Source of the DNA: Candidatus Rokuibacteriota bacterium
Lineage (GTDB): Bacteria; Methylomirabilota; Methylomirabilia; Rokubacteriales; CSP1-6
Reading direction: 5' to 3'
NCBI GenBank assembly: GCA_003221515.1
Contig: QHSI01000129.1
Span: 6,646 to 70,645 of the forward strand
DNA: 64,000 nucleotides
Shown: one piece after another, positions 1 to 64,000 of the stretch
How positions within the stretch are numbered: position 1 is the first letter of the stretch
Layout: each line of letters opens with the position of its first letter
Program-made: the position numbers and the translations under genes
Notes under the pieces: generated by a model
The model's input: only the letters and a program-made list of their open reading frames with translations
The model's database searches: none
What the model was told of the DNA's origin: nothing

Positions 1-42
1 GGCGCACATGAGGAACAAAAGGAGTGCGAGGGAGCGGCGCAT
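1..42 (-). CDS. 5' end of a gene running off the left edge (signal-peptide-like N-terminus)
   Basis: ATG at 42 reads MRRSLALLLFLMCA, basic then hydrophobic; only 14 codons visible. Confidence 0.35.
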   Translation of the reverse strand, partial: MRRSLALLLFLMCA

Positions 43-239
43 GCGCGTCAATGGTATGGAGAGACCGAGGCAGAACCGGCGAAAATAACGACACGAGCGG
101 GAGGTCTACATCTGGGGGCGCGCCCCGCGCGCGACTACCAATGCGAGGGCGCGCCTCGGTCTGCCAGGTGCCTTGGGGCGCCGGTGCCGGAGGCGGCGGC
201 GGCCCCGCCGGGACCGCCGGGATCCAGACCCACACGTAT

Positions 240-866
240 CTACCGCCGGAGCAGGGGGCGCAAGTAGGGCCAGAGCCGGTCGGCGACCGTCTGATAGCCC
301 GCGGCGGTCGGATGGATGCCGTCGGCCTGGTTCAGGCGCTGATCGGCGGCCACGCCGTCGAGCAGGAACGGCATGAACGCCACCTGGGCGTGCCGGGCGA
401 CAGCCGGGAACACGTCCGCGAATTCGCGGGTGAACTCCACGCCGTAGTTCGGCGGCAGGCGCATGCCCGCCAGCAGAACGCGGGCGCCCGCGGCGCGCAG
501 CCGCGCGACGATCTCGTCGAGATTGGCGCGCATCGCCTGCGGGCTCTGACCGCGCAGACCGTCGTTGGCGCCAAGCGCCACGATGACGATCTCGGGCCCC
601 GCGCGCAGCACCCAGTCGACGCGCCGCCGGCCGCCGGCGGTCGTGTCGCCGCTCACCCCCGCGTTGACCACGCGATAGGCGTAGCCTTCGCGCGTGAGGC
701 GCGCCTGGAGACGCGCCGGATAGGTCTCGTCGGGGGCGACGCCGAGGCCGGCAGTGAGGCTGTCCCCGAGGGCGACGATGACCGCATCGGCGCGCGCGGG
801 CGCGGGCCACGCGACGAGCCACGCGACCAGCACGCCGAGCGAGACGCGCGCGACGAAGCCGCTCAC
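240..866 (-). CDS. tesA: Arylesterase / acyl-CoA thioesterase I (SGNH/GDSL hydrolase)
   Basis: Signal peptide, GDSLTAG, NAGVSGDTT, LGANDG, DGIHP; divergent from ybbA/ybbP-like genes as in E. coli. Confidence 0.9.
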   Translation of the reverse strand: MSGFVARVSLGVLVAWLVAWPAPARADAVIVALGDSLTAGLGVAPDETYPARLQARLTREGYAYRVVNAGVSGDTTAGGRRRVDWVLRAGPEIVIVALGANDGLRGQSPQAMRANLDEIVARLRAAGARVLLAGMRLPPNYGVEFTREFADVFPAVARHAQVAFMPFLLDGVAADQRLNQADGIHPTAAGYQTVADRLWPYLRPLLRR

Positions 867-880
867 TTCGCCAGTGTAGT

Positions 881-1561
881 ATGAGTTTCGTGATGATCCG
901 GATCCGCGACCTCGTGATGCGTCTGCCGAGCGGCGGCCGCTCGCTCACGATCCTGGACGGCATCACGCTCGACGTCAGCGCCGGCGAGGTGTGCGCGATC
1001 ACCGGCCCGTCGGGCAGCGGCAAGTCGACGCTGCTCGGGCTCATCGCGGGTCTCGATCGTCCGAGCGCGGGCTCGATCGCGGTCGCCGGCGTCGAGATCA
1101 CCGGCCTCGACGAGGACGCGCTGGCGAAGTTTCGCCGCGCGACGGTGGGCTACGTCTTCCAGTCCTATCACCTGATCCCGACGATGACCGCCGTGGAGAA
1201 CGCCGCCGTTCCGCTCGAGATCGCCGGTGAACCCGACGCGCTCGAACGGGCGCGCGCGCTGCTCGGCGACGTCGGGCTGGCCGACCGCGCCCACCACTAT
1301 CCGGTGCAGCTCTCGGGTGGTGAGCAGCAGCGCGTGGCGTTGGCCCGCGCCGTCGCGCTCGGTCCCGGGCTACTGCTGGCCGACGAGCCCACCGGCAACC
1401 TGGACTCGGCCACCGGCGCGCAGATCATCGAGCTGCTGTTGGCGCTCAATCGTCGCCACGGGTCCACGCTGGTGCTGGTGACCCACGACGAGGCGCTGGC
1501 CGGCCGCGCCGATCGCGTGGTGAAGCTGCACGACGGCCGCATCGCGAACGGCGCGGCGTGA
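881..1561 (+). CDS. ybbA: ABC transporter ATP-binding protein (YbbA/LolD-like)
   Basis: [34 protein letters not shown]. Confidence 0.85.
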   Translation: MSFVMIRIRDLVMRLPSGGRSLTILDGITLDVSAGEVCAITGPSGSGKSTLLGLIAGLDRPSAGSIAVAGVEITGLDEDALAKFRRATVGYVFQSYHLIPTMTAVENAAVPLEIAGEPDALERARALLGDVGLADRAHHYPVQLSGGEQQRVALARAVALGPGLLLADEPTGNLDSATGAQIIELLLALNRRHGSTLVLVTHDEALAGRADRVVKLHDGRIANGAA

Positions 1562-4104
1562 GCGTCGGGTTCCCCCTGCGCATGGCGTGGCGTGAGACGC
1601 GCGGCGCCTGGCGCCACTTCGTCGTGTTCCTCGGCTGCGTCGCGCTCGGCGTCGCCGCGCTGGTCTCGGTCGGCACGTTCGCCGCGAACCTCGACCGCAC
1701 GCTGGCGCGCGAGGCGCGGGCGCTCACCGGCGGCGACCTCGAGCTGCGCTCGACCTACCCCCTCGCGGCCGACGCGCTGGCGGCGCTCGAGCGGTTGCGG
1801 GGCGCGGGCGCCGTCACCACGACCGTCCGCGAGCTGGTCGGGATGGCGCGCGATCCCGTCCGCGGCGGCACGCTGCTGGTCGAGTTGAAGGCGGTCGAGC
1901 CGGCCTATCCACTCTACGGGCGGCTTCAGACAACGCCGGCCGTGCCGTTGGGGGGACTGCTCGCGGCGCGCGGCGGCGCCGACGGCGCCGTCGTCGAGTC
2001 CCAGCTGCTCGAGCGACTGGGTCTCGCGGTGGGCGACGCCTTCGTCGTGGGCAACGCGCGCTATACGGTCAGGGGCGTGCTGGTGCGAGAGCCCGACCGC
2101 TCGGTGGGGCTGGTGACGCTGGGGCCGCGGGTCCTCGTCGCCGACGAGTCCCTCGGGCGGACCGGCCTGCTGCAGGTCGGCAGCCGCGTCCGCACCCGCA
2201 CGCTCGTGCGCCTCGCCGCCGGCGCGCCGGTGCGTCCCGTCGTCGCCGAGCTCGCGCGCGCGGTCGGCGATCCCTCGGTGCGCATCGCCGCGTTCGACGA
2301 CACGCAGCCCGGGCTGCGTCGCTTCTTCTCCCAGCTCGCGACGTATCTGGGCCTGGTCGGGCTCGCGAGCCTGCTGGTGGGCGGCGTCGGCATCGCGTCG
2401 TCGGTGACGACGTTCCTGCGGCGCCAGCTCGCGACGATCGCGATCCTCAAGTGTCTGGGCGCCGGCTCGCGCGTGCTGCTCGCCGCCTATCTCGTCCAGA
2501 CGCAGGCGGTCGGCGCGCTCGGGAGCCTCGTCGGCGCGGGGCTCGGTGTCGCGATCCAGCCGGTGCTGGTGCGGGCCCTCGCGCCGTTCGCCCCGTTCCC
2601 GCTCGAGGCGCAGTGGGATCCGTGGACGATCGCGCGCGGACTCGCGCTCGGCGTGCTGACCGCATTGCTCTGCGCGCTCTGGCCGCTGCTCGCCGTGCGC
2701 AGCGTGCCGCCCTCGCTGATCCTCCGGCGCGATGTCGACGCCACCGCCTGGCGCGCACGCCGGCCGTGGGCGGCGGCGCTGCCGATCGCCGCCGGGCTGG
2801 CGGCGCTGGCCATCTGGCAAGCGGGCTCGTTCCGCCTGGGCGCGATCTTCGTCGGCGCCGCCGCGGTGGCGATCGGCGTCCTCTTCGGCCTGTCGCGGAT
2901 CCTGGTGGTGGCGACGCGACGACTGCCCCGCGTCCGCGGGCTGGCGTGGCGCCAGGGCCTGGCCGGCCTCGACCGGCCGGGCGGCCACACCGTGCGCGTC
3001 GTCGTCGCGCTCGGCATCGGCGCGATGCTGCTGGTGGCCATCGCGCTGCTCGAGGCGAACCTGGGCCGCCAGATCGCCTACGAGCAAAAGCGCGACGCGC
3101 CGGCGTTCTTCTTCATCGACGTGCAGCCCGATCAGCGGGACGGATTCAGCCGACTCGTGAGCGGCGCCGCCGGCGGGCAGCCGCCCGCCCTGATCCCCGT
3201 CGTCCGGGCGCGCCTCGCGGCGATCGACGGCGTACCGATCACGCGCGAGCTGATCGACCGACGGAAGCGCGAATCGCCGGACAAGATCTGGTTTCTCATC
3301 CGCGAGTACATGCTGACGTGGGCCGCCGCGCCGGCGGCGCCGAGCACGATCGTCCGCGGGCGCTGGTGGACGCCGGCCGAGGCGGCGGCACGGCCGCGCG
3401 TGTCCGTCGAGGACGAGGCCGCGAAGTTCTTCGGCGTCGACGTCGGCGGCACCCTCACCTTCGACATCCAGGGCGTGACCGTCCAGGCCGAGGTGATGAG
3501 CCTGCGGAAGGTGCAGTGGCAGAGCCTGGCCGCCAACTTCTTCATGATCCTCTCGCCGGGCGCGCTCGACGGCGCGCCGACCACCTACATCGGGACCGCC
3601 CGGGTGGACGCGGCGGCGGAGGCGGAGATGCAGAACCGGGTGGTCGGCGCGTTCCCGAACGTCACGGCGATCCCGGTGCGGGGCGTCCTCGAGCGAGTCG
3701 GCCGAGTCCTCGACCAGATCTCGTTCGCCGTGCGATTCATGGCGCTGTTCAGCATCGCCGCCGGGCTCGTGGTCATGACGGGCGCGCTCGCCGCCACGCG
3801 TTACCAGCGCCTGTACGAGTCGGTCATCTTCAGGACGCTCGGCGCCACGCGCTGGGCGATCGCGCGCGCGTTCGCCGTCGAGTACGCGTGCCTGGGCGCG
3901 GTGGCGGGCCTGGGCGGGACGCTGCTGGCCGCGGTCCTGGCCTGGATCGTCGTGCGCTTCGTGCTCGACGCGCCATGGGCGCTCGAGCCCGAGACCCTCC
4001 TGCTCGGCGTGATCCTGACGACCGGCGTCTCGCTGGCGGTGGGCCTGCTCGCAACGCTCCGCCTGCTCGGCCGGAAGCCGCTCGCGGTGCTCCGGCAGGA
4101 GTGA
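1558..4104 (+). CDS. ybbP: ABC transporter permease, FtsX/YbbP family
   Basis: 848 aa, two FtsX-like repeats, AWRETRGAWRHF start, FFFIDVQPDQ motif; GTGA overlap with the ATPase stop. Confidence 0.8.
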   Translation: MSVGFPLRMAWRETRGAWRHFVVFLGCVALGVAALVSVGTFAANLDRTLAREARALTGGDLELRSTYPLAADALAALERLRGAGAVTTTVRELVGMARDPVRGGTLLVELKAVEPAYPLYGRLQTTPAVPLGGLLAARGGADGAVVESQLLERLGLAVGDAFVVGNARYTVRGVLVREPDRSVGLVTLGPRVLVADESLGRTGLLQVGSRVRTRTLVRLAAGAPVRPVVAELARAVGDPSVRIAAFDDTQPGLRRFFSQLATYLGLVGLASLLVGGVGIASSVTTFLRRQLATIAILKCLGAGSRVLLAAYLVQTQAVGALGSLVGAGLGVAIQPVLVRALAPFAPFPLEAQWDPWTIARGLALGVLTALLCALWPLLAVRSVPPSLILRRDVDATAWRARRPWAAALPIAAGLAALAIWQAGSFRLGAIFVGAAAVAIGVLFGLSRILVVATRRLPRVRGLAWRQGLAGLDRPGGHTVRVVVALGIGAMLLVAIALLEANLGRQIAYEQKRDAPAFFFIDVQPDQRDGFSRLVSGAAGGQPPALIPVVRARLAAIDGVPITRELIDRRKRESPDKIWFLIREYMLTWAAAPAAPSTIVRGRWWTPAEAAARPRVSVEDEAAKFFGVDVGGTLTFDIQGVTVQAEVMSLRKVQWQSLAANFFMILSPGALDGAPTTYIGTARVDAAAEAEMQNRVVGAFPNVTAIPVRGVLERVGRVLDQISFAVRFMALFSIAAGLVVMTGALAATRYQRLYESVIFRTLGATRWAIARAFAVEYACLGAVAGLGGTLLAAVLAWIVVRFVLDAPWALEPETLLLGVILTTGVSLAVGLLATLRLLGRKPLAVLRQE

Positions 4105-4142
4105 GCGTCCCCGTGGTAGGCTCCTCCCCGATGGAGGTGGCG

Positions 4143-4517
4143 ATGTTCAAGCCGCTCGGTCTCGATCACGTCGTCCTTCGGGTACGCGACCAGGCGAAGT
4201 CCCGGCGCTTTTACGAAGAGGTGCTCGGCTGCACGCTGGCCAAGCTCAACGAGCGGATCTCGCTGATCCATCTGCGGTTCGGCGAGGCGCTGATCGACCT
4301 CTTGCCCGCCACCGAGGCCGCCGGACCGATCGCGCCCGATCACTTCTGCCTGTCGATCCAGTGTGACGATCTCAAGGCGGTCGCGGAGGATCTCCGCCGA
4401 AGGGCGGTGGTGCTCGAGGGCGATATCGTGCAGCGCTTCGGCGCCTTTGGCGACGGGCCGTCGCTCTACCTGCGCGATCCCGACGGCAACATGATCGAGC
4501 TCAAGCCGCGCCCCTGA
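4143..4517 (+). CDS. VOC/glyoxalase family protein
   Basis: GGAGG RBS then ATG 4143; LDHVVLRV, DHFCL, SLYLRDPDGNMIEL. Confidence 0.85.
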   Translation: MFKPLGLDHVVLRVRDQAKSRRFYEEVLGCTLAKLNERISLIHLRFGEALIDLLPATEAAGPIAPDHFCLSIQCDDLKAVAEDLRRRAVVLEGDIVQRFGAFGDGPSLYLRDPDGNMIELKPRP

Positions 4518-4541
4518 TCGGGCCGCCCTGGAGCGCCGCGC

Positions 4542-7500
4542 CTAGCGGTTCATGACCTCCGCCACCATTCGCGTCAGCGCGTCGGGCGTGAATGGCTTCG
4601 TGAGCAGCACGGTGCGCGGATCGAGCACGCCGTGGTGCACGATCGCGTCGCCCGTATAGCCCGACATGTACAGCACCTTCATCTCGGGCCGCGCCGGCGC
4701 CAGCCGATCGGCGAGGTCGCGCCCGCTCATCTCCGGCATGACGACGTCGGTCAACAGCAGGTGGATCGGCCCCGTGTGCCCGCGCGCGACCTCCAGCGCC
4801 TCGTTCGGGCCGCCGGCCGACAGGACCGAGTAGCCGGCGATCCCGAGGACCTCGGTGGCAAGCGAGCGGAGCTCGCCTTCGTCCTCGACGACGAGCACGG
4901 TACCGGAGGCGCGGACCGGCGGTACGGTCTCGACCGTGGCGCTCCTGTGGACGGGCGCCGAGACGCGCGAGAGATAGATGCTCACCGCGGTGCCGGCGCC
5001 CAGTGCGCTCTCGAGCCGCACGTACCCGTCGTGCTGCTTGACGATGCCGTAGACGGTCGCGAGCCCGAGCCCGGTGCCCTTGCCGACCCCTTTGGTCGTG
5101 AAGAACGGTTCGAAGACGTGGGCCTGGACCTCGGGGCTCATTCCGATCCCGGTGTCGCGCACGCGGAACATCGCGTGCGGTCCAAGGCTCGAGCCCGGAT
5201 GGGCGTCTACGAAGTCGGTGTCGAGCTCGACGTCGGCGGTCTCGATGCTCAGGCGCCCGCCCTGCGGCATCGCGTCGCGCGCGTTCACCGCCAGGTTCAG
5301 GATGATCTGCTCGATCTGCGCGGGGTCGGCCTTGACGCGGCCGAGCGTGGGGTCGAGCACCGTGATCAGCTCGATCGTCTCGCCGATCAGGGGCTTGAGC
5401 ATCTGGGCCATGTTCCCCACCACGTCGTTGAGATCGAGCACGCGCGGCTGGAGCATCTGCTTGCGGCTGAAGGCGAGCAGCTGCTGGGTGAGGGACGCCG
5501 CGCGGTCCGCCGTCTTCTTGACCAGCTCGATGTCGCGCCGCCGCGGGTCGTCGGCGGTGAGGCGGAGCAGGAGCAGCTCGGTCCGGCCGGTGATGACCGT
5601 GAGGAGGTTGTTGAAGTCGTGCGCGATCCCGCCGGCGAGCCGGCCGACCGCTTCCATCTTCTGGGCCTGACGCAGCTGCGCCTCGCTCTGGCGCAGCGCC
5701 TCTTCGGCGCGCTTGCGCTCGGTGATGTCCAGCACCGTCGACTGGATGGCGGGCTCGTTCTCCCAGAGGATTGCCGAGACCTGGATGTCGAACCAGACGA
5801 GCGAGCCGTCTTTCCTCACGGCCTGGGACTCGTACTGCGAAGGCACCGCCTCGCCCCGTAGCCGCGCCGCAAGGTAGCCCTCGAGCCGGGGCAGCTCGGC
5901 GGGCGCCATCCATCGGCGAGAGTCGATGCCGATGAGATCGCTCACGCTCTCGTAGCCCAGCATCCGCGCGAACGTCGAGTTGACGAAGAGCGTGACCCAG
6001 CTCCGGTGGATGTGGATGCCCTGGATGGAGCCTTCCACGAGCGTCCGGTACCGTCGCTCGCTCTCCCGCTCGCGCGCGAACAGCTGGGCGTTCCGGAGGG
6101 CGATGGCGGCCTCGTCGGCCAGGCGCGACAGGACGGCCTCGTCGTGATCGGTGAACGGTCGCGGCGAGCGGTTGGCGACATAGATGAGCCCGATCGCGCG
6201 ATCCGCGCTCTTGATCGGCACCGCCATGGCGGCGACGGTCTCGTTGGCACGGGCGCGGTCGAGATATGCCTTGTCGAAGGACGCGTCGTTCGGATAGTCA
6301 TCGGTCCGGCACGGCCGGCCGGTCAGGAGCGCGCGGCCGCCGAGACCCTTGCCCGGCTCGATGAGGTTGGGTCGCGCGGGCATGTCGCGCGCGCCGACGG
6401 CGTAACGCACGGTGACCGGCTCCTCGTCGTCCTCCCGGAACCCGATCAGCGCCAGGTCGCTGCGCGCGAGCTCCTTCGCCCCGTCGGTGATCCGCCGCAG
6501 CACCGCCTCGACGTCGAGGGAGACGGTGAGCGCACGGGAGACGTCGGCCAGGACCTCCGACTCCCGGCGGCGCCGCTCGCTGTCCTCGAACAGGCGCGCG
6601 TTCTCGAGCGCGAGCGCCGCCTGGGTGGCGAACGCCTGCAGGAGCTCGACCTGTCGCTGGGAGAACGGCCCGACGTCGTCCCGATACGTGACGAGCGCGC
6701 CGAGCACGCGATCACCGACGAGCAACGGCGTGGAGAGCACCGCCCGGTAGCCCTCGGCTTCGACCGCCGCGCGAGTCGTTGGTGCCAGGTCGAAGTCCGG
6801 ATCGTTGAGCAGATCCGCCGACCAGACGGGTCGTCGCTGGGCGATGGCGGCGGGCGTGGTGCCGTCGCGCGGGTGCCGGGGTCGCATGCCCGCGGGGAAT
6901 CCCCGGCTCATGCCGCGGCTGGCCTGGAACCCGAAGGGGCTCCCGGGCTCGCCGGCGTTCAGGAGCGCGACCGCCGAGCGCTGGGTCCCGAGCAGGGCGC
7001 AGGCGCGGTCCACGACGAACGAGAGGATCTCCTGGAGGTCGAGGGACGACGTGATCGCGCTGCCGAGCTCGGCGAGCGCCTCCGCCTCGTGGCGCCGCGC
7101 GGCGCTGTCGGTGAACAGGCGCGCGTTGCCGATCGCGACGGCGGCATGGTCGGCGAGGCCGAGCAAGATGTGCTCGTCGCGATCGGTGAGGATCCGGTCA
7201 TCCCGGTTCGACACCGCCAGGAATCCCTCGACCCCCTCCTCGATCTTGATCGGGACCGCCATGTACGCGCGCATGCCTTCCTCGCGCGCGATCGTCGCGA
7301 ACGTCGGGGAGATCCGGGGATCCTCGAGGTAGCGGTCCGTCCGGAACGGACGGCCGTTGACGAGGACGAGACCGGCGGCGCCCTGCCCCGGCGCGATGCG
7401 CATCGAGCGGTAGCCGTCGTACTCCGCGCCCGGCCAGTGGCGGAACTCGACGCTGTCGGTGCTCGGATCACGCAGCGCGACGAACGACATGTCGCTCTGG

Positions 7501-8219
7501 CACACCCCGCGGGCGCCCTCGGCGATTCGCTGCAGCACCGTCGACAGATCGAGCGACGTGTTGATGGTGCGTACCACCGCCGCCAGTAGCTCGGACTCGC
7601 GTCGGCGCCGCTCGGTCTCTTCGTAGAGCCGGGCGTTTACGATGGCGATGGCGGCCTGGTCCGCCAGGAGCCCGCAGAGATTCCGCTCCTCGGGCGTGAA
7701 GGCGCCGCGCTGGCCGAAGGCCACGATCAGCGCGCCGACCGCGCGCTCCTGATGCAGCAGCGGCTGTGCGATGCACGCGTGGAGGTCGGCTTCCCTCGCC
7801 AGCACCGGGTTGAGCCAGCGGGGATCCCGCTGCACGTCTTCGACGTACTCGGGCCGCCGCGACTGCAGGACGTCCGCGGACAGGCTGCCCTTGCGAGAGA
7901 CCGGCACGATCGTGGCAGGCGCCCGCGTCGCGAGCCTCGCGTCCGCCCAGTAGCTCCCGGCCTCCTTCAGCCGCTCGCCGCCGGCGTCGATCCAGACGTA
8001 CGCCATCTTCGCCTTGAGCAACGTCGAGGCCGCCTCGGCGATGCCGCGGAAGACGGCGTCGCTGTCGGTCGCCGACGTGATGAGGCGCGTCAGCTGGCTG
8101 AGCGTGGTGAGGCGTTCGGCGCGCTCCTCGGCCTGCTGGATCAGCCGGGTCCGCGGGCTCGGGGTCTTCGACGCCGTGCGCCGGCCCGGCCGCGGCCTGG
8201 ACTTACTCGGCTTGCTCAA
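4542..8219 (-). CDS. Hybrid sensor histidine kinase (4xGAF-PAS-HisKA-HATPase-REC)
   Basis: Four GAF repeats ending in NARL(Y/F), PAS (YESQAVRKDGS), GGIAHDFNNLL, EPFFTTKGVGKGTGLGL, C-terminal LLLTDVVMP receiver; TTG start uncertain. Confidence 0.9.
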   Translation of the reverse strand: MSKPSKSRPRPGRRTASKTPSPRTRLIQQAEERAERLTTLSQLTRLITSATDSDAVFRGIAEAASTLLKAKMAYVWIDAGGERLKEAGSYWADARLATRAPATIVPVSRKGSLSADVLQSRRPEYVEDVQRDPRWLNPVLAREADLHACIAQPLLHQERAVGALIVAFGQRGAFTPEERNLCGLLADQAAIAIVNARLYEETERRRRESELLAAVVRTINTSLDLSTVLQRIAEGARGVCQSDMSFVALRDPSTDSVEFRHWPGAEYDGYRSMRIAPGQGAAGLVLVNGRPFRTDRYLEDPRISPTFATIAREEGMRAYMAVPIKIEEGVEGFLAVSNRDDRILTDRDEHILLGLADHAAVAIGNARLFTDSAARRHEAEALAELGSAITSSLDLQEILSFVVDRACALLGTQRSAVALLNAGEPGSPFGFQASRGMSRGFPAGMRPRHPRDGTTPAAIAQRRPVWSADLLNDPDFDLAPTTRAAVEAEGYRAVLSTPLLVGDRVLGALVTYRDDVGPFSQRQVELLQAFATQAALALENARLFEDSERRRRESEVLADVSRALTVSLDVEAVLRRITDGAKELARSDLALIGFREDDEEPVTVRYAVGARDMPARPNLIEPGKGLGGRALLTGRPCRTDDYPNDASFDKAYLDRARANETVAAMAVPIKSADRAIGLIYVANRSPRPFTDHDEAVLSRLADEAAIALRNAQLFARERESERRYRTLVEGSIQGIHIHRSWVTLFVNSTFARMLGYESVSDLIGIDSRRWMAPAELPRLEGYLAARLRGEAVPSQYESQAVRKDGSLVWFDIQVSAILWENEPAIQSTVLDITERKRAEEALRQSEAQLRQAQKMEAVGRLAGGIAHDFNNLLTVITGRTELLLLRLTADDPRRRDIELVKKTADRAASLTQQLLAFSRKQMLQPRVLDLNDVVGNMAQMLKPLIGETIELITVLDPTLGRVKADPAQIEQIILNLAVNARDAMPQGGRLSIETADVELDTDFVDAHPGSSLGPHAMFRVRDTGIGMSPEVQAHVFEPFFTTKGVGKGTGLGLATVYGIVKQHDGYVRLESALGAGTAVSIYLSRVSAPVHRSATVETVPPVRASGTVLVVEDEGELRSLATEVLGIAGYSVLSAGGPNEALEVARGHTGPIHLLLTDVVMPEMSGRDLADRLAPARPEMKVLYMSGYTGDAIVHHGVLDPRTVLLTKPFTPDALTRMVAEVMNR

Positions 8220-9453
8220 TGTCGAAGCGCAAGCGGGCGTGGGCCTCGCGCAGCGCCCGCTCGACCGCGACGGGGGTGTCGGCGCGCGCGAAGATGAACC
8301 CGAGGTACTGCCAGCCCTCGGGGAGCGGCACCACCGTCTGGCCGGGATGCATCGTCACCGCGACTTCCTCGATCCCGTCGACCGCGGTGGCTTCGTCGCG
8401 CCCCGTCACCGCGCGCAACCGACCCGCGCGCGGAATCGGGATCATCATCACGCCGGCGGCTCGCTGCTCACGCTCGAGCGAGTCCAGCGGGCGGCCGAGG
8501 GCGTGGCAGAGGATCAGCTCCTCGAGGCTCACGCCGGTGCCGAAGCGTAGCGTCTGGGAGCAGAGGCCGCCGATCGAGCGCGCCGCGACCTCGAGGACCC
8601 ACGGGCCCTGCTCGTTGACGCGCAGCTCGGCGTGGACGGGTCCTTCGGTCAGTCCGAGCGCCGCGCACGCGTCGCGGCTCACCGCCGCGATGCGGGCCTG
8701 CGTGGCCCCAGGCAGCCGGGAGGGCGTGACGTAGATGGTCTCCTCGAAGAACGGCCCGTCGAGCGGATCCGGCTTGTCGAAGAGGGCCAGGACGTGGAGC
8801 GTGCCGCCGACCAGCAGCCCTTCGAGGGCGACCTCGCGTCCGGGCACGAACGCCTCGACGAGCAGGGTGCGCCGCGCTTTGTCGGGAAGCGAAGCCTCGA
8901 CCTCGGCCAGGATCGCCGCGATGCGCCCGAAGGCCGCGACGAATTCTCGCGCGTCGTTCGCGCGGATCACGCCGCGGCTCGCCGAGAGCATGCGCGGCTT
9001 GAGGACGCACGGGTACTCGACCTGCTGGGCGATGGCGCGTGGATCGTGGCTCAAGTCGACGAGGCGGAAACGAGGCACCGGAACGGACGCGTCGGCGAGG
9101 CATCGGCGCATCGCGTGCTTGTCGCGCGCGGTGGTGACGGCGGGCAGGGGATTCGTCTTGAGCCCGAGCCGCGCGCTGATGGCGGCGGCCACGACCGTGG
9201 TGAGATCGTCGACCGCGACGACGGCGTCGATCGGCCGGCGGCGCGCGAGCCGGGCGATCGCCTCCGCGCTGGCGGACGCATCGTTGAAGTCGAGCGTGAC
9301 GAGGTTGTCGGGCGCGTGCTCCTGCAGCGTGCTCGGCCGCTCCGAGGCGCACACGAGCTCGACGCCCATCCGGGTCGCGGCGGCGACGAACGCCTCGGTG
9401 CGATACGTCGTGGTGGGGAGCAGGAGCAGCAACCGGCTCGCCGAAGTCGGCAC
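8203..9453 (-). CDS. ATP-grasp domain ligase
   Basis: YPCVLKPRMLSASRGVIR, LLVEAFVPGREVALEG, GPVHAELR, VLEVAARSIGG. Confidence 0.85.
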   Translation of the reverse strand: MPTSASRLLLLLPTTTYRTEAFVAAATRMGVELVCASERPSTLQEHAPDNLVTLDFNDASASAEAIARLARRRPIDAVVAVDDLTTVVAAAISARLGLKTNPLPAVTTARDKHAMRRCLADASVPVPRFRLVDLSHDPRAIAQQVEYPCVLKPRMLSASRGVIRANDAREFVAAFGRIAAILAEVEASLPDKARRTLLVEAFVPGREVALEGLLVGGTLHVLALFDKPDPLDGPFFEETIYVTPSRLPGATQARIAAVSRDACAALGLTEGPVHAELRVNEQGPWVLEVAARSIGGLCSQTLRFGTGVSLEELILCHALGRPLDSLEREQRAAGVMMIPIPRAGRLRAVTGRDEATAVDGIEEVAVTMHPGQTVVPLPEGWQYLGFIFARADTPVAVERALREAHARLRFDIEQAE

Positions 9454-9488
9454 TGACGTCTCCTGCCTGCGCGCGGCGGCGCGGGGAG

Positions 9489-9770
9489 CTAGGCTTTGCC
9501 CGGCGTGTAGTACGGGTTGTTGCCCGCGGCGTGATCGGTCGTGTCGAGCACTTCCGTGACCTCGGGGAGCTCGTCCTTGATCAACCGCTCGATCCCCGAC
9601 TTCAACGTGACGTCCGCGGCGCCACAGCCCTGGCAGCCGCCGCCCATCTGGAGGTAGACACGATTGTCCTGCACGTCGATCAGCTCGACGAAGCCGCCGT
9701 GACCGGCAACCGCGGGATTGATCATCGTGTCGATCAGCTCTTGAACTTTCGTCTTGAGTTCAGCGCTCAT
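9489..9770 (-). CDS. NifU/NfuA-type Fe-S carrier
   Basis: INPAVAGHGG, GGGCQGCG (CxxC), TLKSGIE; GAGGTG RBS. Confidence 0.9.
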   Translation of the reverse strand: MSAELKTKVQELIDTMINPAVAGHGGFVELIDVQDNRVYLQMGGGCQGCGAADVTLKSGIERLIKDELPEVTEVLDTTDHAAGNNPYYTPGKA

Positions 9771-9780
9771 GCGGCACCTC

Positions 9781-11211
9781 TCAGATGGATACTGTACCCG
9801 AGATCCGGCTCAGGGCCAACTGGCCCTCGGTGGGCTCTGCTCAGCAGAACCAGGGCTCGGTGAGCCGTGGCGCCCGCTTCCGGCCCGCGGCTGGCGCTGG
9901 GAACGATTGGTGCTCGGCGCCCGCGGCCCGGCCGGCCAGCGCCCGCACGCGATCGAACGTGATGGCCGCGTCCTCTCGCTGGGCGGCCGCGGCGGCGACG
10001 GCGGCCGACACCCCCGCATGCAGCGCCTCCATGCCCGGGTCCGGATGCGTCCATCGGTAGTGGAACTGGTCCCTCACCAGCGGGCCCAGGTAGGGGCGCA
10101 GCGCCGGACCGTCGAGCAGGAGCGATCCGGGCGGGACCAGGAGGCGGATCGAGTACTGCACGGGATCGATGGCGTCGACGAGTTGGTGGGCCTCGACGAA
10201 GTCCAGCAGCTCCCGGTAGTCGTCCAGGGTCGTCCACGGCGTGAAGGGCACCCACGTCGGGCGCAGCGTGATGCCGGCCGAGCGCACGGCATCGAGCGCG
10301 GTCTCGATGTCGGCGCGGGTGTGGCCCTTGTCCAGATGCGCCAGGACGGTGTCGCTGAGCGACTCCGCGGCGGTGACGATGAACGCGCATCCCTGCCGCG
10401 CGAGCTCCGGCAACCGCTCTCGGTGGCGCAGCAGGTGCTCGACCTTCGCCGTGAAGTCGAACGTGAGCCCGGGGAACTCCGCGTGGACCGCCTGCGTGAC
10501 GGCCAGCGCGTGGCCCGGGCCGTTCAGGAAGTCGGGGTCGCCGAACGTGATGTGGGTTGCCCCCGCCGCCACCTGCTGCCGGACGTCGGCGAGCAGCACC
10601 TCGAGCGGCACGACGAAGAAGCGGCCGCCGTAGACGGGCGGGATCGGGCAATGACGGCAGAGATGCTTGCACCCGCGGCTCGCCTCGACGTGGCCCGCGA
10701 GCTCGAGGCCGCCGTCGCGCTCGAGCTGCGCGTATCTCTTCAAGATCGGAAGCTTCGCGCGGCTCGGCACCGGAAACGGCAGCTTCTCCAGCGTCGGCGC
10801 GACGGGGGCGTCGCGCGTCCGCCCGACCGCGCCGGCCTCCAGCCGCTGAACGAGGCGCACCAGGGCGGACTCGATCTCGCCGCTCATCACCGAGTCGCCG
10901 ACGCCGGACAGCAGATGGTCGGCGTTGAGCGTGGCGTAGAGCCCGTAGAAGGCGATGTAGCAGCCGGGGTTGATGGCCCGCACGCGCTCGGCGACGACGA
11001 CCCCGAGACGGAGCGCCGTGTGCATCGGCACCGAGATCGCCACGAGCTTCGCGCGCGCGACGCGCTCGGCGTCGAGCGGGTCGACCGACACGTCGACCAC
11101 CGCCGGCGAATAGCCGGCACGCTCGAGGAACGCGGCCGGCCAGGCGACCGTGAGGGGCTGGTGGCCGAGCTCGTAGCAGGCGACCAGGAGGATCGCGCCG
11201 GGCTCCTTCAC
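9781..11211 (-). CDS. CUAEP-tail radical SAM selenoprotein (ArsL-like, N-terminal B12-binding-like domain); UGA at 9843-9841 read as Sec, 476 aa
   Basis: CKHLCRHC (CxxxCxxC); the frame continues past TGA as WFC-U-AEPTEGQLALSRISGTVSI to TGA at 9783-9781, which abuts the RBS of the nfu gene. Confidence 0.85.
9800..9838 (-). promoter_or_regulatory. Candidate bacterial SECIS hairpin
   Basis: mRNA AGGGCC-AGUU-GGCCCU (9827-9812); loop begins 19 nt after UGA and has G at position 2; lower stem can extend through CCG/CGG and GAG/CUC. Confidence 0.65.
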
Positions 11212-11279
11212 GCCGCCAGTGTACCTCCGGGGGTGCTATCTTGTGGGCGCTGCTTTACCTCCAAGGAGGACTGATCCCG

Positions 11280-11489
11280 ATGAGCGTCAAGATCACGGCC
11301 CGCCCGAATGGTCCGCTCCTGGTCGAAGGCGAGTGCGAAGTCTACGATCCGACCGGCGCCCGCATCGACACGGCGGGCCAGCCCAGGATCGCGCTCTGCC
11401 GGTGCGGGGGTTCCTCGACGAAGCCCATGTGCGATGGGACGCACAACAAGATCGGCTTCCAGGCTTCCGAGGCAGCCAAGAAGAAGTAG
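11280..11489 (+). CDS. CDGSH iron-sulfur domain protein
   Basis: AAGGAGGA RBS; ALCRCGGSSTKPMCDGTH. Confidence 0.9.
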   Translation: MSVKITARPNGPLLVEGECEVYDPTGARIDTAGQPRIALCRCGGSSTKPMCDGTHNKIGFQASEAAKKK

Positions 11490-11491
11490 GC

Positions 11492-11788
11492 CTACGGCGC
11501 CGCCGGAGCGTCGGACTCGGGCTCGACGTCCGTCAGCAAGATCCAGTCGTCCGGCGGGTCTGGATCCGGGCGTACCCCGACCTGGGAGCTGACAGTCCGG
11601 CCTCGGCTCGGCGAGAACCACTCCCACACGCCTGCGGGCGCGCCCGTTTCCTGCGCCTCGCCGATCTCGGGTCCCGTCGCGCCGGATTCGGCGCGCTCGG
11701 TCTTCCGCTGCCGCTTCGCTTCCTGCTTCGCCTTCTGGATGTCGGCCCGGCGCCGTCGCTCGAAGCCGTAGTGACGCTGGGCGCTCAT
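11492..11788 (-). CDS. Small hypothetical protein
   Basis: 98 aa; charged N-terminal helix, WEWFSPSRG and PDDWILLTD segments; GC3-biased codons. Confidence 0.55.
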   Translation of the reverse strand: MSAQRHYGFERRRRADIQKAKQEAKRQRKTERAESGATGPEIGEAQETGAPAGVWEWFSPSRGRTVSSQVGVRPDPDPPDDWILLTDVEPESDAPAAP

Positions 11789-11865
11789 GAGCCGCTCTCG
11801 CGCGATGTCGTCGTCATAAGTTCGTCGGCACTCCCCTGTCCAGCTGACGTGCAGAAAGGGCTGAG

Positions 11866-12331
11866 CTAGCAGCGCAGCCGGCTGCTCCTCCAGTAACATC
11901 CGGGCCCGTAGAACGATCCGGGGTAGTACGGATAGTACCAGCGATTGTATCGCTCGTATTCGAGTGCCCGCCAGGCCTCGCTCGCTTCCTGCACCAGCTC
12001 GGCCTCGTCCTCCAGGCCGGCCGCCGCGAAAGCGCGCGTTTCCTCGGGGAGCGGTTTCGTGCGAATCAGCTTGAGGAGCCGCTGGGCCTGCGCGGCCAGC
12101 CGTCGCTCGGGCTGGAGGCCGGCGAAGGCGGTCAGGTGCTCTTCAGCTCGGTCCAGGTCGCCCTTTCTGAGGTGGCTGAGGCCCAGATAGAGCCTCGCCG
12201 TCGCCTCTCCGGGGGCGCGGGCCACGGCTCGCTCCAGGACCTCGATCGCCTCGTCCAACGCGCCGAGCTTGTAGCGCGCGATCCCCAGGCCACGTTGTCA
12301 CGCAACCGGCCAGCGCGAGCGTGACGAGCAT
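11866..12331 (-). pseudogene. TPR lipoprotein broken by an apparent out-of-frame internal deletion near 12295
   Basis: Lipobox MLVTLALAGC is in one frame; TPR helices RGLGIARYKLGALDEAIEVLERAV and ARLYLGLSHLRKGD are in another; Tyr/Pro/Gly-rich tail. Confidence 0.6.
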
Positions 12332-12527
12332 CCAGAGCGTGACGAGCACCCAGATCGTACAGAAAGGGCGTCCCACAGCGGCGACTCTAGACCCGGGCGC
12401 CAGGCGACGCCACTCCGAGGCCTCGATCGAGTGGACCGGGGCTTATCAGACCGGCCCGTCTCGCAGCGGCTAGAAAACGTCCGCCCAATAGCCGGAAGAC
12501 CCTGGCCCTGCGTACAAATAGTTACGT

Positions 12528-12540
12528 TATCAAATACTTA
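12528..12540. promoter_or_regulatory. IHF-binding site consensus
   Basis: TATCAAATACTTA exactly matches WATCAANNNNTTR; a near-copy GTACAAATAGTTA lies just upstream in an AT-rich patch. Confidence 0.55.
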
Positions 12541-12556
12541 GAGGCTACCCCGAGAT

Positions 12557-12572
12557 TGGTATCGGCTTCGCA
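12557..12572 (+). promoter_or_regulatory. Candidate sigma-54 (-24/-12) promoter
   Basis: TGGTATCGGCTTCGCA: GG-N10-GC spacing, TGGYAY at -24, GCA at -12; 30 nt upstream of ATG 12602. Confidence 0.5.
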
Positions 12573-12601
12573 GTACAGGGGGTCAGGAGGGCTTAAACGC
12601 C

Positions 12602-12790
12602 ATGATCAGCACGATGGTTCGTGCGCTCTCGAGAGTTCCGATCCCGCTGCGAAGCCTCGCCGTCTGCGTGGCCTGCGAGGAGTGCTTCGAGTTGGGCGAC
12701 CCGACCTGTCCCTCGTGTGGCAGCGACGAGTACGTTCCGCTCCTTCACCAGCTGGAGGGGCGCATCCTGAACATGACGAGCAACAACTAA
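12602..12790 (+). CDS. Small zinc-ribbon-like protein
   Basis: CVACEEC and CPSCG; GGAGG RBS; stop overlaps the next ATG (TAATG). Confidence 0.65.
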   Translation: MISTMVRALSRVPIPLRSLAVCVACEECFELGDPTCPSCGSDEYVPLLHQLEGRILNMTSNN

Positions 12791-13383
12791 TGCACGCGCG
12801 GTGCGGCCGAGCGCTCGTGATCGGGCTCGCCCTCGCCGTTCTGGCGGCGCCACGGGCCTGGGCCGGTGCGCCCGCCGACCAGCTGTCGGAGAGGGTGGAC
12901 CAGGTCCTCAAGGTTCTGGGCGATCAAGAACTCAAGGCCCCCGCGAAAGCGGCCGAGCGACGCGAGGCGCTTCGACGGCTCGCCTTCGAGGTCTTCGACT
13001 TCGAAGAGCTGGCGAAGCGATGCCTGGCCCGTCACTGGGAGGCTCGGACCCCCGCCGAGCGAAGCGAATCGGTTCAGCTACTGGCCGACCTGATCGAGCG
13101 CTCGTACGTGGGCCGGATGGACGCCTACAGTGGGGAGCGCGTCGTGTTCCTCGGCGACACGATCGACGGCGAGCTGGCCGTCGTGAGGACGCGGATCGTC
13201 ACGAAACAGTCCGCCGAACTTCCCGTCGACTACCGGATGCTCCGGCGCGGCGACCGCTGGCGCGTGTACGACGTCACCATCGAAGGCGTGAGCCTCGTCG
13301 CCAACTACCGGAGCCAGTTCGATCGAATCCTACAGCGCTCGTCCTTCCAGCAGCTGGTGAATCAGGTCAAAGAGAAGCGGTAG
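12790..13383 (+). CDS. mlaC: MlaC/Ttg2D phospholipid-binding ABC substrate-binding protein
   Basis: Signal peptide, VFDFEELAKRCL, LPVDYRM, WRVYDVTIEGVSLVANYRSQF. Confidence 0.85.
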   Translation: MHARCGRALVIGLALAVLAAPRAWAGAPADQLSERVDQVLKVLGDQELKAPAKAAERREALRRLAFEVFDFEELAKRCLARHWEARTPAERSESVQLLADLIERSYVGRMDAYSGERVVFLGDTIDGELAVVRTRIVTKQSAELPVDYRMLRRGDRWRVYDVTIEGVSLVANYRSQFDRILQRSSFQQLVNQVKEKR

Positions 13384-13426
13384 CTCGTCAGCGTCCCTGC
13401 CACTCGGGCCGATCTGGCGATCGCCC

Positions 13427-13609
13427 CTAGTCGCTGGCCAGCTTGCCGTTGACGCCCCAGTTGGTCCGCTCGACGTCCTGGAACACGATGTGGACCTGGT
13501 CCGCCGTGGTCTTCCCGATCTTCACCATGGCGTCGGTGATCGCCGCGGTGATCTCGCGCTTCTGCTGGTCGGTGCGTCCCGCGTACCACTGGATCGTGAT
13601 GTTCGGCAT
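13427..13609 (-). CDS. 4-oxalocrotonate tautomerase family protein
   Basis: 60 aa, Pro-1 (MPNITI), GRTDQQKR, VHIVFQDV, NWG. Confidence 0.9.
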   Translation of the reverse strand: MPNITIQWYAGRTDQQKREITAAITDAMVKIGKTTADQVHIVFQDVERTNWGVNGKLASD

Positions 13610-13784
13610 GGCGTGCCTCCTGTGACGTTGCGCCTCGGTTGGCGGGCCCCAGCCCGCGACAACTTGCGGCGCACACCGCGTTTCTGGTGGATCCGTTCGA
13701 CGCGCGGGACGCGCGTCGTGGCCCGGATTATGGCAGCGGGCGGCCCGCGGGGCAAGGCGGCCAGCCGCGTCAGCTGGCCGGCGG

Positions 13785-14477
13785 TCACCCCCGCCACGGG
13801 GGAAATTTGTGGAAGAAGACGCGCAGCATCCGCTCGTCGAACTCCTGGTCGAAGGTTGGCGTGGGCGGATAACGGTGATGGAGCGAATGCGCCTCGAGCA
13901 CGAGGAGGCCGGACGATCTGATCAGTCGCGCCAGCAGATCGAGGCCCGGCAGAACGTGGAGGAAGTCGGCCCAGACCGACGGCGGGTGCCCCGGGAACAT
14001 CTCGCTCAGCATCAGGTCGACCACGAGGAGCGAACTGGCGTCGCCAAGCGCGACGAGGTGGTCGAAGCCCCGCGCCAGCGCCCGCTGATCACGGGCGTGG
14101 TTGAGCACGGCCCCGACCGCGGTGACGATCGAGAACGGCCCGCGCGCGGCGACGGCGGCGACGTCGCCCGCGTCGAACAGGTCGGCGCGCAGCAGCCGCG
14201 TCTGGAGCTTCGGGTGTCGGCGAGCCGCCGTCTCGAGGAGCTTCTCCTCGACGTCGGTCATGAGGACGTCGTAGCCGCGCTCCAGCGCCACCGCCGCCAG
14301 GTCGCCCATGCCGCCGCCGACCTCGAGCCAACGCGCGCCGAGGTGGAGCTCGCGCCGGTACCGGGCGACCGACTCCCACAGGTCGAAGGACGCGGGCGTC
14401 AGGTGTGACGTGATCTCGTCGGCGGAGATTCCCAGGTAATAGTCCTGGATCTCGCGCCGGCGCCGGCTCTCCCGCAT
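13785..14477 (-). CDS. Class I SAM-dependent methyltransferase
   Basis: WLEVGGGMG motif I, TDVEEKLL, RADLFD. Confidence 0.7.
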   Translation of the reverse strand: MRESRRRREIQDYYLGISADEITSHLTPASFDLWESVARYRRELHLGARWLEVGGGMGDLAAVALERGYDVLMTDVEEKLLETAARRHPKLQTRLLRADLFDAGDVAAVAARGPFSIVTAVGAVLNHARDQRALARGFDHLVALGDASSLLVVDLMLSEMFPGHPPSVWADFLHVLPGLDLLARLIRSSGLLVLEAHSLHHRYPPTPTFDQEFDERMLRVFFHKFPPWRG

Positions 14478-14478
14478 G

Positions 14479-15612
14479 CTAGGCGATGCGATAGAGCCGC
14501 CGCGCGTTCTCCCAGAGCATCTTCCGCTGGATCGCAGGGTCGACGCCGCGGAACTGCTCCTCGATCGCCTTCTGCGAGAACGGCCACGTGCCGTCGCGGT
14601 GCGGATAGTCCGAGCCCCACATGACGTTGTCGGGCGCGATCTCGGCCATCGCCCGCACCCCGTGGAAGTCCTTCTGGAAGGTCGCGTACATCTGACGCTT
14701 GAAGTAGGCGCTCGGCGGGAGCTTGAGCCCGAGGTCGTCGGCGAGCCGCTCCTCGTAGGTGTCGTCGAGGCGCTCGAGCATGTACGGCAGCCAGCCGATG
14801 CCGCTCTCGCCGAGGACCAGCGTGAGCTTGGGGTGGCGCTCGCAGACGCCGGAGAGGATCACCGAGGCGCAGATCTCGTCCATCTGGAGCGGCGCGACGA
14901 CGGTCCACGCGCCGGAGGACGCGGCGTTCTGGATGCCCTCTACCGCGTAGCCCACCGTCGAGGCGCCGCCCTCGAAGACGTGGAACGAAACGACCAGGCC
15001 CGTCTCTTCGGCGGTGGACCACACCGGCTCCCACATCTCATGCCACACCGGCATCGCCGACCCCCAGGGAACGAAAACCGCGCCGCGCAGGCCGAGCTCC
15101 GCGCAGTGGCGCAGCTCGTCGGCGGCCGCCCGCGCGTGGTGGTTGGGCAAGCAGCCGAGGCCGAAGAAGCGGCCGGGCAGCGTTCCGTTGAAGTCGGCGA
15201 TGTAGTCGTTGTACGCGCGGTAGACCGCGGCCAGCGTCTCGTGATCGGCGATCCCGCTGTGCGTGAAGAGCCCACGCGAGATCCCGATGATCCCGTAGAT
15301 CACCTCGGCCTGGACGCCGTCGCGGTCTTGATCCTCGCGTCGCTCGACGGGATTGGACGGTCGGGTCTGCTTGCCCGAAGCGAAGCCGGCGTCGGCCAGG
15401 ATGCGGCCGCGCCGTCCGCCGGTCACGCCGGGACCGTAGAAGCCCCAGGGGCCGAGCACCGCGTCGCCGGAGACCCACATCTTGCGCCCCTCGCGCTCGA
15501 CGACGTGCGGCACGCGCTCGCGCCACGTCGACGCCATGCGCGAAGTGAAGGTGTCCGGCGGCAGGTAGATGAGATCCATGTGGCTGTCGGCCGACATCAC
15601 GTTGAGCGCCAT
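14479..15612 (-). CDS. Amidohydrolase family 2 protein
   Basis: SADSHMD, VVSFH, ESGIGWLPY, WGSDYPHRD; start MALNV at 15612. Confidence 0.85.
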   Translation of the reverse strand: MALNVMSADSHMDLIYLPPDTFTSRMASTWRERVPHVVEREGRKMWVSGDAVLGPWGFYGPGVTGGRRGRILADAGFASGKQTRPSNPVERREDQDRDGVQAEVIYGIIGISRGLFTHSGIADHETLAAVYRAYNDYIADFNGTLPGRFFGLGCLPNHHARAAADELRHCAELGLRGAVFVPWGSAMPVWHEMWEPVWSTAEETGLVVSFHVFEGGASTVGYAVEGIQNAASSGAWTVVAPLQMDEICASVILSGVCERHPKLTLVLGESGIGWLPYMLERLDDTYEERLADDLGLKLPPSAYFKRQMYATFQKDFHGVRAMAEIAPDNVMWGSDYPHRDGTWPFSQKAIEEQFRGVDPAIQRKMLWENARRLYRIA

Positions 15613-15768
15613 GACGGCTCCTTTGCGATCGCGAAGTTCCCGGAGTGAGGGCGAGCGTAGTCCGACTCCCGGACGAACGCAACATTCCGCAATGTGGCGC
15701 GCCGCGAGCCGGTCCGGCCCGTTTCGCACCTGGCCGGCGCGAACGGCCCCGGCGACGCGGCAGCGTCG

Positions 15769-16185
15769 ATGGTGAGCATCGCGGTCTGTCCGCTGGCGCC
15801 CTCGGTGAGCGCGCGGCAGGCGCGCGTCGGCGTCGTGACGAACGTCGAAGGCATGGCGCCGGTCGCGCGCGTCGCGCTCCCGCAACCGCAGCCGCTCCGG
15901 TTCAAGGACGACGTGTTCCTCAAGGATCGGATCACGAGCTCAGCATCGTCAATGGGTTTGATTGAGCACCCTCCAAAGGCTTGGGAGGTGGCACTTCGGT
16001 CGACACATCGCTCATTCATCAGCTCCGCCCCTGGCACGCTCAACGCCTGCGCGATGCGTTGGAGGATGGGCAGGACGCGCCACACTTTACTAGCCGCCGT
16101 CAGCCGCATGGGCACCTGGTGGAGGATGGCTGGCGGGAGCCTAGCCGAAGGCCACGATGCGCACCGGCGCCCCGGCCGGGACTGA
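15769..16185 (+). pseudogene. Possible truncated FecR-domain secreted protein remnant
   Basis: ARVGVVTNVEG...VALPQPQPLRFKDDVFLKDRIT recalls FecR-domain N-termini; coding-like codon bias is lost after about 15940. Confidence 0.35.
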
Positions 16186-16228
16186 ACCGGAGCGCGGGAT
16201 ACCTAGCTGGTGACGCGGCCTTCGCTTC

Positions 16229-16304
16229 CGGCTATGCTAATAGCCGTCCCTGAACCCCTGGCTTTGCGGTCAGCGAAAGCCTGAACAACACTGTCTTGTT
16301 TTTT
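16229..16304 (+). promoter_or_regulatory. Structured leader with terminator-like end upstream of the Clp-N/KOW gene
   Basis: Hairpins CGGCTAT-GCTA-ATAGCCG (16229-16246) and GGCTTT...AAAGCC (16260-16281), then AACAA/TTGTT with a T6 tract (16299-16304). Confidence 0.4.
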
Positions 16305-16325
16305 CCCCCTGCTCGGAGGTGCGAA

Positions 16326-16940
16326 ATGGTTGACCGGTTTGCCGAAGGAGCGCGACGGAGCATCGCTTCGGCAACGATCGAGGCGAGGCGGCACGGTGTT
16401 GTGCGGAGCGACCACTTGCTCTTTGTCGTGGTTCGTGACGGTGCAGGGTTTAGCGCTCGAATCTTGCGGCTCATGGGCGTCGATTTGGCGAGTTTGGCGA
16501 GCCAGATTCAGCAGGACTGGACTGCTTCACCGGATGTTGCTGTCGCGGGCGAGATGGCGTTTTCCCCGGATATGAAACAGGCTCTCGCTATGTCGCTAGA
16601 GGCCGCCACAGAATTGGGGCATAGGCACGTCAGAATCGAGCATCTTCTGCTCGGCATCGTGAAGACCGGAGAGTCGAGGGCCGCAGAACTTCTCCGGCAT
16701 TTCGGCGTCTCGGCTGATAGCCTTCGTGAGGCGATTACTGAACAGAGCGTGGGCGGGGCCAAACAGTTCCAGGGCGGAGATCGTGTCCGCATCCTCGAAG
16801 GACCATTCAAGAACTTTCCCGGCGTTGTGGAACAGTTCGTCGCCGAAGAGGGGCGAGTGCGCGTCGCCGTACCGGTCTTTGGACGTGTCACGCCGGTTGA
16901 CCTTCGCTGGTACGAAGTGGAGCATACCCAGGCGTCGTAG
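16326..16940 (+). CDS. Clp N-terminal (double Clp-repeat) domain fused to a NusG C-terminal KOW domain
   Basis: GGAGGT RBS; DRFAEGARRSI, SDHLLF, FSPDMKQAL, IEHLLLGI, then FQGGDRVRILEGPFKNFPGVVE...VFGRVTPVDL. Confidence 0.85.
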   Translation: MVDRFAEGARRSIASATIEARRHGVVRSDHLLFVVVRDGAGFSARILRLMGVDLASLASQIQQDWTASPDVAVAGEMAFSPDMKQALAMSLEAATELGHRHVRIEHLLLGIVKTGESRAAELLRHFGVSADSLREAITEQSVGGAKQFQGGDRVRILEGPFKNFPGVVEQFVAEEGRVRVAVPVFGRVTPVDLRWYEVEHTQAS

Positions 16941-17118
16941 AGCAGCATGGGGAACTGATTCATGCTGGTTCACGCCGGAGGGAAACGGCGGGCTCCAGGG
17001 GGAAGACGAACGCCCCGGCCAAGGCACCGGGGCGTCGGTGATCTCGCGCGAGAACGACGGGCTACGCGGCCAGGGCCAGCGTACCCTCGAAGTGCACCGT
17101 CAGGTCAGGGGTGGCAAC

Positions 17119-17147
17119 AGGGGCCTTTGTGGCCCTCCGAGGCTCCC
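17119..17147. repeat. GC-rich palindromic REP/terminator-like element
   Basis: GGGCC-TTTGT-GGCCC followed by TCCGAGGCTCCC, just past the stop of the 17155 gene. Confidence 0.35.
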
Positions 17148-17154
17148 ATCTACA

Positions 17155-17918
17155 TCAGCTTGCCCCGGGGTAGAACGCGTCGCGGCCGCGCTGATAGGTC
17201 CGCTGCTGCTGCGCCGGGTTGCGACTCACGAGCGGACGCATGAACATCGGGTGCGTCGCGCTGCGGACCTCGTGCTCGATGGTGAAGAGCACCTTCGAGG
17301 TCTCCGGATCGACGATGTCCTTGAAGCGGTACTGCACCGGGTTCGACTCCTCGCTGATGAGGCCGCGCTCCTTCAGCCACCGGTGCGGGCCCGAGAAGTT
17401 CGTCACGTAGATCGCGATGTGGTGACCGTCGTACGGCACCTCGGGCTCGGCGGTCTCACGGAAGATCAATTGCTGCTTGGCGCCGACCTGCACCTTGGAA
17501 TGCCGAGAGTCATGTCGCCGAACTCGGGACCGGGCGCGTGGAAGCGCATGCGGTTCCCCCAGGGACAGGTCACGCTGATGTACTTGTCCTCGGCGGCGCA
17601 CATGAACTTCGTGCCCGCGAGCTTCTCGCGGGCGGCCCCCAGTCGCATCTTCAGGCCTTCGATGTCCGGAATCACGAAGCCGACGACGCCGCGGAGCACT
17701 TCCGGCTTACCGGTCGGCATGTGGAACTGCTGCTGTCCCGCATTGATCCACATGTTCTCGGTGCCGGTCATGATGTACGGGTCGCGGGTGAGCCCGAGAG
17801 TCGTCACGTAGAAGTTGGTCGCGGTCGCCTGATCCGGGATCTTCACGTTGACGTGCTCGAGCAGGATGATGTTGCCGATGTCTTCTGCGGTCCGATCGAA
17901 CACCTTGTCCCCTGGCAT
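17155..17918 (-). pseudogene. VOC-like (two-domain glyoxalase-type) protein split by a frameshifting deletion near 17497
   Basis: N-half LLEHVNVKIPDQ...GDMTLGIP and C-half KVQVGAKQQLIF...YDGHHIAIY...FTIEHEVRS are in different frames; GGGAGG RBS before ATG 17918. Confidence 0.7.
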
Positions 17919-17995
17919 TATTGACCTCCCAATCTTGGCCCCCGTCACGGGATGCTCACGGCGTAGGATAAACCGAATTCGATCGGGAGGGCGAA

Positions 17996-18829
17996 ATGGA
18001 ATTCGGTCTGTTCACGGAGTTCCACAGTCCGCCGGGCGTGAGTGAGGCGGCGGCATTCGACGAGTCGCTGGCGCAGATGAAAGCGGCCGAGGATTTCGGA
18101 TTCGACGCGGTATGTTTGGCCGAAATCCACTTCCAAAAGGATCGATCGGTGCTGGCCGCGCCGTTGATCATCGCGTCCGCGCTGGCCGCCTGCACGCGAC
18201 GCGTCAAGATCGGGATCGCCGTCCAGGTTTTGCCGCTGAGCCACCCGTTGCGTCTGGCCGAAGACGTCGCCACCGTCGACCATATTTCCAAGGGACGACT
18301 GGAGTTCGGCGTCGGGCGCAGCGGGCTGCCCGGGCACTACCAGGGCGTGAACATTCCGTACAGCGAGAGCCGCGACCGCTTCCTCGAGACCCTCGACATA
18401 TTGCGTAAAGCGTGGACCCAGGAGCGCTTTTCACACCAGGGGAAGTATTTCCAGTTTCAGGACCTCTGCATCATGCCCAAGCCGTTTCAGAAGCCGCACC
18501 CGCCCATCCGCATCGCACAGAAGCGAGCACGATGGGCTTCTTCCGGTCGATCAGCTCGGCGCTCCGGAAATTCGACGGCGCGACCGCGCAGACCGCGGAA
18601 GCGCGCGCGGCGCGGGCCAATCGCCTCGCCGAAATCTCTTACGACGAGATCCTGAGCGAGTACGCCGTGTTCGGCACACCCGAAGCGGTGGTGGATCGGC
18701 TGCAGCAGCTGCGCGAGCAGATGGGGTTTCGACGCTCTCGACGTGGATGAACCCAGGCGGTCGAATCCCAAACGAGCGCGTCCTCAATCCATGCGCTTGT
18801 TCGCCGAGCGCGTAGCGCCGTTGTTGTAA
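17996..18829 (+). pseudogene. LLM-class flavin-dependent oxidoreductase with one internal deletion and two -1 frameshifts
   Basis: MEFGLF, AEIHF, LAEDVATVDHISKGRLEFGVGR, PKPFQKPHPPIRIA; remaining pieces in other frames to SMRLFAERVAPLL-TAA. Confidence 0.8.
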
Positions 18830-18830
18830 A

Positions 18831-18960
18831 GGGGGGCCCCGAAATGGCCCCCCATACCCCCCAACGCTCGGGCCGCCCCGGCGAAGCCGTGGCGCCCCTC
18901 GATTCTGCGTCGCGTGGCCGGGGCCCCGAAATGGCCCCGCCGTTGTGCCCTGGAGGTGCT
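18831..18960. repeat. REP/BIME-like doublet between convergent genes
   Basis: GGGCCCCGAAATGGCCCC occurs at 18834-18851 and 18921-18938; each copy is an imperfect palindrome. Confidence 0.6.
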
Positions 18961-18999
18961 GCTGGCACCTTCGGGCTCGCCTTCAGGATGTGGTGATCG

Positions 19000-19929
19000 C
19001 TAGTCCCAGAGCCGGGTCGAGAAGTAGCGCTCGCCCAGGTCGTTGAAGAGGGTCACGAAGCGGCCGCGTCCGAGGCGGCGGGCGACGCGCGCGACGCCTG
19101 CCATGTAGGCCCCGGAGGACTGACCCACGAAGAAGCCGGCCTGACCCAGCTGTACGCACATCGCGTACGCCTCGTCGACGGTCACCGGCACGCGCTCGTC
19201 GATCAAGTCCTGGTCCAAGATGGCCGGCACGATGTCCTCGGCACGGCCGAGCGGCTTGAGCCCCTCCACACCGGGGAACGCCTCGGGAATGACACAGATC
19301 ACCTTGATCGAAGGATCGTGCTCCTTGAGGCGGCGACCCAGGCCGGTCAGAGTGCCACCGGTCCCGACGCCGACGACGATATGGGTGAGCCGGCCATCCG
19401 TCTGCTGCAAGATCTCGGCGGCGGTCGTCTCGTAGTGCGCGCGCCAGTTGTCCGTGTTGCTGTACTGATCGCAGAAGAAGTAGCTTCCCGGCTCGGCCTC
19501 GAACCGGCGCCGAACTTCGCGCAGGGCCTCGTCGTAGCCCAGTAGCGCGTCCGTGAAGGTGAGCTTCGCCCCGTGCGCGAGCATACGCTTCTTGCGCTCG
19601 GCGCTCGCGTTGTCGGGGATCACGATCTCGACCGGCACGCCGATGATCCTGCCGATCATGGCGTACGCGATGCCGGCGTTGCCGGACGAGCTGTCCAGCA
19701 CGGCCTTGCCCGGCTTGAGCCGCCCGTCGTCCAGGGCACCCAGGAGCATGCGCAGCACGGGCCGGTCCTTGAGCGACCCCCCAGGATTCAGAGACTCCAT
19801 CTTCGCGAACACTTCCACGTCGGGCAGCTCGCCATGGAAGATCTCGACCGGGACCAGGGGAGTGTTCCCCACGGCTCGCAGGACGGGATGGCGCTCGACG
19901 AGCGCCTGGATATGGGGGGCCCAGGGCAT
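19000..19929 (-). CDS. cysM: PLP-dependent cysteine synthase (CysM/CysK family)
   Basis: VGNTPLV, KMESLNPGGSLKDR, SSSGNAGIA, GVGTGGT, FVGQSSG. Confidence 0.85.
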   Translation of the reverse strand: MPWAPHIQALVERHPVLRAVGNTPLVPVEIFHGELPDVEVFAKMESLNPGGSLKDRPVLRMLLGALDDGRLKPGKAVLDSSSGNAGIAYAMIGRIIGVPVEIVIPDNASAERKKRMLAHGAKLTFTDALLGYDEALREVRRRFEAEPGSYFFCDQYSNTDNWRAHYETTAAEILQQTDGRLTHIVVGVGTGGTLTGLGRRLKEHDPSIKVICVIPEAFPGVEGLKPLGRAEDIVPAILDQDLIDERVPVTVDEAYAMCVQLGQAGFFVGQSSGAYMAGVARVARRLGRGRFVTLFNDLGERYFSTRLWD

Positions 19930-20029
19930 GGCGGGTCTCTACCTCACGACCAAGACCGTATCATGGAGCGATCCTATCCTCACTCCCACGGGCTAGACTG
20001 GTGAAGGCGGGCGTTGGGTCCCGCCGACC

Positions 20030-21349
20030 ATGACCCGACTGCGACAGCGGTGGATCCAGCTCGCCCTGATCGGCGCCCCTGTCGTCCTGGCGCTCGCGAT
20101 CGGTGTCCTGATCTCCAACCGGTTCGCCGGGCCGCTACCTCCCCGGCGTCTCGTCATCTCGACCGGCCCCGTCGACGGCGCTTACTATCGGTACGCCCTC
20201 GAATACAGACGGGCGCTCGCCCAGCAGGGATTCAGGCTGGAGATTCGACCCGGTCCCGGCTCCATGGCGACACTGCAGAAGCTGATGGCCGGTGAGGTCG
20301 ACGTCGGATTCGTGCAGGGTGGCACGGTCCCGGAAGGCGTGACCGGCCTGACCGCCCTCGGCAGCCTGTTCTATGAGCCCCTCTGGATCTTTCACCGAAA
20401 GGGGCTCGGCGTGACGTCCCTGTCGGAGCTGCACGGCCGGCGCCTGGCGGTGGGCGAAGAGGGGAGCGGCACGCGGGCGCTCGTCCTTCGCCTGCTGACC
20501 GACAATGGTGTGACGGAGGACGGCACGTTCATCCTCCCGCTGGGGAACGTCGAAGCCGAGCACGCCTTGACGGGCGGACAGGTCGATGTCGCCTTCTTCG
20601 TGCTGGCGCCGCGCGCGGCGCTGGTCCAGCGGCTGCTCTCGAATCCACGGATCGAGCTGATGATGGAGCGTCGACTTCCCGCCTACGCCGGGCGCTACCA
20701 GTTCATGGAGTCGCTGCGCATCAGCGAGGGCGCGCTCGACATGGCGCGCAACATTCCCCGCGAGGATCGGACCGTCTTCGGCGTGACCGCGGCGCTCGTC
20801 GTGAGCGCCAGCATCCATCCGGACCTCGTCAGGCTCCTGCTCGACGCGGCCGACCGAGTGCATCGCAAGGGCGGTCTGCTCGAGCGCGCCGGCCAGTTCC
20901 CGTCGGAGGCGAACCTCGAGCTCCCGCTCAACGAGCAAGCTCGCCGCTACCTCCGCAACGGGCCCTCGTGGCTCGAGCGCACGTTCCCGTTCTGGCTCGC
21001 CGGACTGCTCGATCGCACGGTGCTGGTGATCCTGCCGGCGGTCACCCTGCTGTTTCCGCTCCTCGGCTGGCTACGGCCGACCGTGGAAAACATGTATCGA
21101 CGTCGCATCGCGCGCCGCTACGTCGTGCTGCGCGAGTCGGAAGAGCGCGGCGAGCCGCTCTCGGCCGAGGAGCTGAAGAGTGAGATCGATCGTCTGCGCG
21201 TGTTGCGGCGGCAGGTGATCGACGAGACCGAGGTCCCGCTGAAATACTCCGGGGAGATCTTCCACCTGACGATGCACATCGATCTGCTGCTGGAGCGATT
21301 CGAGCGCCGGCGGCGCGAGCTGCTCGAGTCGCCGGTCGGTCGGGCGTAG
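20030..21349 (+). CDS. TAXI family TRAP solute-binding protein with C-terminal TM/coiled-coil extension
   Basis: ISTGPVDGAYY, GFVQGG, LGSLFYEPLWIF, GEEGSGTR, YLRNGPSWL. Confidence 0.8.
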   Translation: MTRLRQRWIQLALIGAPVVLALAIGVLISNRFAGPLPPRRLVISTGPVDGAYYRYALEYRRALAQQGFRLEIRPGPGSMATLQKLMAGEVDVGFVQGGTVPEGVTGLTALGSLFYEPLWIFHRKGLGVTSLSELHGRRLAVGEEGSGTRALVLRLLTDNGVTEDGTFILPLGNVEAEHALTGGQVDVAFFVLAPRAALVQRLLSNPRIELMMERRLPAYAGRYQFMESLRISEGALDMARNIPREDRTVFGVTAALVVSASIHPDLVRLLLDAADRVHRKGGLLERAGQFPSEANLELPLNEQARRYLRNGPSWLERTFPFWLAGLLDRTVLVILPAVTLLFPLLGWLRPTVENMYRRRIARRYVVLRESEERGEPLSAEELKSEIDRLRVLRRQVIDETEVPLKYSGEIFHLTMHIDLLLERFERRRRELLESPVGRA

Positions 21350-21359
21350 GGCGGATCGC

Positions 21360-22427
21360 GTGCGGCAGCCGGACGGTGGCTTCTATCCGAGAGTGTTCGC
21401 GCTCGTCACCGCCGGCCTGCTCGGGGTGGCGCTCTCCTGGATGGTTCAGCCCTTCGTGGGCTCGATCCTCTGGGCGTTTCTCCTGGCCTTTCTGCTGTCG
21501 CCCGTCAACGAGGCGCTCGGCCGCGCGCTTCGGGGCCGTCGGGGGCTCGCCGCCCTCCTGATCACCCTCGCGAGCATCCTTTTGATCCTGCTGCCGGCGA
21601 CGCTGCTGGCGCTCGCCTTCGTCGGCCAGGCCACCGAGCTGGTCGGCCGCATCGAGGCGCTCGCCCAGCACCACCACATCACCAAGATGAGCGACGTCCT
21701 TCGGGTGCCGCTGCTGCAGGGGGCCATCGATCGCATGTTGGCCCACCTGCCGGTGAGCGCCGAGCAGATTCAGGGCTGGCTGGTGCAGGGCGGTCAGAAC
21801 GCGCTCAAGCTCGCGGTGGCCATGAGCGGCACGCTCGTCGTGGGCGCGCTCGGCGTCGTGGTCGGCTTCTTCCTCATGCTTTTCCTTCTCTTCTTCTTCC
21901 TGCGCGACGGCGGGGAGATGGTCCGGCGGGGCGTGCGCTTGATCCCGATGGACCCGGCGCGGAAGGCGGACCTGCTTGCCCATCTGTCCGCGGTGACGCG
22001 CGCGGTCGTCCTCGGCACGCTGCTGACCGCCGTGGCTCAGGGCACGCTCCTCGGGATCGGCTTCGCCATGGCCGGGTTGCCCTCGCCCGTGGTGTTCGGG
22101 GTGCTGAGCTCGATCGTGTCGCTGGTGCCGATGGTGGGCACCGCGCTCGTCTGGATCCCGGCCGTCGGCGTGCTCCTGATCCAGGAGCGGCTGTGGGCGT
22201 CGGGCTTCCTGCTCGTGTGGTCGCTGGCGCTGGTGGGCACGATCGACAATGTCCTGAAGCCCCTCGTCGTCTCGGGCCGGGCTCAGATCTCGACGCTGCC
22301 CGTCTTCCTCGGGCTCATGGGAGGCCTCTCCGCGTTCGGCGCGATCGGGATGGTGCTGGGTCCGGTCATCGTCGCGCTGATGATCGCGCTGCTCCAGTTC
22401 GCCGAAGAGTCGCGACCGACCGAGTAG
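21360..22427 (+). CDS. AI-2E family transporter
   Basis: Multi-TM; PMVGTALVWIPA, IDNVLKP, GGLSAFGAIGMVLGP. Confidence 0.85.
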   Translation: MRQPDGGFYPRVFALVTAGLLGVALSWMVQPFVGSILWAFLLAFLLSPVNEALGRALRGRRGLAALLITLASILLILLPATLLALAFVGQATELVGRIEALAQHHHITKMSDVLRVPLLQGAIDRMLAHLPVSAEQIQGWLVQGGQNALKLAVAMSGTLVVGALGVVVGFFLMLFLLFFFLRDGGEMVRRGVRLIPMDPARKADLLAHLSAVTRAVVLGTLLTAVAQGTLLGIGFAMAGLPSPVVFGVLSSIVSLVPMVGTALVWIPAVGVLLIQERLWASGFLLVWSLALVGTIDNVLKPLVVSGRAQISTLPVFLGLMGGLSAFGAIGMVLGPVIVALMIALLQFAEESRPTE

Positions 22428-23399
22428 CTAACGCTGAGGAGCTTCGGCGGTCGATCCTTCGGTCAGGACCAGCACCTCGACGCGTCGGTTCTGCTGACGG
22501 CCGACCGACGTATCGTTGTCGACGATCGGGAACCTCGCGCCGTAGCCCTTGGTGCGAATCCGCTGTGAGGTGATGCCCCTGGCCACCAGCAGATCCCGAA
22601 CGGCGTCCGCGCGCTGCTGCGACAGCTTGAGGTTGAACTCCTCGTTGCCGAGGCTGTCCGAGTGGCCCTCGATCAGCACGTTGCGCTTGGGATACGTCTT
22701 GAGGAATTCCGCCAGCTTGTCGATGCTTCGCTGCGCGCCCGGCCCCACGCTGGTCTTGCCGGCATCGAAGAGCACGTCGCCGATCGTGAGCACCAGGCCG
22801 CGGTCGGTCTGCTGCGCCCTGAGGCTCGCCAGCTCCTTCGCGAGCGCCGCTCCCTTGGCCTGCTCCGCCGCGCGGGCCTTCGCCTCGGCCTCTACGTCGC
22901 GGCGGCGGGCCTGCTCGGCCGCGCGGGCCTGCGCCTCGGCTTCGCGCACGCGCGCCTCGGCGGCGAGCCGGACCTGGTCGGACTCGAGGCCCCGCGCGTC
23001 GGTCCCGGCGCGGGCGGCCGTGAGCTCACGGTCGCGCTTCTTCAGCAGCATCTCGGCGGTCTCCTTGCCGAGCTGCTGCAGGGTCTGCTCCGTCTGGCCA
23101 GTGGCGCCCGTCACCGACGCGAGCTGGGCCTTTCGCTCTGCGACGTAGCCCAGGTGCTGCTGCTCGTCGAGGTCCTTCGCCTGCTCGGCGGCCCGCAGCG
23201 CCTTCTGCGCGTCCACCAGCCACAGCTGCGCGTACATCTGCACACTCGGATCGCGCTGTGCCTGCTGGAAGGCGGCCTGCGCCCGTGCCATTTGCTCCTT
23301 CACCGCCCGTTGCTGGTCCGAAGACGCGCAGCCGGCGGCGAGGGCCAGGGGAAGGACCGCCGCCACGAACCGATCGAGCGAAGGGGTACGCTGACTCAT
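22428..23399 (-). CDS. OmpA family lipoprotein with N-terminal DUF4398-like coiled coil
   Basis: LAAGC lipobox; TDRGLVLTIGDVLF, IEGHSD, LSQQRADAV, NRRVEV. Confidence 0.85.
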   Translation of the reverse strand: MSQRTPSLDRFVAAVLPLALAAGCASSDQQRAVKEQMARAQAAFQQAQRDPSVQMYAQLWLVDAQKALRAAEQAKDLDEQQHLGYVAERKAQLASVTGATGQTEQTLQQLGKETAEMLLKKRDRELTAARAGTDARGLESDQVRLAAEARVREAEAQARAAEQARRRDVEAEAKARAAEQAKGAALAKELASLRAQQTDRGLVLTIGDVLFDAGKTSVGPGAQRSIDKLAEFLKTYPKRNVLIEGHSDSLGNEEFNLKLSQQRADAVRDLLVARGITSQRIRTKGYGARFPIVDNDTSVGRQQNRRVEVLVLTEGSTAEAPQR

Positions 23400-23425
23400 T
23401 GTCGGACCTCCGCGAGCGAGCCGCC

Positions 23426-23809
23426 CTACGGGGTACGCTCGAGCTCCTGGCGCAGCGCCTCGAGGGATTGGTTCATCTCGCCGGCCATCGCGTTGACGCG
23501 CTGATTGGCGGCCCGCGCGCGCGCGTATTCCGCGTCGATCCCCGCCTGCTCGGCCGACCGGATCGCCCGCTCGTGCCTGCCCTTTTCCATCGCCGTCTGA
23601 GCGGCCATCAGCTTGTCTCGCGCGTTCTTGAACTCGACCGGCGCGCGGACCGCCGCGCCCGCCTGCTGGGCTTCGTCCACCGCTCGCTCGGCTTGCGCGA
23701 GCTTGGCGCTCACCAGGGGGTTGTGGCTGGAGCAGCCGACCGCCGACAACGCCACGATCACCGCCGACAACGCCCCGAGCACGGTCGCCACGATCCGCTT
23801 GAGGTGCAC
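23426..23809 (-). CDS. DUF4398-like lipoprotein
   Basis: GGAGG RBS and GTG; AVGC lipobox; APVEFKNARDKL...AEQAGIDAEYARA; directly upstream of the OmpA gene. Confidence 0.7.
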   Translation of the reverse strand: MHLKRIVATVLGALSAVIVALSAVGCSSHNPLVSAKLAQAERAVDEAQQAGAAVRAPVEFKNARDKLMAAQTAMEKGRHERAIRSAEQAGIDAEYARARAANQRVNAMAGEMNQSLEALRQELERTP

Positions 23810-24055
23810 GGCTGACCTCCTCGCGTCGCACGGCCGGCCGCCGCGACGAAGTGGCCGCCGTCGCGCGACGTCATCACGATCGTCACCGGGCCCGCGGCGC
23901 CGCCATCCGGTAAAACCCGCATCGCGTGCGCGGGCGCTGCCTCTGATGATAGCCACGCTCTTCTGGCGCTGCATCTGATCGCGGTCATCGCGGCGACGGG
24001 AGCTTCGCGCGCCGTCGCTGTGCGGTTCGGACGGACGGACGACGAGAGGATGCGA

Positions 24056-25309
24056 CTACGGCCGGGCGATCTCGTGCAGATACCACTCCGTGTAGCGGAT
24101 CACGTTGTACTCGCGCTTCGTGGAGTAGGGCCCGGGCGTGAACGCGGACGAGCTCACGCCGGCCTGGTTCTTCTCGCACAGGTTCCAGTCCTGGATGCTC
24201 GTGAGCTCCCAGAACGGCAGCAGCGCGTCGAGCGCGTAGTCCCTGCCCTCGACGGCGTCCTCGTGGACGAGCCACTGCACCTGTACCCGCGTCGTCTGCG
24301 GGCCCGCCGGCACCAGGCGCGTCGACACGGCGTGATCGCTGCTCGCGTGGTTCCAGAAGTTCGGCATCGTCCGCATGCGCAGCGTGCCGACGTCGCGCGT
24401 CGAGTAGCGTCCCATCAGGGGCGCGACCGGCCGGCCGTCCATCGACTCGGTGACCCAGCCCGGCACCAGCGGCGTGCGGTTGATCGACCACCAGCAATCT
24501 TGTGACGGGAAGCGCACCATGCCCGCCTCGCGGTAGTCGATCAGGAGGCCGTCGGCTTCGAGCCGCTCCGAGGTCGCGCGGGCCTGCGCCTCGATCTCGC
24601 GGCGGAGCGCCGGGTCGTCGATCGGCGCATTGTCGTAGTTGGCCTTGACGTACTGGGGATGATTCGCGTGGCAGTGCCAGCACTCCCGGTTGTTCTCCCA
24701 CACGAGCTTCCAGTTCGCGCGCACCTCGTAGTCGCGCACGGCCGCGACCTTCGCGCGCTCGAACCCCTGCGGCGCGAGCTGCGGGGCGAGGTCCTGTGCG
24801 GCCGGCTCGAACGGGACCGGATCGGCGGCGGCCAGGCACACGAAGACGAGCCCGCCGACCTCGCGGACGTGCGCGCGATGCAGGCCGTAGTCGCGCCGAT
24901 CGAGGTCGCCGTCTCGGTCCATCCCGCCGCAGGCCACCAGATCGCCGTTACGGGCGTACGACCACTGGTGATACGGGCAGACGATGCGAGCGGCGTGGCC
25001 GGACTCGGCCTGGCAGACCTTCATCCCGCGATGGCGGCAGGTGTTGTGGAGCGCGTGGATCTTCTCGTCGTCGCCACGGATGACGATGACCGAGTCGGTG
25101 TCCACGTCGAAGACGAAGTAGTCGCCCGGGCGCTTCACCTGACAGGCGTGGCCGGCGAAGAGCCAGCCGCGGCGCCAGATGCGCTCCAGGTCGAGCTGGT
25201 AGATTCCGGGATCGGTCTGGAACTCGCGCGGCAGCGCGTGGCCGGCCTCGTGCTCGGCGATCAGACGATCGAGCAGCGCCCGGGCTTCGGCGGTCGCCAT
25301 CGTCCGCAT
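24056..25309 (-). CDS. Rieske non-heme iron oxygenase alpha subunit (GbcA/betaine demethylase-like)
   Basis: CRHRG and CPYHQW Rieske motifs; NWKLVWENNRECWHCHANHP; QDWNLCEKNQ. Confidence 0.85.
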   Translation of the reverse strand: MRTMATAEARALLDRLIAEHEAGHALPREFQTDPGIYQLDLERIWRRGWLFAGHACQVKRPGDYFVFDVDTDSVIVIRGDDEKIHALHNTCRHRGMKVCQAESGHAARIVCPYHQWSYARNGDLVACGGMDRDGDLDRRDYGLHRAHVREVGGLVFVCLAAADPVPFEPAAQDLAPQLAPQGFERAKVAAVRDYEVRANWKLVWENNRECWHCHANHPQYVKANYDNAPIDDPALRREIEAQARATSERLEADGLLIDYREAGMVRFPSQDCWWSINRTPLVPGWVTESMDGRPVAPLMGRYSTRDVGTLRMRTMPNFWNHASSDHAVSTRLVPAGPQTTRVQVQWLVHEDAVEGRDYALDALLPFWELTSIQDWNLCEKNQAGVSSSAFTPGPYSTKREYNVIRYTEWYLHEIARP

Positions 25310-27756
25310 TATAGGCGGAGGCGGGCGCCGGCCGGATCGTACAGCACGTCCGGTGCGACCTCGGCGGCGTGGCGCGTGCCGAACGCTTCGATCTCGAGCG
25401 GCGTGCCGGTGCCGGCCAGCGCCGGCGGCAGATAGACGAAGCCGATGTGCTTACCGACCGTGTAGCCCCAGCCGGCGCTCCGCAGCCGGCCCATCACGCG
25501 ACCGTCCGCGTAGACCGCTTCGCCGCCGTAGAGATCGGAGTCGTGCGGGAGCGCAGGCGTCAGCGTGATCGTGCAGAGCTTCCGCTGGACGCCCGCGGCC
25601 TTGATCTGGAGCAGCGCGTCGCGTCCGATGAAGTCGCCCTTGTGCAGCCGCACGCAGAAGCCGAGTCCCGCTTCGTACGGGTTCTCGGCCGGCGTGAGGT
25701 CGCTGCTCCAATACCGATAGCCCTTCTCGAGCCTCAGCGAGTCGACGGCCTTGTAGCCGGCCGGCTCGACGCCGAGAGGGCGGCCGGCGGCCAGCAGCGC
25801 GTCCCACACGGCGACGGCGTGCTCGTTCGGAACGTAGAGCTCCCAGCCGAGCTCGCCCACGTACGTGACGCGCTGCGCCTGCACGCGAACGCCGGCCAGG
25901 TCGATCCAGCGCGCGGACATATAAGGGAGCGCCTCGTTGGACACGTCGCTCGTCGTGACCCTCGCCAGCACGCGGCGCGCCGCGGGTCCCCAGAGGCCGA
26001 TGCACGCGAGCTGGTCGGTGACGTCGCGCGCCTCCACGCCCCGGGACGGCATGTGCATCCGGATCCAGCCGAGGTCGCTCGCCAGGAAGTTGCTGCCCGT
26101 CGTCACCCGGAAGCGATCCTCGGCCCAGCGGGTGATGGTCAGATCGCTCTCGATCCCGCCGCGCGGGTTCAAGAACTGCGTGTAGACGACGCTGCCGGGC
26201 GGACGGTCGACGTCGTTGTCGGCGAGCCGCTGGAGCAGCGCCAGCGCCCCCGGCCCGGTCACGTCGAGCTTGCCGAACGAGGTGAAGTCGAAGAGCCCGG
26301 CGCGCTCGCGCACCGCGCGATGCTCGGCGCCCACGCGCTCGAAGAACCGCGGCCGCGCCCAGCCCCACGCGCGCTGATCCGTGCCGGCGCGCCGCCCGGC
26401 GGCGCCGGGCTCGAAGTAGTTCGCCCGCTCCCAGCCGTTCTTCTCGCCGAACACGGCGCCGGCGTCGGCGAGACGCGCGTCGAGCGGGCTCGGCCGGCGC
26501 CCGCGGGCCCACTCGTTCTCGTCGTGTGGGTACCGGAGCATGTAGTAGTACCTGTACGATTCGCGCGCCCGCTCGGCGGCGTAGGCGCGATCGGCGTAGA
26601 CGGAGCCGAAGCGCCGCACGTTCAGCTCCGTCACGTCGTAGGGCGGCTCGCCGTCGACGAGCCAATCGGCGAGGATCGCGCCGATCGCGCCGCCGGCGCC
26701 GAAGCCCGTGTGGGAGAGGCCGGCCGCCATCCAGAAGCCCGGCACGCCCGGCAGGGGGCCGAGCAGGGGACGGCTGTCCGGCGTGATGCCCTCGGGACCG
26801 TTCACCAGGTGCGCGAGCTCGGCCTTCGCGAGCACGGGCACGCGGCGGATGGCGCCCTCGAGGATCTCGTCGAACAGCTCCCAGTCGGACGGCAGGAGCG
26901 TTTGCGCGAAGTCCCACGGCACGCCGTCGATCGACCACGCGACGGGACTCCGCTCGAAGCCGCCGATCAGGAAACCGCCGACTTCCTCGCGCATGTAGAC
27001 GAGGTTCTCCGGATCGCGCAGGCACGGCGTCCGGCGGCCGAGCTCGTGCCCGGGCATCGGCTTCGTGGCCAGGTGCTGGTGGACCAGCGGCGTGATCGGC
27101 AGGCTGACGCCGACCATCGCGGCGATCTGAGCGGCCCACATGCCGCCCGCGTTGACGATGCACTCGGTCCTGATCGCGCCGCGGTGGGTCTCGACCGCCG
27201 TGACCTCGCCGCGCGCCCCGCGCGTGATGCCGGTGACCCGCACCCCCGTGAGGATCTCGACGCCCAGTCGGCGGGCCCGCGCGGCCAGCTCCATCGTGGC
27301 GCCGCTCGGATCGATCCAGCCATCGCCGGGCAGGTACATCGCGCCGTACAGATTGTCGCCGGACATGAGGGGAAAGATGCGCAGCGACTCGGCCGGCGAG
27401 ATCGTGTCCACGTCGAGGCCGATCGCCTTTGCCATGCCGACTTGCCGCTCGAGGAACCGGAGCTGATCGCGGCTCGACGCGACGCGAAGACTGCCGACCT
27501 CGTGCCAGTGCTCGACCGATCCCGGCTCTGCCTGCAAGCGTCGGTAGAGTGCGATCGAATACTGCCGCATGCGCATGAGCGTCGGCGACGTGTGGAAGTG
27601 CGTGACCATCCCCGCCGCATGCCAGGTCGTTCCGCTCGTCAGCTCACCCTTGTCCACGAGCACCACATCCGTCCACCCCTTCTCCGCCAGATGAAACGCA
27701 ACGCTACACCCCGCGATCCCCCCACCAATGATGACGACGCGTACCTGACTCTTCAT
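25309..27756 (-). CDS. GcvT-family FAD-dependent oxidoreductase (dimethylglycine/sarcosine dehydrogenase-like)
   Basis: IIGGGIAG, TSGTTWHAAG, NGPEGITPD, GEKNGWERANYF, DSLRLEKGY; TAATG coupling to the Rieske gene. Confidence 0.85.
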   Translation of the reverse strand: MKSQVRVVIIGGGIAGCSVAFHLAEKGWTDVVLVDKGELTSGTTWHAAGMVTHFHTSPTLMRMRQYSIALYRRLQAEPGSVEHWHEVGSLRVASSRDQLRFLERQVGMAKAIGLDVDTISPAESLRIFPLMSGDNLYGAMYLPGDGWIDPSGATMELAARARRLGVEILTGVRVTGITRGARGEVTAVETHRGAIRTECIVNAGGMWAAQIAAMVGVSLPITPLVHQHLATKPMPGHELGRRTPCLRDPENLVYMREEVGGFLIGGFERSPVAWSIDGVPWDFAQTLLPSDWELFDEILEGAIRRVPVLAKAELAHLVNGPEGITPDSRPLLGPLPGVPGFWMAAGLSHTGFGAGGAIGAILADWLVDGEPPYDVTELNVRRFGSVYADRAYAAERARESYRYYYMLRYPHDENEWARGRRPSPLDARLADAGAVFGEKNGWERANYFEPGAAGRRAGTDQRAWGWARPRFFERVGAEHRAVRERAGLFDFTSFGKLDVTGPGALALLQRLADNDVDRPPGSVVYTQFLNPRGGIESDLTITRWAEDRFRVTTGSNFLASDLGWIRMHMPSRGVEARDVTDQLACIGLWGPAARRVLARVTTSDVSNEALPYMSARWIDLAGVRVQAQRVTYVGELGWELYVPNEHAVAVWDALLAAGRPLGVEPAGYKAVDSLRLEKGYRYWSSDLTPAENPYEAGLGFCVRLHKGDFIGRDALLQIKAAGVQRKLCTITLTPALPHDSDLYGGEAVYADGRVMGRLRSAGWGYTVGKHIGFVYLPPALAGTGTPLEIEAFGTRHAAEVAPDVLYDPAGARLRL

Positions 27757-27862
27757 CTCACGCTCGCGCCTTGTCGGGCGACGCCGGACACGGCGGCGGG
27801 TGTGCCAGAGGCGACTCCGATGCTGGGCGCGCAGTACGACGTCGAGATTGCCGCAACGGGGA

Positions 27863-28022
27863 GGCGGCGGTGGCGACCGTGTGCGGGAGGGGTCGACGGG
27901 ACCCGTTCCCTAAGAGCGGCGGCGGACGACGCGCGCCCGGATGGAGCCCAGCCGCCGCGGGGCAGCGAACACGTGCCGCGTGGTAGCCGCGACCCCTCCC
28001 GCATACGGTCGCCACCGCCGCC
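27863..28022. repeat. Intergenic element bounded by 33-bp inverted repeats (MITE/REP-like)
   Basis: 27863-27895 and 27990-28022 are reverse complements with a single G/T mismatch; 94-nt spacer with internal palindromes. Confidence 0.75.
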
Positions 28023-28050
28023 GTCACGTCGCGCAAACGCAACCCGCGCT

Positions 28051-29685
28051 TCACCGACGACGCCACGCTTGCGTGCGGTGTTCCAACCACCGGGCAAGGA
28101 TCAGGTGGAGGCCGCGAGCCGCGACGTTGGTGTAGAAGATCATCATCGCCATCGCGGCCGCCGAGGCGATCTCGCCGGTGTCGTCCATGTTGAGCACGGA
28201 GATCGACGCCAGCTCGGTCGTGGGGCCGTAGATGAAGACGACGCCCGACACCGTCGTCATGGCGTTGACGAACATGTAGATCGCGATATCGAGCGTGGAC
28301 GGCAGACACACCGGCACCGTCACGCGCCAGAAGGTCCGGTAGAAGGGCTGCTTGAGCGACGCCGACACCGTCTCGAACTCCGGGTCCATCTGGCGGAGCG
28401 CGGTGAGCGCGGTCAGGTGGCCGACCGTGTAGAAATGGACGACGGTGTTGACGACCAGGATCGTCATCGTGCGGTAGAGCACGTTGAGCGGGTTCGCCGG
28501 CGCATTGAAGAAGAAAATGTAGGCGAGCCCGAGCACCAGCCCCGGCACCGCCATCGGCAGCATCGCCAGGAAGTGGAAGAGCGCGCGGCCCAGCGCGAAG
28601 CCGCGGGCCTTCTCGACCAGGTACGCCCCCGCGAACACGATGACGGTGCCGACCGCGCCGGTGAGCAGCGCCAGCCGGATCGAGTTGGAATAGGACGCCC
28701 AGCCGCCGCCGCCCTTCGTGTCGAAGTCGTAGTGCGCCCAGGTCAGCGTGAGGTTGTACGGGAAGAACTTCACCAGGGCGGCGAATTGCGAGACCGCGAC
28801 GATGCTGAGGATGGCCATGCCGATCACGGTGCAGTAGGCGAGCATCGCCAGATCGAGCCCGCGCGTCGGCGTGGGCTCGTAGGGGACCGCCCGCGCGGAG
28901 AGGAGCGCCACTTGCCGGCGCCGGACCGCACGGTCGACGACGAAGGCGAGGATCGCCGGGATCAGCAAGATCACGCTGACGACCGCGCCCATCTGGAAGT
29001 TCTGCTGGCCGATCACCTGCTTGTAGACGTCGGTGGCCAGCACGTTGTACTGGCCGCCGATCACCTTCGGCGCGCCGAAGTCGGTGATGACCGTCGTGAA
29101 CACGACGAAGGTGGCGCTGATCAGCCCGTAGCGCGCTCCCGGCAGCGTGACGGTCCAGAAGATGCGGGCCGGCGACGCGCGCAGCGCCACCGCCGCCTCG
29201 TAGAGCCGCGCGTCGGCCAGCGCCAGTGCGGCCAGGATGATCAGCAGGGCGTGCGGGAAGGTGGTGAAGGCCTCCGCCATCACGATGCCGATCGGTCCGT
29301 AGATGCCGTGCCCGAGCAGGAGCCCCTTGATCAGTCCCTGGTTGCCGAAGAGGTAGACGAGGGCGAGCCCGGGCAAGAGCGAGGGCACCAGGATCGGGAC
29401 CAGCGCGGTGGTCTTGAAGAGACCCCGGAGCGGCATGCGGGTGCGCGTGAGCGCGTAGGCGTAAGCGAATGCCGCCGGCACCGTGATCGCGGTGCTGAGG
29501 ATCGCGATCCAGAGACTGTTACCGATGGACTGGAACAGCGCCGGCGTCGAGAAGTACCGGATGTAGTTCGCGAGCCCGACGAACTCGTCCCGCGAGCCCT
29601 GCAGGCTCTTGCCGAGCATGAGCCCGAGCGGCAGTGCCAAGGCGACGACGAGGTAGAGCCCGATGACCCCGATGAAGGCACGCAT
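28051..29685 (-). CDS. ABC permease, putative 2-aminoethylphosphonate/Fe(III)-type (duplicated TM domain)
   Basis: Two EAA loops (RLYEAAVALRAS, EFETVSASLKQ); TDFGAPKVIGGQYNVLATDVYKQVIGQQNF; true start may lie upstream near 29763. Confidence 0.8.
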   Translation of the reverse strand: MRAFIGVIGLYLVVALALPLGLMLGKSLQGSRDEFVGLANYIRYFSTPALFQSIGNSLWIAILSTAITVPAAFAYAYALTRTRMPLRGLFKTTALVPILVPSLLPGLALVYLFGNQGLIKGLLLGHGIYGPIGIVMAEAFTTFPHALLIILAALALADARLYEAAVALRASPARIFWTVTLPGARYGLISATFVVFTTVITDFGAPKVIGGQYNVLATDVYKQVIGQQNFQMGAVVSVILLIPAILAFVVDRAVRRRQVALLSARAVPYEPTPTRGLDLAMLAYCTVIGMAILSIVAVSQFAALVKFFPYNLTLTWAHYDFDTKGGGGWASYSNSIRLALLTGAVGTVIVFAGAYLVEKARGFALGRALFHFLAMLPMAVPGLVLGLAYIFFFNAPANPLNVLYRTMTILVVNTVVHFYTVGHLTALTALRQMDPEFETVSASLKQPFYRTFWRVTVPVCLPSTLDIAIYMFVNAMTTVSGVVFIYGPTTELASISVLNMDDTGEIASAAAMAMMIFYTNVAARGLHLILARWLEHRTQAWRRR

Positions 29686-29755
29686 GAGCCGGTCGTCGCG
29701 GCTCGACTCGGGCCGGACGGCCGTGGCGACGTCTGCCCCGCGCGCGACGGCGGCG

Positions 29756-30883
<1,128 letters not shown>

Positions 30884-32029
30884 TCGGTCAGAATCTTGGC
30901 GCGGTTCACCGCCGCCCACTGGAAGTCGTTCTTGATCATGTGCTGCAGCATGTTGTCGGGGAGGAACTCGATGGGCTTGGACATCTTCGAGATCGCCACG
31001 ACCGCGTAACCCTCGTTGTAGAGCTTCATGGCCTTGTCGCTGACCGACCAGTCGAGCAGCGTCCTGGCGGATTCCAGGTTTTTGGTGCCCTTCACGATCG
31101 CCGTCGCTTCCATGTCCCAGCCCGAGCCCTCCGACGGGAACACGATGTCGATCGGCGCGCCCTGCCGCTTCTGCCGCGCCGCGCGGAACTCGAAGGACAC
31201 TCCGATCGGGTACTCGCCGGCGCCGGCCATCGTGCACGGCTTCGAGCCCGAGTGCGTGTAGACGCCGATGTTCTGGTGGAGCGCGTCCATGTACTTCCAG
31301 CCCTCGGCCTCGCCGAAGAGCTGGAGCCAGCTGGTGACGTCGAGGAAGCCGGTGCCGGACGACGCCGGGTTCGGCATCACGATCGTGCCCTTGTAGACCG
31401 GCTTGATCAGGTCCTTCCACGACGCGGGCTTCGGCAGGTTCTTCTTCTGCGCTTCCACCGTGTTGAAGCAGAGCGCCGCGACCCAGGCGTCCATGCCGAC
31501 CCACGCCGGCGGGTTGTCCTTGTCACGGAACTGGGTGTCGAGGCGCTCGAGCCCCTTCGGCGCGTACGGGACCAGCATGCCGTCGGGCTTCAGCACGAGG
31601 AGGCTCGTCGCGGCCAGGCCCCAGATCACGTCGGCCTGCGGGTTGGCTTTCTCGGCGAGGAGCTTGGCGGTGATGACGCCGGTCGAGTCACGGACCCACT
31701 TGATCTCGATGTCCGGATGGTCCTCGTTGAAGCGGGCCGCGTACTTCTTGAGATCGTCCGCCTCGACGGCCGTGTAGACGTTGAGCGTCGCCTTCGCCGC
31801 GCGGACGGTGGTGGAGGCGAAGCCGATCGCCGCCACGACGATCGCGACGCACACGAGAACGGCGCCGAGCCGGACGAGTGTCCCGTGAGCCATGAGGCCC
31901 TCCCTATCTACGCGCGCCTCGGTCGGCGGGACCCCAGCCCCGCGACGACCTGCGGCGCGCCCGACCATCGCGAGGTGGACGTGATTCTAGCCCAGACGCC
32001 CGCGCGTTGTCAGGGTCGCCGCCGAACCG

Positions 32030-32770
32030 TCACACCAGGCGATCCCGCAGCCGCGAGCTGGTCGCGTCGACGACCATCACCATCGCAACCGTGACCAGCA
32101 GCACCGTGGACGCCGCCGGATAGTCGATCAGCCGGAGATAGGTCTGCAGATAGAAGCCGATGCCGCCGGCGCCCACGAAGCCGAGCACGGTGGCGGCGCG
32201 GATGTTGGACTCGAGGCGATAGAGCACGTACGAGAGGAAGAGCGGCAGCACCTGCGGGATCACCGCGTACCTGAGTATTTGCAGACGCGTGGCGCCGGTG
32301 GCGGTGACGGCGTCGACGGGGCCGGGATCGATGCCTTCGACCGCCTCGGAGTAAAGCTTGGCGAGCGAGGTCGTCGTATACGCCACGACGGCGAGCACGC
32401 CGGGGAAGGGACCGAGGCCGACCGCCGCCACGAAGATCAGCGCGTAGACGAGCGTGTCCACGCTCCTCAGGAAATTGAGCACGGCGCGCGCGGGATAGAA
32501 GACGGCGCCGGGCGTCACGTTGCGCGCGGAGAGAAAGCCGAGCGGCAGCGCCAGGACCGCGGCCACCGCGGTGCCGAGCAGCGCGATCTCGACGGTCGTG
32601 AGCGCGCCGGCGAGCGCCGCCGGGAGCACGCGCAGGTCCGGCGGCATCATGCGCCGGATGAAGTCGAGGATCCACGGCACGCCGCGGGCCAGCCTCACCG
32701 GGTCGGCGCCGGTGTCCCAGACGAGCCACGCGAGAAGCACGAGGGCGGTGAAGATCGCCGCTCTGGTCAT
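32030..32770 (-). CDS. phnE: Phosphonate ABC permease
   Basis: AVGLGPFPGVLA, KLYSEAVE, YRLESNIRAATVLGFVGAGGIG. Confidence 0.9.
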   Translation of the reverse strand: MTRAAIFTALVLLAWLVWDTGADPVRLARGVPWILDFIRRMMPPDLRVLPAALAGALTTVEIALLGTAVAAVLALPLGFLSARNVTPGAVFYPARAVLNFLRSVDTLVYALIFVAAVGLGPFPGVLAVVAYTTTSLAKLYSEAVEGIDPGPVDAVTATGATRLQILRYAVIPQVLPLFLSYVLYRLESNIRAATVLGFVGAGGIGFYLQTYLRLIDYPAASTVLLVTVAMVMVVDATSSRLRDRLV

Positions 32771-32894
32771 TGGAGCGGAGCCCGTGAGGCCGCCTTGGTG
32801 CGAGGGTGGCCTGAGAGAGATGCGACCCGGCTCCGGTCGCCTGGTTTGGCCTCGGCGATTTGCGAGCCCGACGTGAGCCCAGTCGAGCTCGGCG

Positions 32895-33635
32895 TCACGG
32901 CCCGTCTCCGTAGATCATGCGCGCGACCGCTGGCGTGAGGGCTGACGGCGGGCCGTCGAAGGCCACGCGCCCCTGACGGAAGCCGACGATGCGCGTGGCG
33001 TAGGCCAGCGCGGTTTCCAGCTGGTGCTGGCTCACCACGAGCGTGAGGCCGTGCTCGACGTTGATCGCCTTGAGAATGTCCATGATGCTGCTGGTGAGCG
33101 AGGGATCCAGGCTCGCGGTGGGCTCGTCGGCCAGGACGACCGCGGGTCGCTGCGCGAGCGCGCGCGCGATCGCGACCCGCTGCTGCTCGCCGCCGGACAG
33201 CGTGTCGGCGCGGCGATCGGCGAAGTGCGCGAGCCCCACCTGAGCCAGGCACCCGAACGCCTGCTCGCGATCGGCGGCTGGAAAGCGGCCGAGCACGCTC
33301 GGCACCGCCGGCACGTAGCCGAGCCGTCCGGCCAGGACGTTCTCCAGCGCCGAGGCGCGGCGCACGAGGTTGAACTGCTGGAAGACCATGCCGATCTGCC
33401 GCCGGATCTCGCGCAGCTCCGCCGTCCCCGCGCCGGTGACGGCGCGGCCGGCGACGCGGATCGTGCCGGCGGTGGGCTCGACGAGACGGTTGAGCGAGCG
33501 GAGGAACGTGGTCTTGCCGGCGCCGCTGCGGCCGAGCACCGCGACGAATTCACCGCGGCCCACCACCAGGTCGACTCCATCGAGCGCCACGGTCGCCGGC
33601 GGCCGGACGACTCGCAGCCCCGCGACCTCGATCAT
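32895..33635 (-). CDS. phnC: Phosphonate ABC ATP-binding protein
   Basis: GRSGAGKTT, GMVFQQFNLV, NVLAGRLG, LSGGEQQRVAIARA, ADEPTASLDP. Confidence 0.9.
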   Translation of the reverse strand: MIEVAGLRVVRPPATVALDGVDLVVGRGEFVAVLGRSGAGKTTFLRSLNRLVEPTAGTIRVAGRAVTGAGTAELREIRRQIGMVFQQFNLVRRASALENVLAGRLGYVPAVPSVLGRFPAADREQAFGCLAQVGLAHFADRRADTLSGGEQQRVAIARALAQRPAVVLADEPTASLDPSLTSSIMDILKAINVEHGLTLVVSQHQLETALAYATRIVGFRQGRVAFDGPPSALTPAVARMIYGDGP

Positions 33636-33655
33636 CGCCCGCGGGTCGAGCGGAC

Positions 33656-34546
33656 TCAGCGCGGTCGGACGCCGAGCAGCTCGATCGCTGCGCGCACCGG
33701 ATCGTAGTCGCGGTCGTCGGCCGGCGCGAACCCGTCGATCTCGTAGAGGCGCTTGAGCAGCGCAGCGTAGGCGGGCGCGCGGATCTGCAGGAGAGCGGCC
33801 CGCACCTTCGCGAAGGTCGCCGCGTCGAGACCGTCGCGGGCGGCGATGCCGGCCTCGGGAATCTCCGGCGTCTCCGCGACGACAACGATGCGCTCGCGCT
33901 CGGCCGGATCGCTGAGATACTGCTCGCGCGCCATGTCGAACGAGGCCAGCGCGTCGACGTGGCTGTTGAGCAGCGCGCGCATGCCCGCGTCGTGCGCTCC
34001 GGCGAAGACCACCTCGCGGAAGAACGTCTTGGGGTCCCGGTTCTTCACGAGCCCGCGCTGGATCAGCAGCACCATCGGATAGATGTAACCCGACGAGCTC
34101 GCGGGATCGATGAACGCCATGGTCTTGCCGCGCAGCTCCTCCAGCGTTTTGAGCCCGGACTCGCGGCGCACGTAGATGCGCGAGGTGAAGGAGCTCTTGC
34201 CGTGCCAGAGGTTCCGCACCATGATCGTCGCCTTCGCCTCGCGACTCGCCAGCACGTAGCCGCCCGGATGGACGAACGCCAGATCGGCGGTGCGGTTGCG
34301 CAGCGCCTCGATCACCGCGGCGTAGTCCGACGCGACCGTCACCCGCACGGGAATGCCGGTGAGCGTGGTGATGACCTTGCCGAACTCGTCGCCGGTGGCC
34401 ATGAGGTCGGTGGGCTTCTGCGAGGGCGTGAGGACGAGGTGCAGCCCGTCGGCGCCGAAGGCCGGGCGCGCCGCTCCGAGCGACACGAGCGCGCACAGCG
34501 CGACGAGCCCGAGAATGCGTGGGATCACCGGCGGTGAGTGTACCAT
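33656..34546 (-). CDS. phnD: Phosphate/phosphite/phosphonate ABC substrate-binding protein
   Basis: ASDYAAVIEALR, FIDPASSSGYIYP, FAGAHDA, DRDYDPVR. Confidence 0.85.
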   Translation of the reverse strand: MVHSPPVIPRILGLVALCALVSLGAARPAFGADGLHLVLTPSQKPTDLMATGDEFGKVITTLTGIPVRVTVASDYAAVIEALRNRTADLAFVHPGGYVLASREAKATIMVRNLWHGKSSFTSRIYVRRESGLKTLEELRGKTMAFIDPASSSGYIYPMVLLIQRGLVKNRDPKTFFREVVFAGAHDAGMRALLNSHVDALASFDMAREQYLSDPAERERIVVVAETPEIPEAGIAARDGLDAATFAKVRAALLQIRAPAYAALLKRLYEIDGFAPADDRDYDPVRAAIELLGVRPR

Positions 34547-34619
34547 CGCCCGTAGTGTGCGCCGCAGGCCGTCGCGGGGCTGGGGCCCCGCCGGCGAGGC
34601 GCGGATACCAACGGAGGTC

Positions 34620-35327
34620 ATGAGCGTGCTCCGCCCCGGATTCATCTGGGCTCTGCTCCTCGTCGCCGCGGGCGCGGGCGGCGTCTATCTGGCGGACCGG
34701 CTCGTCCTGGCGCCGGGGCGCGAGCACCAGCGACAGATCGAGGAACGCGACGCGCAGATCCGCACCTTGACGGAGCGCAACCAGGCCCTCGAGGCGGCGG
34801 TGCGCCTGCTCCGGCACACCGAGCGGCGCGCGCGGCTCGTCGTGCTGGACCAGGCGCGCGGCCCCGACGGTCACGTGCGGACCCGCGTCCGGTTCACCGA
34901 GCTCGACTCCCAGGGCGACATCGTCGGCGAGCCGCGCGAGCTCACGCTCGAGGGCGACGAGGTGTACGTCGACGCGCTCGTGATCAAGTTCGAAGACAAC
35001 TTCGTGACCGCCGGCGACGCGCTCAAGGGCAAGGCGCTGCTCCTCTTCCGGCGAGTCTTCACCGATCGCCGCCGGCCCGCGGAAGGCGACGTGCTGGACC
35101 GGGAGGGGCAGATCCCGCAGAGCTACGCGGCCGAGCGGGCGCCAACCGCGTTCGAGCGCGAGCTCTGGGCGCGCTTCTGGGAGCTGGCCAACGATCCCGA
35201 CGAGGCTCGGCGGCGCGGCGTGCGGGCCCTGCACGGCGAGGCGGTCTCGACCCGGCTGCGCAAGGACCGTACCTACACGATCACGCTGCGCTCGACGGGC
35301 GAGCTGACGATCCTGCCGACTCAGTAA
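34620..35327 (+). CDS. Membrane-anchored hypothetical protein (TM, coiled coil, beta-rich domain)
   Basis: GGAGG RBS; EGDEVYVDALVIKF, LLFRRVF, WARFWELANDP; strong GC3 bias. Confidence 0.75.
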   Translation: MSVLRPGFIWALLLVAAGAGGVYLADRLVLAPGREHQRQIEERDAQIRTLTERNQALEAAVRLLRHTERRARLVVLDQARGPDGHVRTRVRFTELDSQGDIVGEPRELTLEGDEVYVDALVIKFEDNFVTAGDALKGKALLLFRRVFTDRRRPAEGDVLDREGQIPQSYAAERAPTAFERELWARFWELANDPDEARRRGVRALHGEAVSTRLRKDRTYTITLRSTGELTILPTQ

Positions 35328-35381
35328 CCCCCTTCCGGCCGCCTGGTCCTCCAGAATCCACCGCCGCTCTCTATAGGTATT

Positions 35382-35416
35382 TTCCGGATTTTCGAGATCG
35401 CCGACGTCGGGTAACG
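35382..35416 (+). promoter_or_regulatory. Repeated promoter-like motif, copy 1
   Basis: TTCCGGA-N20-GGGTAACG upstream of 35519. Confidence 0.55.
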
Positions 35417-35518
35417 TGGCGGTGGCCCAGGTGGGCCCGCTTCGGCGCAGAACGCGCCGGCATCGCCGCCCAGGCGTCGGTCGAGGGCGTAGCGACAACA
35501 ATTTCCGCGAGGGCCAGC

Positions 35519-35746
35519 GTGGCGCATTTCTATCTCATCGTGTCGCAGCAGGAGCCCAACCGGTATCCGTACTTCAAGCACGTGTACGCCAACGAGACCA
35601 TGGAAGTGATCCTCGACCGCCGCCTCGCGGAACGGCGCGAGAGGCAGGCGCGGCCCGCGAGCGAGCGGCGCCGCACGGACCGGCGCAGTCGGAACGTCTC
35701 GGACGCTCTCAAGCAGTACGGGTGGGTCCTCGCGCGGGGCAGGTGA
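35519..35746 (+). CDS. Small Arg-rich protein (EVILDRR...ERRRxDRR), paralog 1
   Basis: 75 aa; same motif and spacing as 36525..36815. Confidence 0.7.
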   Translation: MAHFYLIVSQQEPNRYPYFKHVYANETMEVILDRRLAERRERQARPASERRRTDRRSRNVSDALKQYGWVLARGR

Positions 35747-35804
35747 TCGGCTCCTCGTCGAGGCGGCTCGCCCCTATGGACCCTCAGTGATTCTCCATTT
35801 TCAA

Positions 35805-35839
35805 TTCCGGAAAACCGCGGATTGCCACACTGGGTTACG
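35805..35839 (+). promoter_or_regulatory. Repeated promoter-like motif, copy 2
   Basis: TTCCGGA-N20-GGGTTACG upstream of 35860. Confidence 0.55.
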
Positions 35840-35859
35840 GCCTGCTTTGCTGCGTCGCG

Positions 35860-36528
35860 ATGGCGGCCGTCGGTGGAGGTGTCGAAGGGCTCCGGGTTCT
35901 CGTCGTGGAGCCCAAGGACTTGCTCGCGGCCCGCCTGAAGGACCAGCTGGAGAGCCTGGGCCACCGAGTGCTGGCGCTGGCCAAGGATGGGCGGGAGGCG
36001 GTCGCGGCCGCCCACCGGTTGCGTCCGAACCTCATCCTGATGGAGACCGCGCTCGCCGGCATCGACGGCATCGACGCGGCGCGGGCGATCGTCAACGACG
36101 AGCCGGTTCCCATCATCCTCCTCATCGGTTATGCCGGCGCCGAGCTCGTCCGCCGGGCGAGGGAGGCGGGAGTCGTCGCGTACCTGACGTCCGTGGACCG
36201 GCGACGGCTCACCTCGACCATCGAAGTCGCGCTGGAGCGCTTCCGAGAGTACCAGCTGGTTCGGACGGAAGGGAGTGACCCGATCAAGGTGCTCGCGGCA
36301 CGAAGGGCCGTCGACCGTGCGACGATGGTGCTGACCACGCGGCTCCCTCTCTCCGAGGCCGAGGCCTTCCAGCACCTCCTCGACTGCAAGAAGAGCACGC
36401 GTCGAACCCTTCGCGAAACCGCATCGGCGGTCGTCGGGGCGGACTGGGTTCTCGGGCGGCCCGAGTTCGGCCCCGCCCTCCAGATGATTCTGTACACCAT
36501 TCGCCGGGGTCTGCGGCCCCCGCAATGA
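35860..36528 (+). CDS. REC-ANTAR (AmiR/NasT-like) regulator with degenerate receiver
   Basis: Receiver fold RVLVVEP...AKDGREAV...LILMET; ANTAR-like ARRAVDRATMVL...LSEAEAFQHL...LRETASAV. Confidence 0.75.
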   Translation: MAAVGGGVEGLRVLVVEPKDLLAARLKDQLESLGHRVLALAKDGREAVAAAHRLRPNLILMETALAGIDGIDAARAIVNDEPVPIILLIGYAGAELVRRAREAGVVAYLTSVDRRRLTSTIEVALERFREYQLVRTEGSDPIKVLAARRAVDRATMVLTTRLPLSEAEAFQHLLDCKKSTRRTLRETASAVVGADWVLGRPEFGPALQMILYTIRRGLRPPQ

Positions 36529-36815
36529 CGGAGTCGGCGCCGGGATTCCTCCTCCACGTCGTCCGAGTCGCCGATCGGCTGCACCACAATCCTGGCCGGA
36601 TGTTGCTCATCGTCCGCGGGCCGTACGCCCATCTCGAGGATCGATTGCGCCGACTGTTCGAAGGGCGTCAAGACGTCGTCGAGGTCATCCTCGATCGGCG
36701 CCGCGGTCAGCGACGTGCGCGCAGCCAGGCCGACCAGCCCGAGCGGCGGCGAGCCGACCGGCGCACGCCGAAGGAGGACATCCTGGAAATCGTCCTCGAA
36801 GGCAGCGGCGACTGA
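36525..36815 (+). CDS. Small Arg-rich protein (EVILDRR...ERRRxDRR), paralog 2
   Basis: ATGA overlap with the ANTAR gene; VEVILDRRRGQRR...ERRRADRR. Confidence 0.7.
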   Translation: MTESAPGFLLHVVRVADRLHHNPGRMLLIVRGPYAHLEDRLRRLFEGRQDVVEVILDRRRGQRRARSQADQPERRRADRRTPKEDILEIVLEGSGD

Positions 36816-36821
36816 TACCGA

Positions 36822-36854
36822 TTCCGGGAAACTCTGACGTGCTTGTACGGGATT
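36822..36854 (+). promoter_or_regulatory. Repeated promoter-like motif, copy 3 (EPS operon)
   Basis: TTCCGGG-N20-GGGATT, followed by the palindrome TCTCAATTGAGA (36856-36867). Confidence 0.5.
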
Positions 36855-36879
36855 GTCTCAATTGAGAGTCAGGTCGGCC

Positions 36880-36891
36880 CGCCGTAGCGTG
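36880..36891 (+). promoter_or_regulatory. ops/JUMPstart-like element
   Basis: CGCCGTAGCGTG is 10/12 identical to the E. coli ops GGCGGTAGCGTG and lies in the leader of a NusG-paralog-led polysaccharide operon. Confidence 0.4.
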
Positions 36892-37042
36892 TACGTATAG
36901 TCGCTCACGACGTAGCCGGGTTGTTCGCACACAGGAATAAATGAATAAATGAGCGATCGGTCTCGAGGGTGTGCTCGCCGATCGTGGAGCCTGGTTCAGC
37001 CCCGACGGGGCGGCAGAAACCAAAGGGGGCGAAGCCTATTCC

Positions 37043-37612
37043 ATGAACGCGTCGACAATCGAGTTGAACGCTTCCGCGGCGACGGTGACCGCGACCCTGG
37101 CGCTGTCGCCGACACCCGCGTGGCACGCCCTGTGGACGCGCAGCCATTGCGAGCAAATGGTCGTGGACCAGCTGGCGGCGAAGGGATTCGAGCTGTTTCT
37201 GCCGAGGGTCGGCCGTTGGGCACGGCACGGTGATGTCAGGCGCCGCATCGTGGTTCCGATGTTCCCGGGGTACGTCTTCCTGCACGGGAGGGTCGACAAG
37301 GTGGCGTATCTCGAAATCGTCAAGACGCGCGGGCTGGCGCAGATTCTCGGCGAGCGCTGGGACCGGCTGGCGACGATCGATGTCAGGGAGATTGAGGCGC
37401 TCCGGAGGATCGTCGCCGTCAAGGCGCCGGCCCTACCGTACGCCTACTTGCGGGCAGGCCAGCGCATCCGGATCACGCGGGGCCCGCTGGCCGAGCTCGA
37501 GGGCATTCTCGTCCGCGCCAAGGAGAATCGGGGTCTGCTAGTGGTGGCCGTCGAGCTCCTTCGGTGCGGTGTCGCAGTGCAAGTGGACTGCACGTCGGTG
37601 ACGCCTCTCTGA
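37043..37612 (+). CDS. NusG paralog / transcription antiterminator (UpxY/LoaP/RfaH-like)
   Basis: WHALWTRSHCE, FLP...VPMFPGYVF (NGN); GQRIRITRGPLAELEG (KOW); first gene of the EPS operon. Confidence 0.85.
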   Translation: MNASTIELNASAATVTATLALSPTPAWHALWTRSHCEQMVVDQLAAKGFELFLPRVGRWARHGDVRRRIVVPMFPGYVFLHGRVDKVAYLEIVKTRGLAQILGERWDRLATIDVREIEALRRIVAVKAPALPYAYLRAGQRIRITRGPLAELEGILVRAKENRGLLVVAVELLRCGVAVQVDCTSVTPL

Positions 37613-37614
37613 GC

Positions 37615-39156
37615 GTGTCCGTGGGAGAGCACCCTTCCTTGATATCCGCCACCGTGGCGGGGGTGTGGGGCCGGCGAAGGACGCTCGCGCTCGCCGTTTT
37701 CGCCACGGCTCTCGCCGGCACCCTGACTCTCGCGGCGGCGCTCCCCGGCGTCTACCGCGCCACGGCAACCGTGTTGGTGGAGCGCCAGGACATGCCGGGA
37801 GCGTTCGCGCGGGCCGCGATCACGGGAGACCTCGAAGCCCGGCTGCACCGGATCGGGCAGGAAATCCTGAGCCGGGCGCGACTCGCGATGCTCATGGACC
37901 ACTTCGATCTCTACCCCGAGCTGCGGTCAGCCGGCGCGCTCGAGGCGGCGGTCGACAGGATGCGGCGCGATATCCAGGTCGAGCTCAAGGGTGTCGTCGA
38001 GCCGGTGGCCGGGCGGGGGACGACGGTCGCTTTCACGGTGAGCTTCCGTGGCCGCGATCCGGAGGCGGTGGCGCGCGTCGCGAACGCCGTGACGTCCTTC
38101 TACGTCGAGGAGAACGTCAAGATCCGCGAACGGCAGGCCGCCGACGCCGCCAAGACCCTGAACGACCAGCTCGAGGAGGCGCAGCAGAAGCTGCGGGACC
38201 AGGAGCGCCGGATCAACGCGTTCAAGTGGCGTCACCTCGGCCAGCTCCCCGAGCAGGTGACGTCGAACCTGTCGACGCTCACGCAGCTGAACACCCAGCT
38301 CGGGATCAACAACAGCAGCCAGACCCGCGTCCTCGAACGGCGTGACGCCCTCTCCCGGCGACTCGACGGCGGGGGGACGTCCGCCGAGGCCAAGGGCGAG
38401 GAGGCGCCGGGTGCGCGTCTGGCCCGCCTGAAGCAGGATCTGATTCGAATGCGAAAGCTCTTTAGCGACAAATATCCGGACGTCGTCGCGCTGGAGGCGG
38501 AGATCGCGGCACTCGAGCTACCGGCGGCGGGCGCCGACGGCACGCCGCCCGAGCACACCATCGCCGGAATCAGGAAATCACTGACCGATCTGGACGCCGA
38601 GATGAGCGCGCTGAAGGACGAGGAAAAACGGCTGCGGCGCGACCTTGTCACGTATCAGCGTCGGATCGAAGCCGCGCCGGAGCGAGACCTGGAGCTGCAG
38701 GAGATGTCGCGTGACTACCGGACGACGCAGGAGCTCTACGACACCACGCTCAAGCGCGTTCAGGCGGAGAGCATGGAGCGCCGTCGGACCGGCGAGGAGT
38801 TCCGGATCCTGGATCCGGCGGTGACGCCCCGCCAGCCGGTGGCGCCGAACCGCCTCCGTATGGTCCTCGTCGGCCTGATGCTGGCGCTCGGGGGCGCCAC
38901 CGTCGCGGTGGTGCTGGCCGAGCACATCGACACGTCGTTCCACACGCTCGACGATTTGCGGGCGTTCACCAAGGTGCCCGTGCTGGCCAGCGTTCCGCGC
39001 ATCGTACGGGCGACCGACACGGCGAGGCAGGCGCGCCAGCGCTGGCTGGCGGCGGCCTTGATCACGCTCGGACTCGTGCTCATCGTCGTGGTGCTCCATC
39101 GGCTCGCCGCGGGGAACTACTTTCTGGTGGAGGCGCTCTTGCGAGGCGCGTCGTGA
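37615..39156 (+). CDS. Polysaccharide chain-length determinant (Wzc N-terminal/GumC-like)
   Basis: YRATATVLVE, ILSRARL, YSDKYPD-like FSDKYPDVVAL, coiled coils, FRILDPAVTP...PNR, two TMs; GTG start uncertain. Confidence 0.85.
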   Translation: MSVGEHPSLISATVAGVWGRRRTLALAVFATALAGTLTLAAALPGVYRATATVLVERQDMPGAFARAAITGDLEARLHRIGQEILSRARLAMLMDHFDLYPELRSAGALEAAVDRMRRDIQVELKGVVEPVAGRGTTVAFTVSFRGRDPEAVARVANAVTSFYVEENVKIRERQAADAAKTLNDQLEEAQQKLRDQERRINAFKWRHLGQLPEQVTSNLSTLTQLNTQLGINNSSQTRVLERRDALSRRLDGGGTSAEAKGEEAPGARLARLKQDLIRMRKLFSDKYPDVVALEAEIAALELPAAGADGTPPEHTIAGIRKSLTDLDAEMSALKDEEKRLRRDLVTYQRRIEAAPERDLELQEMSRDYRTTQELYDTTLKRVQAESMERRRTGEEFRILDPAVTPRQPVAPNRLRMVLVGLMLALGGATVAVVLAEHIDTSFHTLDDLRAFTKVPVLASVPRIVRATDTARQARQRWLAAALITLGLVLIVVVLHRLAAGNYFLVEALLRGAS

Positions 39157-39166
39157 GGCAGGACCA

Positions 39167-40066
39167 ATGTATCTGAGCTTCTACGGCCTCGCCGAGCGCC
39201 CGTTCAACACGACGCCGGACCCAAGGTTTCTGTATCTCACACGGGGACACCGGGAGGCGCTGGCGCAGCTCGTGTACAGCGTGCGTGAGAATCGCGGCTT
39301 CCTGGTGTTGACCGGCGAAGTCGGAACCGGCAAGACCACGCTGCTCCAGGCACTCCTCGAGCGGCTCGACGGCAAGACCGCCGCCGCGTACGTGTCCACT
39401 TCCACGCTCTCATTCCACGGCTTGCTCGAGTACACCCTGGAGGAGCTGGGCGTCCCGGCGCCGAAGGCGACACCGGCCCAGCGTCTCCTCGCCCTCCGGC
39501 GCGTCCTCATCGACCGTCGGCGCGCGGGCCAGGGCACCGTGCTGATCCTCGACGAGGCCCAGAACTTCGGGATGGCGACGCTCGAGCAGATCCGGCTGCT
39601 GTCGAACTTCGAGACGCGAACGGACAAGCTGCTCCAGATCCTGCTCGTGGGCCAGCCGGAGCTCAGGGCCAAGCTCGACCGTCGCGAGCTCAGGCAGCTT
39701 CGCCAGCGGGTGGAGCTGCAGTGCAATATCAACGCGTTGTCGTCCGAGGAGGTCAGTCACTACATCCAGACTCGCCTACGGGTCGCCGGCTCGCGCGACG
39801 GCGATCTGTTCAGCGATCAGGCCCGGGCCCAGATCGCCGCGTACTCTCGGGGAATCCCTCGACGTATCAATGTGCTCTGTGACCACTGTCTCGTCATCGG
39901 CCTGGCCGAACAGCGGCGGCGGATCGAGGTCGATATCGTCGCCGAGGCGATCGAGTCGGTCGACCCGGTCCGCCGCGGCCTGCCCCGGCTCACGAGGTCG
40001 GCGCGGCTCGACACCACGCATCTCCGGACGCTCGTGCGTCAGATGCGGGAGCTCGTCCTCCGATGA
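39167..40066 (+). CDS. ExeA-like AAA ATPase (PEP-CTERM/EPS-locus-associated type)
   Basis: FYGLAERPF...PDPRFLY, GEVGTGKTT, LILDEAQN, LLVGQPEL, GIPRRINVLCD. Confidence 0.85.
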   Translation: MYLSFYGLAERPFNTTPDPRFLYLTRGHREALAQLVYSVRENRGFLVLTGEVGTGKTTLLQALLERLDGKTAAAYVSTSTLSFHGLLEYTLEELGVPAPKATPAQRLLALRRVLIDRRRAGQGTVLILDEAQNFGMATLEQIRLLSNFETRTDKLLQILLVGQPELRAKLDRRELRQLRQRVELQCNINALSSEEVSHYIQTRLRVAGSRDGDLFSDQARAQIAAYSRGIPRRINVLCDHCLVIGLAEQRRRIEVDIVAEAIESVDPVRRGLPRLTRSARLDTTHLRTLVRQMRELVLR

Positions 40067-40929
40067 GCAAATTCTTCGAGGCTCTCCAGCGAGCCGAGCG
40101 GTCAGCGACTCCTTCCGTGCCGGCTCCAGCCTCCGCCGAGCCCCCGCCGATGATGGAGCCGCGCCTCCCGCCGCCAGCCTTGGCCCCTCGCCCCGCGGTA
40201 GCCGCGTCTCTGCGCTCTGCGAGCGTCGAGTTGCATCTCGTCAGCCTGCTCGAGCCCGCGTCGTTCGAAGCGGAAGAGTATCGCGTGCTCCGCCACGCCG
40301 TGGAGACGCTGCACAAGGACGCCCACCTCCAGATCGTGTCGGTCACGAGCCCGGGCATGGGCGACGGCAAAACCACGACCGCGATCAACCTCGCAGGGGC
40401 CCTCGCGCAGTCCACCGACGCGCGCGTCCTGCTGGTGGACATCGACCTTCGCCGGCCGGCGGTGGCGCGGCACCTCGGGCTCGCCCACTCCAAGCGCTGT
40501 CTACTGGACGCGCTCCTGGATCCGGGCGTCAAGCTTGAGGACACGGTGGAGCATATTGCGCGATTCAACCTCTCGGTGCTGCCGGCCGGCGGGCCCGAGG
40601 CCGTCCCGTACGAGATCCTGACGTCGCCCAGACTGGAGGAGTTGCTCAACGAAGCGCGGCGGCGTTACGACTTCGTCGTGCTCGACGCGCCGCCATTCGT
40701 CCCCGTCCCTGACTGCCGGCTGCTCACGAAGTGTGTCGACGGATTCGTGGTCGTGGTCGCGACACATCGGACTCCGCGCGGCATGCTGGCGGAGACGCTG
40801 AACCTCATCGATCCGGCGAAGTTGGCGGGCCTTGTGTTCAACGGCGACGTCGCCCCCCGCTCCAGCTATTACCGCGTAGCGGAGCCGACTCCTGTCGCTC
40901 GTTGGCGCCGTCCGTGGAGGAGCCCGTGA
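40063..40929 (+). CDS. CpsD/CapB family bacterial tyrosine kinase
   Basis: EAEEYRVLR, SPGMGDGKTT, LLVDIDLRRP, VVLDAPP, GLVFN, C-terminal YY. Confidence 0.85.
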   Translation: MSKFFEALQRAERSATPSVPAPASAEPPPMMEPRLPPPALAPRPAVAASLRSASVELHLVSLLEPASFEAEEYRVLRHAVETLHKDAHLQIVSVTSPGMGDGKTTTAINLAGALAQSTDARVLLVDIDLRRPAVARHLGLAHSKRCLLDALLDPGVKLEDTVEHIARFNLSVLPAGGPEAVPYEILTSPRLEELLNEARRRYDFVVLDAPPFVPVPDCRLLTKCVDGFVVVVATHRTPRGMLAETLNLIDPAKLAGLVFNGDVAPRSSYYRVAEPTPVARWRRPWRSP

Positions 40930-41003
40930 ACATCGTCGCGCTGGGCGGCGGCACCGGGCTGCCGGTCGTGCTCACCGGGTTGCGTCGCTACTCGCTCGGC
41001 TGA
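40926..41003 (+). pseudogene. N-terminal remnant of a YvcK/CofD-like (UDP-sugar-binding) gene
   Basis: GTGA overlap; MNIVALGGGTGLPVVLTGLRRYSLG-stop resembles the YvcK GGGTG N-terminus. Confidence 0.6.
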
Positions 41004-41012
41004 AGTTTACTC

Positions 41013-42146
41013 ATGGAGAGACTTGTCGTCATCGTCGGCTTCTTGATCGGGCTGCGCGCCACGTGGCGGGGCGGCGGACGCGGCGGTCCCGAGCGCGTGC
41101 TGCTCCTGGGGACCGGCTCGCTAGCGCGCGCGATCGTCAAGGAGATCGAGCGGCAGCCGGAGCCGCGGTGCACCGTCGCCGGCGTGGTCGGTGATGCGCC
41201 CCCCGCGCCTGGGTGGCTGTCGAACTGTCCGCATCTGGGAACGCTCGAGGACATCGGTCGCCTCATCGAGGAAACCCGTCCCGATCGCATCGTCGTGGCG
41301 CTCTCCGAGAGGCGGGGGCGCCTGCCGATTTGCCGCCTGCTCGAGTCAAGGGCACGCGGAATCGTGGTCGAGGACGGCGCCGATACCCTCGAGCGCCTGA
41401 CCGGGAAGCTCGCCCTCGAGACGGTCCCGCCGAGCAGCCTCATCTTCTCTCGCGAGTTCGCGAAGTCCCGCGGGCAGCTGGCCCTGGCGCGAGCGCTCAG
41501 CGTTTTAATGGCGGTGGTCGGACTGATCGTGCTGGCCCCCGTCTTCGGCCTCGTCGCGCTGCTCGTCAAGGTGGGCTCAGGGGGCCCGGTGTTCTTCGTT
41601 CAGGAGCGCGTGGGATGGTTGGGGCGGCCGTTTAAGCTGATCAAGTTCCGCACCATGGACCCGATCCAACGACCGAGCTCCGAGTGGGTGCGTGACAACA
41701 CCGATCGGATCACCCGGGTCGGCCGGTGGCTCCGGAGATGCCGGCTCGATGAGCTGCCCCAGCTCGTGAACGTCCTCCGAGGCGACATGAACCTCGTCGG
41801 CCCGCGACCGCATCCGGTGACGAACTTCCAGCTCCTGATGCTGACGGCACGAAACATGAGCGAACGATCCGGCGAAGCGATCCCGTACTACTCGTTGCGC
41901 TGCGCGATCCGGCCGGGCATCACCGGGTGGGCGCAGGTCCGCTACGGATACGCCAACTCGCTCGAGGAAGAGCTCGAGAAGATCGGGTACGACCTGTACT
42001 ACATCAAGCACATGTCGCTCTGGCTGGACCTTCGCGTCGTCTTCGAGACGGCCAGGACGATGTTCTCGGGCCGCGGCTCGAGCACGGCGGACGCGGCGAG
42101 CGCCCGTGAGGGTCGACTCGAAGAGCCCGCCGGGCGGGCGGCCTGA
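41013..42146 (+). CDS. Priming polyprenyl glycosylphosphotransferase (bacterial sugar transferase)
   Basis: FKLIKFRTM, RITRVGRWLR, LDELPQL, GDMNLVGPRP, RPGITGWAQV, DLYYIKHMSLWLD. Confidence 0.9.
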   Translation: MERLVVIVGFLIGLRATWRGGGRGGPERVLLLGTGSLARAIVKEIERQPEPRCTVAGVVGDAPPAPGWLSNCPHLGTLEDIGRLIEETRPDRIVVALSERRGRLPICRLLESRARGIVVEDGADTLERLTGKLALETVPPSSLIFSREFAKSRGQLALARALSVLMAVVGLIVLAPVFGLVALLVKVGSGGPVFFVQERVGWLGRPFKLIKFRTMDPIQRPSSEWVRDNTDRITRVGRWLRRCRLDELPQLVNVLRGDMNLVGPRPHPVTNFQLLMLTARNMSERSGEAIPYYSLRCAIRPGITGWAQVRYGYANSLEEELEKIGYDLYYIKHMSLWLDLRVVFETARTMFSGRGSSTADAASAREGRLEEPAGRAA

Positions 42147-42153
42147 CGGCAAC

Positions 42154-42477
42154 ATGATCGAGGCGACGCTGATCACCGCCATCCAGAGCCGGACCGCGCG
42201 GGTGGGCGTGATCGGCCAGGGCTACGTCGGTCTCCCGCTCGCGGCCGAGTTCGTTCGCGCGGGATTCTCCGTCACGGGCCTGGACACCGACCTTGAGGCG
42301 GCCGACGGCGTGCTGATCCTGACCGATCATCCCGTGGTCGACTACCGGCACGTCGTGGAAGGTGCCCGGCTGGTGGTGGACACGGGCAACGTGACCTGGG
42401 GCATGCGTGTCGGCGGGCCGGGTCGTCCGGCCGTAGATCGCGTCACTGTGGAGTTGCGGCGACGGGCCGCACACTGA
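42154..42477 (+). pseudogene. Nucleotide-sugar dehydrogenase (WecC/WbpA-like) with most of the gene deleted in frame
   Basis: N-terminal VGVIGQGYVGLPLA...VTGLDTD is joined directly to C-terminal ADGVLILTDH...VVDTGN; 107 aa versus about 430 aa typical. Confidence 0.75.
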
Positions 42478-42479
42478 TC

Positions 42480-43850
42480 ATGACATCGAGCTACCGACTC
42501 CATCGCGCTCACGACGAGACCTGGTGGCGTGCCACTCCCCCGGTCGACGTGCGGAATCTCTCCGACGTCACCGAGAGCGTGCCGCCTTCCAGAGACGGGA
42601 GCTCGATCCCGTTCTGGGCCCTCATGAGCTTCTCGTTCATCCTGCTGGTTGCGCCGCAGGAGCTGTTTCCATCGCTGGCGCCACTGCGCATCGCGCTGGT
42701 GGCGGCGTCGCTTGCCATCATCGTGTATCTGAGCGATCGGTTGGTCCGCCGGCAGCGGCTCACGCTCCTCACGCGCGAGATCGGGCTGACGGCCGCGCTC
42801 GCCGGGTGGGCGATCATGACAATCCCGCTGTCCGTCTGGCCCGGTGGCAGCGTCGCCTTCGTTCTCGGGTTCTACCTCAAGTCGCTGGCCGTCTTCTGGC
42901 TGCTCAGCAACGTGGTGGATACCTCGAAGCGGCTCTACCAGGTCTTCTGGGGGCTCTGCCTGATGGCCCTTCCCGTGGCCGGAACCGCGGTCGTGCACTT
43001 CCTCTCGGCGTCGTTCCTTCCGGGGCTCGCCGCCCAGTTCCCGAAGCGCATCGTCGGCTACGACGCCCCGCTCACGGGGAACCCCAACGACCTCGCCCTC
43101 ATGCTCAACATGCTCATCCCGCTAGGCGTCGCGCTCTTCCTGGGCGCACGACGCCTGGCGCTCCGGATCATGCTTCTCGCCGTGATCGCGCTCGACGTCC
43201 TTGCGGTGATCCTCACGTTCTCGCGCGGCGGGTTCCTGACCCTGGCGACGATCGGCGGGATCTATCTCTGGAAGCTCCGGAGGCGACCGGAGCGCGTGTG
43301 GGCGTGGACGGCGCTCGTTCTGGCGATCGCCTGCCTGCCCCTTCTGCCGTCCGGATACACCGACCGCCTCGCGACCATTACGAATCTCGACTCGGACGTC
43401 ACCCGCTCGGCGCGGCTCAGGTGGGACGACACCTTCACCGCGATCCGGTTCGTCGTCGCCAACCCGATCGTGGGCGGCGGCGTCGGAATGAACGCGCTGG
43501 CCCTCAACCACGAGCGGGGTTTCGGCTGGAGCGCGATCCACAACGTGTACCTCGAGTACGCCGTCGAGCTGGGTCTCCCGGGCTTCGTCCTCTTCGTTCT
43601 ACTGCTGGGCGCGTCCATCAAATCCGTGATGGAGGTGCACCGGGGTTCCGCCCGGGTCCCGGGTGCGCGCGACTTGTTCTTGCTCGCCGAAGGGATCCAG
43701 ATCAGCCTGGTGGCGTTCGCGGTGGCGGCGTTCTTCCACCCGGTGGCCTATCACCTCTACTTCTATTACTTCGCAGCGCTGGCGGTCGCCGTCCGAAGCG
43801 TGTGGGCGGACCACGAGCGCGCCGCGGTCTCCCGCGATCGACAAGGCTGA
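42480..43850 (+). CDS. O-antigen ligase/Wzy-like polymerase
   Basis: About 11 TMs; GNPNDLA, LTFSRGGFL, NPIVGGG, HNVYLEYAVELGLPG. Confidence 0.8.
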   Translation: MTSSYRLHRAHDETWWRATPPVDVRNLSDVTESVPPSRDGSSIPFWALMSFSFILLVAPQELFPSLAPLRIALVAASLAIIVYLSDRLVRRQRLTLLTREIGLTAALAGWAIMTIPLSVWPGGSVAFVLGFYLKSLAVFWLLSNVVDTSKRLYQVFWGLCLMALPVAGTAVVHFLSASFLPGLAAQFPKRIVGYDAPLTGNPNDLALMLNMLIPLGVALFLGARRLALRIMLLAVIALDVLAVILTFSRGGFLTLATIGGIYLWKLRRRPERVWAWTALVLAIACLPLLPSGYTDRLATITNLDSDVTRSARLRWDDTFTAIRFVVANPIVGGGVGMNALALNHERGFGWSAIHNVYLEYAVELGLPGFVLFVLLLGASIKSVMEVHRGSARVPGARDLFLLAEGIQISLVAFAVAAFFHPVAYHLYFYYFAALAVAVRSVWADHERAAVSRDRQG

Positions 43851-43860
43851 AGAGCGGACG

Positions 43861-44901
43861 ATGCAGAACCGCCCGAGCGCCTCGTCGATCGAAATCTTCT
43901 CCACGTGCCCGCCGTGGAGCGGAGGCGACGGGCGGACGTACCTCGACGCCGTCGTCGTCGCGGCCCACTGGAGCGAAGCGGCGGGCTGCCGGGGGATGCT
44001 GGTCTACGCCGACAACGCGCAGGTCGATCCGTGGCTCGTCACGCACACGATCGTCCAGCAGACGACGTCGCTGTCTCCGCTCGTGGCGGTCCAGCCGGTG
44101 TACATGCACCCCTATTCGGTCGCGAAGCTGGTCACCTCGATCGGACACCTCTACCGCCGGCGCCTGTACCTCAACATGGTGGCGGGCGGCTTCAAGAACG
44201 ACTTGACGGCCCTGCACGACACCGCACCCCACGACCGACGCTACGACCGGCTCGGCGAGTACACGACCATCGTTCAGCGGCTTCTCGGCAGCTCCGCGCC
44301 GGTGACCTACGCGGGCGAGTTCTACACGGTGACCCTCCTCAAGCTGACGCCGCCGCTGGACGGGAGCCTGTTCCCGGGCATCTTCGTGTCGGGCTCGTCC
44401 GAGGCGGGCCTGGTGACCGCGCGGGCGCTCGGCGCCACCGCAATCGAATACCCGAAGCCCGCCAGTGAGTACGCGGCCGCCGCGCCCGACGGGGTCACGA
44501 GTGCCGGGATCCGCGTGGGCGTCATCAGCCGCGAGCGCGACGACGAAGCCTGGGAGGTCGCCAACGCCCGCTTCCCCGAGGACCGGAGAGGGCAGCTCTC
44601 CCACCAGCTCGCGATGAAGGTGTCGGACTCGGTCTGGCACAAGCAGCTGTCGAAGCTGAGCGACCTCGGCGCGCGGAGCCCCTACTGGCTCGTCCCGTTT
44701 CAGAACTACAAGACCATGTGTCCCTATCTGGTCGGCAGTCACGATCGGGTCGGGGATGAGCTTGCCACGTATCTCGAGGTCGGCTACCGGACCTTCATTC
44801 TGGACGTGCCGGTCAGCCTCGAGGATCTCCAGCACACCATGCGCGCCTTTCGACGGGCGCTCGAGACAGCACGATGCCAGAGCTACTCCACGAGTGGGTG
44901 A
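43861..44901 (+). CDS. LLM-class flavin-dependent monooxygenase (SsuD-like)
   Basis: PLVAVQPVYMHP, RLYLNMVAGG, IFVSGSS, LVGSHDRV. Confidence 0.8.
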   Translation: MQNRPSASSIEIFSTCPPWSGGDGRTYLDAVVVAAHWSEAAGCRGMLVYADNAQVDPWLVTHTIVQQTTSLSPLVAVQPVYMHPYSVAKLVTSIGHLYRRRLYLNMVAGGFKNDLTALHDTAPHDRRYDRLGEYTTIVQRLLGSSAPVTYAGEFYTVTLLKLTPPLDGSLFPGIFVSGSSEAGLVTARALGATAIEYPKPASEYAAAAPDGVTSAGIRVGVISRERDDEAWEVANARFPEDRRGQLSHQLAMKVSDSVWHKQLSKLSDLGARSPYWLVPFQNYKTMCPYLVGSHDRVGDELATYLEVGYRTFILDVPVSLEDLQHTMRAFRRALETARCQSYSTSG

Positions 44902-46487
44902 GCCGTCAGGCGCGCCGGCGGCCTGATGCGGTCGCCGTTGTCGGCGAGCGCGAGACGCTCACCTATGCCCAGCTGGAATCTCTGTCCAACCGGCTCGCGC
45001 GGATACTGAAGCGGGGCGGCTGCCGGCGGGGCGAGCGCGTTGCGCTGCTCATGCCCAAGTCGCCGACGGCGATCGTCAGCCTGCTCGGAATCTACAAGGC
45101 CGACTGCGTCTACGTGCCGCTCGATCCGGCAAGTCCGCCGCGCCGCCTGGCGAAGATCCTCGAGGCATGTGACAGCGCCTGGCTCCTCGCGGGCGGGCCG
45201 GTCACGGATCTGCTCGCTGCGCTCGTCGACGACGACCGGTCGGTGGGTTCGATCGCGGTCGGATGGATGGACGCGAAGCCATTGCACGTGGGCCCCTTCG
45301 GCGGCGGTGGCTTCGGACTCGGCGATCTCCAGAGCTGCTCGGACGATCCGCTCGAGTACGAGAACACCCGTCACGATCCGGCGCACATCCTGTTCACCTC
45401 GGGCTCGACCGGGATTCCCAAGGGTGTCGTCATCACGCACGACAACGTGATCCATTTCGTCGGCTGGGCGACGACCTACTTCGGCATGGACTCGTCGGAG
45501 CGCGCGTCGGCGCACGCCCCGCTCAACTTCGACCTGTCGGTGTTCGACATCTTCGGCACCTTCGCCGTCGGCGGGCGGCTGCACCTGGTGCCGCCGGAGC
45601 TCAATCTCCTTCCCAATCAGCTGGCCGAGTTCGTCCGGCACGCGGAGCTGACGCAGTGGTTCTCGGTCCCGTCGGTGCTGAACTACCTGGCCAAGTTCGA
45701 CGTGGTGAGGCGCGGCGACTTTCCGACCCTGCGGCGCGTCCTCTGGTGCGGCGACGTCCTGCCCACGCCGTCGCTGATGTACTGGATGGAGCGGCTGCCC
45801 CACGTGCGCTTCACGAATCTCTACGGTCCGACCGAAGCGACCATCGCCAGTAGCTACTACACGGTTCCCGGATGCCCGCCCGATCCGCACGCGCCGATCC
45901 CGATCGGCGTCGCCTGCGACGGAGAGGAGCTCCTCGTTCTCGACGCGTCGATGGAGCCGGTCCTGCCCGGCGAGGCGGGGGAATTGTGGATCGGCGGCGT
46001 GGGGCTCAGCCCCGGCTACTGGCGCGATCCCGCCAGGACCGCGGAGGCGTTCCGGCCTCATCCGAGCCGTGCGAAGGCGCCCGGGCGGATCTACCGGACC
46101 GGCGATCTCGCCAGGGTCGGCGACGACGGGCTCGTGTACTTCCTCGGGCGCACGGACTCCCAAATCAAGAGCCGCGGCTATCGCATCGAGCTCGGCGAGA
46201 TCGAGGCGGCGCTCAACGCGCTCGCCGGGCTACAGGAGTGCGCAGTCGTCGCGATTCCCTCCGGAGGATTCGAGGGCACGACGATCTGTTGTGCCTACGT
46301 CCCCGCGCCCGGCGCGGCCCTCACGCCGGCAGCGCTCCGGCGCGAGCTGAGCAACGCGGTGCCGCCGTACATGCTGCCGGCCCGCTGGCGGGCGTTCGAT
46401 CGCTTTCCTCGGAACGCCAACGGCAAGACCGATCGGCGCCGTCTCAAGGAGGTCTTCGAGGCCAATGCAACTGAAGCCAATCGATAG
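44874..46487 (+). CDS. Stand-alone amino acid adenylation enzyme (DltA-like)
   Basis: LFTSGSTGIPKG, NFDLSVFD, VLWCGDVLP, NLYGPTE, YRTGD, QIKSRGYRIELGEIE, NGKTDR; no C or TE domain. Confidence 0.85.
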   Translation: MPELLHEWVSRQARRRPDAVAVVGERETLTYAQLESLSNRLARILKRGGCRRGERVALLMPKSPTAIVSLLGIYKADCVYVPLDPASPPRRLAKILEACDSAWLLAGGPVTDLLAALVDDDRSVGSIAVGWMDAKPLHVGPFGGGGFGLGDLQSCSDDPLEYENTRHDPAHILFTSGSTGIPKGVVITHDNVIHFVGWATTYFGMDSSERASAHAPLNFDLSVFDIFGTFAVGGRLHLVPPELNLLPNQLAEFVRHAELTQWFSVPSVLNYLAKFDVVRRGDFPTLRRVLWCGDVLPTPSLMYWMERLPHVRFTNLYGPTEATIASSYYTVPGCPPDPHAPIPIGVACDGEELLVLDASMEPVLPGEAGELWIGGVGLSPGYWRDPARTAEAFRPHPSRAKAPGRIYRTGDLARVGDDGLVYFLGRTDSQIKSRGYRIELGEIEAALNALAGLQECAVVAIPSGGFEGTTICCAYVPAPGAALTPAALRRELSNAVPPYMLPARWRAFDRFPRNANGKTDRRRLKEVFEANATEANR

Positions 46488-46977
46488 TCCTGAGCTCCTC
46501 CATGTGGTCGCCGGGTGGCTCGGCCAGAAAGAGAACTACCAGTGGCTGGACTTCGGCGACGGCAAGCAGATCGTCAGCCCGGAGTGGCTCAAGATCATGA
46601 CCCAGCGGGATACTTACTTCATCCGCGTGTGGACCTCCGACGAGGGCACGCCGATCGGGGTCGCGGGCCTCGACAGCGTGAATCGACTGTTCAAGACCGG
46701 GCGGTTCTGGTTCGTCGCCGGGGACAAGGCGTTCCGCGGACGTGGCTACTCCACCCGGGCGGCCGCCGGCGTGCTCACACTGGCCTTTCGCGATCTGGGC
46801 CTCCAGGCGGTGACGAGCTGGGCCGTCGACACCGATCCGCCCAATCCCTCGGTCGGCATCGCGATGCGCCTCAATTTCAGGATTATCGGCCGGCAACGCC
46901 GGTGTCACTACATCGATGGCCAAGCCTACGACCGCCTGTGGATGGATCTCCTCGCGTCCGAGCACAAGGAGCTCTGA
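46465..46977 (+). CDS. GNAT family N-acetyltransferase (RimJ/RimL-like)
   Basis: FRGRGY acetyl-CoA motif, NPSVGIAMRLNF, GRQRRCHYIDG. Confidence 0.8.
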   Translation: MQLKPIDSPELLHVVAGWLGQKENYQWLDFGDGKQIVSPEWLKIMTQRDTYFIRVWTSDEGTPIGVAGLDSVNRLFKTGRFWFVAGDKAFRGRGYSTRAAAGVLTLAFRDLGLQAVTSWAVDTDPPNPSVGIAMRLNFRIIGRQRRCHYIDGQAYDRLWMDLLASEHKEL

Positions 46978-46979
46978 GC

Positions 46980-47270
46980 ATGGACCGGGCCGCTGTCCAG
47001 CGACGAATCGCCGACTGGTTCCTGAGGAGCCTCAACGTCGAGATCCCGTCGCCCGAGACGGATCTGTTCGAGACCGGCGTGCTGAATTCCCTGGCCTTCG
47101 TGGAGCTGGTGCTCCACGTGGAGAAGGAATTCGGCGTCAAGATCACGCTGGAGCAGGTCGAGATCGATAGCTTCAGATCCGTCGAACGGATCGCCGCCTT
47201 TCTCCTCGACGACGGCGGCGCGACACCGCTCGCCGAGAGCGCCCCCACCGCGGTGGCTCGCGAGCCGTAA
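46980..47270 (+). CDS. Acyl/aminoacyl carrier protein 1
   Basis: DLFETGVLNSLAFVELV...EFGV; Ser retained but motif is NSL. Confidence 0.8.
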   Translation: MDRAAVQRRIADWFLRSLNVEIPSPETDLFETGVLNSLAFVELVLHVEKEFGVKITLEQVEIDSFRSVERIAAFLLDDGGATPLAESAPTAVAREP

Positions 47271-47350
47271 TACCGACGCCTCACCGCCGGCATTCGAGTT
47301 CACGCGGCGCCCGACGCCGCGCCTGGTGATGCCGGAAAGGAGCGGACGCC

Positions 47351-48379
47351 ATGAGCAACGTCATCGTGGGCATTGGGACGTATCTGCCCGAGCGCATCGT
47401 GACCAACGACGACCTCGAAGCGATGGAGCTGGACTACGACCGCGCGAAGACCGGCGTGAGCCTCGACGAGTGGGCGCGCGCCCGGCACGGCGCCATCTCA
47501 CGCCACTGGGCCCGCCCCGGTGAGTGCACCTCCGACATGGCGACGGTGGCGGCGCGTCGGGCACTCGATGACGCGGGGCTGGATCCTCGCGATGTCGACG
47601 TCATCGTGATGGCCACGATCACCAATGACTACCGGTTGCCGCAGGCCGCGATGCTGGTGCAGATGAGTCTCGGTTCGACGGCCAAGGTCATTCAGCTCGA
47701 CGCCGCCTGCTCCGGATTCGTGGACAGCCTGCTCGTCGCCTGCGGCCTGCTCGACGCGCACGGCTACGTGAACGCGCTGGTGGTCGGCGCGGATACGCTG
47801 ACGCGGCTGTGCGATCCGCGGAAGTTCATGCCGTTCAGCATCTTCGGGGACGGCGCCGGCGCCGTGGTGCTTCGCCGCCAGAAGGCCGACGACGGCCATG
47901 GCGTCCGGTCGTTCGTCACCGGCTCGGATGGGCACCTGGGCCACTACGTGAGGGTGCCGGGCGGCGCCGGCAAGATGCCGTTCTCTCAGGAGGTGCTCGA
48001 TTGCGGCCTCCACTACTGGCAGCTCATGTTCCACGAGATCCACGGCTGGGCGGTCGAGCGCGCCGCGTTCTGCGCGCGGGCGGCGGTCGAGCGCGCGGGC
48101 CTGACCCTCGACGACATTGCCTGGGTAGTTCCCCACCAGGCGTCGCTCAACATCCTCGAGAAGGTCGCCGAGCGTCTCGGACTCAGCATGGAAAAGTTCG
48201 TCGTCACGTACCCGCACACCGGCAACCTCTCCGCCGCGTCGATTCCGGTTGCGCTGGAGCAAGGAAAGTTCCGCGACGGGGACTGGCTCGTCATGCCCTC
48301 GGTCGGGGCGGGCATGGCCTGGGGCGCCGTGACCTACCAGTGGTACGACTACAAGAAAAGCGGGACGCCTCTGCTATGA
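47351..48379 (+). CDS. 3-oxoacyl-ACP synthase III (FabH-like)
   Basis: AACSGF (Cys), FGDGAGA, PHQAS (His), GNLSAAS (Asn). Confidence 0.9.
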   Translation: MSNVIVGIGTYLPERIVTNDDLEAMELDYDRAKTGVSLDEWARARHGAISRHWARPGECTSDMATVAARRALDDAGLDPRDVDVIVMATITNDYRLPQAAMLVQMSLGSTAKVIQLDAACSGFVDSLLVACGLLDAHGYVNALVVGADTLTRLCDPRKFMPFSIFGDGAGAVVLRRQKADDGHGVRSFVTGSDGHLGHYVRVPGGAGKMPFSQEVLDCGLHYWQLMFHEIHGWAVERAAFCARAAVERAGLTLDDIAWVVPHQASLNILEKVAERLGLSMEKFVVTYPHTGNLSAASIPVALEQGKFRDGDWLVMPSVGAGMAWGAVTYQWYDYKKSGTPLL

Positions 48380-49623
48380 CGCTTGGCGGGAGCCTCGACA
48401 TGACCGAGCGCGCGCCGGTTCGCCGATTTGGCGTCGTCGGGGCCGGAACCATCGGGTCCGGAGTCGTGCGGCTCCTCTCCGATCTGGGCGCCCAGGTCGT
48501 CGTTGTCGCGCCGCGCCCGGGCGGCGTCCAGCGCGCCGTCGACACGGTGCGCGGGAGTTACATGGTGGATGTCGAACGCGGGCGCCTCTGCGCGGCCGAC
48601 GCCTACGCCAGGCTGCGCAGCATCCGCTTCACGCCGAGCTACGCGGACCTCGACGGAGTGGAGTGCGTCATCGAGTCCGTCGCCGAAGACCTGAAAACCA
48701 AGCAGGATGTGCTGGCGGCCGTCGAGGCGGTCGTCGCTCCCGACTGCATCATCGGCAGCAATACCTCGTCCATCCCGATCGCGCGGGTCGCCGCGACTGC
48801 CGCGCGGCCCGACCGGGTCATCGGCACGCACTACTTCTGGCCCGCCCACCGGTATCGGCTCGTCGAGATCGCGACCGCGGCGGCGACGAGCGAGCGCACG
48901 CTGCGCTGGACGCTCGCGATGGCGTCCTGGCAGGGCAAGGTGCCACTGACCGTGCGTGACAGCCCCGGCTTCTTCACGACGAGGATCTTGCTGGTATACC
49001 TCAACGAGGCGATGGCCCTGGTGGAGGAGGGCGCCTCGATCGAGTCGGTCGACAGCGCGATGAAGGCCTTCGGCTGGGCCATGGGCCCGTTTCGGCTGAT
49101 GGACGCGGTGGGTGTCGAGATCCTCCGGGGCGTGCATGACGCGATCTCCGGACACCTCGGGGTGCGCGTCGCATCTGTGGAGCGCCTGCGGACCTTGCTG
49201 GAGGCGGGGTACCTCGGCCACGGGCGCAGCCGCCGGGCCGACGCGAAAGGGTTCTACGTCGATCCCGAGGGACGCGTGGTCGACACGCGTGTCTACCCCC
49301 TGCTCGGCCGGAGCGCGCGCGGGTTCCCCAGCTCCACGGACGTCTGCACCCGTCCGGTCTGGCAGATGGTCAACGAGATCGGCCACTGTCTCGCCGAGGG
49401 CGTCGTCGCCTCGACCGACGATGCCGATCTCGGCGCGGTCCTGGGTATCGGGTGGCCCCAGGCGCTCGGCGGGCCGCTGGAATACGCCCGCCGCGTCGGC
49501 ACGGACACGATCGTCGGGCAGCTGGCGACGTGGGCCCAGCGGCGCGGCCCTCGATTCGCGCCCAGTCGTTACTGGACCCCGCTGGCCTCGGTCAGCGCTG
49601 GTCAATCCGCGCATGTCGGGTAG
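48376..49623 (+). CDS. 3-hydroxyacyl-CoA dehydrogenase family protein
   Basis: VVGAGTIGSG, VIESVAEDL, SNTSS, GTHYF, DSPGF, GPFRLMD; ATGA overlap. Confidence 0.85.
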   Translation: MTLGGSLDMTERAPVRRFGVVGAGTIGSGVVRLLSDLGAQVVVVAPRPGGVQRAVDTVRGSYMVDVERGRLCAADAYARLRSIRFTPSYADLDGVECVIESVAEDLKTKQDVLAAVEAVVAPDCIIGSNTSSIPIARVAATAARPDRVIGTHYFWPAHRYRLVEIATAAATSERTLRWTLAMASWQGKVPLTVRDSPGFFTTRILLVYLNEAMALVEEGASIESVDSAMKAFGWAMGPFRLMDAVGVEILRGVHDAISGHLGVRVASVERLRTLLEAGYLGHGRSRRADAKGFYVDPEGRVVDTRVYPLLGRSARGFPSSTDVCTRPVWQMVNEIGHCLAEGVVASTDDADLGAVLGIGWPQALGGPLEYARRVGTDTIVGQLATWAQRRGPRFAPSRYWTPLASVSAGQSAHVG

Positions 49624-49636
49624 AGCCGGGGCGGCC

Positions 49637-50758
49637 ATGGGATTCGTGCGGCGGATTCTCCCGGAGGACGTTCTCCGGGTCGCCCAGCTGTACGCGAAGG
49701 TGTTCGGCCACCGGACGCGAGCCCTGGATGGCCTGCAGGCGGCGCTACACGAAGTGTTCTTCTGTCATCCCTGGCCCGACGACCGCCTCCCCTCGCTCGT
49801 CTACGAGGCGAGTGACGGGCGCATCCTCGGTTGCCTCGGCGTGGTCCCGCGTCCGATGTCGATGAATGGGCGCTCGATCGTGGCGGCGGTCAGCCACACG
49901 GTGATGGTCGATCCGGACGGCCGCGCCACGCTGGCCGGCGTTGAGCTGATCCGCGCGTTCCTGTCAGGATCGCAGGATCTGTCGATCTCGCAGTGCACGA
50001 CCGAGTCGCGCCGGATCTTCGAAGCGGTCGGCGGCACGACGTCGCTGCTGCATAGCATGGGCTGGACGCGGATCCTGCGACCGAGTCGCTACGTCCTGGG
50101 ATCGCTGCGAGGGCGCGGACTGGCCGGCGGAATCGCGGCCGCGCTCACGCCCGTCTGTCGCGCCGCCGACGCACTGGCCGGGCGGATCCGCCCTTTCCGG
50201 CGTTCGGCTACCGGCCTGTCCGCAGAGCCGCTCGAGCCGGAGACGCTCGGCACCTGCGTGTCCGAGCTCGCGCGCGACCGAGCGTTGCGCCCGATCTATG
50301 ACGCCGGGTCGCTGAAGTGGCTGCTGGATCTGCTGGGACGCCAGACCGGCGACGCCGCCTTGCGAGGGACGATCGTACGCGACGCGCGGGCCGAGATCGT
50401 CGGCGGCTATCTCTATTACCAGGGCGCGACGGGCGTCGGCGACGTCGTCCAGATCGTGGCCCATCCGAAGTCGATCGATGCGGTCCTCGACCATCTTTTC
50501 AGCGACGCCCATCGCCGCGGGCTCACGGCCGTCTCGGGGCTGCTGGATTCGCGACTGTTTCCGGCCCTGGGGGCCAAGCATTGTCTGTTCACCCGTGGGG
50601 ACGGCTCGTGGCTCATGGCTCACTCGAGGGACCCGGAGATCCTCCGCGCCATTCATCGCGGGGACGCGTTCCTGACGAGACTGGAAGCCGAATGCGGGTG
50701 GCGATCGTCGATGGTACGCGCCGTGTCACCTATGGCGATCTCCTCGAGCGATCCCTGA
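49637..50758 (+). CDS. GNAT-like/Fem-like acyltransferase paralog 1
   Basis: PW.DD.LPSLVYE, LGVVPRPM; clear paralog of 55018..56130; fold assignment inferred. Confidence 0.65.
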   Translation: MGFVRRILPEDVLRVAQLYAKVFGHRTRALDGLQAALHEVFFCHPWPDDRLPSLVYEASDGRILGCLGVVPRPMSMNGRSIVAAVSHTVMVDPDGRATLAGVELIRAFLSGSQDLSISQCTTESRRIFEAVGGTTSLLHSMGWTRILRPSRYVLGSLRGRGLAGGIAAALTPVCRAADALAGRIRPFRRSATGLSAEPLEPETLGTCVSELARDRALRPIYDAGSLKWLLDLLGRQTGDAALRGTIVRDARAEIVGGYLYYQGATGVGDVVQIVAHPKSIDAVLDHLFSDAHRRGLTAVSGLLDSRLFPALGAKHCLFTRGDGSWLMAHSRDPEILRAIHRGDAFLTRLEAECGWRSSMVRAVSPMAISSSDP

Positions 50759-52194
50759 GCCTGGCCGCCTCGTTCAAGGACGCGGGGCTCGCGCGGGGCG
50801 ACCGTGTCGGGATCTTCCTTCGCCGCTCCGTGGAGGCCGTGGTCGCTCTCTTCGCGACCCACTTCGCGGGGGGCGTGGCGGTGGTGATCAACGAGCAGCT
50901 TCGGGGCAGCCAGGCGCGATACATCATCGAGCACAGCCAAGCCGCGCTCCTCGCCACCGACAGCCGGCAGCTGCTCCACGCGGCCGAGCCGCTGGCCGAC
51001 GAATCGCGAATCGTGAACCTCGATCGGCTCAGCCCCACGACGCCGCTCGCCATGCCGGAGCGCGCCATCGGCGCCGACCTGGCGCTGATCATCTACACGT
51101 CCGGCTCGACGGGACTGCCGAAGGGCGTGATGCTGAGCCACAAGAATCTTCTCTCGGGCGCGCAGATCGTCGCGGACTATCTCGACGTCTCCGAGCGGGA
51201 CGTCATCGTGAGCCTGCTCCCGTTCAGCTTCGACTGCGGGCTCAATCAGCTCCTCACGGCGCTGCTGGCGGGCGGCACCCTGGTCGTTCAGCGCTCCATG
51301 TTTCCCGCGGACATCTGCCGGACGCTCCGGCGCGAGAACGTCACCGGGATGGCCGGGGTCCCGACCCTGTGGCTGCAGCTGGCGCAGCGACACTCGCCGT
51401 TCTTGAAGATGACGTTCCCGAGTCTCCGGTACGTCACCAACACCGGCGGGCGGTTGCCCGAGCCCATGGTCCGGCTGATCAGGACGTCGCACCCTCACGT
51501 GGCGGTCTATCTGATGTACGGCCTGACCGAGGCCTTCAGGTCGACCTACCTGCCGCCGGACGAGGTCGATCGCCGGCCCTCCTCGATCGGCAAGGCGATC
51601 CCTGATGTGGAGATCCTCGTGGTCAATGAGCGCGGGAGAGCGTGCCAGCCGGGTGAGGTCGGTGAGCTCGTGCATCGCGGCGCGAACGTCGCGATGGGCT
51701 ACTGGCGCGATCCCGAGGCCACCGCCGCGGTGTTCCGGCCTCATCCGTTCGAGCCGGCGCGCGCCGGGAGCCGCGAAGTCGTCGTCTACTCCGGGGACCT
51801 CGTCAGCACGGATGCCGAGGGCTACCTGTACTTCGTGGGACGACGGGACCAGCTCATCAAGTCGAGCGGCTTCCGGGTGAGCCCGGACGAGATCGAGACG
51901 ACGATCTTCTCCTCCGGGCTCGTCGCCCACGCCGGCGCGTTCGCCGTGCCGCACGACGAGGTCGACAGCGACATCGTGGTCGCGGTGGTCCCGCGGGATC
52001 CGGGCGATTTCCGGGAGGAAGGGCTGCGCGAGTTCTGCCGGCGCGCGATGCCCGGGTACATGCAGCCGCGCGTGATCTGGCGCGTGGACGAGCTGCCGCT
52101 CACGACGTCACAGAAGCCGGATCGTCCCGCGCTCCGGGCGGCGTATCTCGAAGGGCGGTCGTCTCCGGCCGTCGCGCGGAGCAGCGCATCGTGA
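50692..52194 (+). CDS. AMP-forming acyl-CoA/acyl-carrier ligase (exosortase-A-locus type)
   Basis: IIYTSGSTGLPKG, PFSFDCG, MYGLTEAFRS, SSIGKAIP, GDLV, KSSGFRVSP. Confidence 0.85.
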   Translation: MRVAIVDGTRRVTYGDLLERSLSLAASFKDAGLARGDRVGIFLRRSVEAVVALFATHFAGGVAVVINEQLRGSQARYIIEHSQAALLATDSRQLLHAAEPLADESRIVNLDRLSPTTPLAMPERAIGADLALIIYTSGSTGLPKGVMLSHKNLLSGAQIVADYLDVSERDVIVSLLPFSFDCGLNQLLTALLAGGTLVVQRSMFPADICRTLRRENVTGMAGVPTLWLQLAQRHSPFLKMTFPSLRYVTNTGGRLPEPMVRLIRTSHPHVAVYLMYGLTEAFRSTYLPPDEVDRRPSSIGKAIPDVEILVVNERGRACQPGEVGELVHRGANVAMGYWRDPEATAAVFRPHPFEPARAGSREVVVYSGDLVSTDAEGYLYFVGRRDQLIKSSGFRVSPDEIETTIFSSGLVAHAGAFAVPHDEVDSDIVVAVVPRDPGDFREEGLREFCRRAMPGYMQPRVIWRVDELPLTTSQKPDRPALRAAYLEGRSSPAVARSSAS

Positions 52195-53357
52195 AGAATT
52201 TCGACCATCTCCGGTCGCTGCTCGAGCCGCAGGAACGGCTCGAGCGGCTGATCGGCGTGACGATCCGGCGGTTCGGGCGCCATTGTATCGACCTCGCGTA
52301 CGCGAACGCCCACGAGGGGCCCGACGAGGAAGTCCTGCGCGCGCTGGAGCTCTCCGTCCGCGAGGATCGGGAGCTGTCGTTCCAGTACACGCCTTACGGC
52401 GGCCGAACGATCACGCGCCGTCTGATCGCCGCCGACCTCAACCGCGAGGACGGGCTGCCGTGGACGTACCGCGACGTCGTGATGACCCCCGGCGCGATGG
52501 CGGCGCTGAACATCGCGTTCCGGGCGCTTTTCGGCGCCGCCGACGAGGTGATCGTGCTGACGCCCTGCTGGCACGACTACCCCCTCTATCTCTCGAACCT
52601 GGGCGTTCCCATGTGCCCGGTGGCTCCGGCGCCGGACAAGCACATCGACCTGGCCGCCGTCGGCCGCGCCCTCGGCCCGCGAACCAGGGGAGTTCTCCTC
52701 AGCCAGCCGTGCTGTCCGACCGGCGTGCTGTACGGCGAGGACGAGATCGGCGACCTGGCGAAGCTCCTGCGAGAGGCGGAGGCTCGATTCGGGACCCGGA
52801 TCTATCTGATCAGCGACGAGGTCCACCGGCGGCTCGTCTGGAGCCGAGCGTCCTTCCACAGCCCGTTGCTCTCCTATCCGCGGAGCCTGAGCGTCTACTC
52901 CTTCGGCAAGGTTCTGGCGCTCCAGGGGCAACGCACGGGCTTCGTGGCGGTGTCTCCGCGGATGCCGGAGAACGACGAGGTCCGGCGGGCTCTCGAGCGC
53001 GGCGTGAGGCTGATGGGCTTTTGCGCGCCGACCGACCTGATGCAACGCGCGGTGTGCCGGCTCCTAGACTATCGGCCCCACCTGGACGCTCTGGCCCAGC
53101 AACAGGAGACGGTGAGAACCGCGCTGACCGGGTACGGCTACGAGGTCTGCAAGGCCGAGGCGACCTTCTTCGTCTACGCCCGGTCCCCGATTCCCGACGA
53201 CTTCAAGTTCGCCGAGCTGCTGGCCTCGCGCGGCGTGCTGGTCGTGCCGTCGACCTTGTTCCACGAGACCGGGTACTTTCGCATCTCCCTCACCGCGCGG
53301 CCGGCCTCGGTGGCCGAGGGACTGCCGGCGTTCGCGCGGGTGCTGGACGCGCTGTGA
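52191..53357 (+). CDS. PLP-dependent aminotransferase class I/II
   Basis: TPGAMAAL, PTGVLY, ISDEVH, YSFGK (PLP Lys), G.RTG. Confidence 0.85.
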   Translation: MKNFDHLRSLLEPQERLERLIGVTIRRFGRHCIDLAYANAHEGPDEEVLRALELSVREDRELSFQYTPYGGRTITRRLIAADLNREDGLPWTYRDVVMTPGAMAALNIAFRALFGAADEVIVLTPCWHDYPLYLSNLGVPMCPVAPAPDKHIDLAAVGRALGPRTRGVLLSQPCCPTGVLYGEDEIGDLAKLLREAEARFGTRIYLISDEVHRRLVWSRASFHSPLLSYPRSLSVYSFGKVLALQGQRTGFVAVSPRMPENDEVRRALERGVRLMGFCAPTDLMQRAVCRLLDYRPHLDALAQQQETVRTALTGYGYEVCKAEATFFVYARSPIPDDFKFAELLASRGVLVVPSTLFHETGYFRISLTARPASVAEGLPAFARVLDAL

Positions 53358-54712
53358 GCCAGCCCGAGATGGTCGAGTCCATGCTACGGATCCGGAATCT
53401 CTACTGGGCCGACGCGCGCTTCCAGCCGACGGTCCCGACGGAGGACACCGGTGGCCTCACCGCGATGCTCGCGACCCTGCGCGGGCAGTTCTCGCTGGCG
53501 CTTCCAGCGCCGCGGGACACGCTCATCCTCGTCCGCGACCCGCTGGGGGTCAACAAGCTCTTCTTCGCCATCGACGAGGCGGGAACCGTAATGGCGGCCA
53601 ACTATCTCGTCGACCTCGTGAGCCCCGGCGTTCCGTTCGAGACCGTCTACTCGGTGCCGGCCGGTCACTTCGTCGAGATCGATCCTCACGGGCGCACGCT
53701 GAGCCTCCGGCGATACTTCCACCCGGACGCGGCGGCGCGCCGGGAGGCGCCGGCACTGGACGCGGCGGCGCGCCGCATCCGCGAGCATCTCGAGCTGTGG
53801 TTCGCCAGGCTGGCTGCCGACCTCGGGCGCCGGAGGGTCTGCGTCTCCCTATCGGGTGGTCTCGACAGCAGCATGGTCGCGGCGCTCGCCACGAAGCACT
53901 TCTCCAGCGTGACGGCCTATACCTACGGCTACGCCGGATCCGACGCGCCGGAAAGCGAGGACGTGCGCTCCGCGCGCCGCGTCGCGGATTTCCTGGGCGT
54001 CTCGCTCCGTTTCGTGCCGGCGACGCCCGACGAGGTCCTCGGCGTCCTGGAGGACGCCCTGTGCTACGGCCAGGACTGGCGCGAGTTCAACGTCCACTGC
54101 GCCATCGTGAACGAGATCATCGCGCGCGCGATCGTGCGCGATGCGCCGCCGGCCGGCGGCGAGGAGCCTCCGCTCGTCCTCACCGGCGATCTCATGAACG
54201 AGCTCCTGGCCGACTACGCGCCCCTGTCCCACGCGGGCCGGGAGATCTACACGCTGCCGCGGGTCGGCCCCGAGCGCCTGCGCGCCGCCCTGGTGCAGGG
54301 GCTCGATGCGGGAGATCGAGAGGTGGGAGTCTTTGGCCACCACGGGATCGATGTCGTCCAGCCCTATGGCCTGGTGGTCGACCAGCTCTTGTCGTTGCCC
54401 GCCGCCTTCATCGGCGGCGAGGGCGCCAAGCAGCGTCTCGCCCGCGAGATCGCCGGCGAGCTCCTGCCGTCCTTTCTCTTCGCCCGGACCAAGGCGAGAG
54501 CGCAGATCGGCGACGCCACCGGACCCGGAGGAATCGTGTCGACGCTCCAGCGGGCCGGATGCGATGCGCGCTGGCTCCGTCGCGCCTTTAGCCGCCGGCT
54601 CGTGGTCGAGGACGAGCGGTCCCTCGATGGGTTCATCCGGCTGGGCCGCTACCGCTTTCTGAGGGAGTTCCAGCACGGAAGAAACAGGCGCCATGGTCCC
54701 GAAGCCGACTGA
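53354..54712 (+). CDS. Asparagine synthetase-like amide synthetase lacking the N-terminal Cys
   Basis: RDPLGVNKLF, SLSGGLDSS (PP loop), LTGDLMNELL; no MCGI start. Confidence 0.75.
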   Translation: MSQPEMVESMLRIRNLYWADARFQPTVPTEDTGGLTAMLATLRGQFSLALPAPRDTLILVRDPLGVNKLFFAIDEAGTVMAANYLVDLVSPGVPFETVYSVPAGHFVEIDPHGRTLSLRRYFHPDAAARREAPALDAAARRIREHLELWFARLAADLGRRRVCVSLSGGLDSSMVAALATKHFSSVTAYTYGYAGSDAPESEDVRSARRVADFLGVSLRFVPATPDEVLGVLEDALCYGQDWREFNVHCAIVNEIIARAIVRDAPPAGGEEPPLVLTGDLMNELLADYAPLSHAGREIYTLPRVGPERLRAALVQGLDAGDREVGVFGHHGIDVVQPYGLVVDQLLSLPAAFIGGEGAKQRLAREIAGELLPSFLFARTKARAQIGDATGPGGIVSTLQRAGCDARWLRRAFSRRLVVEDERSLDGFIRLGRYRFLREFQHGRNRRHGPEAD

Positions 54713-55016
54713 GATCGGCGAGGCCCTCGAACGTTTTCTTCGATCCGCATTCAGCATACGAGAAGGGGACAGCGGATTCGACTGGGACGCTCAACTCTAC
54801 GATTCGGGCTTCGTGGACTCGGCCGGCGTGGTCGAGCTCATCGATTTCCTCGAGTCCACGTTCGACGTGGGGCTGCAAGACGACGATGTGTTCAGCGACG
54901 AGTTCACGACCATCAACGGGATCAGCGCCATCGTGCACCAGCGCCTCGCCACCCGTGTTTCGCCCGACGAGGCCACCGGGACCGACGCGGCCCGGGTGGC
55001 TCCACCGGACCGATGA
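54693..55016 (+). CDS. Acyl carrier protein 2
   Basis: LYDSGFVDSAGVVELIDFLESTFDV. Confidence 0.85.
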   Translation: MVPKPTEIGEALERFLRSAFSIREGDSGFDWDAQLYDSGFVDSAGVVELIDFLESTFDVGLQDDDVFSDEFTTINGISAIVHQRLATRVSPDEATGTDAARVAPPDR

Positions 55017-55017
55017 C

Positions 55018-56130
55018 ATGAGCGGCGTCCGTCCGTTCGTCTACGAGACCGACCTGCGGCAGGTCGCGGACCTGCACCGGCTGGTGTTCGGGCGGGCGCA
55101 GCATCGCGCTCCCGGCCAGTTCGACCGGTACGTCGGCGACATATTCCTCGACAATCCCTGGCGCGACGACGAGCTGCCGTCGCTGGTATACGAGGACGAC
55201 GAAAAACGGATCATCGGCTTCCTCGGGGTGATGCCACGGCCGATGGTGATGAACGGGCTGCCGCTCCGGGTGGCAATCGCCTCCCAGTTCATGGTGCATC
55301 CGCACCGGCGCGGACGGGTGGGGCTCCAGCTCGCCAGGGCCTTCTTCTCAGGAGCGCAGGACCTGTCGCTCACCGAGGGCATGGGCCTCGTGCGAACGAT
55401 CTGGGAGGGGCTCGGCGGCACGACGCTACTACTCTACAGCATCCGCTGGACACGGCCCCTGCGTCCGGGCCGATTCGTGCCGTCCTTCCTGGCGCGGCAC
55501 GGCACCGCGTCGATCGTCGCGCGGGCCCTGACGCCGGTGTGTGTCGCGATCGACGGCCTCCTCGGGCAACTGCCGCAGTGGCCCTTCCGCCTCGCAGCGC
55601 CTCGGGCCGCGGGGGAAGAGCTGACCGAGAGCGCGTTTCTCGCGTGCCTCTCCGAGGTCTCGCGCGGCCGCTGGCTCGGTCCCCGATACGACGAGCGTTC
55701 GGCCCGGTGGCTCTTCGCGATCCTGGCCGACCGGAAGGATCGCGGGCGCCTCCGGAAGGCGCTCGTTCGCGGCGCGGCCGGCGAGGTCGCCGGCTACTAC
55801 CTCTACTACCTGAATCCCGCCGCGATCAGCGAGGTGGTGCAGGTCTTCGCCCGCGACGGCGCGATGCCCGATGTGCTCGACCATCTCTTTCATGATGCCT
55901 GGGCGCAGGGCTCCGTCGCCGTGTCCGGCCAGCTGGACCCGGCTTCTCTTCAAGCGTTCTGCCAGGCGCGCTGCCTGCTACACGGCAGCGGCGGCTCCTG
56001 GATCCTGGCGCACTCGAAGCGACCCGAGTGTCTCGAGTGCTTCGAGCGGGGGCATGCGCTGCTCACGAGATTGGAAGGAGAGTGGTGGGTCGGCGGCATC
56101 CATCCGTCGTCCGACCCCACCTGGAGGTGA
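55018..56130 (+). CDS. GNAT-like/Fem-like acyltransferase paralog 2
   Basis: NPWRDDELPSLVYE, LGVMPRPM, LTRLEGEWW; paralog of 49637..50758. Confidence 0.65.
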   Translation: MSGVRPFVYETDLRQVADLHRLVFGRAQHRAPGQFDRYVGDIFLDNPWRDDELPSLVYEDDEKRIIGFLGVMPRPMVMNGLPLRVAIASQFMVHPHRRGRVGLQLARAFFSGAQDLSLTEGMGLVRTIWEGLGGTTLLLYSIRWTRPLRPGRFVPSFLARHGTASIVARALTPVCVAIDGLLGQLPQWPFRLAAPRAAGEELTESAFLACLSEVSRGRWLGPRYDERSARWLFAILADRKDRGRLRKALVRGAAGEVAGYYLYYLNPAAISEVVQVFARDGAMPDVLDHLFHDAWAQGSVAVSGQLDPASLQAFCQARCLLHGSGGSWILAHSKRPECLECFERGHALLTRLEGEWWVGGIHPSSDPTWR

Positions 56131-56134
56131 CCCC

Positions 56135-57238
56135 ATGACGCCGCACCCTGCGGTTGCATTGCGCACACCGGATTCTCAATGGACGGACCCGCCCCGTCGA
56201 GCGCTCATCACGGGCGGAGCCGGATTCATCGGATCTCATCTCGCCGAGGCCCTCTTGGCGGCGGGCTATGAGGTCCTCGTCATCGACGATCTCTCCACCG
56301 GGTCGATCGAGAACATCGATCATCTGAAAGTCTACGGTGGGGGACCGTCCGACGACGGACGATTCCACTACGTCATCGATTCGATCATGAACGTCCCGAT
56401 CCTGGCCGAGCTGGTAGACCGGTGCGACGTCATCTTCCACCTGGCGGCCGCGGTGGGCGTGCGGCTGATCGTGGAAAGCCCCGTCCGGACCATCGGGACG
56501 AACATCAAGGGCACCGAGATCGTCCTGGAGATGGCCGATAAGAAAAAGAAGAAGGTCATCATCGCGTCGACGTCGGAGGTCTACGGAAAGTCGTCCCGGG
56601 TTCCGTTCCGGGAGGACGACGATCTCGTGCTGGGGCCGACGGTCAAGGGCCGGTGGTCCTACGCGTGCTCGAAGGCGGTCGATGAGTTCCTCGCGCTCGC
56701 GTACTGGAAGGAAAAGAAGCTCCCGGTGGTGATCGTGCGGCTGTTCAACACCGTCGGGCCGCGACAGACGGGCCGGTACGGGATGGTGCTCCCAACGTTC
56801 GTGAACCAGGCGTTGAGCGGCCGGCCGATCACGGTGTTCGGGGACGGACGGCAATCCCGGAGCTTCACCTACGTCGGCGACGTGGTCCGGGCGCTCGTGA
56901 AGCTGGCCGAGTGCGGCGACGCGGTCGGGGAAGTGTTCAACGTGGGAAACGGTGCGGAGATCGCCATCGAGGACCTGGCGCGGATGGTCAAGGCGAAGAC
57001 GGGGAGCCGCTCGGCCATCGTACGCATCCCGTACGAGAAGGCATACGAGGAAGGGTTCGAGGACATGCCTCGCCGCGTGCCCGACATCGCGAAGCTCAAG
57101 CGCTACATCGGGTACGAGCCCAGGGTCCAGCTGGAGGAGATGATCGAGAAGGTCGTCGAGCACTTCCGGACGGGCGGACGTCCGCTCCCGCCGGAGCGCC
57201 CGGTCTCAGCCACCGAGCCGGTGTCCCTGCATCGATGA
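56135..57238 (+). CDS. NAD-dependent nucleotide-sugar epimerase/dehydratase (extended SDR)
   Basis: TGGAGFIGSHL, FHLAAAVG, STSEVYG, YACSK, RLFNTVGPRQ. Confidence 0.9.
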   Translation: MTPHPAVALRTPDSQWTDPPRRALITGGAGFIGSHLAEALLAAGYEVLVIDDLSTGSIENIDHLKVYGGGPSDDGRFHYVIDSIMNVPILAELVDRCDVIFHLAAAVGVRLIVESPVRTIGTNIKGTEIVLEMADKKKKKVIIASTSEVYGKSSRVPFREDDDLVLGPTVKGRWSYACSKAVDEFLALAYWKEKKLPVVIVRLFNTVGPRQTGRYGMVLPTFVNQALSGRPITVFGDGRQSRSFTYVGDVVRALVKLAECGDAVGEVFNVGNGAEIAIEDLARMVKAKTGSRSAIVRIPYEKAYEEGFEDMPRRVPDIAKLKRYIGYEPRVQLEEMIEKVVEHFRTGGRPLPPERPVSATEPVSLHR

Positions 57239-58722
57239 AGGAGCGCATCGCCCGGTCGCTCTCTTGGCTCGTCTGGTCGCGCGGAGCGATCCAGCTGCTC
57301 TCGCTGCTCTCCACGCTGGTCGTCACGCGACTCCTGGCTCCGGAGGACTACGGGCTCATGGCCTTGGTGGGTGTCTGGACGTACGCGGTCGCGCTGATCG
57401 CGGAGATGGGCCTCGGCGTCGCGATCGTCCAGTTCCCGGAGCTGGAGGAGCGTGAGCTCAACACGTGCTTCTGGCTCATCGTGGGCACGTCGGCCGTCGG
57501 GTACCTCGCCCTGTACGCGTCAGCCCCGGCGATCGCGGCGTGGTTCGCCAGCCCGATGCTCTCGCGCGTGCTCCCCGTCGCCGGATTGAGCTTGCCGCTG
57601 CTCGCGCTGCGGACGGTTCCCGACGGCCTGCTCAGGAAGCGCCTGCAGCTCGACAGGGTCTCGCAGGTCGAGGGCGCCGCGATGCTGGTGACCATGCCGG
57701 TAGTGCTCGGCCTCGCGTGGTCCGGCGCCGGGGTCTGGGCGCTCGTGGCGGGAAGCCTGGTGATGCCGCTGGTCCACGACGTTGTCAGCTTCTGGCTCGT
57801 CCGCTGGTGTCCCGGTCTTCGAGTGGGGAGCCCGCGCCTGCGCGCGATCCTCCGCTACAGCCTCGCAACGTTCGGTGCGCGAGCGGGCTGGGCCGTGTAC
57901 CAGCAGGTCGACGCGGTCGTGCTGGGGAAAGTCTCCGGCCAGGTCGTTCTGGGCTTCTACGCGATGGCCAAGCAGCTAGCCAGCCTGCCGCTCGAGAAGA
58001 TCACCGTCGTGGCGAACCAGCTCGCCTTACCGATCATGGCCGAGTGCCAGGCGGACCGCGCGACGATGCGCGCGTCTTTTCTGCGCGGGCTCCGCCTGGT
58101 GGCGTCGTTGACCGTCCCGCTGGGTCTCGGCATCGCGCTGGTGGCCGACGACTTCGTGGCGGTGGCGCTCGGCGAGAAGTGGGGGGCGGTGGTGCCCGTG
58201 CTCCGCGCGCTGTGTGTGCTCGGGCTGATTCGCTCGGTCGACACCTTGCTGCCGCTGGTCTTGCTCGCGCGGTACCGCGCCGGCTCTCTGTTCCGGTGGA
58301 CGATGGCGTTGTTGCTCGTGATGCCCTTCGCGTTCTGGGCCGGCGCCGCCTGGCGGGGATCCCTGGGCGTGGCGCTCGCGTGGATCGTCGTCTATCCGCT
58401 CGTCATGGCCTGGATGGCCCGCGAAGCCCTCCAGGAGCTGGAGACGGGGTGGCGCACGCTGCTGGACCAGCTGCGCCCAATCCTGATCGCGAGCCTGATG
58501 ATGGCCGGGCTCGTGATGGTCGTCCGCTGGGCGCTGCCCGCATCCGACGTCGCCGAGCGACTCGTGAGGCTGGTTCTCGCCGCCGCCCTCGGCGTCACGG
58601 CCTACGCGGCGGCCATCTTCTGGCAGGGCGGCGCGCTGGTCGGCGAGATCGGCGAGGTCGCGGGGTGGCTCAAGCGTCCATTCATGTCTTCGCGCCGCGC
58701 GGGCGCGGGAGAACGCGCGTGA
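57235..58722 (+). CDS. wzx: Wzx flippase / polysaccharide biosynthesis export protein
   Basis: RLLAPEDYGL, multi-TM, GAGVWAL, LGFYAMA, LGEKW. Confidence 0.8.
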   Translation: MKERIARSLSWLVWSRGAIQLLSLLSTLVVTRLLAPEDYGLMALVGVWTYAVALIAEMGLGVAIVQFPELEERELNTCFWLIVGTSAVGYLALYASAPAIAAWFASPMLSRVLPVAGLSLPLLALRTVPDGLLRKRLQLDRVSQVEGAAMLVTMPVVLGLAWSGAGVWALVAGSLVMPLVHDVVSFWLVRWCPGLRVGSPRLRAILRYSLATFGARAGWAVYQQVDAVVLGKVSGQVVLGFYAMAKQLASLPLEKITVVANQLALPIMAECQADRATMRASFLRGLRLVASLTVPLGLGIALVADDFVAVALGEKWGAVVPVLRALCVLGLIRSVDTLLPLVLLARYRAGSLFRWTMALLLVMPFAFWAGAAWRGSLGVALAWIVVYPLVMAWMAREALQELETGWRTLLDQLRPILIASLMMAGLVMVVRWALPASDVAERLVRLVLAAALGVTAYAAAIFWQGGALVGEIGEVAGWLKRPFMSSRRAGAGERA

Positions 58723-58798
58723 AGGTGCGATGCGTCCTGGGTACGCGGGCGGTGAATCCGTGCGGCGACGGCCGAGTGTCCTGTGCGGACAATTCGAC

Positions 58799-60679
58799 AT
58801 GTGCGGCATCGCCGGCTCGCTGAGCCTCGACGGGCGCCCAGTCGCCCTGGACGAGGTGCGCGCAATGTGCGGGGTCATCTCCCATCGCGGCCCCGACGAC
58901 GACGGCTTTCATCTGGGTCCGGGGGTGGGCCTGGGGATGCGGCGCCTGCGGATCATCGACCTCGAGACCGGGCGCCAGCCCATCCGGAACGAGGACGGCA
59001 CGGTGTGGGTCGTCTTCAACGGCGAGATCTACAACTTCCGGGAGCTCCGCCGCGAGCTCGAGGCGCGTGGGCATGCCTTCTACACCGCGACGGACACGGA
59101 GACGATCGTCCACCTCTACGAGGAGGACCAGGCCGACTGCGTGAAGAAGCTGCGCGGCATGTTCGCCTTCGCCCTCTGGGATGCGCGCCGCCGGACGCTG
59201 CTGGTGGCTCGCGACCGGCTGGGCATCAAGCCGCTCTACTATGCCGAGGCCGGCGGCAAGCTCCTCTTCGCGTCGGAGCTGAAGGCGCTGCTGCAGTCGG
59301 TCGACGTCGAGGGCGACCTCAACTGGAGCGCGGTCAGCCGCCTCTTCACGTTCGGGTGCACGCCCGCGGCGGACAGCATCATCGACGGCGTCCGCAAGCT
59401 CGAGCCCGGGCACATTCTGCTCGCCTCGCCGGGCCGGGGCGTGCGCACCGAACGGTACTGGGATCCACGCTTCGAGCCCGAGTACGGACGGCCCGAGGCG
59501 TACTTCGTGGAGCGGCTCCGCGAGCTCATCGAGGAATCCGTCCGCCTGCACCTCGTGAGCGACGTGCCGCTGGGCGCGTTCCTGAGCGGCGGCATCGATT
59601 CGAGCTCGGTCGTGGCGACCATGGCGCGGCTGGACCCTGGCCCGGTGAAGACGTTTTCGATCGGCTTCGCGGAGCCGGACTACGACGAGGCGGGCCACGC
59701 GCGGCTCGTGGCCGAGCGGTTCGGGACCGAGCACCACGAGCTCTTGCTCGAGCCGGACGCCCTCGAGATCATCGATGACCTCGCCTGGTATCTGGACGAG
59801 CCGTTCGGCGACCCCTCGGCGATCCCGACCTACATGGTCTCGAAGCTGGCCTCCCGGCACGTCACCGTCGCGCTCTCGGGCGACGGCGGCGACGAGCTCT
59901 TCGCCGGGTACGACAAGTATCGCGTCGAGGCCCGGGAGCGCCGGTACCGGTTCCTGCCGGCGCCGGCGCGGCGACTGGCGGGGGCCATCGGCGAGGCGCT
60001 GCCCGACGGGGCGCGGGGCCGCAACTTCCTGCGCCACTTGGCGCTCGTCGGCCACGAGCGCTACCTGGACGCGTCGACGCTGTTCCGGCGGGACCAGAAG
60101 GAGCGCTTGTTCCGCGACGACGTGTTCGCGCTGCTCGCGCAGCACGATCCGTGGCGCGCGGAAGCCCAGCACCTGGCCGCGGCCAACGGACGGTGGCTCT
60201 CGGCGTTGCAGTACCTGGACCTCAAAAGCTACCTGCCGCTGGACATCCTCACCAAGGTCGACCGGATGAGCATGGCGCACTCGATCGAGGCTCGCGTGCC
60301 GTTGCTCGATCACAAGCTGGTCGAGTTCGCGGCGACGATCCCGCCGGAGCTCAACCTGCGCGGCGGCACGACGAAGTACGTGTTCAAGCAGGCCATGCGG
60401 GGGATCCTGCCGGACGCGATCATCGACCGGCCGAAGCACGGCTTCGCGGTGCCGCTCGGGCACTGGTTCCGGGGCCGGCTCGGGAGCTTCGTGCGCGAGC
60501 TGCTGCTCTCCGAGAGGAGCCGCCGGCGCGGAATCTTCAACGCGGCCTACATCGAGCGGCTGGTGCGGCGGCTCGAGCTGGGACGGGAGCTCGACTTCCA
60601 CGTCTGGACGCTGATTTCCTTCGAGCTCTGGTGCCGGACCTTTCTCGACGAGCGAGTCGGTGTTCGAGCTTCTTCCTGA
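58799..60679 (+). CDS. asnB: Asparagine synthase (glutamine-hydrolyzing), EPS-locus amidotransferase
   Basis: MCGIAG, HRGPDD, FNGEIYN, RDRLGIKPLYY, LSGGIDSS, SGDGGDE, KVDRMSMAHSIEARVP. Confidence 0.9.
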   Translation: MCGIAGSLSLDGRPVALDEVRAMCGVISHRGPDDDGFHLGPGVGLGMRRLRIIDLETGRQPIRNEDGTVWVVFNGEIYNFRELRRELEARGHAFYTATDTETIVHLYEEDQADCVKKLRGMFAFALWDARRRTLLVARDRLGIKPLYYAEAGGKLLFASELKALLQSVDVEGDLNWSAVSRLFTFGCTPAADSIIDGVRKLEPGHILLASPGRGVRTERYWDPRFEPEYGRPEAYFVERLRELIEESVRLHLVSDVPLGAFLSGGIDSSSVVATMARLDPGPVKTFSIGFAEPDYDEAGHARLVAERFGTEHHELLLEPDALEIIDDLAWYLDEPFGDPSAIPTYMVSKLASRHVTVALSGDGGDELFAGYDKYRVEARERRYRFLPAPARRLAGAIGEALPDGARGRNFLRHLALVGHERYLDASTLFRRDQKERLFRDDVFALLAQHDPWRAEAQHLAAANGRWLSALQYLDLKSYLPLDILTKVDRMSMAHSIEARVPLLDHKLVEFAATIPPELNLRGGTTKYVFKQAMRGILPDAIIDRPKHGFAVPLGHWFRGRLGSFVRELLLSERSRRRGIFNAAYIERLVRRLELGRELDFHVWTLISFELWCRTFLDERVGVRASS

Positions 60680-61841
60680 TCGGCCGACCGTGCGGGCCGA
60701 GCCGGCGGGCGCCGGCGCCGCGGAGACGGCGCGCGGACGCCTGCTGATCGTCAACGTGCGCGGGTTCAAGCGGGCGGACGCCCTGTACCGGGAGCTGCGG
60801 GCCCTCGGGTGGGATACGACGGTGGTCGACGTGGACGAGCCGGCCCTCTTGCGCTGGTACGCGCGCGCGCGCGCGTTTCGGCCGAGCCTGGCCCGCTGGC
60901 GGCAGCGGGTCGAGCGCGTCGCCGGCCGCCTCGCACGGACCGCGTTCGCCTTCAGGTACCGGAGCCGGCGCTACGGCCGCCTCATCGAGCAGTCCGGCGC
61001 GAAGTACGACCTCATCTTGCAGGGCGGCGGAATGTTCGCGCCGGCGTGGCCGCTCCCGACCACGCGCTACGCGATCTTCTGCGATTGCACGGTCAAGCTG
61101 GGGGAAGGGGAGATCCTGTCGGGGGTCGACTTCGCCTCCGCGGCCAGCGCCGCGAAGTGGTACGCGCTCGAGGCGAGCCTCTACCGGCACGCGGGCCGCG
61201 TGTTCTCGGCCAGCGAGTGGGTTCGGGACTCGCTGCTGCGCGACTACGGCGTGGAGCCCGGGCGCGCCGTCACCGTCGGCGAGGGCTCGAGCCTGCGCGC
61301 GCCGGACAGCGCGCTCACCCGACACGACAGCCGGACGATCCTGTACGTCGGATACGAGTTCCAGCGCAAAGGGGGCGAGGTGCTCCTGGCCGCCTTCGAG
61401 AAGGTCGCGGCGGAGATTCCTGACGCCGAGCTCGTGATCGCAGGCCCGCCGCGGGTCGCGCGCCCGCTGCCGCCGCGCGTCCGGCTCCTCGGCCGCCTGG
61501 AGCCGGCGGAGCTCTCGCGGCTCTACGCACGCGCGTCGCTGTTCGTGATGCCGTCGCTGTTCGAGCCCTTCGGCCAGGTCTTTCTCGAGGCCATGGAGCA
61601 CGCGCTCCCCTGCGTCGGGAGCGACCGCGGCGCGATCCCCGAGATCATTGTCGACGGCAGGACCGGGCTGATCGCGCCGGCCGGAGATCCCCGGGCGCTG
61701 GCCGAGCGAATCATCTATCTGCTCCACCGTCCCGACACGATGCGCCTCATGGGCGAGCGCGGCCGCGCGCGCGTGCGCGAGCGCTTCACGTGGCCGGCGG
61801 TGGCGCGCCGGATCGACGCCGGGCTGCTCGAGCTGCTCTAG
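60660..61841 (+). CDS. Glycosyltransferase family 4
   Basis: RKGGEVLL, MPSLFEPFG..FLEAM, G.IPEII. Confidence 0.85.
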   Translation: MFELLPDRPTVRAEPAGAGAAETARGRLLIVNVRGFKRADALYRELRALGWDTTVVDVDEPALLRWYARARAFRPSLARWRQRVERVAGRLARTAFAFRYRSRRYGRLIEQSGAKYDLILQGGGMFAPAWPLPTTRYAIFCDCTVKLGEGEILSGVDFASAASAAKWYALEASLYRHAGRVFSASEWVRDSLLRDYGVEPGRAVTVGEGSSLRAPDSALTRHDSRTILYVGYEFQRKGGEVLLAAFEKVAAEIPDAELVIAGPPRVARPLPPRVRLLGRLEPAELSRLYARASLFVMPSLFEPFGQVFLEAMEHALPCVGSDRGAIPEIIVDGRTGLIAPAGDPRALAERIIYLLHRPDTMRLMGERGRARVRERFTWPAVARRIDAGLLELL

Positions 61842-61863
61842 GTCGATCCCAGACTGGATATCC

Positions 61864-62904
61864 ATGTCAGCGTTCAAGCTCGCGGCGCTGCGGCTCGGCT
61901 TTCGGGTCGGGCTCTTTCGCCTGCTGCAGCACGCCGTTCGCCGGCGCCAGGCGGTGATCCTGGCGTTTCACCGGTTCTCGGGAAGCGGCGAGGGTCACCC
62001 GCAGGGAATGCCGATCCAAACGTTCGCCGAGGCGATGGAATACCTGACTCGACACTACCGTGTCGTCTCGCTGCGCACGATGACCGACGAGCTCGGCCGC
62101 GGGGTGGTGCGACCGTACACGGTCGCGGTGACGGTGGACGACGGCTACCGGGAAGTCTTCACGCTGGCGGCGCCCGTGCTCCAGCGCTACGGCGTCCCCG
62201 CGTCATTCTTCGTGATCGGTGACTTCGTCGAGGGCCGATTGTGGCCCTGGACCGACCGCTGGGCGTTCGTCTTCGAGCATGCGCCGCGGGCCCGAGTGGC
62301 CTTCAGACATCGCGGAGCGATCCACGTCCTCGAGATGCGAGAGGAGAAGAATCGATGTCACGCCGGGGAGCAGTGGCTCGACGCCGCCAAGCGGCTCGCG
62401 GTGGCCGAGCGTGACGAGCTCCTGGCCGCGATCGCCGAGGCCTTCGGAGTCGACATTCCCGTTATTCCACCCGGCGCGTACCGGCCCATGACCTGGGCCC
62501 AGCTGCGCGCGCTGGCCGCCGAGGGGTTCGACGTGGGCGCGCACACGCGCACCCACCCGATCCTCTCCCGGGTCGCTCCGGAGCGCCTCCGCGTCGAGAT
62601 CAACGGCTGCCGGGAGCAGATAGAGCGAGAGCTCGGGCTTCCCGTGCGCCACTTCGCGTATCCCAACGGTCGCCGCGAGGATTACACCGCGGAAACCGTG
62701 GCGGCCGTGGCCCGGGCCGGCTACGTCGCCGCCGTCACGACCGTCGCCGGCGGCAACATGCCGTCCACTCCGAGTCTCGAGCTTCGCCGGGTTGTCGCGC
62801 GCCCGGAGGACCTGGCGCGCTTCGCGGGGTCGGTGTCCGGATTCGACGAGATCAGGGCGCGCGTCAAGCGTCGCGCCCTGGCGCCGGCGGTGAGGGGCGG
62901 ATGA
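61864..62904 (+). CDS. Polysaccharide deacetylase (CE4/NodB-like)
   Basis: FHRF, VTVDDGY, GAHTRTHPIL, FAYPNG. Confidence 0.9.
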   Translation: MSAFKLAALRLGFRVGLFRLLQHAVRRRQAVILAFHRFSGSGEGHPQGMPIQTFAEAMEYLTRHYRVVSLRTMTDELGRGVVRPYTVAVTVDDGYREVFTLAAPVLQRYGVPASFFVIGDFVEGRLWPWTDRWAFVFEHAPRARVAFRHRGAIHVLEMREEKNRCHAGEQWLDAAKRLAVAERDELLAAIAEAFGVDIPVIPPGAYRPMTWAQLRALAAEGFDVGAHTRTHPILSRVAPERLRVEINGCREQIERELGLPVRHFAYPNGRREDYTAETVAAVARAGYVAAVTTVAGGNMPSTPSLELRRVVARPEDLARFAGSVSGFDEIRARVKRRALAPAVRGG

Positions 62905-63968
62905 CCCGTCCGCGAATCGCGCTGGTCGCATTCAGCCTGGACATCCTGGGCGGCCAGGGGGTGCAGGCCCGCGCGCTGGTCGCGGAGCTTCGGAGGGACG
63001 GCCACGAGGTCACCTTCATCCCGTTCAATCCGCCCGTTCCCCGGCTGCTTCGCTGGGCCCGGCGATACCGCTACGTCCGGACGCTCCTGAACCAGGCGCT
63101 CTATCTGCCGAGCCTTCGCCGTCTTCGCGACGCGGACGTCGTCCATGTGTTCTCGGCGTCCTACTGGTCCTTCGTGCTCGCCACGACGCCGGCGATCCTG
63201 GCGGCGCGGAGGCTCGGCAAGCGGATCGTGCTGCACTACCACAGCGGCGAGGCCGACGATCACCTGGCCCGGTGGGGATACTGGGTCCACCCGTGGCTGC
63301 GCCGGGTCGACGAGATCGTGGTGCCCTCCGACTATCTACGGCGCGTGTTCGCTGGTCACGGCTATCGCGTCCGCGTGATCCGGAACGTCGTCGACACCTC
63401 CTGCTTCCGCTATCGCGAGCGAGCGTCCCTGCGCGCGCGGCTTCTGTCCACCCGGAACCTCGAGCCGCACTATCGCGTGGACAACACGCTGGAGGCGTTC
63501 GCGCTCCTCCGGGGCCAGCACCCGGAGGCGACCTTGACGGTCGCCGGGTGTGGAAGCGAGGAGGGCCGACTGCGCCGGCTGGCCGAATCGCTCGGCGTGG
63601 GCGGGATCTGGTTCGCGGGACGCGTCGAGCCGGCGGCGATGGCCGACCTCCACGATCAGGCCGACGTCTTCGTGAACTCGTCGGTCGTGGACAACCAGCC
63701 GGTGTCGGTGCTGGAGGCGTTTGCCGCGGGGCTCCCCGTCGTGTCGACCGACACCGGCGATATCGCCGCGATGGTTCGCGACGGCGAGACCGGTCTCCTG
63801 GTTCCGCCGGGAGACCCGGTCGCGCTGACCAAGGCCGTGACCGGCCTTCTGGACGATCCCGACCGCGCCCGGCTCTTGGCCCGCCGCGCGAGGCGGGAGG
63901 TCGAGCAGTACACCTGGGTCGCCGTGCGCGAGGCGTGGGCGGCGGTCTACGCGGGCCGGCCGGCGTGA
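62901..63968 (+). CDS. Glycosyltransferase family 4
   Basis: GGQGVQA, STRNLE..Y, NSSVVDNQPVSVLEAFAAGLPVVST. Confidence 0.9.
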   Translation: MTRPRIALVAFSLDILGGQGVQARALVAELRRDGHEVTFIPFNPPVPRLLRWARRYRYVRTLLNQALYLPSLRRLRDADVVHVFSASYWSFVLATTPAILAARRLGKRIVLHYHSGEADDHLARWGYWVHPWLRRVDEIVVPSDYLRRVFAGHGYRVRVIRNVVDTSCFRYRERASLRARLLSTRNLEPHYRVDNTLEAFALLRGQHPEATLTVAGCGSEEGRLRRLAESLGVGGIWFAGRVEPAAMADLHDQADVFVNSSVVDNQPVSVLEAFAAGLPVVSTDTGDIAAMVRDGETGLLVPPGDPVALTKAVTGLLDDPDRARLLARRARREVEQYTWVAVREAWAAVYAGRPA

Positions 63969-64000
63969 TGCTGAACGCGCTGACGATCGACGTCGAAGAC
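63968..64000 (+). CDS. Partial: XrtA/PEP-CTERM-type polysaccharide deacetylase (DUF3473-associated)
   Basis: TGATG overlap; MLNALTIDVED is the characteristic N-terminus; runs off the window. Confidence 0.7.
   Translation, partial: MLNALTIDVED

Follow-up and report, generated by a model that had tools for sequence, protein, structure and literature searches.

We found that the three copies of TTCCGGR-N20-GGGW in this 64-kb window (the whole stretch of Rokubacterial DNA that was analysed) probably, at roughly 60%, mark the promoter and operator regions of three units in a conserved regulatory cassette and not one bipartite sigma factor signature. This reading draws on the comparison of the window with ~60 related loci. 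In Rokubacteria, the gene order usually runs from two NarL/GerE-type response regulators through an ANTAR response regulator, a small Arg-rich protein and a specialised NusG paralogue to an XrtA/PEP-CTERM exopolysaccharide (EPS) operon. GerE-type DNA-binding regulators are encoded directly upstream in most lineages (two of them in L001, L002, L090 and L094); no GerE-type regulator gene was found in the window.

The window contains exactly three exact matches to the motif, all on the + strand: copy 1 (TTCCGGA-N20-GGGTAACG, 35382-35416, with the motif itself at 35382-35412), copy 2 (TTCCGGA-N20-GGGTTACG, 35805-35839, motif at 35805-35835) and copy 3 (TTCCGGG-N20-GGGATT, 36822-36854, motif at 36822-36852). 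They lie in intergenic regions of 191, 113 and 227 nt, and behind them follow small ORF1 (35519-35746), a response regulator gene that we call RR-ANTAR (35860-36528) and the NusG paralogue (37043-37612). The sequence-only reading had described three equally spaced copies, each ahead of a gene start and of successive transcription units, and this description was confirmed: the genes are real and conserved, and all three copies fall in promoter/regulatory regions of one functional cluster made up of the regulators and the EPS operon.

Dinucleotide shuffles of the window gave 0.15 expected exact matches against the three found, a contrast that overstates the significance because the pattern was picked post hoc. 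When one mismatch was allowed, 10 matches were found versus 5.25 expected, and none of the extra matches in the window lay upstream of a gene. Two-part 6+3 patterns with three clustered copies numbered 2195 in the real window versus ~1126 after shuffling, and those falling in three consecutive intergenic regions of the non-coding DNA numbered 33 versus 29.6. Restricting the test to these three short regions gave a probability of 0.0065 that they have any 6+3 pattern (gap 10-29) in common. The three-copy coincidence is noteworthy, and the statistics alone are not decisive; given p ~0.007 for the three regions, the exact motif may have a lineage-specific shared function. A search of the window for the refined boxes described below revealed no other copies upstream of genes, and its intergenic DNA does not generally carry CGGATT or GGATTkT boxes.

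Small ORF1 (+ strand) encodes a 75-aa Arg-rich protein with a GC3 of 0.89 and no Pfam or NCBIfam match; it is a paralogue of small ORF2, with which it shares VILDRR..RR..ERRxxDRR (alignment A2). RR-ANTAR (+ strand) encodes a response regulator with an ANTAR RNA-binding output domain (Pfam Response_reg and ANTAR), for which we identified ~45 orthologous loci. Small ORF2 (36525-36815, + strand; 96 aa, Arg-rich) adjoins RR-ANTAR in every orthologous locus, and its start overlaps the RR-ANTAR stop codon (ATGA). Its product had no Pfam or NCBIfam match even at E values up to 5, and a single-sequence AlphaFold model with a pLDDT of 65 yielded no fold match (best Foldseek E value of 0.25 against PDB). 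The 235-aa protein encoded upstream showed just a weak DivIC-like coiled-coil match and is confined to the window's lineage.

Comparison of the region upstream of RR-ANTAR with 24 diverged orthologues revealed four conserved blocks, GTGATTCTCC, GGgAaAC, CGGATTGTCaC and TcTACT. The first, block A (GTGATTCTCC, 35787-35796, + strand; mean identity 0.79), is similar to GGGATTTCCC, which the GerE-regulator promoters have at -72. The second, box Y (GGAAAAC, 35809-35815), forms the left part of copy 2. Box X (35818-35827, + strand), in which CGGA is followed by the -35-like hexamer TTGCCA (35822-35827; orthologue consensus of the box, CGGATTGTCA), is the most conserved block with 1.62 bits, compared with 1.31 for the box Y core, 1.07 for TTCC and 0.90 for the GGGTTACG columns. 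The -10-like hexamer TTTGCT (35846-35851, + strand; TCTACT or TTTACT in orthologues) lies 18 nt past the -35 hexamer and 8 nt before the ATG, a position that implies a near-leaderless mRNA. CGGATTGnnn-N16-19-TnnnCT fits 19 of the 24 orthologues; the exact motif is kept in none of them, and TTCCGG is present in four. The GGGT of copy 2 falls within the variable spacer of the conserved sigma70-like promoter CGGA:TTGTCA-N17-18-TCTACT (the colon marks the junction of CGGA with the -35 hexamer).

Copy 1 also contains a box X (35385-35394, + strand), consisting of CGGA and the -35-like hexamer TTTTCG (35389-35394), which aligns with CGGA:TTGTCA of the RR-ANTAR promoters and CGGA:TTTGCG of the GerE-regulator promoters. 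A -10-like hexamer, TAACGT (35412-35417, + strand), follows 17 nt past it. Among relatives with 94-96% identity, TTCCGGATTTTCGAGATCGCCGACGTC is conserved and GGG becomes TCG or GCG, with GGGTAACG replaced by TCGTAAGG, GCGTAGGG or GCGTAGAG. At the -10 hexamer these relatives have TAAGGT, TAGGGT or TAGAGT; TAnnGT is kept, and the GGG before it is variable. The proposal that the GGG element is a -10 was close to the mark in one respect, as GGGTAACG overlaps the likely -10 hexamer TAACGT, but the GGG itself varies in relatives. The alignment of the copy 1 region with the L042-type RR-ANTAR upstream region reached a score of 27, attained by 0 of 500 shuffles, and this significant register places CCGGATTTTC of copy 1 on box X. 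The register of copies 1 and 2 assumed previously scored 18 (p=0.2).

We propose that copies 1 and 2 are sigma70-family-type promoters of one layout. In order, this layout would comprise block A, CGAT, 13 nt holding box Y (GGnAAAC or TTCCGGAA), box X with its CGGA directly abutting the -35 hexamer, 16-18 nt, and the -10 hexamer. The RR-ANTAR promoters read CGGA:TTGTCA-N17-18-TCTACT, 8 nt before the ATG and with an imperfect -10 (no A at position 2); the GerE-regulator promoters read CGGA:TTTGCG-N16-18-TAGACT, 7-8 nt before the ATG; and the ORF1 promoters read CGGA:TTTTCG-N17-TA(A/G)nGT. All three groups thus have the two hexamers and the variable 16-18-nt spacer of the sigma70 family. The -35 hexamers other than TTGTCA match the consensus poorly, TCTACT is without the canonical A at -11, and 35200-37200 gave no match when scanned with strict consensus sequences for sigma70 promoters and terminators. 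The copy 1 promoter would be CGGA:TTTTCG-N17-TAACGT and that of copy 2 CGGA:TTGCCA-N18-TTTGCT, the latter 8 nt before the ATG and near-leaderless. In this layout, box X would supply the word TTCCGGA of copy 1, and box Y that of copy 2. Unconstrained letters just 5' of the -10 would make up the GGG of copy 1, and the GGGT of copy 2 would be spacer. Leaderless-mRNA promoters of Actinobacteria and Deinococcus carry TAnnnT ~6-7 nt upstream of the start codon. Like them, the GerE-regulator and RR-ANTAR genes have TAGACT or TCTACT 7-8 nt before the ATG and no Shine-Dalgarno sequence; unlike them, TCTACT is without A at the second position, and the leaderless status is a prediction from sequence.

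Copy 3 is the only copy in which both boxes stand at fixed spacing in orthologues, and the notion of a fixed-spacing two-box unit holds for it but not for copies 1 and 2. GGAA and GGGRTT keep a constant distance to (A)ATTGAG in 16/16 orthologues without any indel, and the sequence between the boxes varies. When copy 3 was aligned with its orthologues by MAFFT, a 23-nt gap appeared; anchoring on AATTGAG without gaps gave a better register, which L078 confirmed. Relative to this invariant AATTGAG block (36860-36866, + strand), GGGR-N1-3-YCCC occurs at -57, -34 and -11, i.e. in 23-bp steps, and it is also found at -72 of the GerE-regulator promoters. Its density was 13.2 per kb, a 33-fold enrichment over the 0.40 per kb measured across 314 kb of DNA from Rokubacteria, and the relaxed pattern G[GT]GAAN-N16-19-GGGNT[TC] had 33 matches versus 5.6 expected in 269 kb of related DNA, nearly all at NusG-operon promoters, although such figures inflate the count of independent observations because the orthologous sequences are phylogenetically related. 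Twelve of these 33 matches were on the opposite strand, and 10 of the 12 correspond to a reading from site 2 to site 1. The enrichment and the mirrored strand suggest an operator array.

Dyad symmetry is evident in orthologues (CGGGAAcTTCCCG, GGGAATCCC, GGGGTTCCC and GGGATTCCC), whereas the window itself has half-sites only. Its degenerate candidate sites are site 2 (GGGAAACTCTG, 36826-36836, + strand; GGGAAcTTCCC in orthologues) at -34 and site 3 (GGGATTGTCTC, 36849-36859, + strand; GGGGTTCCC in orthologues and GGGATTCCC in L078) at -11, with GGGAAAC (36826) and GGGATT (36849) exactly on these positions. Copy 3 would correspond to sites 2 and 3 of three palindromic operators that precede, in a 23-bp phase, the leader of the operon formed by the NusG paralogue and the EPS genes. 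The window's lineage would have no site 1 and only decayed right halves at sites 2 and 3, in parallel with the absent GerE-regulator genes. The window sites are perhaps partly vestigial or bound by another factor, because they are degenerate and the proposed regulator genes are absent from the window. The AATTGAG block is probably near the transcription start or part of the operator. No convincingly conserved sigma70-family hexamer pair was found for copy 3, nor a convincing conserved TAnnnT -10 near it; the orthologues offer TAGTCC or TCGTCC as candidates, and the window offers GAGTCA. Conservation is stronger in the left halves (GGGAA, GGG) than in the right ones, a bias that a directional -35/-10 pair separated by an 18-nt spacer could explain as well. 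The inner spacing of the palindromes varies from 1 to 3 nt, and such variation is unusual for a single rigid dimer.

Operators of the NarL/FixJ/GerE family include the DosR box, the RcsB box and the NarL heptamers. The predicted array resembles such operators in its short GC-rich inverted repeats (GGGAAnTTCCC), in having several sites about two helical turns apart before regulator and polysaccharide genes, and in the adjacent regulator genes, whose own promoters have the same kind of site, suggesting autoregulation. It differs in its variable half-site spacing (1-3 nt), in that its sites are candidates recognised by comparison and, within the window, in the absent regulator genes and degenerate sites. 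We know of no published box that the sequence of the copy 3 palindromes matches. The adjacent NarL/GerE-type regulators are the likely binders of these palindromes. More broadly, a dimeric transcription factor would bind boxes A, Y and X and the palindromes. The adjacent GerE-type regulators are the most plausible candidates, and through this binding they would jointly control their own genes, the ANTAR regulator and the EPS operon. The sequence-only reading had offered a transcription factor box plus promoter as a fallback; this came near the comparative picture and is a better reading than a sigma factor, except that the copies are not one two-part signal.

An unlikely alternative is that a lineage without GerE genes gained the half-sites GGRAW and GGGWW, 23 bp apart, at three promoters, where they would be bound by a tandem-binding factor encoded elsewhere. 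The three-copy motif would then be a genuine regulon box, but one confined to this lineage. The 23-bp start-to-start spacing is the phasing of the ancestral operator array, and a pattern common to the three regions is unlikely by chance (p=0.0065), but triple coincidences are common across all non-coding DNA. Similarly, the GGGTT of copy 2 is kept in relatives of at least 93% identity (L020-L024), yet L060 has GAG at this position and the GGG of copy 1 varies (TCG, GCG) inside the same lineage. Nor does the window encode a candidate for such a DNA-binding factor.

Distinctly unlikely, in our estimate, is the view favoured by the sequence-only reading, in which TTCCGGR (or the inner GGAAA) is the -35 and GGGW the -10 of an alternative sigma factor (SigB/SigF-like, ECF-like or phylum-specific) driving all three units. 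A single signature of this kind could account for three exact, equally spaced copies ahead of three genes (p ~0.007 for these regions), and the hexamers GGAAAA/GGGAAA and GGGTTA/GGGATT would give a 17-18 nt spacer, a legal sigma70-family geometry. However, the GGG is not conserved in copy 1 among the 94-96% identical relatives, nor in copy 2 in 24/24 diverged orthologues, and the TTCCGGA words of copies 1 and 2 occupy non-homologous positions, offset by 10 nt in the common layout. For copy 3, GGAA and GGGRT(T/C) remain at fixed spacing in all orthologues around a varying intervening sequence, and a start near AATTGAG would place the ops-like element described below at ~+20 to +30, a sensible position. 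Against a directional signal, the copy 3 boxes are mirrored on the opposite strand in orthologues and a third site lies at the same 23-bp phase, which fits a palindromic operator array. The wider regulon that had been envisaged did not materialise, as no additional copy precedes any other gene in the DNA examined. The search for a sigma gene was likewise unproductive: no scanned ORF of the window matched Sigma70_r2/r4, RsbW or STAS, and no sigma, anti-sigma or partner-switching gene was found among them.

SigB/SigF-type general-stress promoters have GTTTAA-N12-15-GGGTAT, and mycobacterial SigF recognises GGTTT-N15-17-GGGTA. The three copies in the window share with them a GGG(T/A)(A/T) word at the -10 position, but its Gs are conserved only in copy 3, no GTTT-like -35 is present, and TTCCGG or GGAAA(A/C) lies 17-18 nt (as hexamers) or 20-21 nt (as first written) from GGG. 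ECF sigma promoters combine a GGAAC/GAAAC -35 with a CGT/GTT -10, 16-18 nt apart. The words GGGAAC and GGAAAC, and GTT in the copy 3 orthologues, are reminiscent of this class; however, GGAAC and GTT are 20 nt apart in these orthologues, the pair is mirrored on the opposite strand, and no ECF/anti-sigma pair is encoded in the window. Upstream of RR-ANTAR, moreover, GGGAAAC is just 3 nt upstream of box X, with nothing conserved 16-18 nt after it.

Pure coincidence is quite improbable; under it, TTCCGG and GGG would have arisen at one spacing in three AT-richer promoter regions that are unrelated and have no common regulation. Look-elsewhere tests do find hundreds of comparable two-part patterns in at least three non-coding regions, and the two elements first noticed are the least conserved parts of copy 2. 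Yet the modular layout of boxes A, Y and X is common to the three regions and to the GerE-regulator promoters of other lineages, copies 2 and 3 have a homologous box Y (CGAT/CAAT-TCC-GG(G/A)AAAC), and the genes have linked functions and are found in synteny throughout the phylum. Very improbable, finally, is that the conserved blocks belong to 5' leader RNAs, for instance as targets of the ANTAR regulator encoded in the cluster, instead of being DNA signals: the NusG leader is indeed long (190-400 nt) and conserved, and its Shine-Dalgarno region may pair with an upstream GGCCCC, but Rfam (permissive thresholds over the region, gathering thresholds over the whole window) and a tRNA scan gave no matches, RNAalifold of the 3' leader, on a ragged alignment, returned a covariation term of ~0, and the start codon lies 7-8 nt past the end of the RR-ANTAR and GerE-regulator blocks, whose two hexamers are separated by a variable spacer, the signature of a promoter and not of an RNA helix. 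A candidate hairpin between block A and box X (GTGAnnnTCCG...CGGAnnnTCAC) was rejected, its complementarity having no covariation support in L001/L042.

The NusG paralogue (37043-37612, + strand; Pfam NusG) is the first gene of the EPS operon. RfaH, LoaP and UpxY are specialised NusG paralogues that enable read-through of long polysaccharide or secondary-metabolite operons. The protein matched the NCBIfam models of UpxY, LoaP and RfaH with E values of 4e-24, 6e-17 and 3e-15, respectively, and its bit scores of 85.3 for UpxY, 62.2 for LoaP, 56.5 for RfaH and 31.8 for NusG are all below the curated cut-offs (100, 125, 144.5 and 135.7). Judged by these profile scores, it is a specialised paralogue of no named subfamily. 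Its ATG at 37043, with AAAGGGGGCGAAGCC upstream, is conserved in orthologues. Downstream of copy 3, an ops-like element (CGCCGTAGCGTG, 36880-36891, + strand) is 10/12 identical to the RfaH ops sequence GGCGGTAGCGTG (PMC5995543) and stands at a fixed +20 from AATTGAG in orthologues. Compared with the ops 12-mer GGCGGTAGnnTG, it keeps C3, G5, T6, A7, G8, T11 and G12, and C replaces G4. The 11 distinct orthologous 12-mers hardly vary at G2, C3, G5, T6, A7, G10, T11 and G12, but they have C instead of G at position 4 and are variable at G8. A match of 10/12 or better arises in the shuffled leader with P ~0.02, and the whole window has 17 such matches. As in the RfaH/ops, LoaP and UpxY systems, a NusG paralogue heads the operon, with a long conserved leader and an ops-like 12-mer at a fixed position; unlike in those systems, the phylum is another one, the paralogue scores under the NCBIfam cut-offs and the element is a candidate. 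Transcription from the copy 3 region would run through this element, a possible loading point for the NusG paralogue that the operon itself encodes.

The XrtA/PEP-CTERM-type EPS gene cluster (37564-63968, all on the + strand) continues off the window end and includes TIGR03007, TIGR03015, TIGR03018, TIGR03013/03025, TIGR03097, TIGR03098, a flippase, glycosyltransferases and a deacetylase. Among strains with 95-96% identity, the cluster is present or absent. The DNA downstream of small ORF2 in L022/L023 had no counterpart inside the window (right-hand EPS island junction). Two studies report sigma-54-dependent control of XrtA/PEP-CTERM loci by PrsK/PrsR (PMC1569441, PMC9850573). The locus studied here, with its XrtA-associated families, belongs to the same class of EPS locus but has no fitting sigma-54 -24/-12 element and no PrsR- or PrsK-like gene in the window. 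A candidate sigma-54 promoter was rejected on visual inspection, because GG and TTG in GGGGTTCCCTGAATTGAG and in the window version are spaced 1-2 nt off the strict -24/-12 geometry. EPS control here seems to involve GerE-type and ANTAR regulators plus the NusG paralogue. A bolder version, which we consider improbable, is an undescribed three-layer control of EPS by a phased NarL-type operator array, an ANTAR regulator coupled to an Arg-rich protein and a NusG paralogue at an ops-like element, in which the promoters of the window's lineage, after loss of its NarL-type genes, were rewired to TTCCGGR-N20-GGGW read by another factor or sigma. If this version were true, the ANTAR regulator would be translationally coupled to the small Arg-rich protein.

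These findings carry a caution for genome scans: an exact three-copy motif with fixed spacing can be a composite of non-homologous elements, which phylogenetic footprinting can reveal where single-sequence statistics cannot. Rokubacteria are abundant in soil and form an uncultivated phylum, and no experiments on their promoters or regulators are known to us. Our analysis yields an initial model open to testing, in which sigma70-like and apparently leaderless promoters serve the regulator genes, operators in a phased array precede a large EPS operon, a specialised NusG paralogue is paired with an ops-like element outside Proteobacteria, and the EPS cluster varies in its presence among 95-96% identical strains.

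The window holds three exact matches to TTCCGGR-N20-GGGW, at 35382, 35805 and 36822 (copies 1, 2 and 3), all on the forward strand and in three consecutive short intergenic regions; the sequence-only reading had described these matches accurately. Dinucleotide shuffles of this DNA (69% G+C) yielded 0.15 expected matches. Allowing one mismatch gave 10 matches against 5.25 expected, the additions all being genic and at chance level. Because the motif was defined post hoc, we ran look-elsewhere tests. Two-part 6+3 patterns with three clustered copies numbered 2195 in the window versus ~1126 in shuffles, and those in three consecutive intergenic regions numbered 33 versus 29.6 in shuffles when all non-coding DNA was considered; for any 6+3 pattern common to the three short regions alone, the probability was 0.0065. 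These statistics are suggestive and insufficient alone to decide what the motif means. Comparison with related Rokubacterial loci indicates that it is a composite of different elements. Copies 1 and 2 appear to be sigma70-like promoters with conserved upstream boxes, in which the TTCCGGA word derives from different boxes, and copy 3 would represent two sites, now decayed, within an array of phased operators. The SigB/SigF-type promoter signature first proposed is not supported, given that the GGG is unconstrained in copies 1 and 2 and the boxes of copy 3 are mirrored on the opposite strand; the scanned window ORFs also included no sigma, anti-sigma or partner-switching gene.

Copy 1 precedes small ORF1 (75 aa, Arg-rich; 35519-35746, +), copy 2 precedes the gene for RR-ANTAR, a response regulator with an ANTAR RNA-binding output domain (35860-36528, +), and copy 3 lies ahead of the gene for a specialised NusG paralogue (37043-37612, +), which opens an XrtA/PEP-CTERM-type exopolysaccharide (EPS) cluster that extends to the window end. 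Small ORF2, a 96-aa paralogue of small ORF1 (36525-36815, +), starts within an overlap with the RR-ANTAR stop codon. We collected ~60 Rokubacterial loci from RR-ANTAR protein scans of genome representatives and metagenomes, together with look-ups of NusG-paralogue homologues. Their common order began with two NarL/GerE-type response regulators, continued with RR-ANTAR and a small ORF, and ended with the NusG paralogue and EPS export genes, the tandem NarL/GerE-type pair standing 5' of RR-ANTAR in most Rokubacterial lineages (L090 1-1068, L094 1-865, L001 and L002). The window's lineage lacks both GerE-type genes here, and no GerE-type gene was found in the window; their place is taken by small ORF1 and a protein of 235 aa (34620-35327) that combines a transmembrane segment with a coiled coil. 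The small Arg-rich family shares the pattern ..RPYAYLE..VEVILDRRRGERR..ERRxxDRR..ILE (35519-35746, 36525-36815). Translation of one member is always coupled to that of RR-ANTAR through an ATGA overlap, and the second, stand-alone paralogue occurs in the window's lineage. The family had no Pfam or NCBIfam match, and no fold match was found for an AlphaFold model (pLDDT 65, beta-beta-alpha-beta...beta). The sole histidine kinase seen in the window (4542-8219, -) lies ~27 kb from RR-ANTAR; it is a large hybrid sensor kinase that combines PAS, HisKA/HATPase and receiver domains with four GAF domains. Elsewhere, 1.27 kb of lower G+C (62%) at 15886-17154 had no confident gene call; an ORF within it (16254-16940, +) carries a weak KOW motif as well as Clp_N repeats.

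For copy 2, we aligned the 100 nt 5' of RR-ANTAR from 31 distinct sequences. The consensus of diverged orthologues (57-67% protein identity) was cagTgATTc.Cc.tt-TcGaT.T..GGgAaAcatCGGATTGTCaC.CCg.Gccgc.GCGcG.TcTACT, followed by 8 nt and the ATG. In 24 diverged orthologues, with identity measured against the window, the highest conservation fell on box X, the CGGA directly before a -35-like hexamer (CGGATTGTCA; mean identity 0.82, 1.62 bits), and the TCTACT block had 0.64 and 1.48 bits. The two halves of the proposed motif scored 0.58 and 1.07 bits for TTCCGGA and 0.36 and 0.90 bits, the lowest, for GGGTTACG. None of the 24 kept the full pattern and only four contained TTCCGG, while CGGATTGnnn-N16-19-TnnnCT fitted 19 of the 24 upstream regions. 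The predicted promoter comprises CGGA (35818-21), TTGCCA (35822-27), an 18-nt spacer and TTTGCT (35846-51), so that the GGGT at 35832-35 falls within the spacer. Copy 2 thus bears the probable signature of a sigma70-family promoter giving a leaderless or nearly leaderless mRNA, an assignment based on two conserved hexamers, a variable 17-18-nt spacer, an end 8 nt before the ATG and the lack of a Shine-Dalgarno sequence; transcription is predicted to start at 35860 or 1-2 nt before it.

The GerE-type genes of other lineages share this layout. The upstream consensus of the second GerE-type gene (~11 distinct sequences) was CGGTCAGGGATTTyCCGG..CGATTTGCGGaGCTTyCCGGATTTgcg...GTAGCCACTAGACTGcC...ATG, in which a conserved block A is followed by CGAT, 13 nt with box Y, CGGA|TTTGCG and, after a spacer of 16-18 nt, TAGACT at 7-8 nt before the ATG. 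These promoters carry GGGATTTCCC at -72 in addition to boxes Y and X. In L094, box Y is TTCCGGAAGTTCC and box X is CCGGATTTTG, indicating that the words of the proposed motif recur in other lineages as box Y/X variants. The boxes are not general in the window's intergenic DNA. RR-ANTAR and GerE-type genes alike have a conserved TCTACT/TAGACT 7-8 nt before the ATG (35846-35862; L094 ~205-235; L090 ~410-438) and no Shine-Dalgarno sequence in the region before it, which suggests that leaderless mRNAs occur in Rokubacteria.

Small ORF1 is confined to the window's lineage (relatives 88-100% identical), where the copy 1 word GGGTAACG changes to TCGTAAGG, GCGTAGGG or GCGTAGAG while TTCCGGATTTTCGAGATCGCCGACGTC and TAnnGT are kept. 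Aligned with an L042-type RR-ANTAR upstream region, the copy 1 region scored 27, a value reached by 0 of 500 shuffles; this register places box X at CCGGATTTTC and box Y at TAGGTATTT. The register that equates copies 1 and 2 through the shared motif scored 18 (p=0.2), and the TTCCGGA of copy 1 is displaced by 10 nt from the copy 2 register. The promoter predicted here consists of CGGA (35385-88), TTTTCG (35389-94), a 17-nt spacer and TAACGT (35412-17), with a transcription start predicted at ~35424. The '-10' originally assigned to copy 1 overlaps this TAACGT, but its informative bases are TA..GT rather than GGG.

Copy 3 was compared without gaps in 16 orthologues anchored on the invariant (A)ATTGAG. 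The claim of fixed spacing was borne out here: GGAA and GGG(G/A/T)T(T/C) stand at the window's distances in 16/16, including L078 (NusG 84% identical). The boxes themselves, however, proved to be palindrome halves. Orthologues carry GGGR-N1-3-YCCC palindromes at -57 (GGGAATCCC; site 1), -34 (CGGGAAcTTCCCG; site 2) and -11 (GGGGTTCCC, or GGGATTCCC in L078; site 3) from AATTGAG, phased in exact 23-bp steps. Such palindromes have a density of 13.2 per kb in these regions, compared with 0.40 per kb across 314 kb of Rokubacterial sequence; they also occur at -72 of the GerE-regulator promoters. The window retains only the left halves of sites 2 and 3 (GGGAAACTCTG, GGGATTGTCTC); site 1 is missing because the small ORF2 stop codon lies 7 nt from TTCC. 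A relaxed two-box pattern matched 33 times in 269 kb (5.6 expected), nearly always at NusG-operon promoters; in L088, it lies ahead of a glmS-like gene that is itself 5' of the NusG gene. Of these 33 matches, 12 fell on the opposite strand, and 10 of the 12 correspond to a reading from site 2 to site 1. A dyad-symmetric operator array would show such mirroring; a directional sigma signature would not. Reading copy 3 as a -35 GGGAAC, 18 nt and a -10 GGGRTT is formally possible. A sigma70-like option (TTCAGG/TTGTAC, 17-18 nt, TAGTCC/GAGTCA) is poorly conserved, and no convincing core promoter was identified for this unit, whose transcription start is predicted either near 36861-36865 or near 36878.

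The other possibility raised at the outset, a transcription-factor box plus promoter, describes the data better than a SigB/SigF-type signature, with all functional assignments deriving from conservation. Most simply, boxes A, Y and X 5' of the core promoter would be regulator-binding sites common to the cassette promoters; no classical DNA-binding regulator was present among the scanned window ORFs.

Relatives with 95-96% identity lose homology at the small ORF2 stop codon (36815/36816; L021 2782, L022 3953, L023 3446), beyond which they carry a hairpin, GGGCCGGAGctcaaccCTCCGGCCC, and a FAD-oxidoreductase-like gene, not the NusG/EPS cluster. L062 (586-615) retains copy 3's left half (GATTCCGGAAACTCCCGACCTGCTTTGCC), joined to the same hairpin. 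Together, the homology break and this fusion indicate that close strains differ in whether they carry the EPS cluster (at least 27 kb), and they place a breakpoint inside copy 3. Three segments of 50-140 nt (27888-28025, 31899-31966 and 34552-34603) are 83-87% identical to DNA 3' of small ORF2 in L022/L023; they might represent repeats near the transporter genes, either signal-peptide-coding or intergenic.

Public calls begin the NusG paralogue at GTG 36971 (213 aa, P0001); orthologue alignment supports a start at ATG 37043 (189 aa), which follows a conserved AAAGGGGGCGAAGCC ribosome-binding region. The leader is 190-400 nt long, and its final ~60 nt (~36990-37042, alignment A3) are highly conserved (GGTTCGGCCCCGAaGGGGCGAAtTGAACCAAAGGGGGCGAAGCC). 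RNAalifold paired GGCCCC with GGGGGC in the ribosome-binding site, in competition with a local GCCCC/GGGGC hairpin. The pairing might act as a translational switch or serve as a target of the ANTAR regulator, but covariation was not convincing. The NusG paralogue scored best against UpxY, LoaP and RfaH, all below cut-offs. Twenty nt after AATTGAG, at a position conserved in orthologous leaders, lies CGCCGTAGCGTG (36880-36891), identical at 10/12 positions to GGCGGTAGCGTG, the ops element that recruits RfaH (PMC5995543). Across 11 distinct orthologous 12-mers, there is almost no variation at G2, C3, G5, T6, A7, G10, T11 and G12; unlike in the RfaH element, C replaces G4, and G8 varies. Such a match is expected by chance in ~2% of leaders of this length and composition, and an ops-like loading site is plausible, though unproven. 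If the element is real, transcription must begin upstream of ~36865, in the copy 3 region.

Follow-up and report, generated by a model that had tools for sequence, protein, structure and literature searches.

A candidate ops-type loading site for a NusG-family paralog directly upstream of its start codon at the head of an exopolysaccharide operon in Rokubacteria

Specialised paralogs of NusG switch on long and costly operons, such as those for capsules, exopolysaccharides and antibiotics. How such factors locate the operons they act on has, to our knowledge, been established only for RfaH of Escherichia coli, UpxY of Bacteroides and LoaP of Bacillus. A 64,000-nt stretch of DNA (the window) from an uncultivated soil bacterium of the Rokubacteria (Methylomirabilota) carries a gene for a further paralog in front of a long array of exopolysaccharide (EPS) genes, and raises the question of which signal in the leader might load this factor onto RNA polymerase. 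A first-pass annotation of the window had proposed a layered antitermination circuit, with an ops-like 12-mer recruiting the paralog and an ANTAR regulator acting on a leader hairpin. The genes concerned are the following:

37043..37612, + strand: gene at the head of the EPS operon, for a specialised NusG-family paralog of 189 aa (Pfam, NCBIfam, AlphaFold2, Foldseek)
37564..64000 (window end), + strand: XrtA/PEP-CTERM exopolysaccharide genes, the presumed target operon (NCBIfam; continuous ORFs)

The paralog contains an NGN domain at residues 26-121 (Pfam PF02357, E 6.7e-12), and its residues 61-186 align with residues 52-178 of E. coli NusG in phmmer. Among the NusG-type NCBIfam models, that of UpxY (NF033644) ranked first with 85.3 bits, a score under the curated family cutoff of 100; the scores and cutoffs for the other models were 62.2/125 for LoaP, 56.5/144.5 for RfaH and 31.8/135.7 for NusG. 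No Pfam KOW domain was detected in the protein at E<0.01. The AlphaFold2 model (pLDDT 83.6) shows an NGN domain and a KOW domain in the beta form, with five beta strands in residues 130-188. In Foldseek, the best match to this model was PDB 8f5g, 'NusG-RNA complex', which we take to be the LoaP-RNA complex, followed by NusG and RfaH, with prob 1.00. As modelled, the protein is a NusG-family NGN+KOW factor whose nearest family is UpxY.

The genomic context is that of a specialised NusG: the gene stands first in an EPS array that runs over more than 25 kb in one direction, and lies outside the secE-nusG-rplK context. Matches in this array to TIGR03007, TIGR03015, TIGR03018, TIGR03013/03025 and TIGR03097 correspond to a chain-length determinant, an ATPase, a tyrosine kinase, a priming sugar transferase and an O-antigen-ligase-like protein, among others. 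The + strand ORFs continue unbroken up to 64000, and intrinsic terminator-like sites are no more numerous there than expected from shuffles. A publicly annotated gene start engulfs the conserved leader element described below, and is corrected by the present analysis.

The truly conserved part of the leader is located at 36985-37042, just 5' of the ATG. It contains a candidate loading site (36993-37037) that the first-pass annotation had missed, with these features:

36993..37021, + strand: RNA hairpin P1-P2, candidate pause hairpin (covariance model R1, pair counts, MFE)
37025..37036, + strand: near-invariant 12-mer GGGGGCGAAGCC (exact or with one mismatch in most related loci)
37029..37035, + strand: GCGAAGC, a GCGNAGC mini-hairpin and candidate non-template-strand recognition element (match to YGCGNAGCR)

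From 5' to 3', P1 (GGTTC/GAACC; 36993-36997 with 37017-37021) encloses a covarying P2 (36999-37003 with 37007-37011), and both are followed by RAA and then by GGGGGCGAAGCC. Covariance model R1 matched 36985-37042 with 44.5 bits (E 3e-8), its sole match in the 64-kb window. Across 162 sources, the model gave about 79 matches at E<0.01, with a single match in each locus, 5' of the paralog gene and without exception in sense orientation; the paralogs of these related loci share only 50-70% identity.

Several observations support the P1-P2 pairing. In the counts, 99% of the P1-P2 pairs were paired and six pairs were changed on both sides, a pair count matched by 20/500 shuffles; these values come from an N-padded, structure-based alignment fitted to the structure, and the 100% pairing of P2 is partly by construction. 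The covariation score and the changed-cell count were reached by 0/500 shuffles. Five P2 pairs show compensatory changes, as does P1, where C-G is replaced by G-C or U-A. The mean MFE z-score was -2.0 over 66 distinct homologous elements; the copy in the window, whose P1 has only four pairs, gave z = -1.0. The P2 loop varies among loci (GAC, GAAA, GAGAG, AAAAAA and others), and that of P3 is GAA. The interior of P1-P2 spans 13-26 nt in lengths that are not multiples of three, which marks the region as non-coding. With a MAFFT alignment, RNAalifold recovered the invariant mini-hairpin and nothing else, since alignment by sequence misplaces P2; the alignment of P2 made by R1 itself was also poor and was left out of the counts. 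Judged from these comparisons, P1-P2 is a real structure.

In the second part of the element, the GCGAAGC core is near-invariant in about 66 distinct elements, and GGGGGCGAAGCC is kept exact or off by one while its flanks diverge. Copies of the 10-mer GGGCGAAGCC were counted 79 times in sense and 0 times in antisense orientation in 752 kb, 77 of them upstream of the paralog. The core fits the non-template DNA hairpin of the class-1 opsX sites of Bacteroides, YGCGNAGCR with the loop at -6 (Saba et al. 2024, PMC11685472), and d(GCGAAGC) is a classic, extraordinarily stable DNA mini-hairpin with a Tm of 76.5 C (PMC13037366). With the sequences set in the register of ops and opsX, position -10 is always G, a pyrimidine occupies -1 in 33/33 distinct variants and +1 is not G; the pause is predicted at T37037. 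The mini-hairpin showed no significant covariation outside the three pairs that are invariant, and nearest-neighbour DNA folding of the mini-hairpin was uninformative (only -1.5 kcal/mol, z = -0.5). Near paralogs with less than 50% identity, GCGN(N)AGC was not enriched either upstream or downstream, and a few individual cases look genuine. CsrA-type GGA sites in the leader were also considered and rejected by eye, because no GGA is conserved.

On these grounds, we lean, by a narrow margin of confidence, towards a composite ops-type loading and pause site for the UpxY-like NusG paralog, placed directly before the start codon of the paralog itself. The hairpin and GCGAAGC signal, 145 bases past the -10 box described below, would then probably load the paralog at the head of the operon of more than 25 kb.

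The strongest alternative is that the element acts as RNA. The P1-P2 and GGC-GAA-GCC hairpins would bind a protein, perhaps the paralog in a LoaP-like manner, or would switch folds, with control of ribosome access to the G-run and of paralog translation, or recruitment of the paralog through nascent RNA and not DNA, as the outcome. In most loci the G-run of GGGGGCGAAGCC is the sole plausible Shine-Dalgarno sequence, with the start codon 0-6 nt further on; the C/U-rich 5' strand of P2 has two possible partners, the 3' strand of P2 and the G-run, and the MFE folds of several relatives pair upstream pyrimidine tracts with the G-run. This upstream anti-Shine-Dalgarno pairing, however, is not conserved between groups of loci, and in group-3 loci, where about 100 nt or an entire ORF separates the element from the start codon, GCGAAGC is kept with no G-run at all. 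The precedent is LoaP of Bacillus velezensis, which is recruited by a UNCG hairpin in the dfn/mln leader RNA (PMC12691694). As in that system, the paralog described here adjoins a long target operon, a small hairpin is present in the leader, and the closest overall fold of the paralog model is 8f5g; this best structural match, a 'NusG-RNA complex', leaves room for RNA recognition. In contrast to the LoaP leader, the element has no UNCG tetraloop and is not followed by an intrinsic terminator, and its core fits the DNA mini-hairpin consensus. If the element worked as RNA, an invariant 7-mer that exactly fits both the DNA mini-hairpin and the opsX consensus would be an unexplained coincidence. 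We therefore consider action as RNA unlikely, and recognition of DNA the better account of the core.

Under another proposal, the element is just a strong ribosome-binding region that common descent has preserved, the nearby hairpin is incidental, and there is no factor-specific role. In most loci the G-run of GGGGGCGAAGCC has the spacing of a Shine-Dalgarno sequence, which it likely is, and the loci are related by phylogeny. Descent would nevertheless have had to keep 10-12 nt invariant against 30-50% divergence of the neighbouring leader and protein, together with a covarying P2 and a CGAAGCC tail that is needless for any Shine-Dalgarno sequence. The distance between the element and the start codon is 0 nt (TTG), 6 nt (ATG) or about 100 nt, and some loci have an inserted ORF or the gene of a NarL-type regulator in between; GCGAAGC is kept where no start codon follows. 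Given this variable distance, the comparison indicates that the element is more than a ribosome-binding site, and the purely ribosomal explanation appears to us improbable.

The first-pass annotation had located its recruitment signal further upstream, in the 12-mer CGCCGTAGCGTG at 36880-36891, which is present and agrees with ops at 10 of 12 positions. The palindrome TCTCAATTGAGA listed next to it, at 36856-36867, was also found; the window contains 68 perfect palindromes of 12 nt, or one in about every kb. Alignment of 19 related loci suggests other functions for these sequences:

36862..36867, + strand: predicted -35 hexamer TTGAGA, right half of palindrome TCTCAATTGAGA (TTGAG invariant in 19 aligned loci)
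36885..36890, + strand: predicted -10 hexamer TAGCGT, core of 12-mer CGCCGTAGCGTG (T-A-n-n-G-T conserved in 19 loci)

The T-A-n-n-G-T box stands 17-18 nt past the invariant TTGAG in these loci, and its middle positions vary. Position 8 of the 12-mer changes among relatives (G/C/A), only the positions of the -10 type (T, A, GT) being fixed. An ops element of RfaH has a C3:G8 and G4.A7 hairpin and conserved G5 and T6; such an element at 36880-36891 was rejected on two counts. The match replaces G4 by C and is of chance-level frequency, with 17 ops matches at up to two mismatches in the window vs 14.0 ± 3.5 in shuffles, and the positions that define ops, C3:G8 and G4.A7, are not kept across the 19 loci. 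By its conservation pattern, the core of CGCCGTAGCGTG is a predicted sigma-70-type -10 box and not ops; a sequence that resembles ops at 10/12 positions can, in DNA of high GC content, turn out to be a normal promoter box. Since the box at 36885-36890 behaves as a -10 hexamer, the predicted transcription start, near 36897, would lie downstream of both palindrome and 12-mer; a start in such a place had been named in advance as evidence against a role of these elements in the RNA leader. A scan for consensus promoters and terminators at 35500-38000 found nothing, and TAGCGT escapes it because its -10 rule demands 4/6 matches. Metatranscriptome contigs over the leader and the gene start at 36827, 36940 and 36944, with low depth and a possible contribution of DNA or read-through. 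An ops-type recruitment element in this leader is a plausible proposal, at a place other than 36880-36891.

The proposed second layer involved the region between the promoter and the conserved element, and a regulator gene upstream:

35860..36528, + strand: gene for a REC-ANTAR response regulator, lineage-specific upstream regulatory module (Pfam Response_reg E 5.6e-14, ANTAR E 9.1e-08)
36525..36815, + strand: gene for a 96-aa Arg-rich small protein (translations, repeat families D1/D2, tblastn synteny)
36954..36984, + strand: leader hairpin H1 (folds; basal stem conserved, apical stem and loop variable)

The regulator found upstream of the NusG paralog differs by locus. Synteny of the ANTAR gene with the paralog, which it precedes, extends to about 25 related loci; others lack the ANTAR gene, NarL-type regulators being present in some, and the conserved leader element occurs equally in loci without ANTAR. 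The gene at 36525..36815 is translationally coupled to the ANTAR gene and has a paralog at 35519-35746; its 96-aa product had no match in Pfam or NCBIfam. In the leader, the tandem (GAATAAAT)x2 at 36935-36950 is as the first-pass annotation had described it. In L161, the closest relative, the GAATAAAT unit is present only once, and 4 nt of the repeat are missing from a strain variant; across the sequences compared, the duplication is not conserved. Hairpin H1, with the apical stem CGAG/CTCG and the hexaloop GGTGTG, is likewise present, on a basal stem CGATCGG/CCGATCG with a bulge TCT. This stem shows a compensatory change from G-C to A-T between the window and group-1 loci, and H1 alone folds with z = -1.6; the whole leader folds no better than its shuffles (z = -0.4).

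ANTAR target RNAs consist of two adjacent hexaloop hairpins with A1 and G4, overlapping a terminator. The locus resembles those of the ANTAR regulators EutV, NasR and AmiR in having a REC-ANTAR gene immediately upstream, syntenic in part of the clade, and differs from their targets in that neither tandem A1/G4 hexaloop hairpins nor a terminator were found in the leader. The H1 loop is a single hexaloop that begins with G instead of A and is replaced by a triloop or another loop in relatives, so the reading of H1 as an ANTAR-type target loop did not hold. A scan of 35300-37100 for a dual hexaloop with A1/G4 gave no such pair, a scan of the leader gave no terminator-like site with a U-tract after H1, and an Rfam scan of 30000-45000 (E up to 10) gave nothing at the leader, including the JUMPstart and ANTAR-type families. 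Moreover, H1 also occurs in L001, directly behind an intact glmS and with no ANTAR gene nearby. The ANTAR layer is thus without support from the sequence.

The circuit proposed at first, in which polymerase would pause and recruit the paralog at CGCCGTAGCGTG (36880-36891) and ANTAR would act on the 36954-36984 hexaloop as a second antitermination layer, is consequently very hard to sustain: an identical 12-mer in L161, a contig that begins upstream of it (36827), the synteny of the ANTAR gene and the conserved basal stem of H1 weigh little against a chance-level ops match with a -10 pattern, a single, variable hexaloop also found without ANTAR, and the lack of a U-tract terminator or an Rfam match. 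As a whole, the observation of a structured leader in front of an EPS-heading NusG paralog is partly confirmed, as the paralog, the long EPS operon and a conserved structured leader are all present, and the roles given to the listed motifs fell away; its interpretation is partly supported, the ops-like 12-mer and the ANTAR layer being the parts that were lost.

The composite loading site that we favour would operate as follows. Transcription would start near 36897 at the sigma-70-type promoter (-35 TTGAGA at 36862-36867, -10 TAGCGT at 36885-36890), and RNA polymerase would transcribe H1 and then P1-P2 (36993-37021). About 16 nt past P1-P2, the polymerase would reach GGGGGCGAAGCC, and with the 3' end of the RNA near T37037 the non-template GCGAAGC would be exposed. 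This strand may fold with two G-C pairs, a sheared G.A pair (G37031/A37033) and one looped-out base at -6. Once the complex has paused, the NGN domain of the paralog would recognise the mini-hairpin, much as RfaH recognises ops and class-1 UpxY recognises opsX; the paralog would be expected to bind GGGGGCGAAGCCT, either as single-stranded DNA or within a paused complex. By replacing housekeeping NusG, it would confer processivity on the polymerase over the more than 25 kb of the operon, and its own production would create a positive feedback because it is encoded by the first gene of that operon. Since the G-run of GGGGGCGAAGCC, 0-6 nt from the start codon, probably also binds the ribosome, the factor and the first ribosome may be loaded in a coupled manner.

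The closest known system is UpxY/opsX of Bacteroides fragilis (Chatzidaki-Livanis 2009; Saba et al. 2024), compared here at the level of sequence. In both cases a polysaccharide operon begins with the paralog gene and the site lies just 5' of that gene, in Rokubacteria within the predicted leader, with the start codon a few to tens of nt further on. The opsX sites have an upstream pause hairpin in the nascent RNA and the start codon of the Y gene at +9 to +111 (PMC11685472). The same order, a nascent-RNA hairpin and then a GCG-N-AGC core with the loop base at -6, is seen here, P1-P2 providing the upstream hairpin with its covariation and mean z of -2.0, and formation of the mini-hairpin in the transcription bubble being predicted. 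The base of P1-P2 would lie at -17 from the predicted pause, in comparison with -12 to -9 in class-1 opsX, -14 in class 2 and -16 in PSG, and the mini-hairpin is flanked by G...C instead of the Y...R of opsX. Further differences are the host group (Rokubacteria/Methylomirabilota), the XrtA/PEP-CTERM polymer system, the lack of an UpxZ-like second gene, a single core identical across many species in place of locus-specific variants, the overlap of the site with the Shine-Dalgarno G-run, and the protein score of 85 against a cutoff of 100 bits.

The E. coli RfaH/ops pair (GGCGGTAGnnTG; non-template DNA hairpin GCGGTAGC) shares with the present element the GCG..AGC stems, the closing G.A pair and the non-template strand, as well as G at -10, a pyrimidine at -1, a position in the leader, here a predicted one, and the long polysaccharide operons as targets. 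On the other hand, the loop has one base here (GCGAAGC) and two in ops, and the upstream RNA hairpin has no counterpart in ops. The factor is encoded in cis, whereas RfaH is a stand-alone gene, and the paralog model gives a beta KOW, with no autoinhibited alpha form seen in the model.

Our literature search found no paper linking NusG paralogs to XrtA/PEP-CTERM systems. It is conceivable, although we would give this broader view less credence than the loading site itself and hold it only tentatively, that one signal is common to RfaH of Proteobacteria, UpxY of Bacteroidota and the factor of Rokubacteria, and that it is fused here to the ribosome-binding site, so that 12 nt would load both the elongation factor and the first ribosome. 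The element is compact, with 45 nt, and testable. If the proposal is true, the ops/opsX principle would reach a distant, uncultivated soil phylum and the XrtA/PEP-CTERM systems.

The first-pass annotation had described the gene at 37043-37612 as a NusG paralog heading an exopolysaccharide (EPS) operon, which was borne out by the NGN domain detected with Pfam and by the XrtA/PEP-CTERM array 3' of the gene. The host is a high-GC, Rokubacteria-like, uncultivated soil bacterium, and the nearest public relatives of the paralog belong to Candidatus Rokubacteria MAGs. Open reading frames co-directional with the paralog run to the end of the window, over more than 25 kb, with the following gene order:

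35519-35746, + strand: Arg-rich protein, 75 aa
35860-36528, + strand: REC-ANTAR regulator
36525-36815, + strand: small protein, 96 aa, paralog of the 75-aa Arg-rich protein
between the 96-aa small protein gene and the NusG-family gene: spacer, 227 nt
37043-37612, + strand: NusG-family protein, 189 aa
3' of the NusG-family gene, + strand: XrtA/PEP-CTERM exopolysaccharide genes (chain-length determinant, ATPase, tyrosine kinase, priming transferase, O-antigen-ligase-like)

The genes of the two small proteins flank the ANTAR gene, the second overlapping its stop codon (ATGA). Both products carry an Arg-rich segment, EVILDRR...ERR...DRR, and neither had a match in Pfam or NCBIfam; the second is kept in about 25 loci, again 5' of the paralog, with its C-terminal half swapped out in about half of them.

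Alignment of the paralog to NusG extends through the KOW region, and AlphaFold2 predicted an NGN domain and a beta KOW (pLDDT 83.6). Among NCBIfam models UpxY scored best, at 85 bits and thus below its cutoff of 100, followed by LoaP (62) and RfaH (56), and the best PDB fold matches of the model in Foldseek were 8f5g ('NusG-RNA complex'), then NusG and RfaH. One related contig (L135) holds two NusG-paralog genes within 2.4 kb (671-1378 and 2375-2998), with the conserved element described here before the first only.

Relatives share GAACC-RAA-GGGGGCGAAGCC directly 5' of the start codon, with GGTTC and a variable hairpin ahead of it. Homologous sequences folded one by one revealed the same architecture, in which P1 (GGTTC/GAACC) encloses P2, a stem of 4-7 bp of variable sequence, followed by J2, a linker and a 12-mer (37025-37036 in the window). 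In an alignment of 18 diverse sequences fitted to this structure, pairing reached 99%; both-side changes occurred in six pairs, a count that is weak alone (matched by 20 of 500 shuffles), and the observed covariation score and number of changed cells were reached by none of the 500. Two independent checks were added: the mean MFE z of P1-P2 was -2.0 (n=66 distinct sequences, two thirds below -1.5), and compensatory P1 changes also appeared in a purely sequence-based alignment. R1, the covariance model of the element, gave exactly one match per locus, always in sense orientation, in about 79 of the 162 sources (E<0.01), a single match in the 64-kb window (36985-37042, 44.5 bits) and zero matches in loci whose paralog is <50% identical. 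Across 752 kb of locus sequence the 10-mer GGGCGAAGCC occurred 79 times in sense (77 times 5' of the paralog) and 0 times in antisense orientation, and no Rfam family matched the element. These data show the conservation, structure, strand bias and position of the element. A variant missed by R1 was observed in Gammaproteobacteria-labelled MAGs (L008:2900-2935, L009, L010), with P1 GGTTAA/TTAACC and the 12-mer GGGGGCTACGCC directly 5' of ATG; it retains the GGC/GCC stem with a TAC instead of a GAA loop, and CTACGCC has a potential pairing partner in an upstream GGCGTAG.

The region of the element is not coding, since P2 comes in lengths that are not divisible by three. The public protein record identical to the paralog (P0006, 213 aa) begins at GTG 36971, and this gene call takes in the element. 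We prefer ATG 37043, because homologues have about 190 aa and because of the non-coding indel pattern; the database entry probably carries 24 codons too many at its start, hiding the conserved element.

In Bacteroides, UpxY factors load at 'opsX' pause sites in leaders, made up of a nascent-RNA pause hairpin and a non-template DNA hairpin YGCGNAGCR with its key base at -6; GCG..AGC stems are common to opsX sites and E. coli ops GCGGTAGC, and the start codon of Y is placed at +9, +25, +41 or +111 (Saba et al. 2024, PMC11685472). The invariant core found here, GCGAAGC, is exactly GCG-N-AGC, and is the textbook 'mini-hairpin DNA' with two G-C pairs and a sheared G.A pair (Tm 76.5 C; PMC13037366). 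In the ops/opsX register A37032 falls at -6 and the predicted pause at T37037, with G-10 invariant and C or T at -1 in 33 of 33 distinct variants; the ATG at +6 in the window resembles class-2 opsX. In contrast to opsX, the hairpin base is at -17, a base other than G stands at +1, the core is flanked by G...C, UpxZ is absent and one core is common to many species. We infer pausing, DNA recognition and antitermination at the element, and the balance leans slightly towards opsX-type pausing and paralog loading there, with antitermination of the EPS operon. A variant acting at the RNA level, by translation control or LoaP-like recruitment, is a possible explanation of distinctly lower probability: LoaP, which uses a UNCG RNA hairpin, offers an alternative precedent (PMC12691694), and the fold match to 8f5g would also fit RNA recognition.

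Next to distant paralogs (<50% identity), GCGN(N)AGC showed no statistical enrichment. Convincing single cases lie downstream of the paralog: a hairpin with exact GCGGTAGC about 100-118 nt after its stop in Rhodobacterales (L061, L065), and a hairpin with GCGAAGC 72 nt after the gene in a Clostridiales MAG (L076). In Acidobacteriaceae (L039/L041), a hairpin with GCGCAGC follows 63 nt after the gene.

A plain ribosome-binding site is unlikely, given the distances from the 12-mer to the start codon: 0 nt in group 2 (TTG), 6 nt in group 1 and the window (ATG), and about 100 nt in group 3, where GAAGGC...GCCTTC replaces the G-run and GCGAAGC is retained. A small ORF is inserted between them in L127 and L130, and in L011, L150 and L156 a NarL-type regulator gene lies ahead of the paralog, its 5' end overlapping the 12-mer. 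As judged from this comparison, the element is probably more than a ribosome-binding site. The inserted gene (L127:1921-2307, L130:1903-2286) encodes about 128 aa and resembles genes for 'four-helix-bundle / 23S rRNA intervening-sequence protein'; the element is thus separable from the start codon. In group-2 loci L124:723-2289, L146:477-1800 and L147:105-1698, two tandem NarL/FixJ-type response-regulator genes replace the ANTAR module 5' of the element, and a conserved block, GGGTGATTTTGCGCG...CGCGAACTATCTT, looks like their promoter/operator.

Some 25 loci that are more distant likewise have the ANTAR gene and small protein 5' of the paralog, and a block homologous to 36834-36911 is present in their spacers. 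In an alignment of 19 such sequences TTGAG is invariant and is followed, after 17-18 variable bases, by T-A-n-n-G-T-G (TAGCGT, TAGGGT, TACGGT, TAAGGT), with A and GTG invariant and T nearly so. The middle positions (would-be ops G8/C9) vary, as does ops position 4, at which no sequence has G. On sequence grounds, this is a sigma-70-type -35/-10 pattern, not an ops hairpin, with these predicted boxes in the window:

36862-36867, + strand: -35
36885-36890, + strand: -10

Transcription is predicted to start near 36897. As a caveat to this promoter, one low-depth metatranscriptome contig starts at 36827, 5' of it; two others have their starts at 36940 and 36944, and 36434-36826 is covered by none. 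From these contigs, the leader and paralog gene are probably transcribed.

The first-pass annotation had read this leader as a layered antitermination circuit, and its four features were all recovered in sequence and folds, with weak significance. The ops-like 12-mer (36880-36891), rejected as an ops site by the conservation pattern of the -10 box with which it aligns, is a chance-level match (17 in the window with <=2 mismatches, 14.0 ± 3.5 expected). The palindrome (36856-36867) arises because TCTC-AA precedes TTGAGA; it recurs in one other locus only (L098), and the window has perfect 12-nt palindromes at a rate of about one per kb. The closest relative (L161; paralog 84% identical, same gene order) retains the 12-mer and the palindrome's right half; the palindrome's left half, the second copy of the tandem GAATAAAT (36935-36950) and the hexaloop are absent there. 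The AT-rich repeat region at 36940 is length-variable (GC 46% vs 69% for the window); in a metatranscriptome contig of a closely related strain, 4 nt are missing there and the promoter spacer carries T36874G.

The hairpin proposed as an ANTAR target (H1, 36954-36984) is present. Its basal stem, GCGRTCGG/CCGAYCGC, is conserved and shows a compensatory replacement of G-C by A-T, and its apical part (stem and loop) varies by locus, with triloops in most. L001-type loci have the same hairpin after an intact glmS, the ANTAR gene being absent, and leaders of loci with ANTAR carry decayed glmS 3' fragments that end in H1. The remnants read ...DVDQP.NLAKSVTVE*. From a comparison of L083:1290-1412, L094:2200-2442, L001:2700-2960 and similar loci, it looks as if the regulatory module entered between glmS and the EPS operon and the glmS end was duplicated. 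Scans revealed no tandem A..G.. hexaloop hairpins in 35300-37100 and no terminator-like site in the leader, where Rfam gave no match either; support for the ANTAR layer therefore comes from gene neighbourhood only. The element is equally found with ANTAR-type or NarL-type upstream regulators, its constant partner being the NusG paralog only. With its ops-like motif reassigned to a promoter box, the combined pause-site and ANTAR circuit is very improbable.

Under the favoured opsX-type loading, transcription from the predicted promoter would pass through the leader with H1 and produce the P1-P2 RNA hairpin, the polymerase would pause where the non-template strand exposes GCGAAGC, and the paralog would load there, making EPS operon transcription processive. 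Paralog loading and that of ribosomes at the overlapping G-run may be coupled, and positive feedback would follow because the paralog is encoded first. In the literature searched, no paper connected PEP-CTERM systems with NusG paralogs. The loading principle is already known from Bacteroides and E. coli; what would be new here is its occurrence in another phylum.
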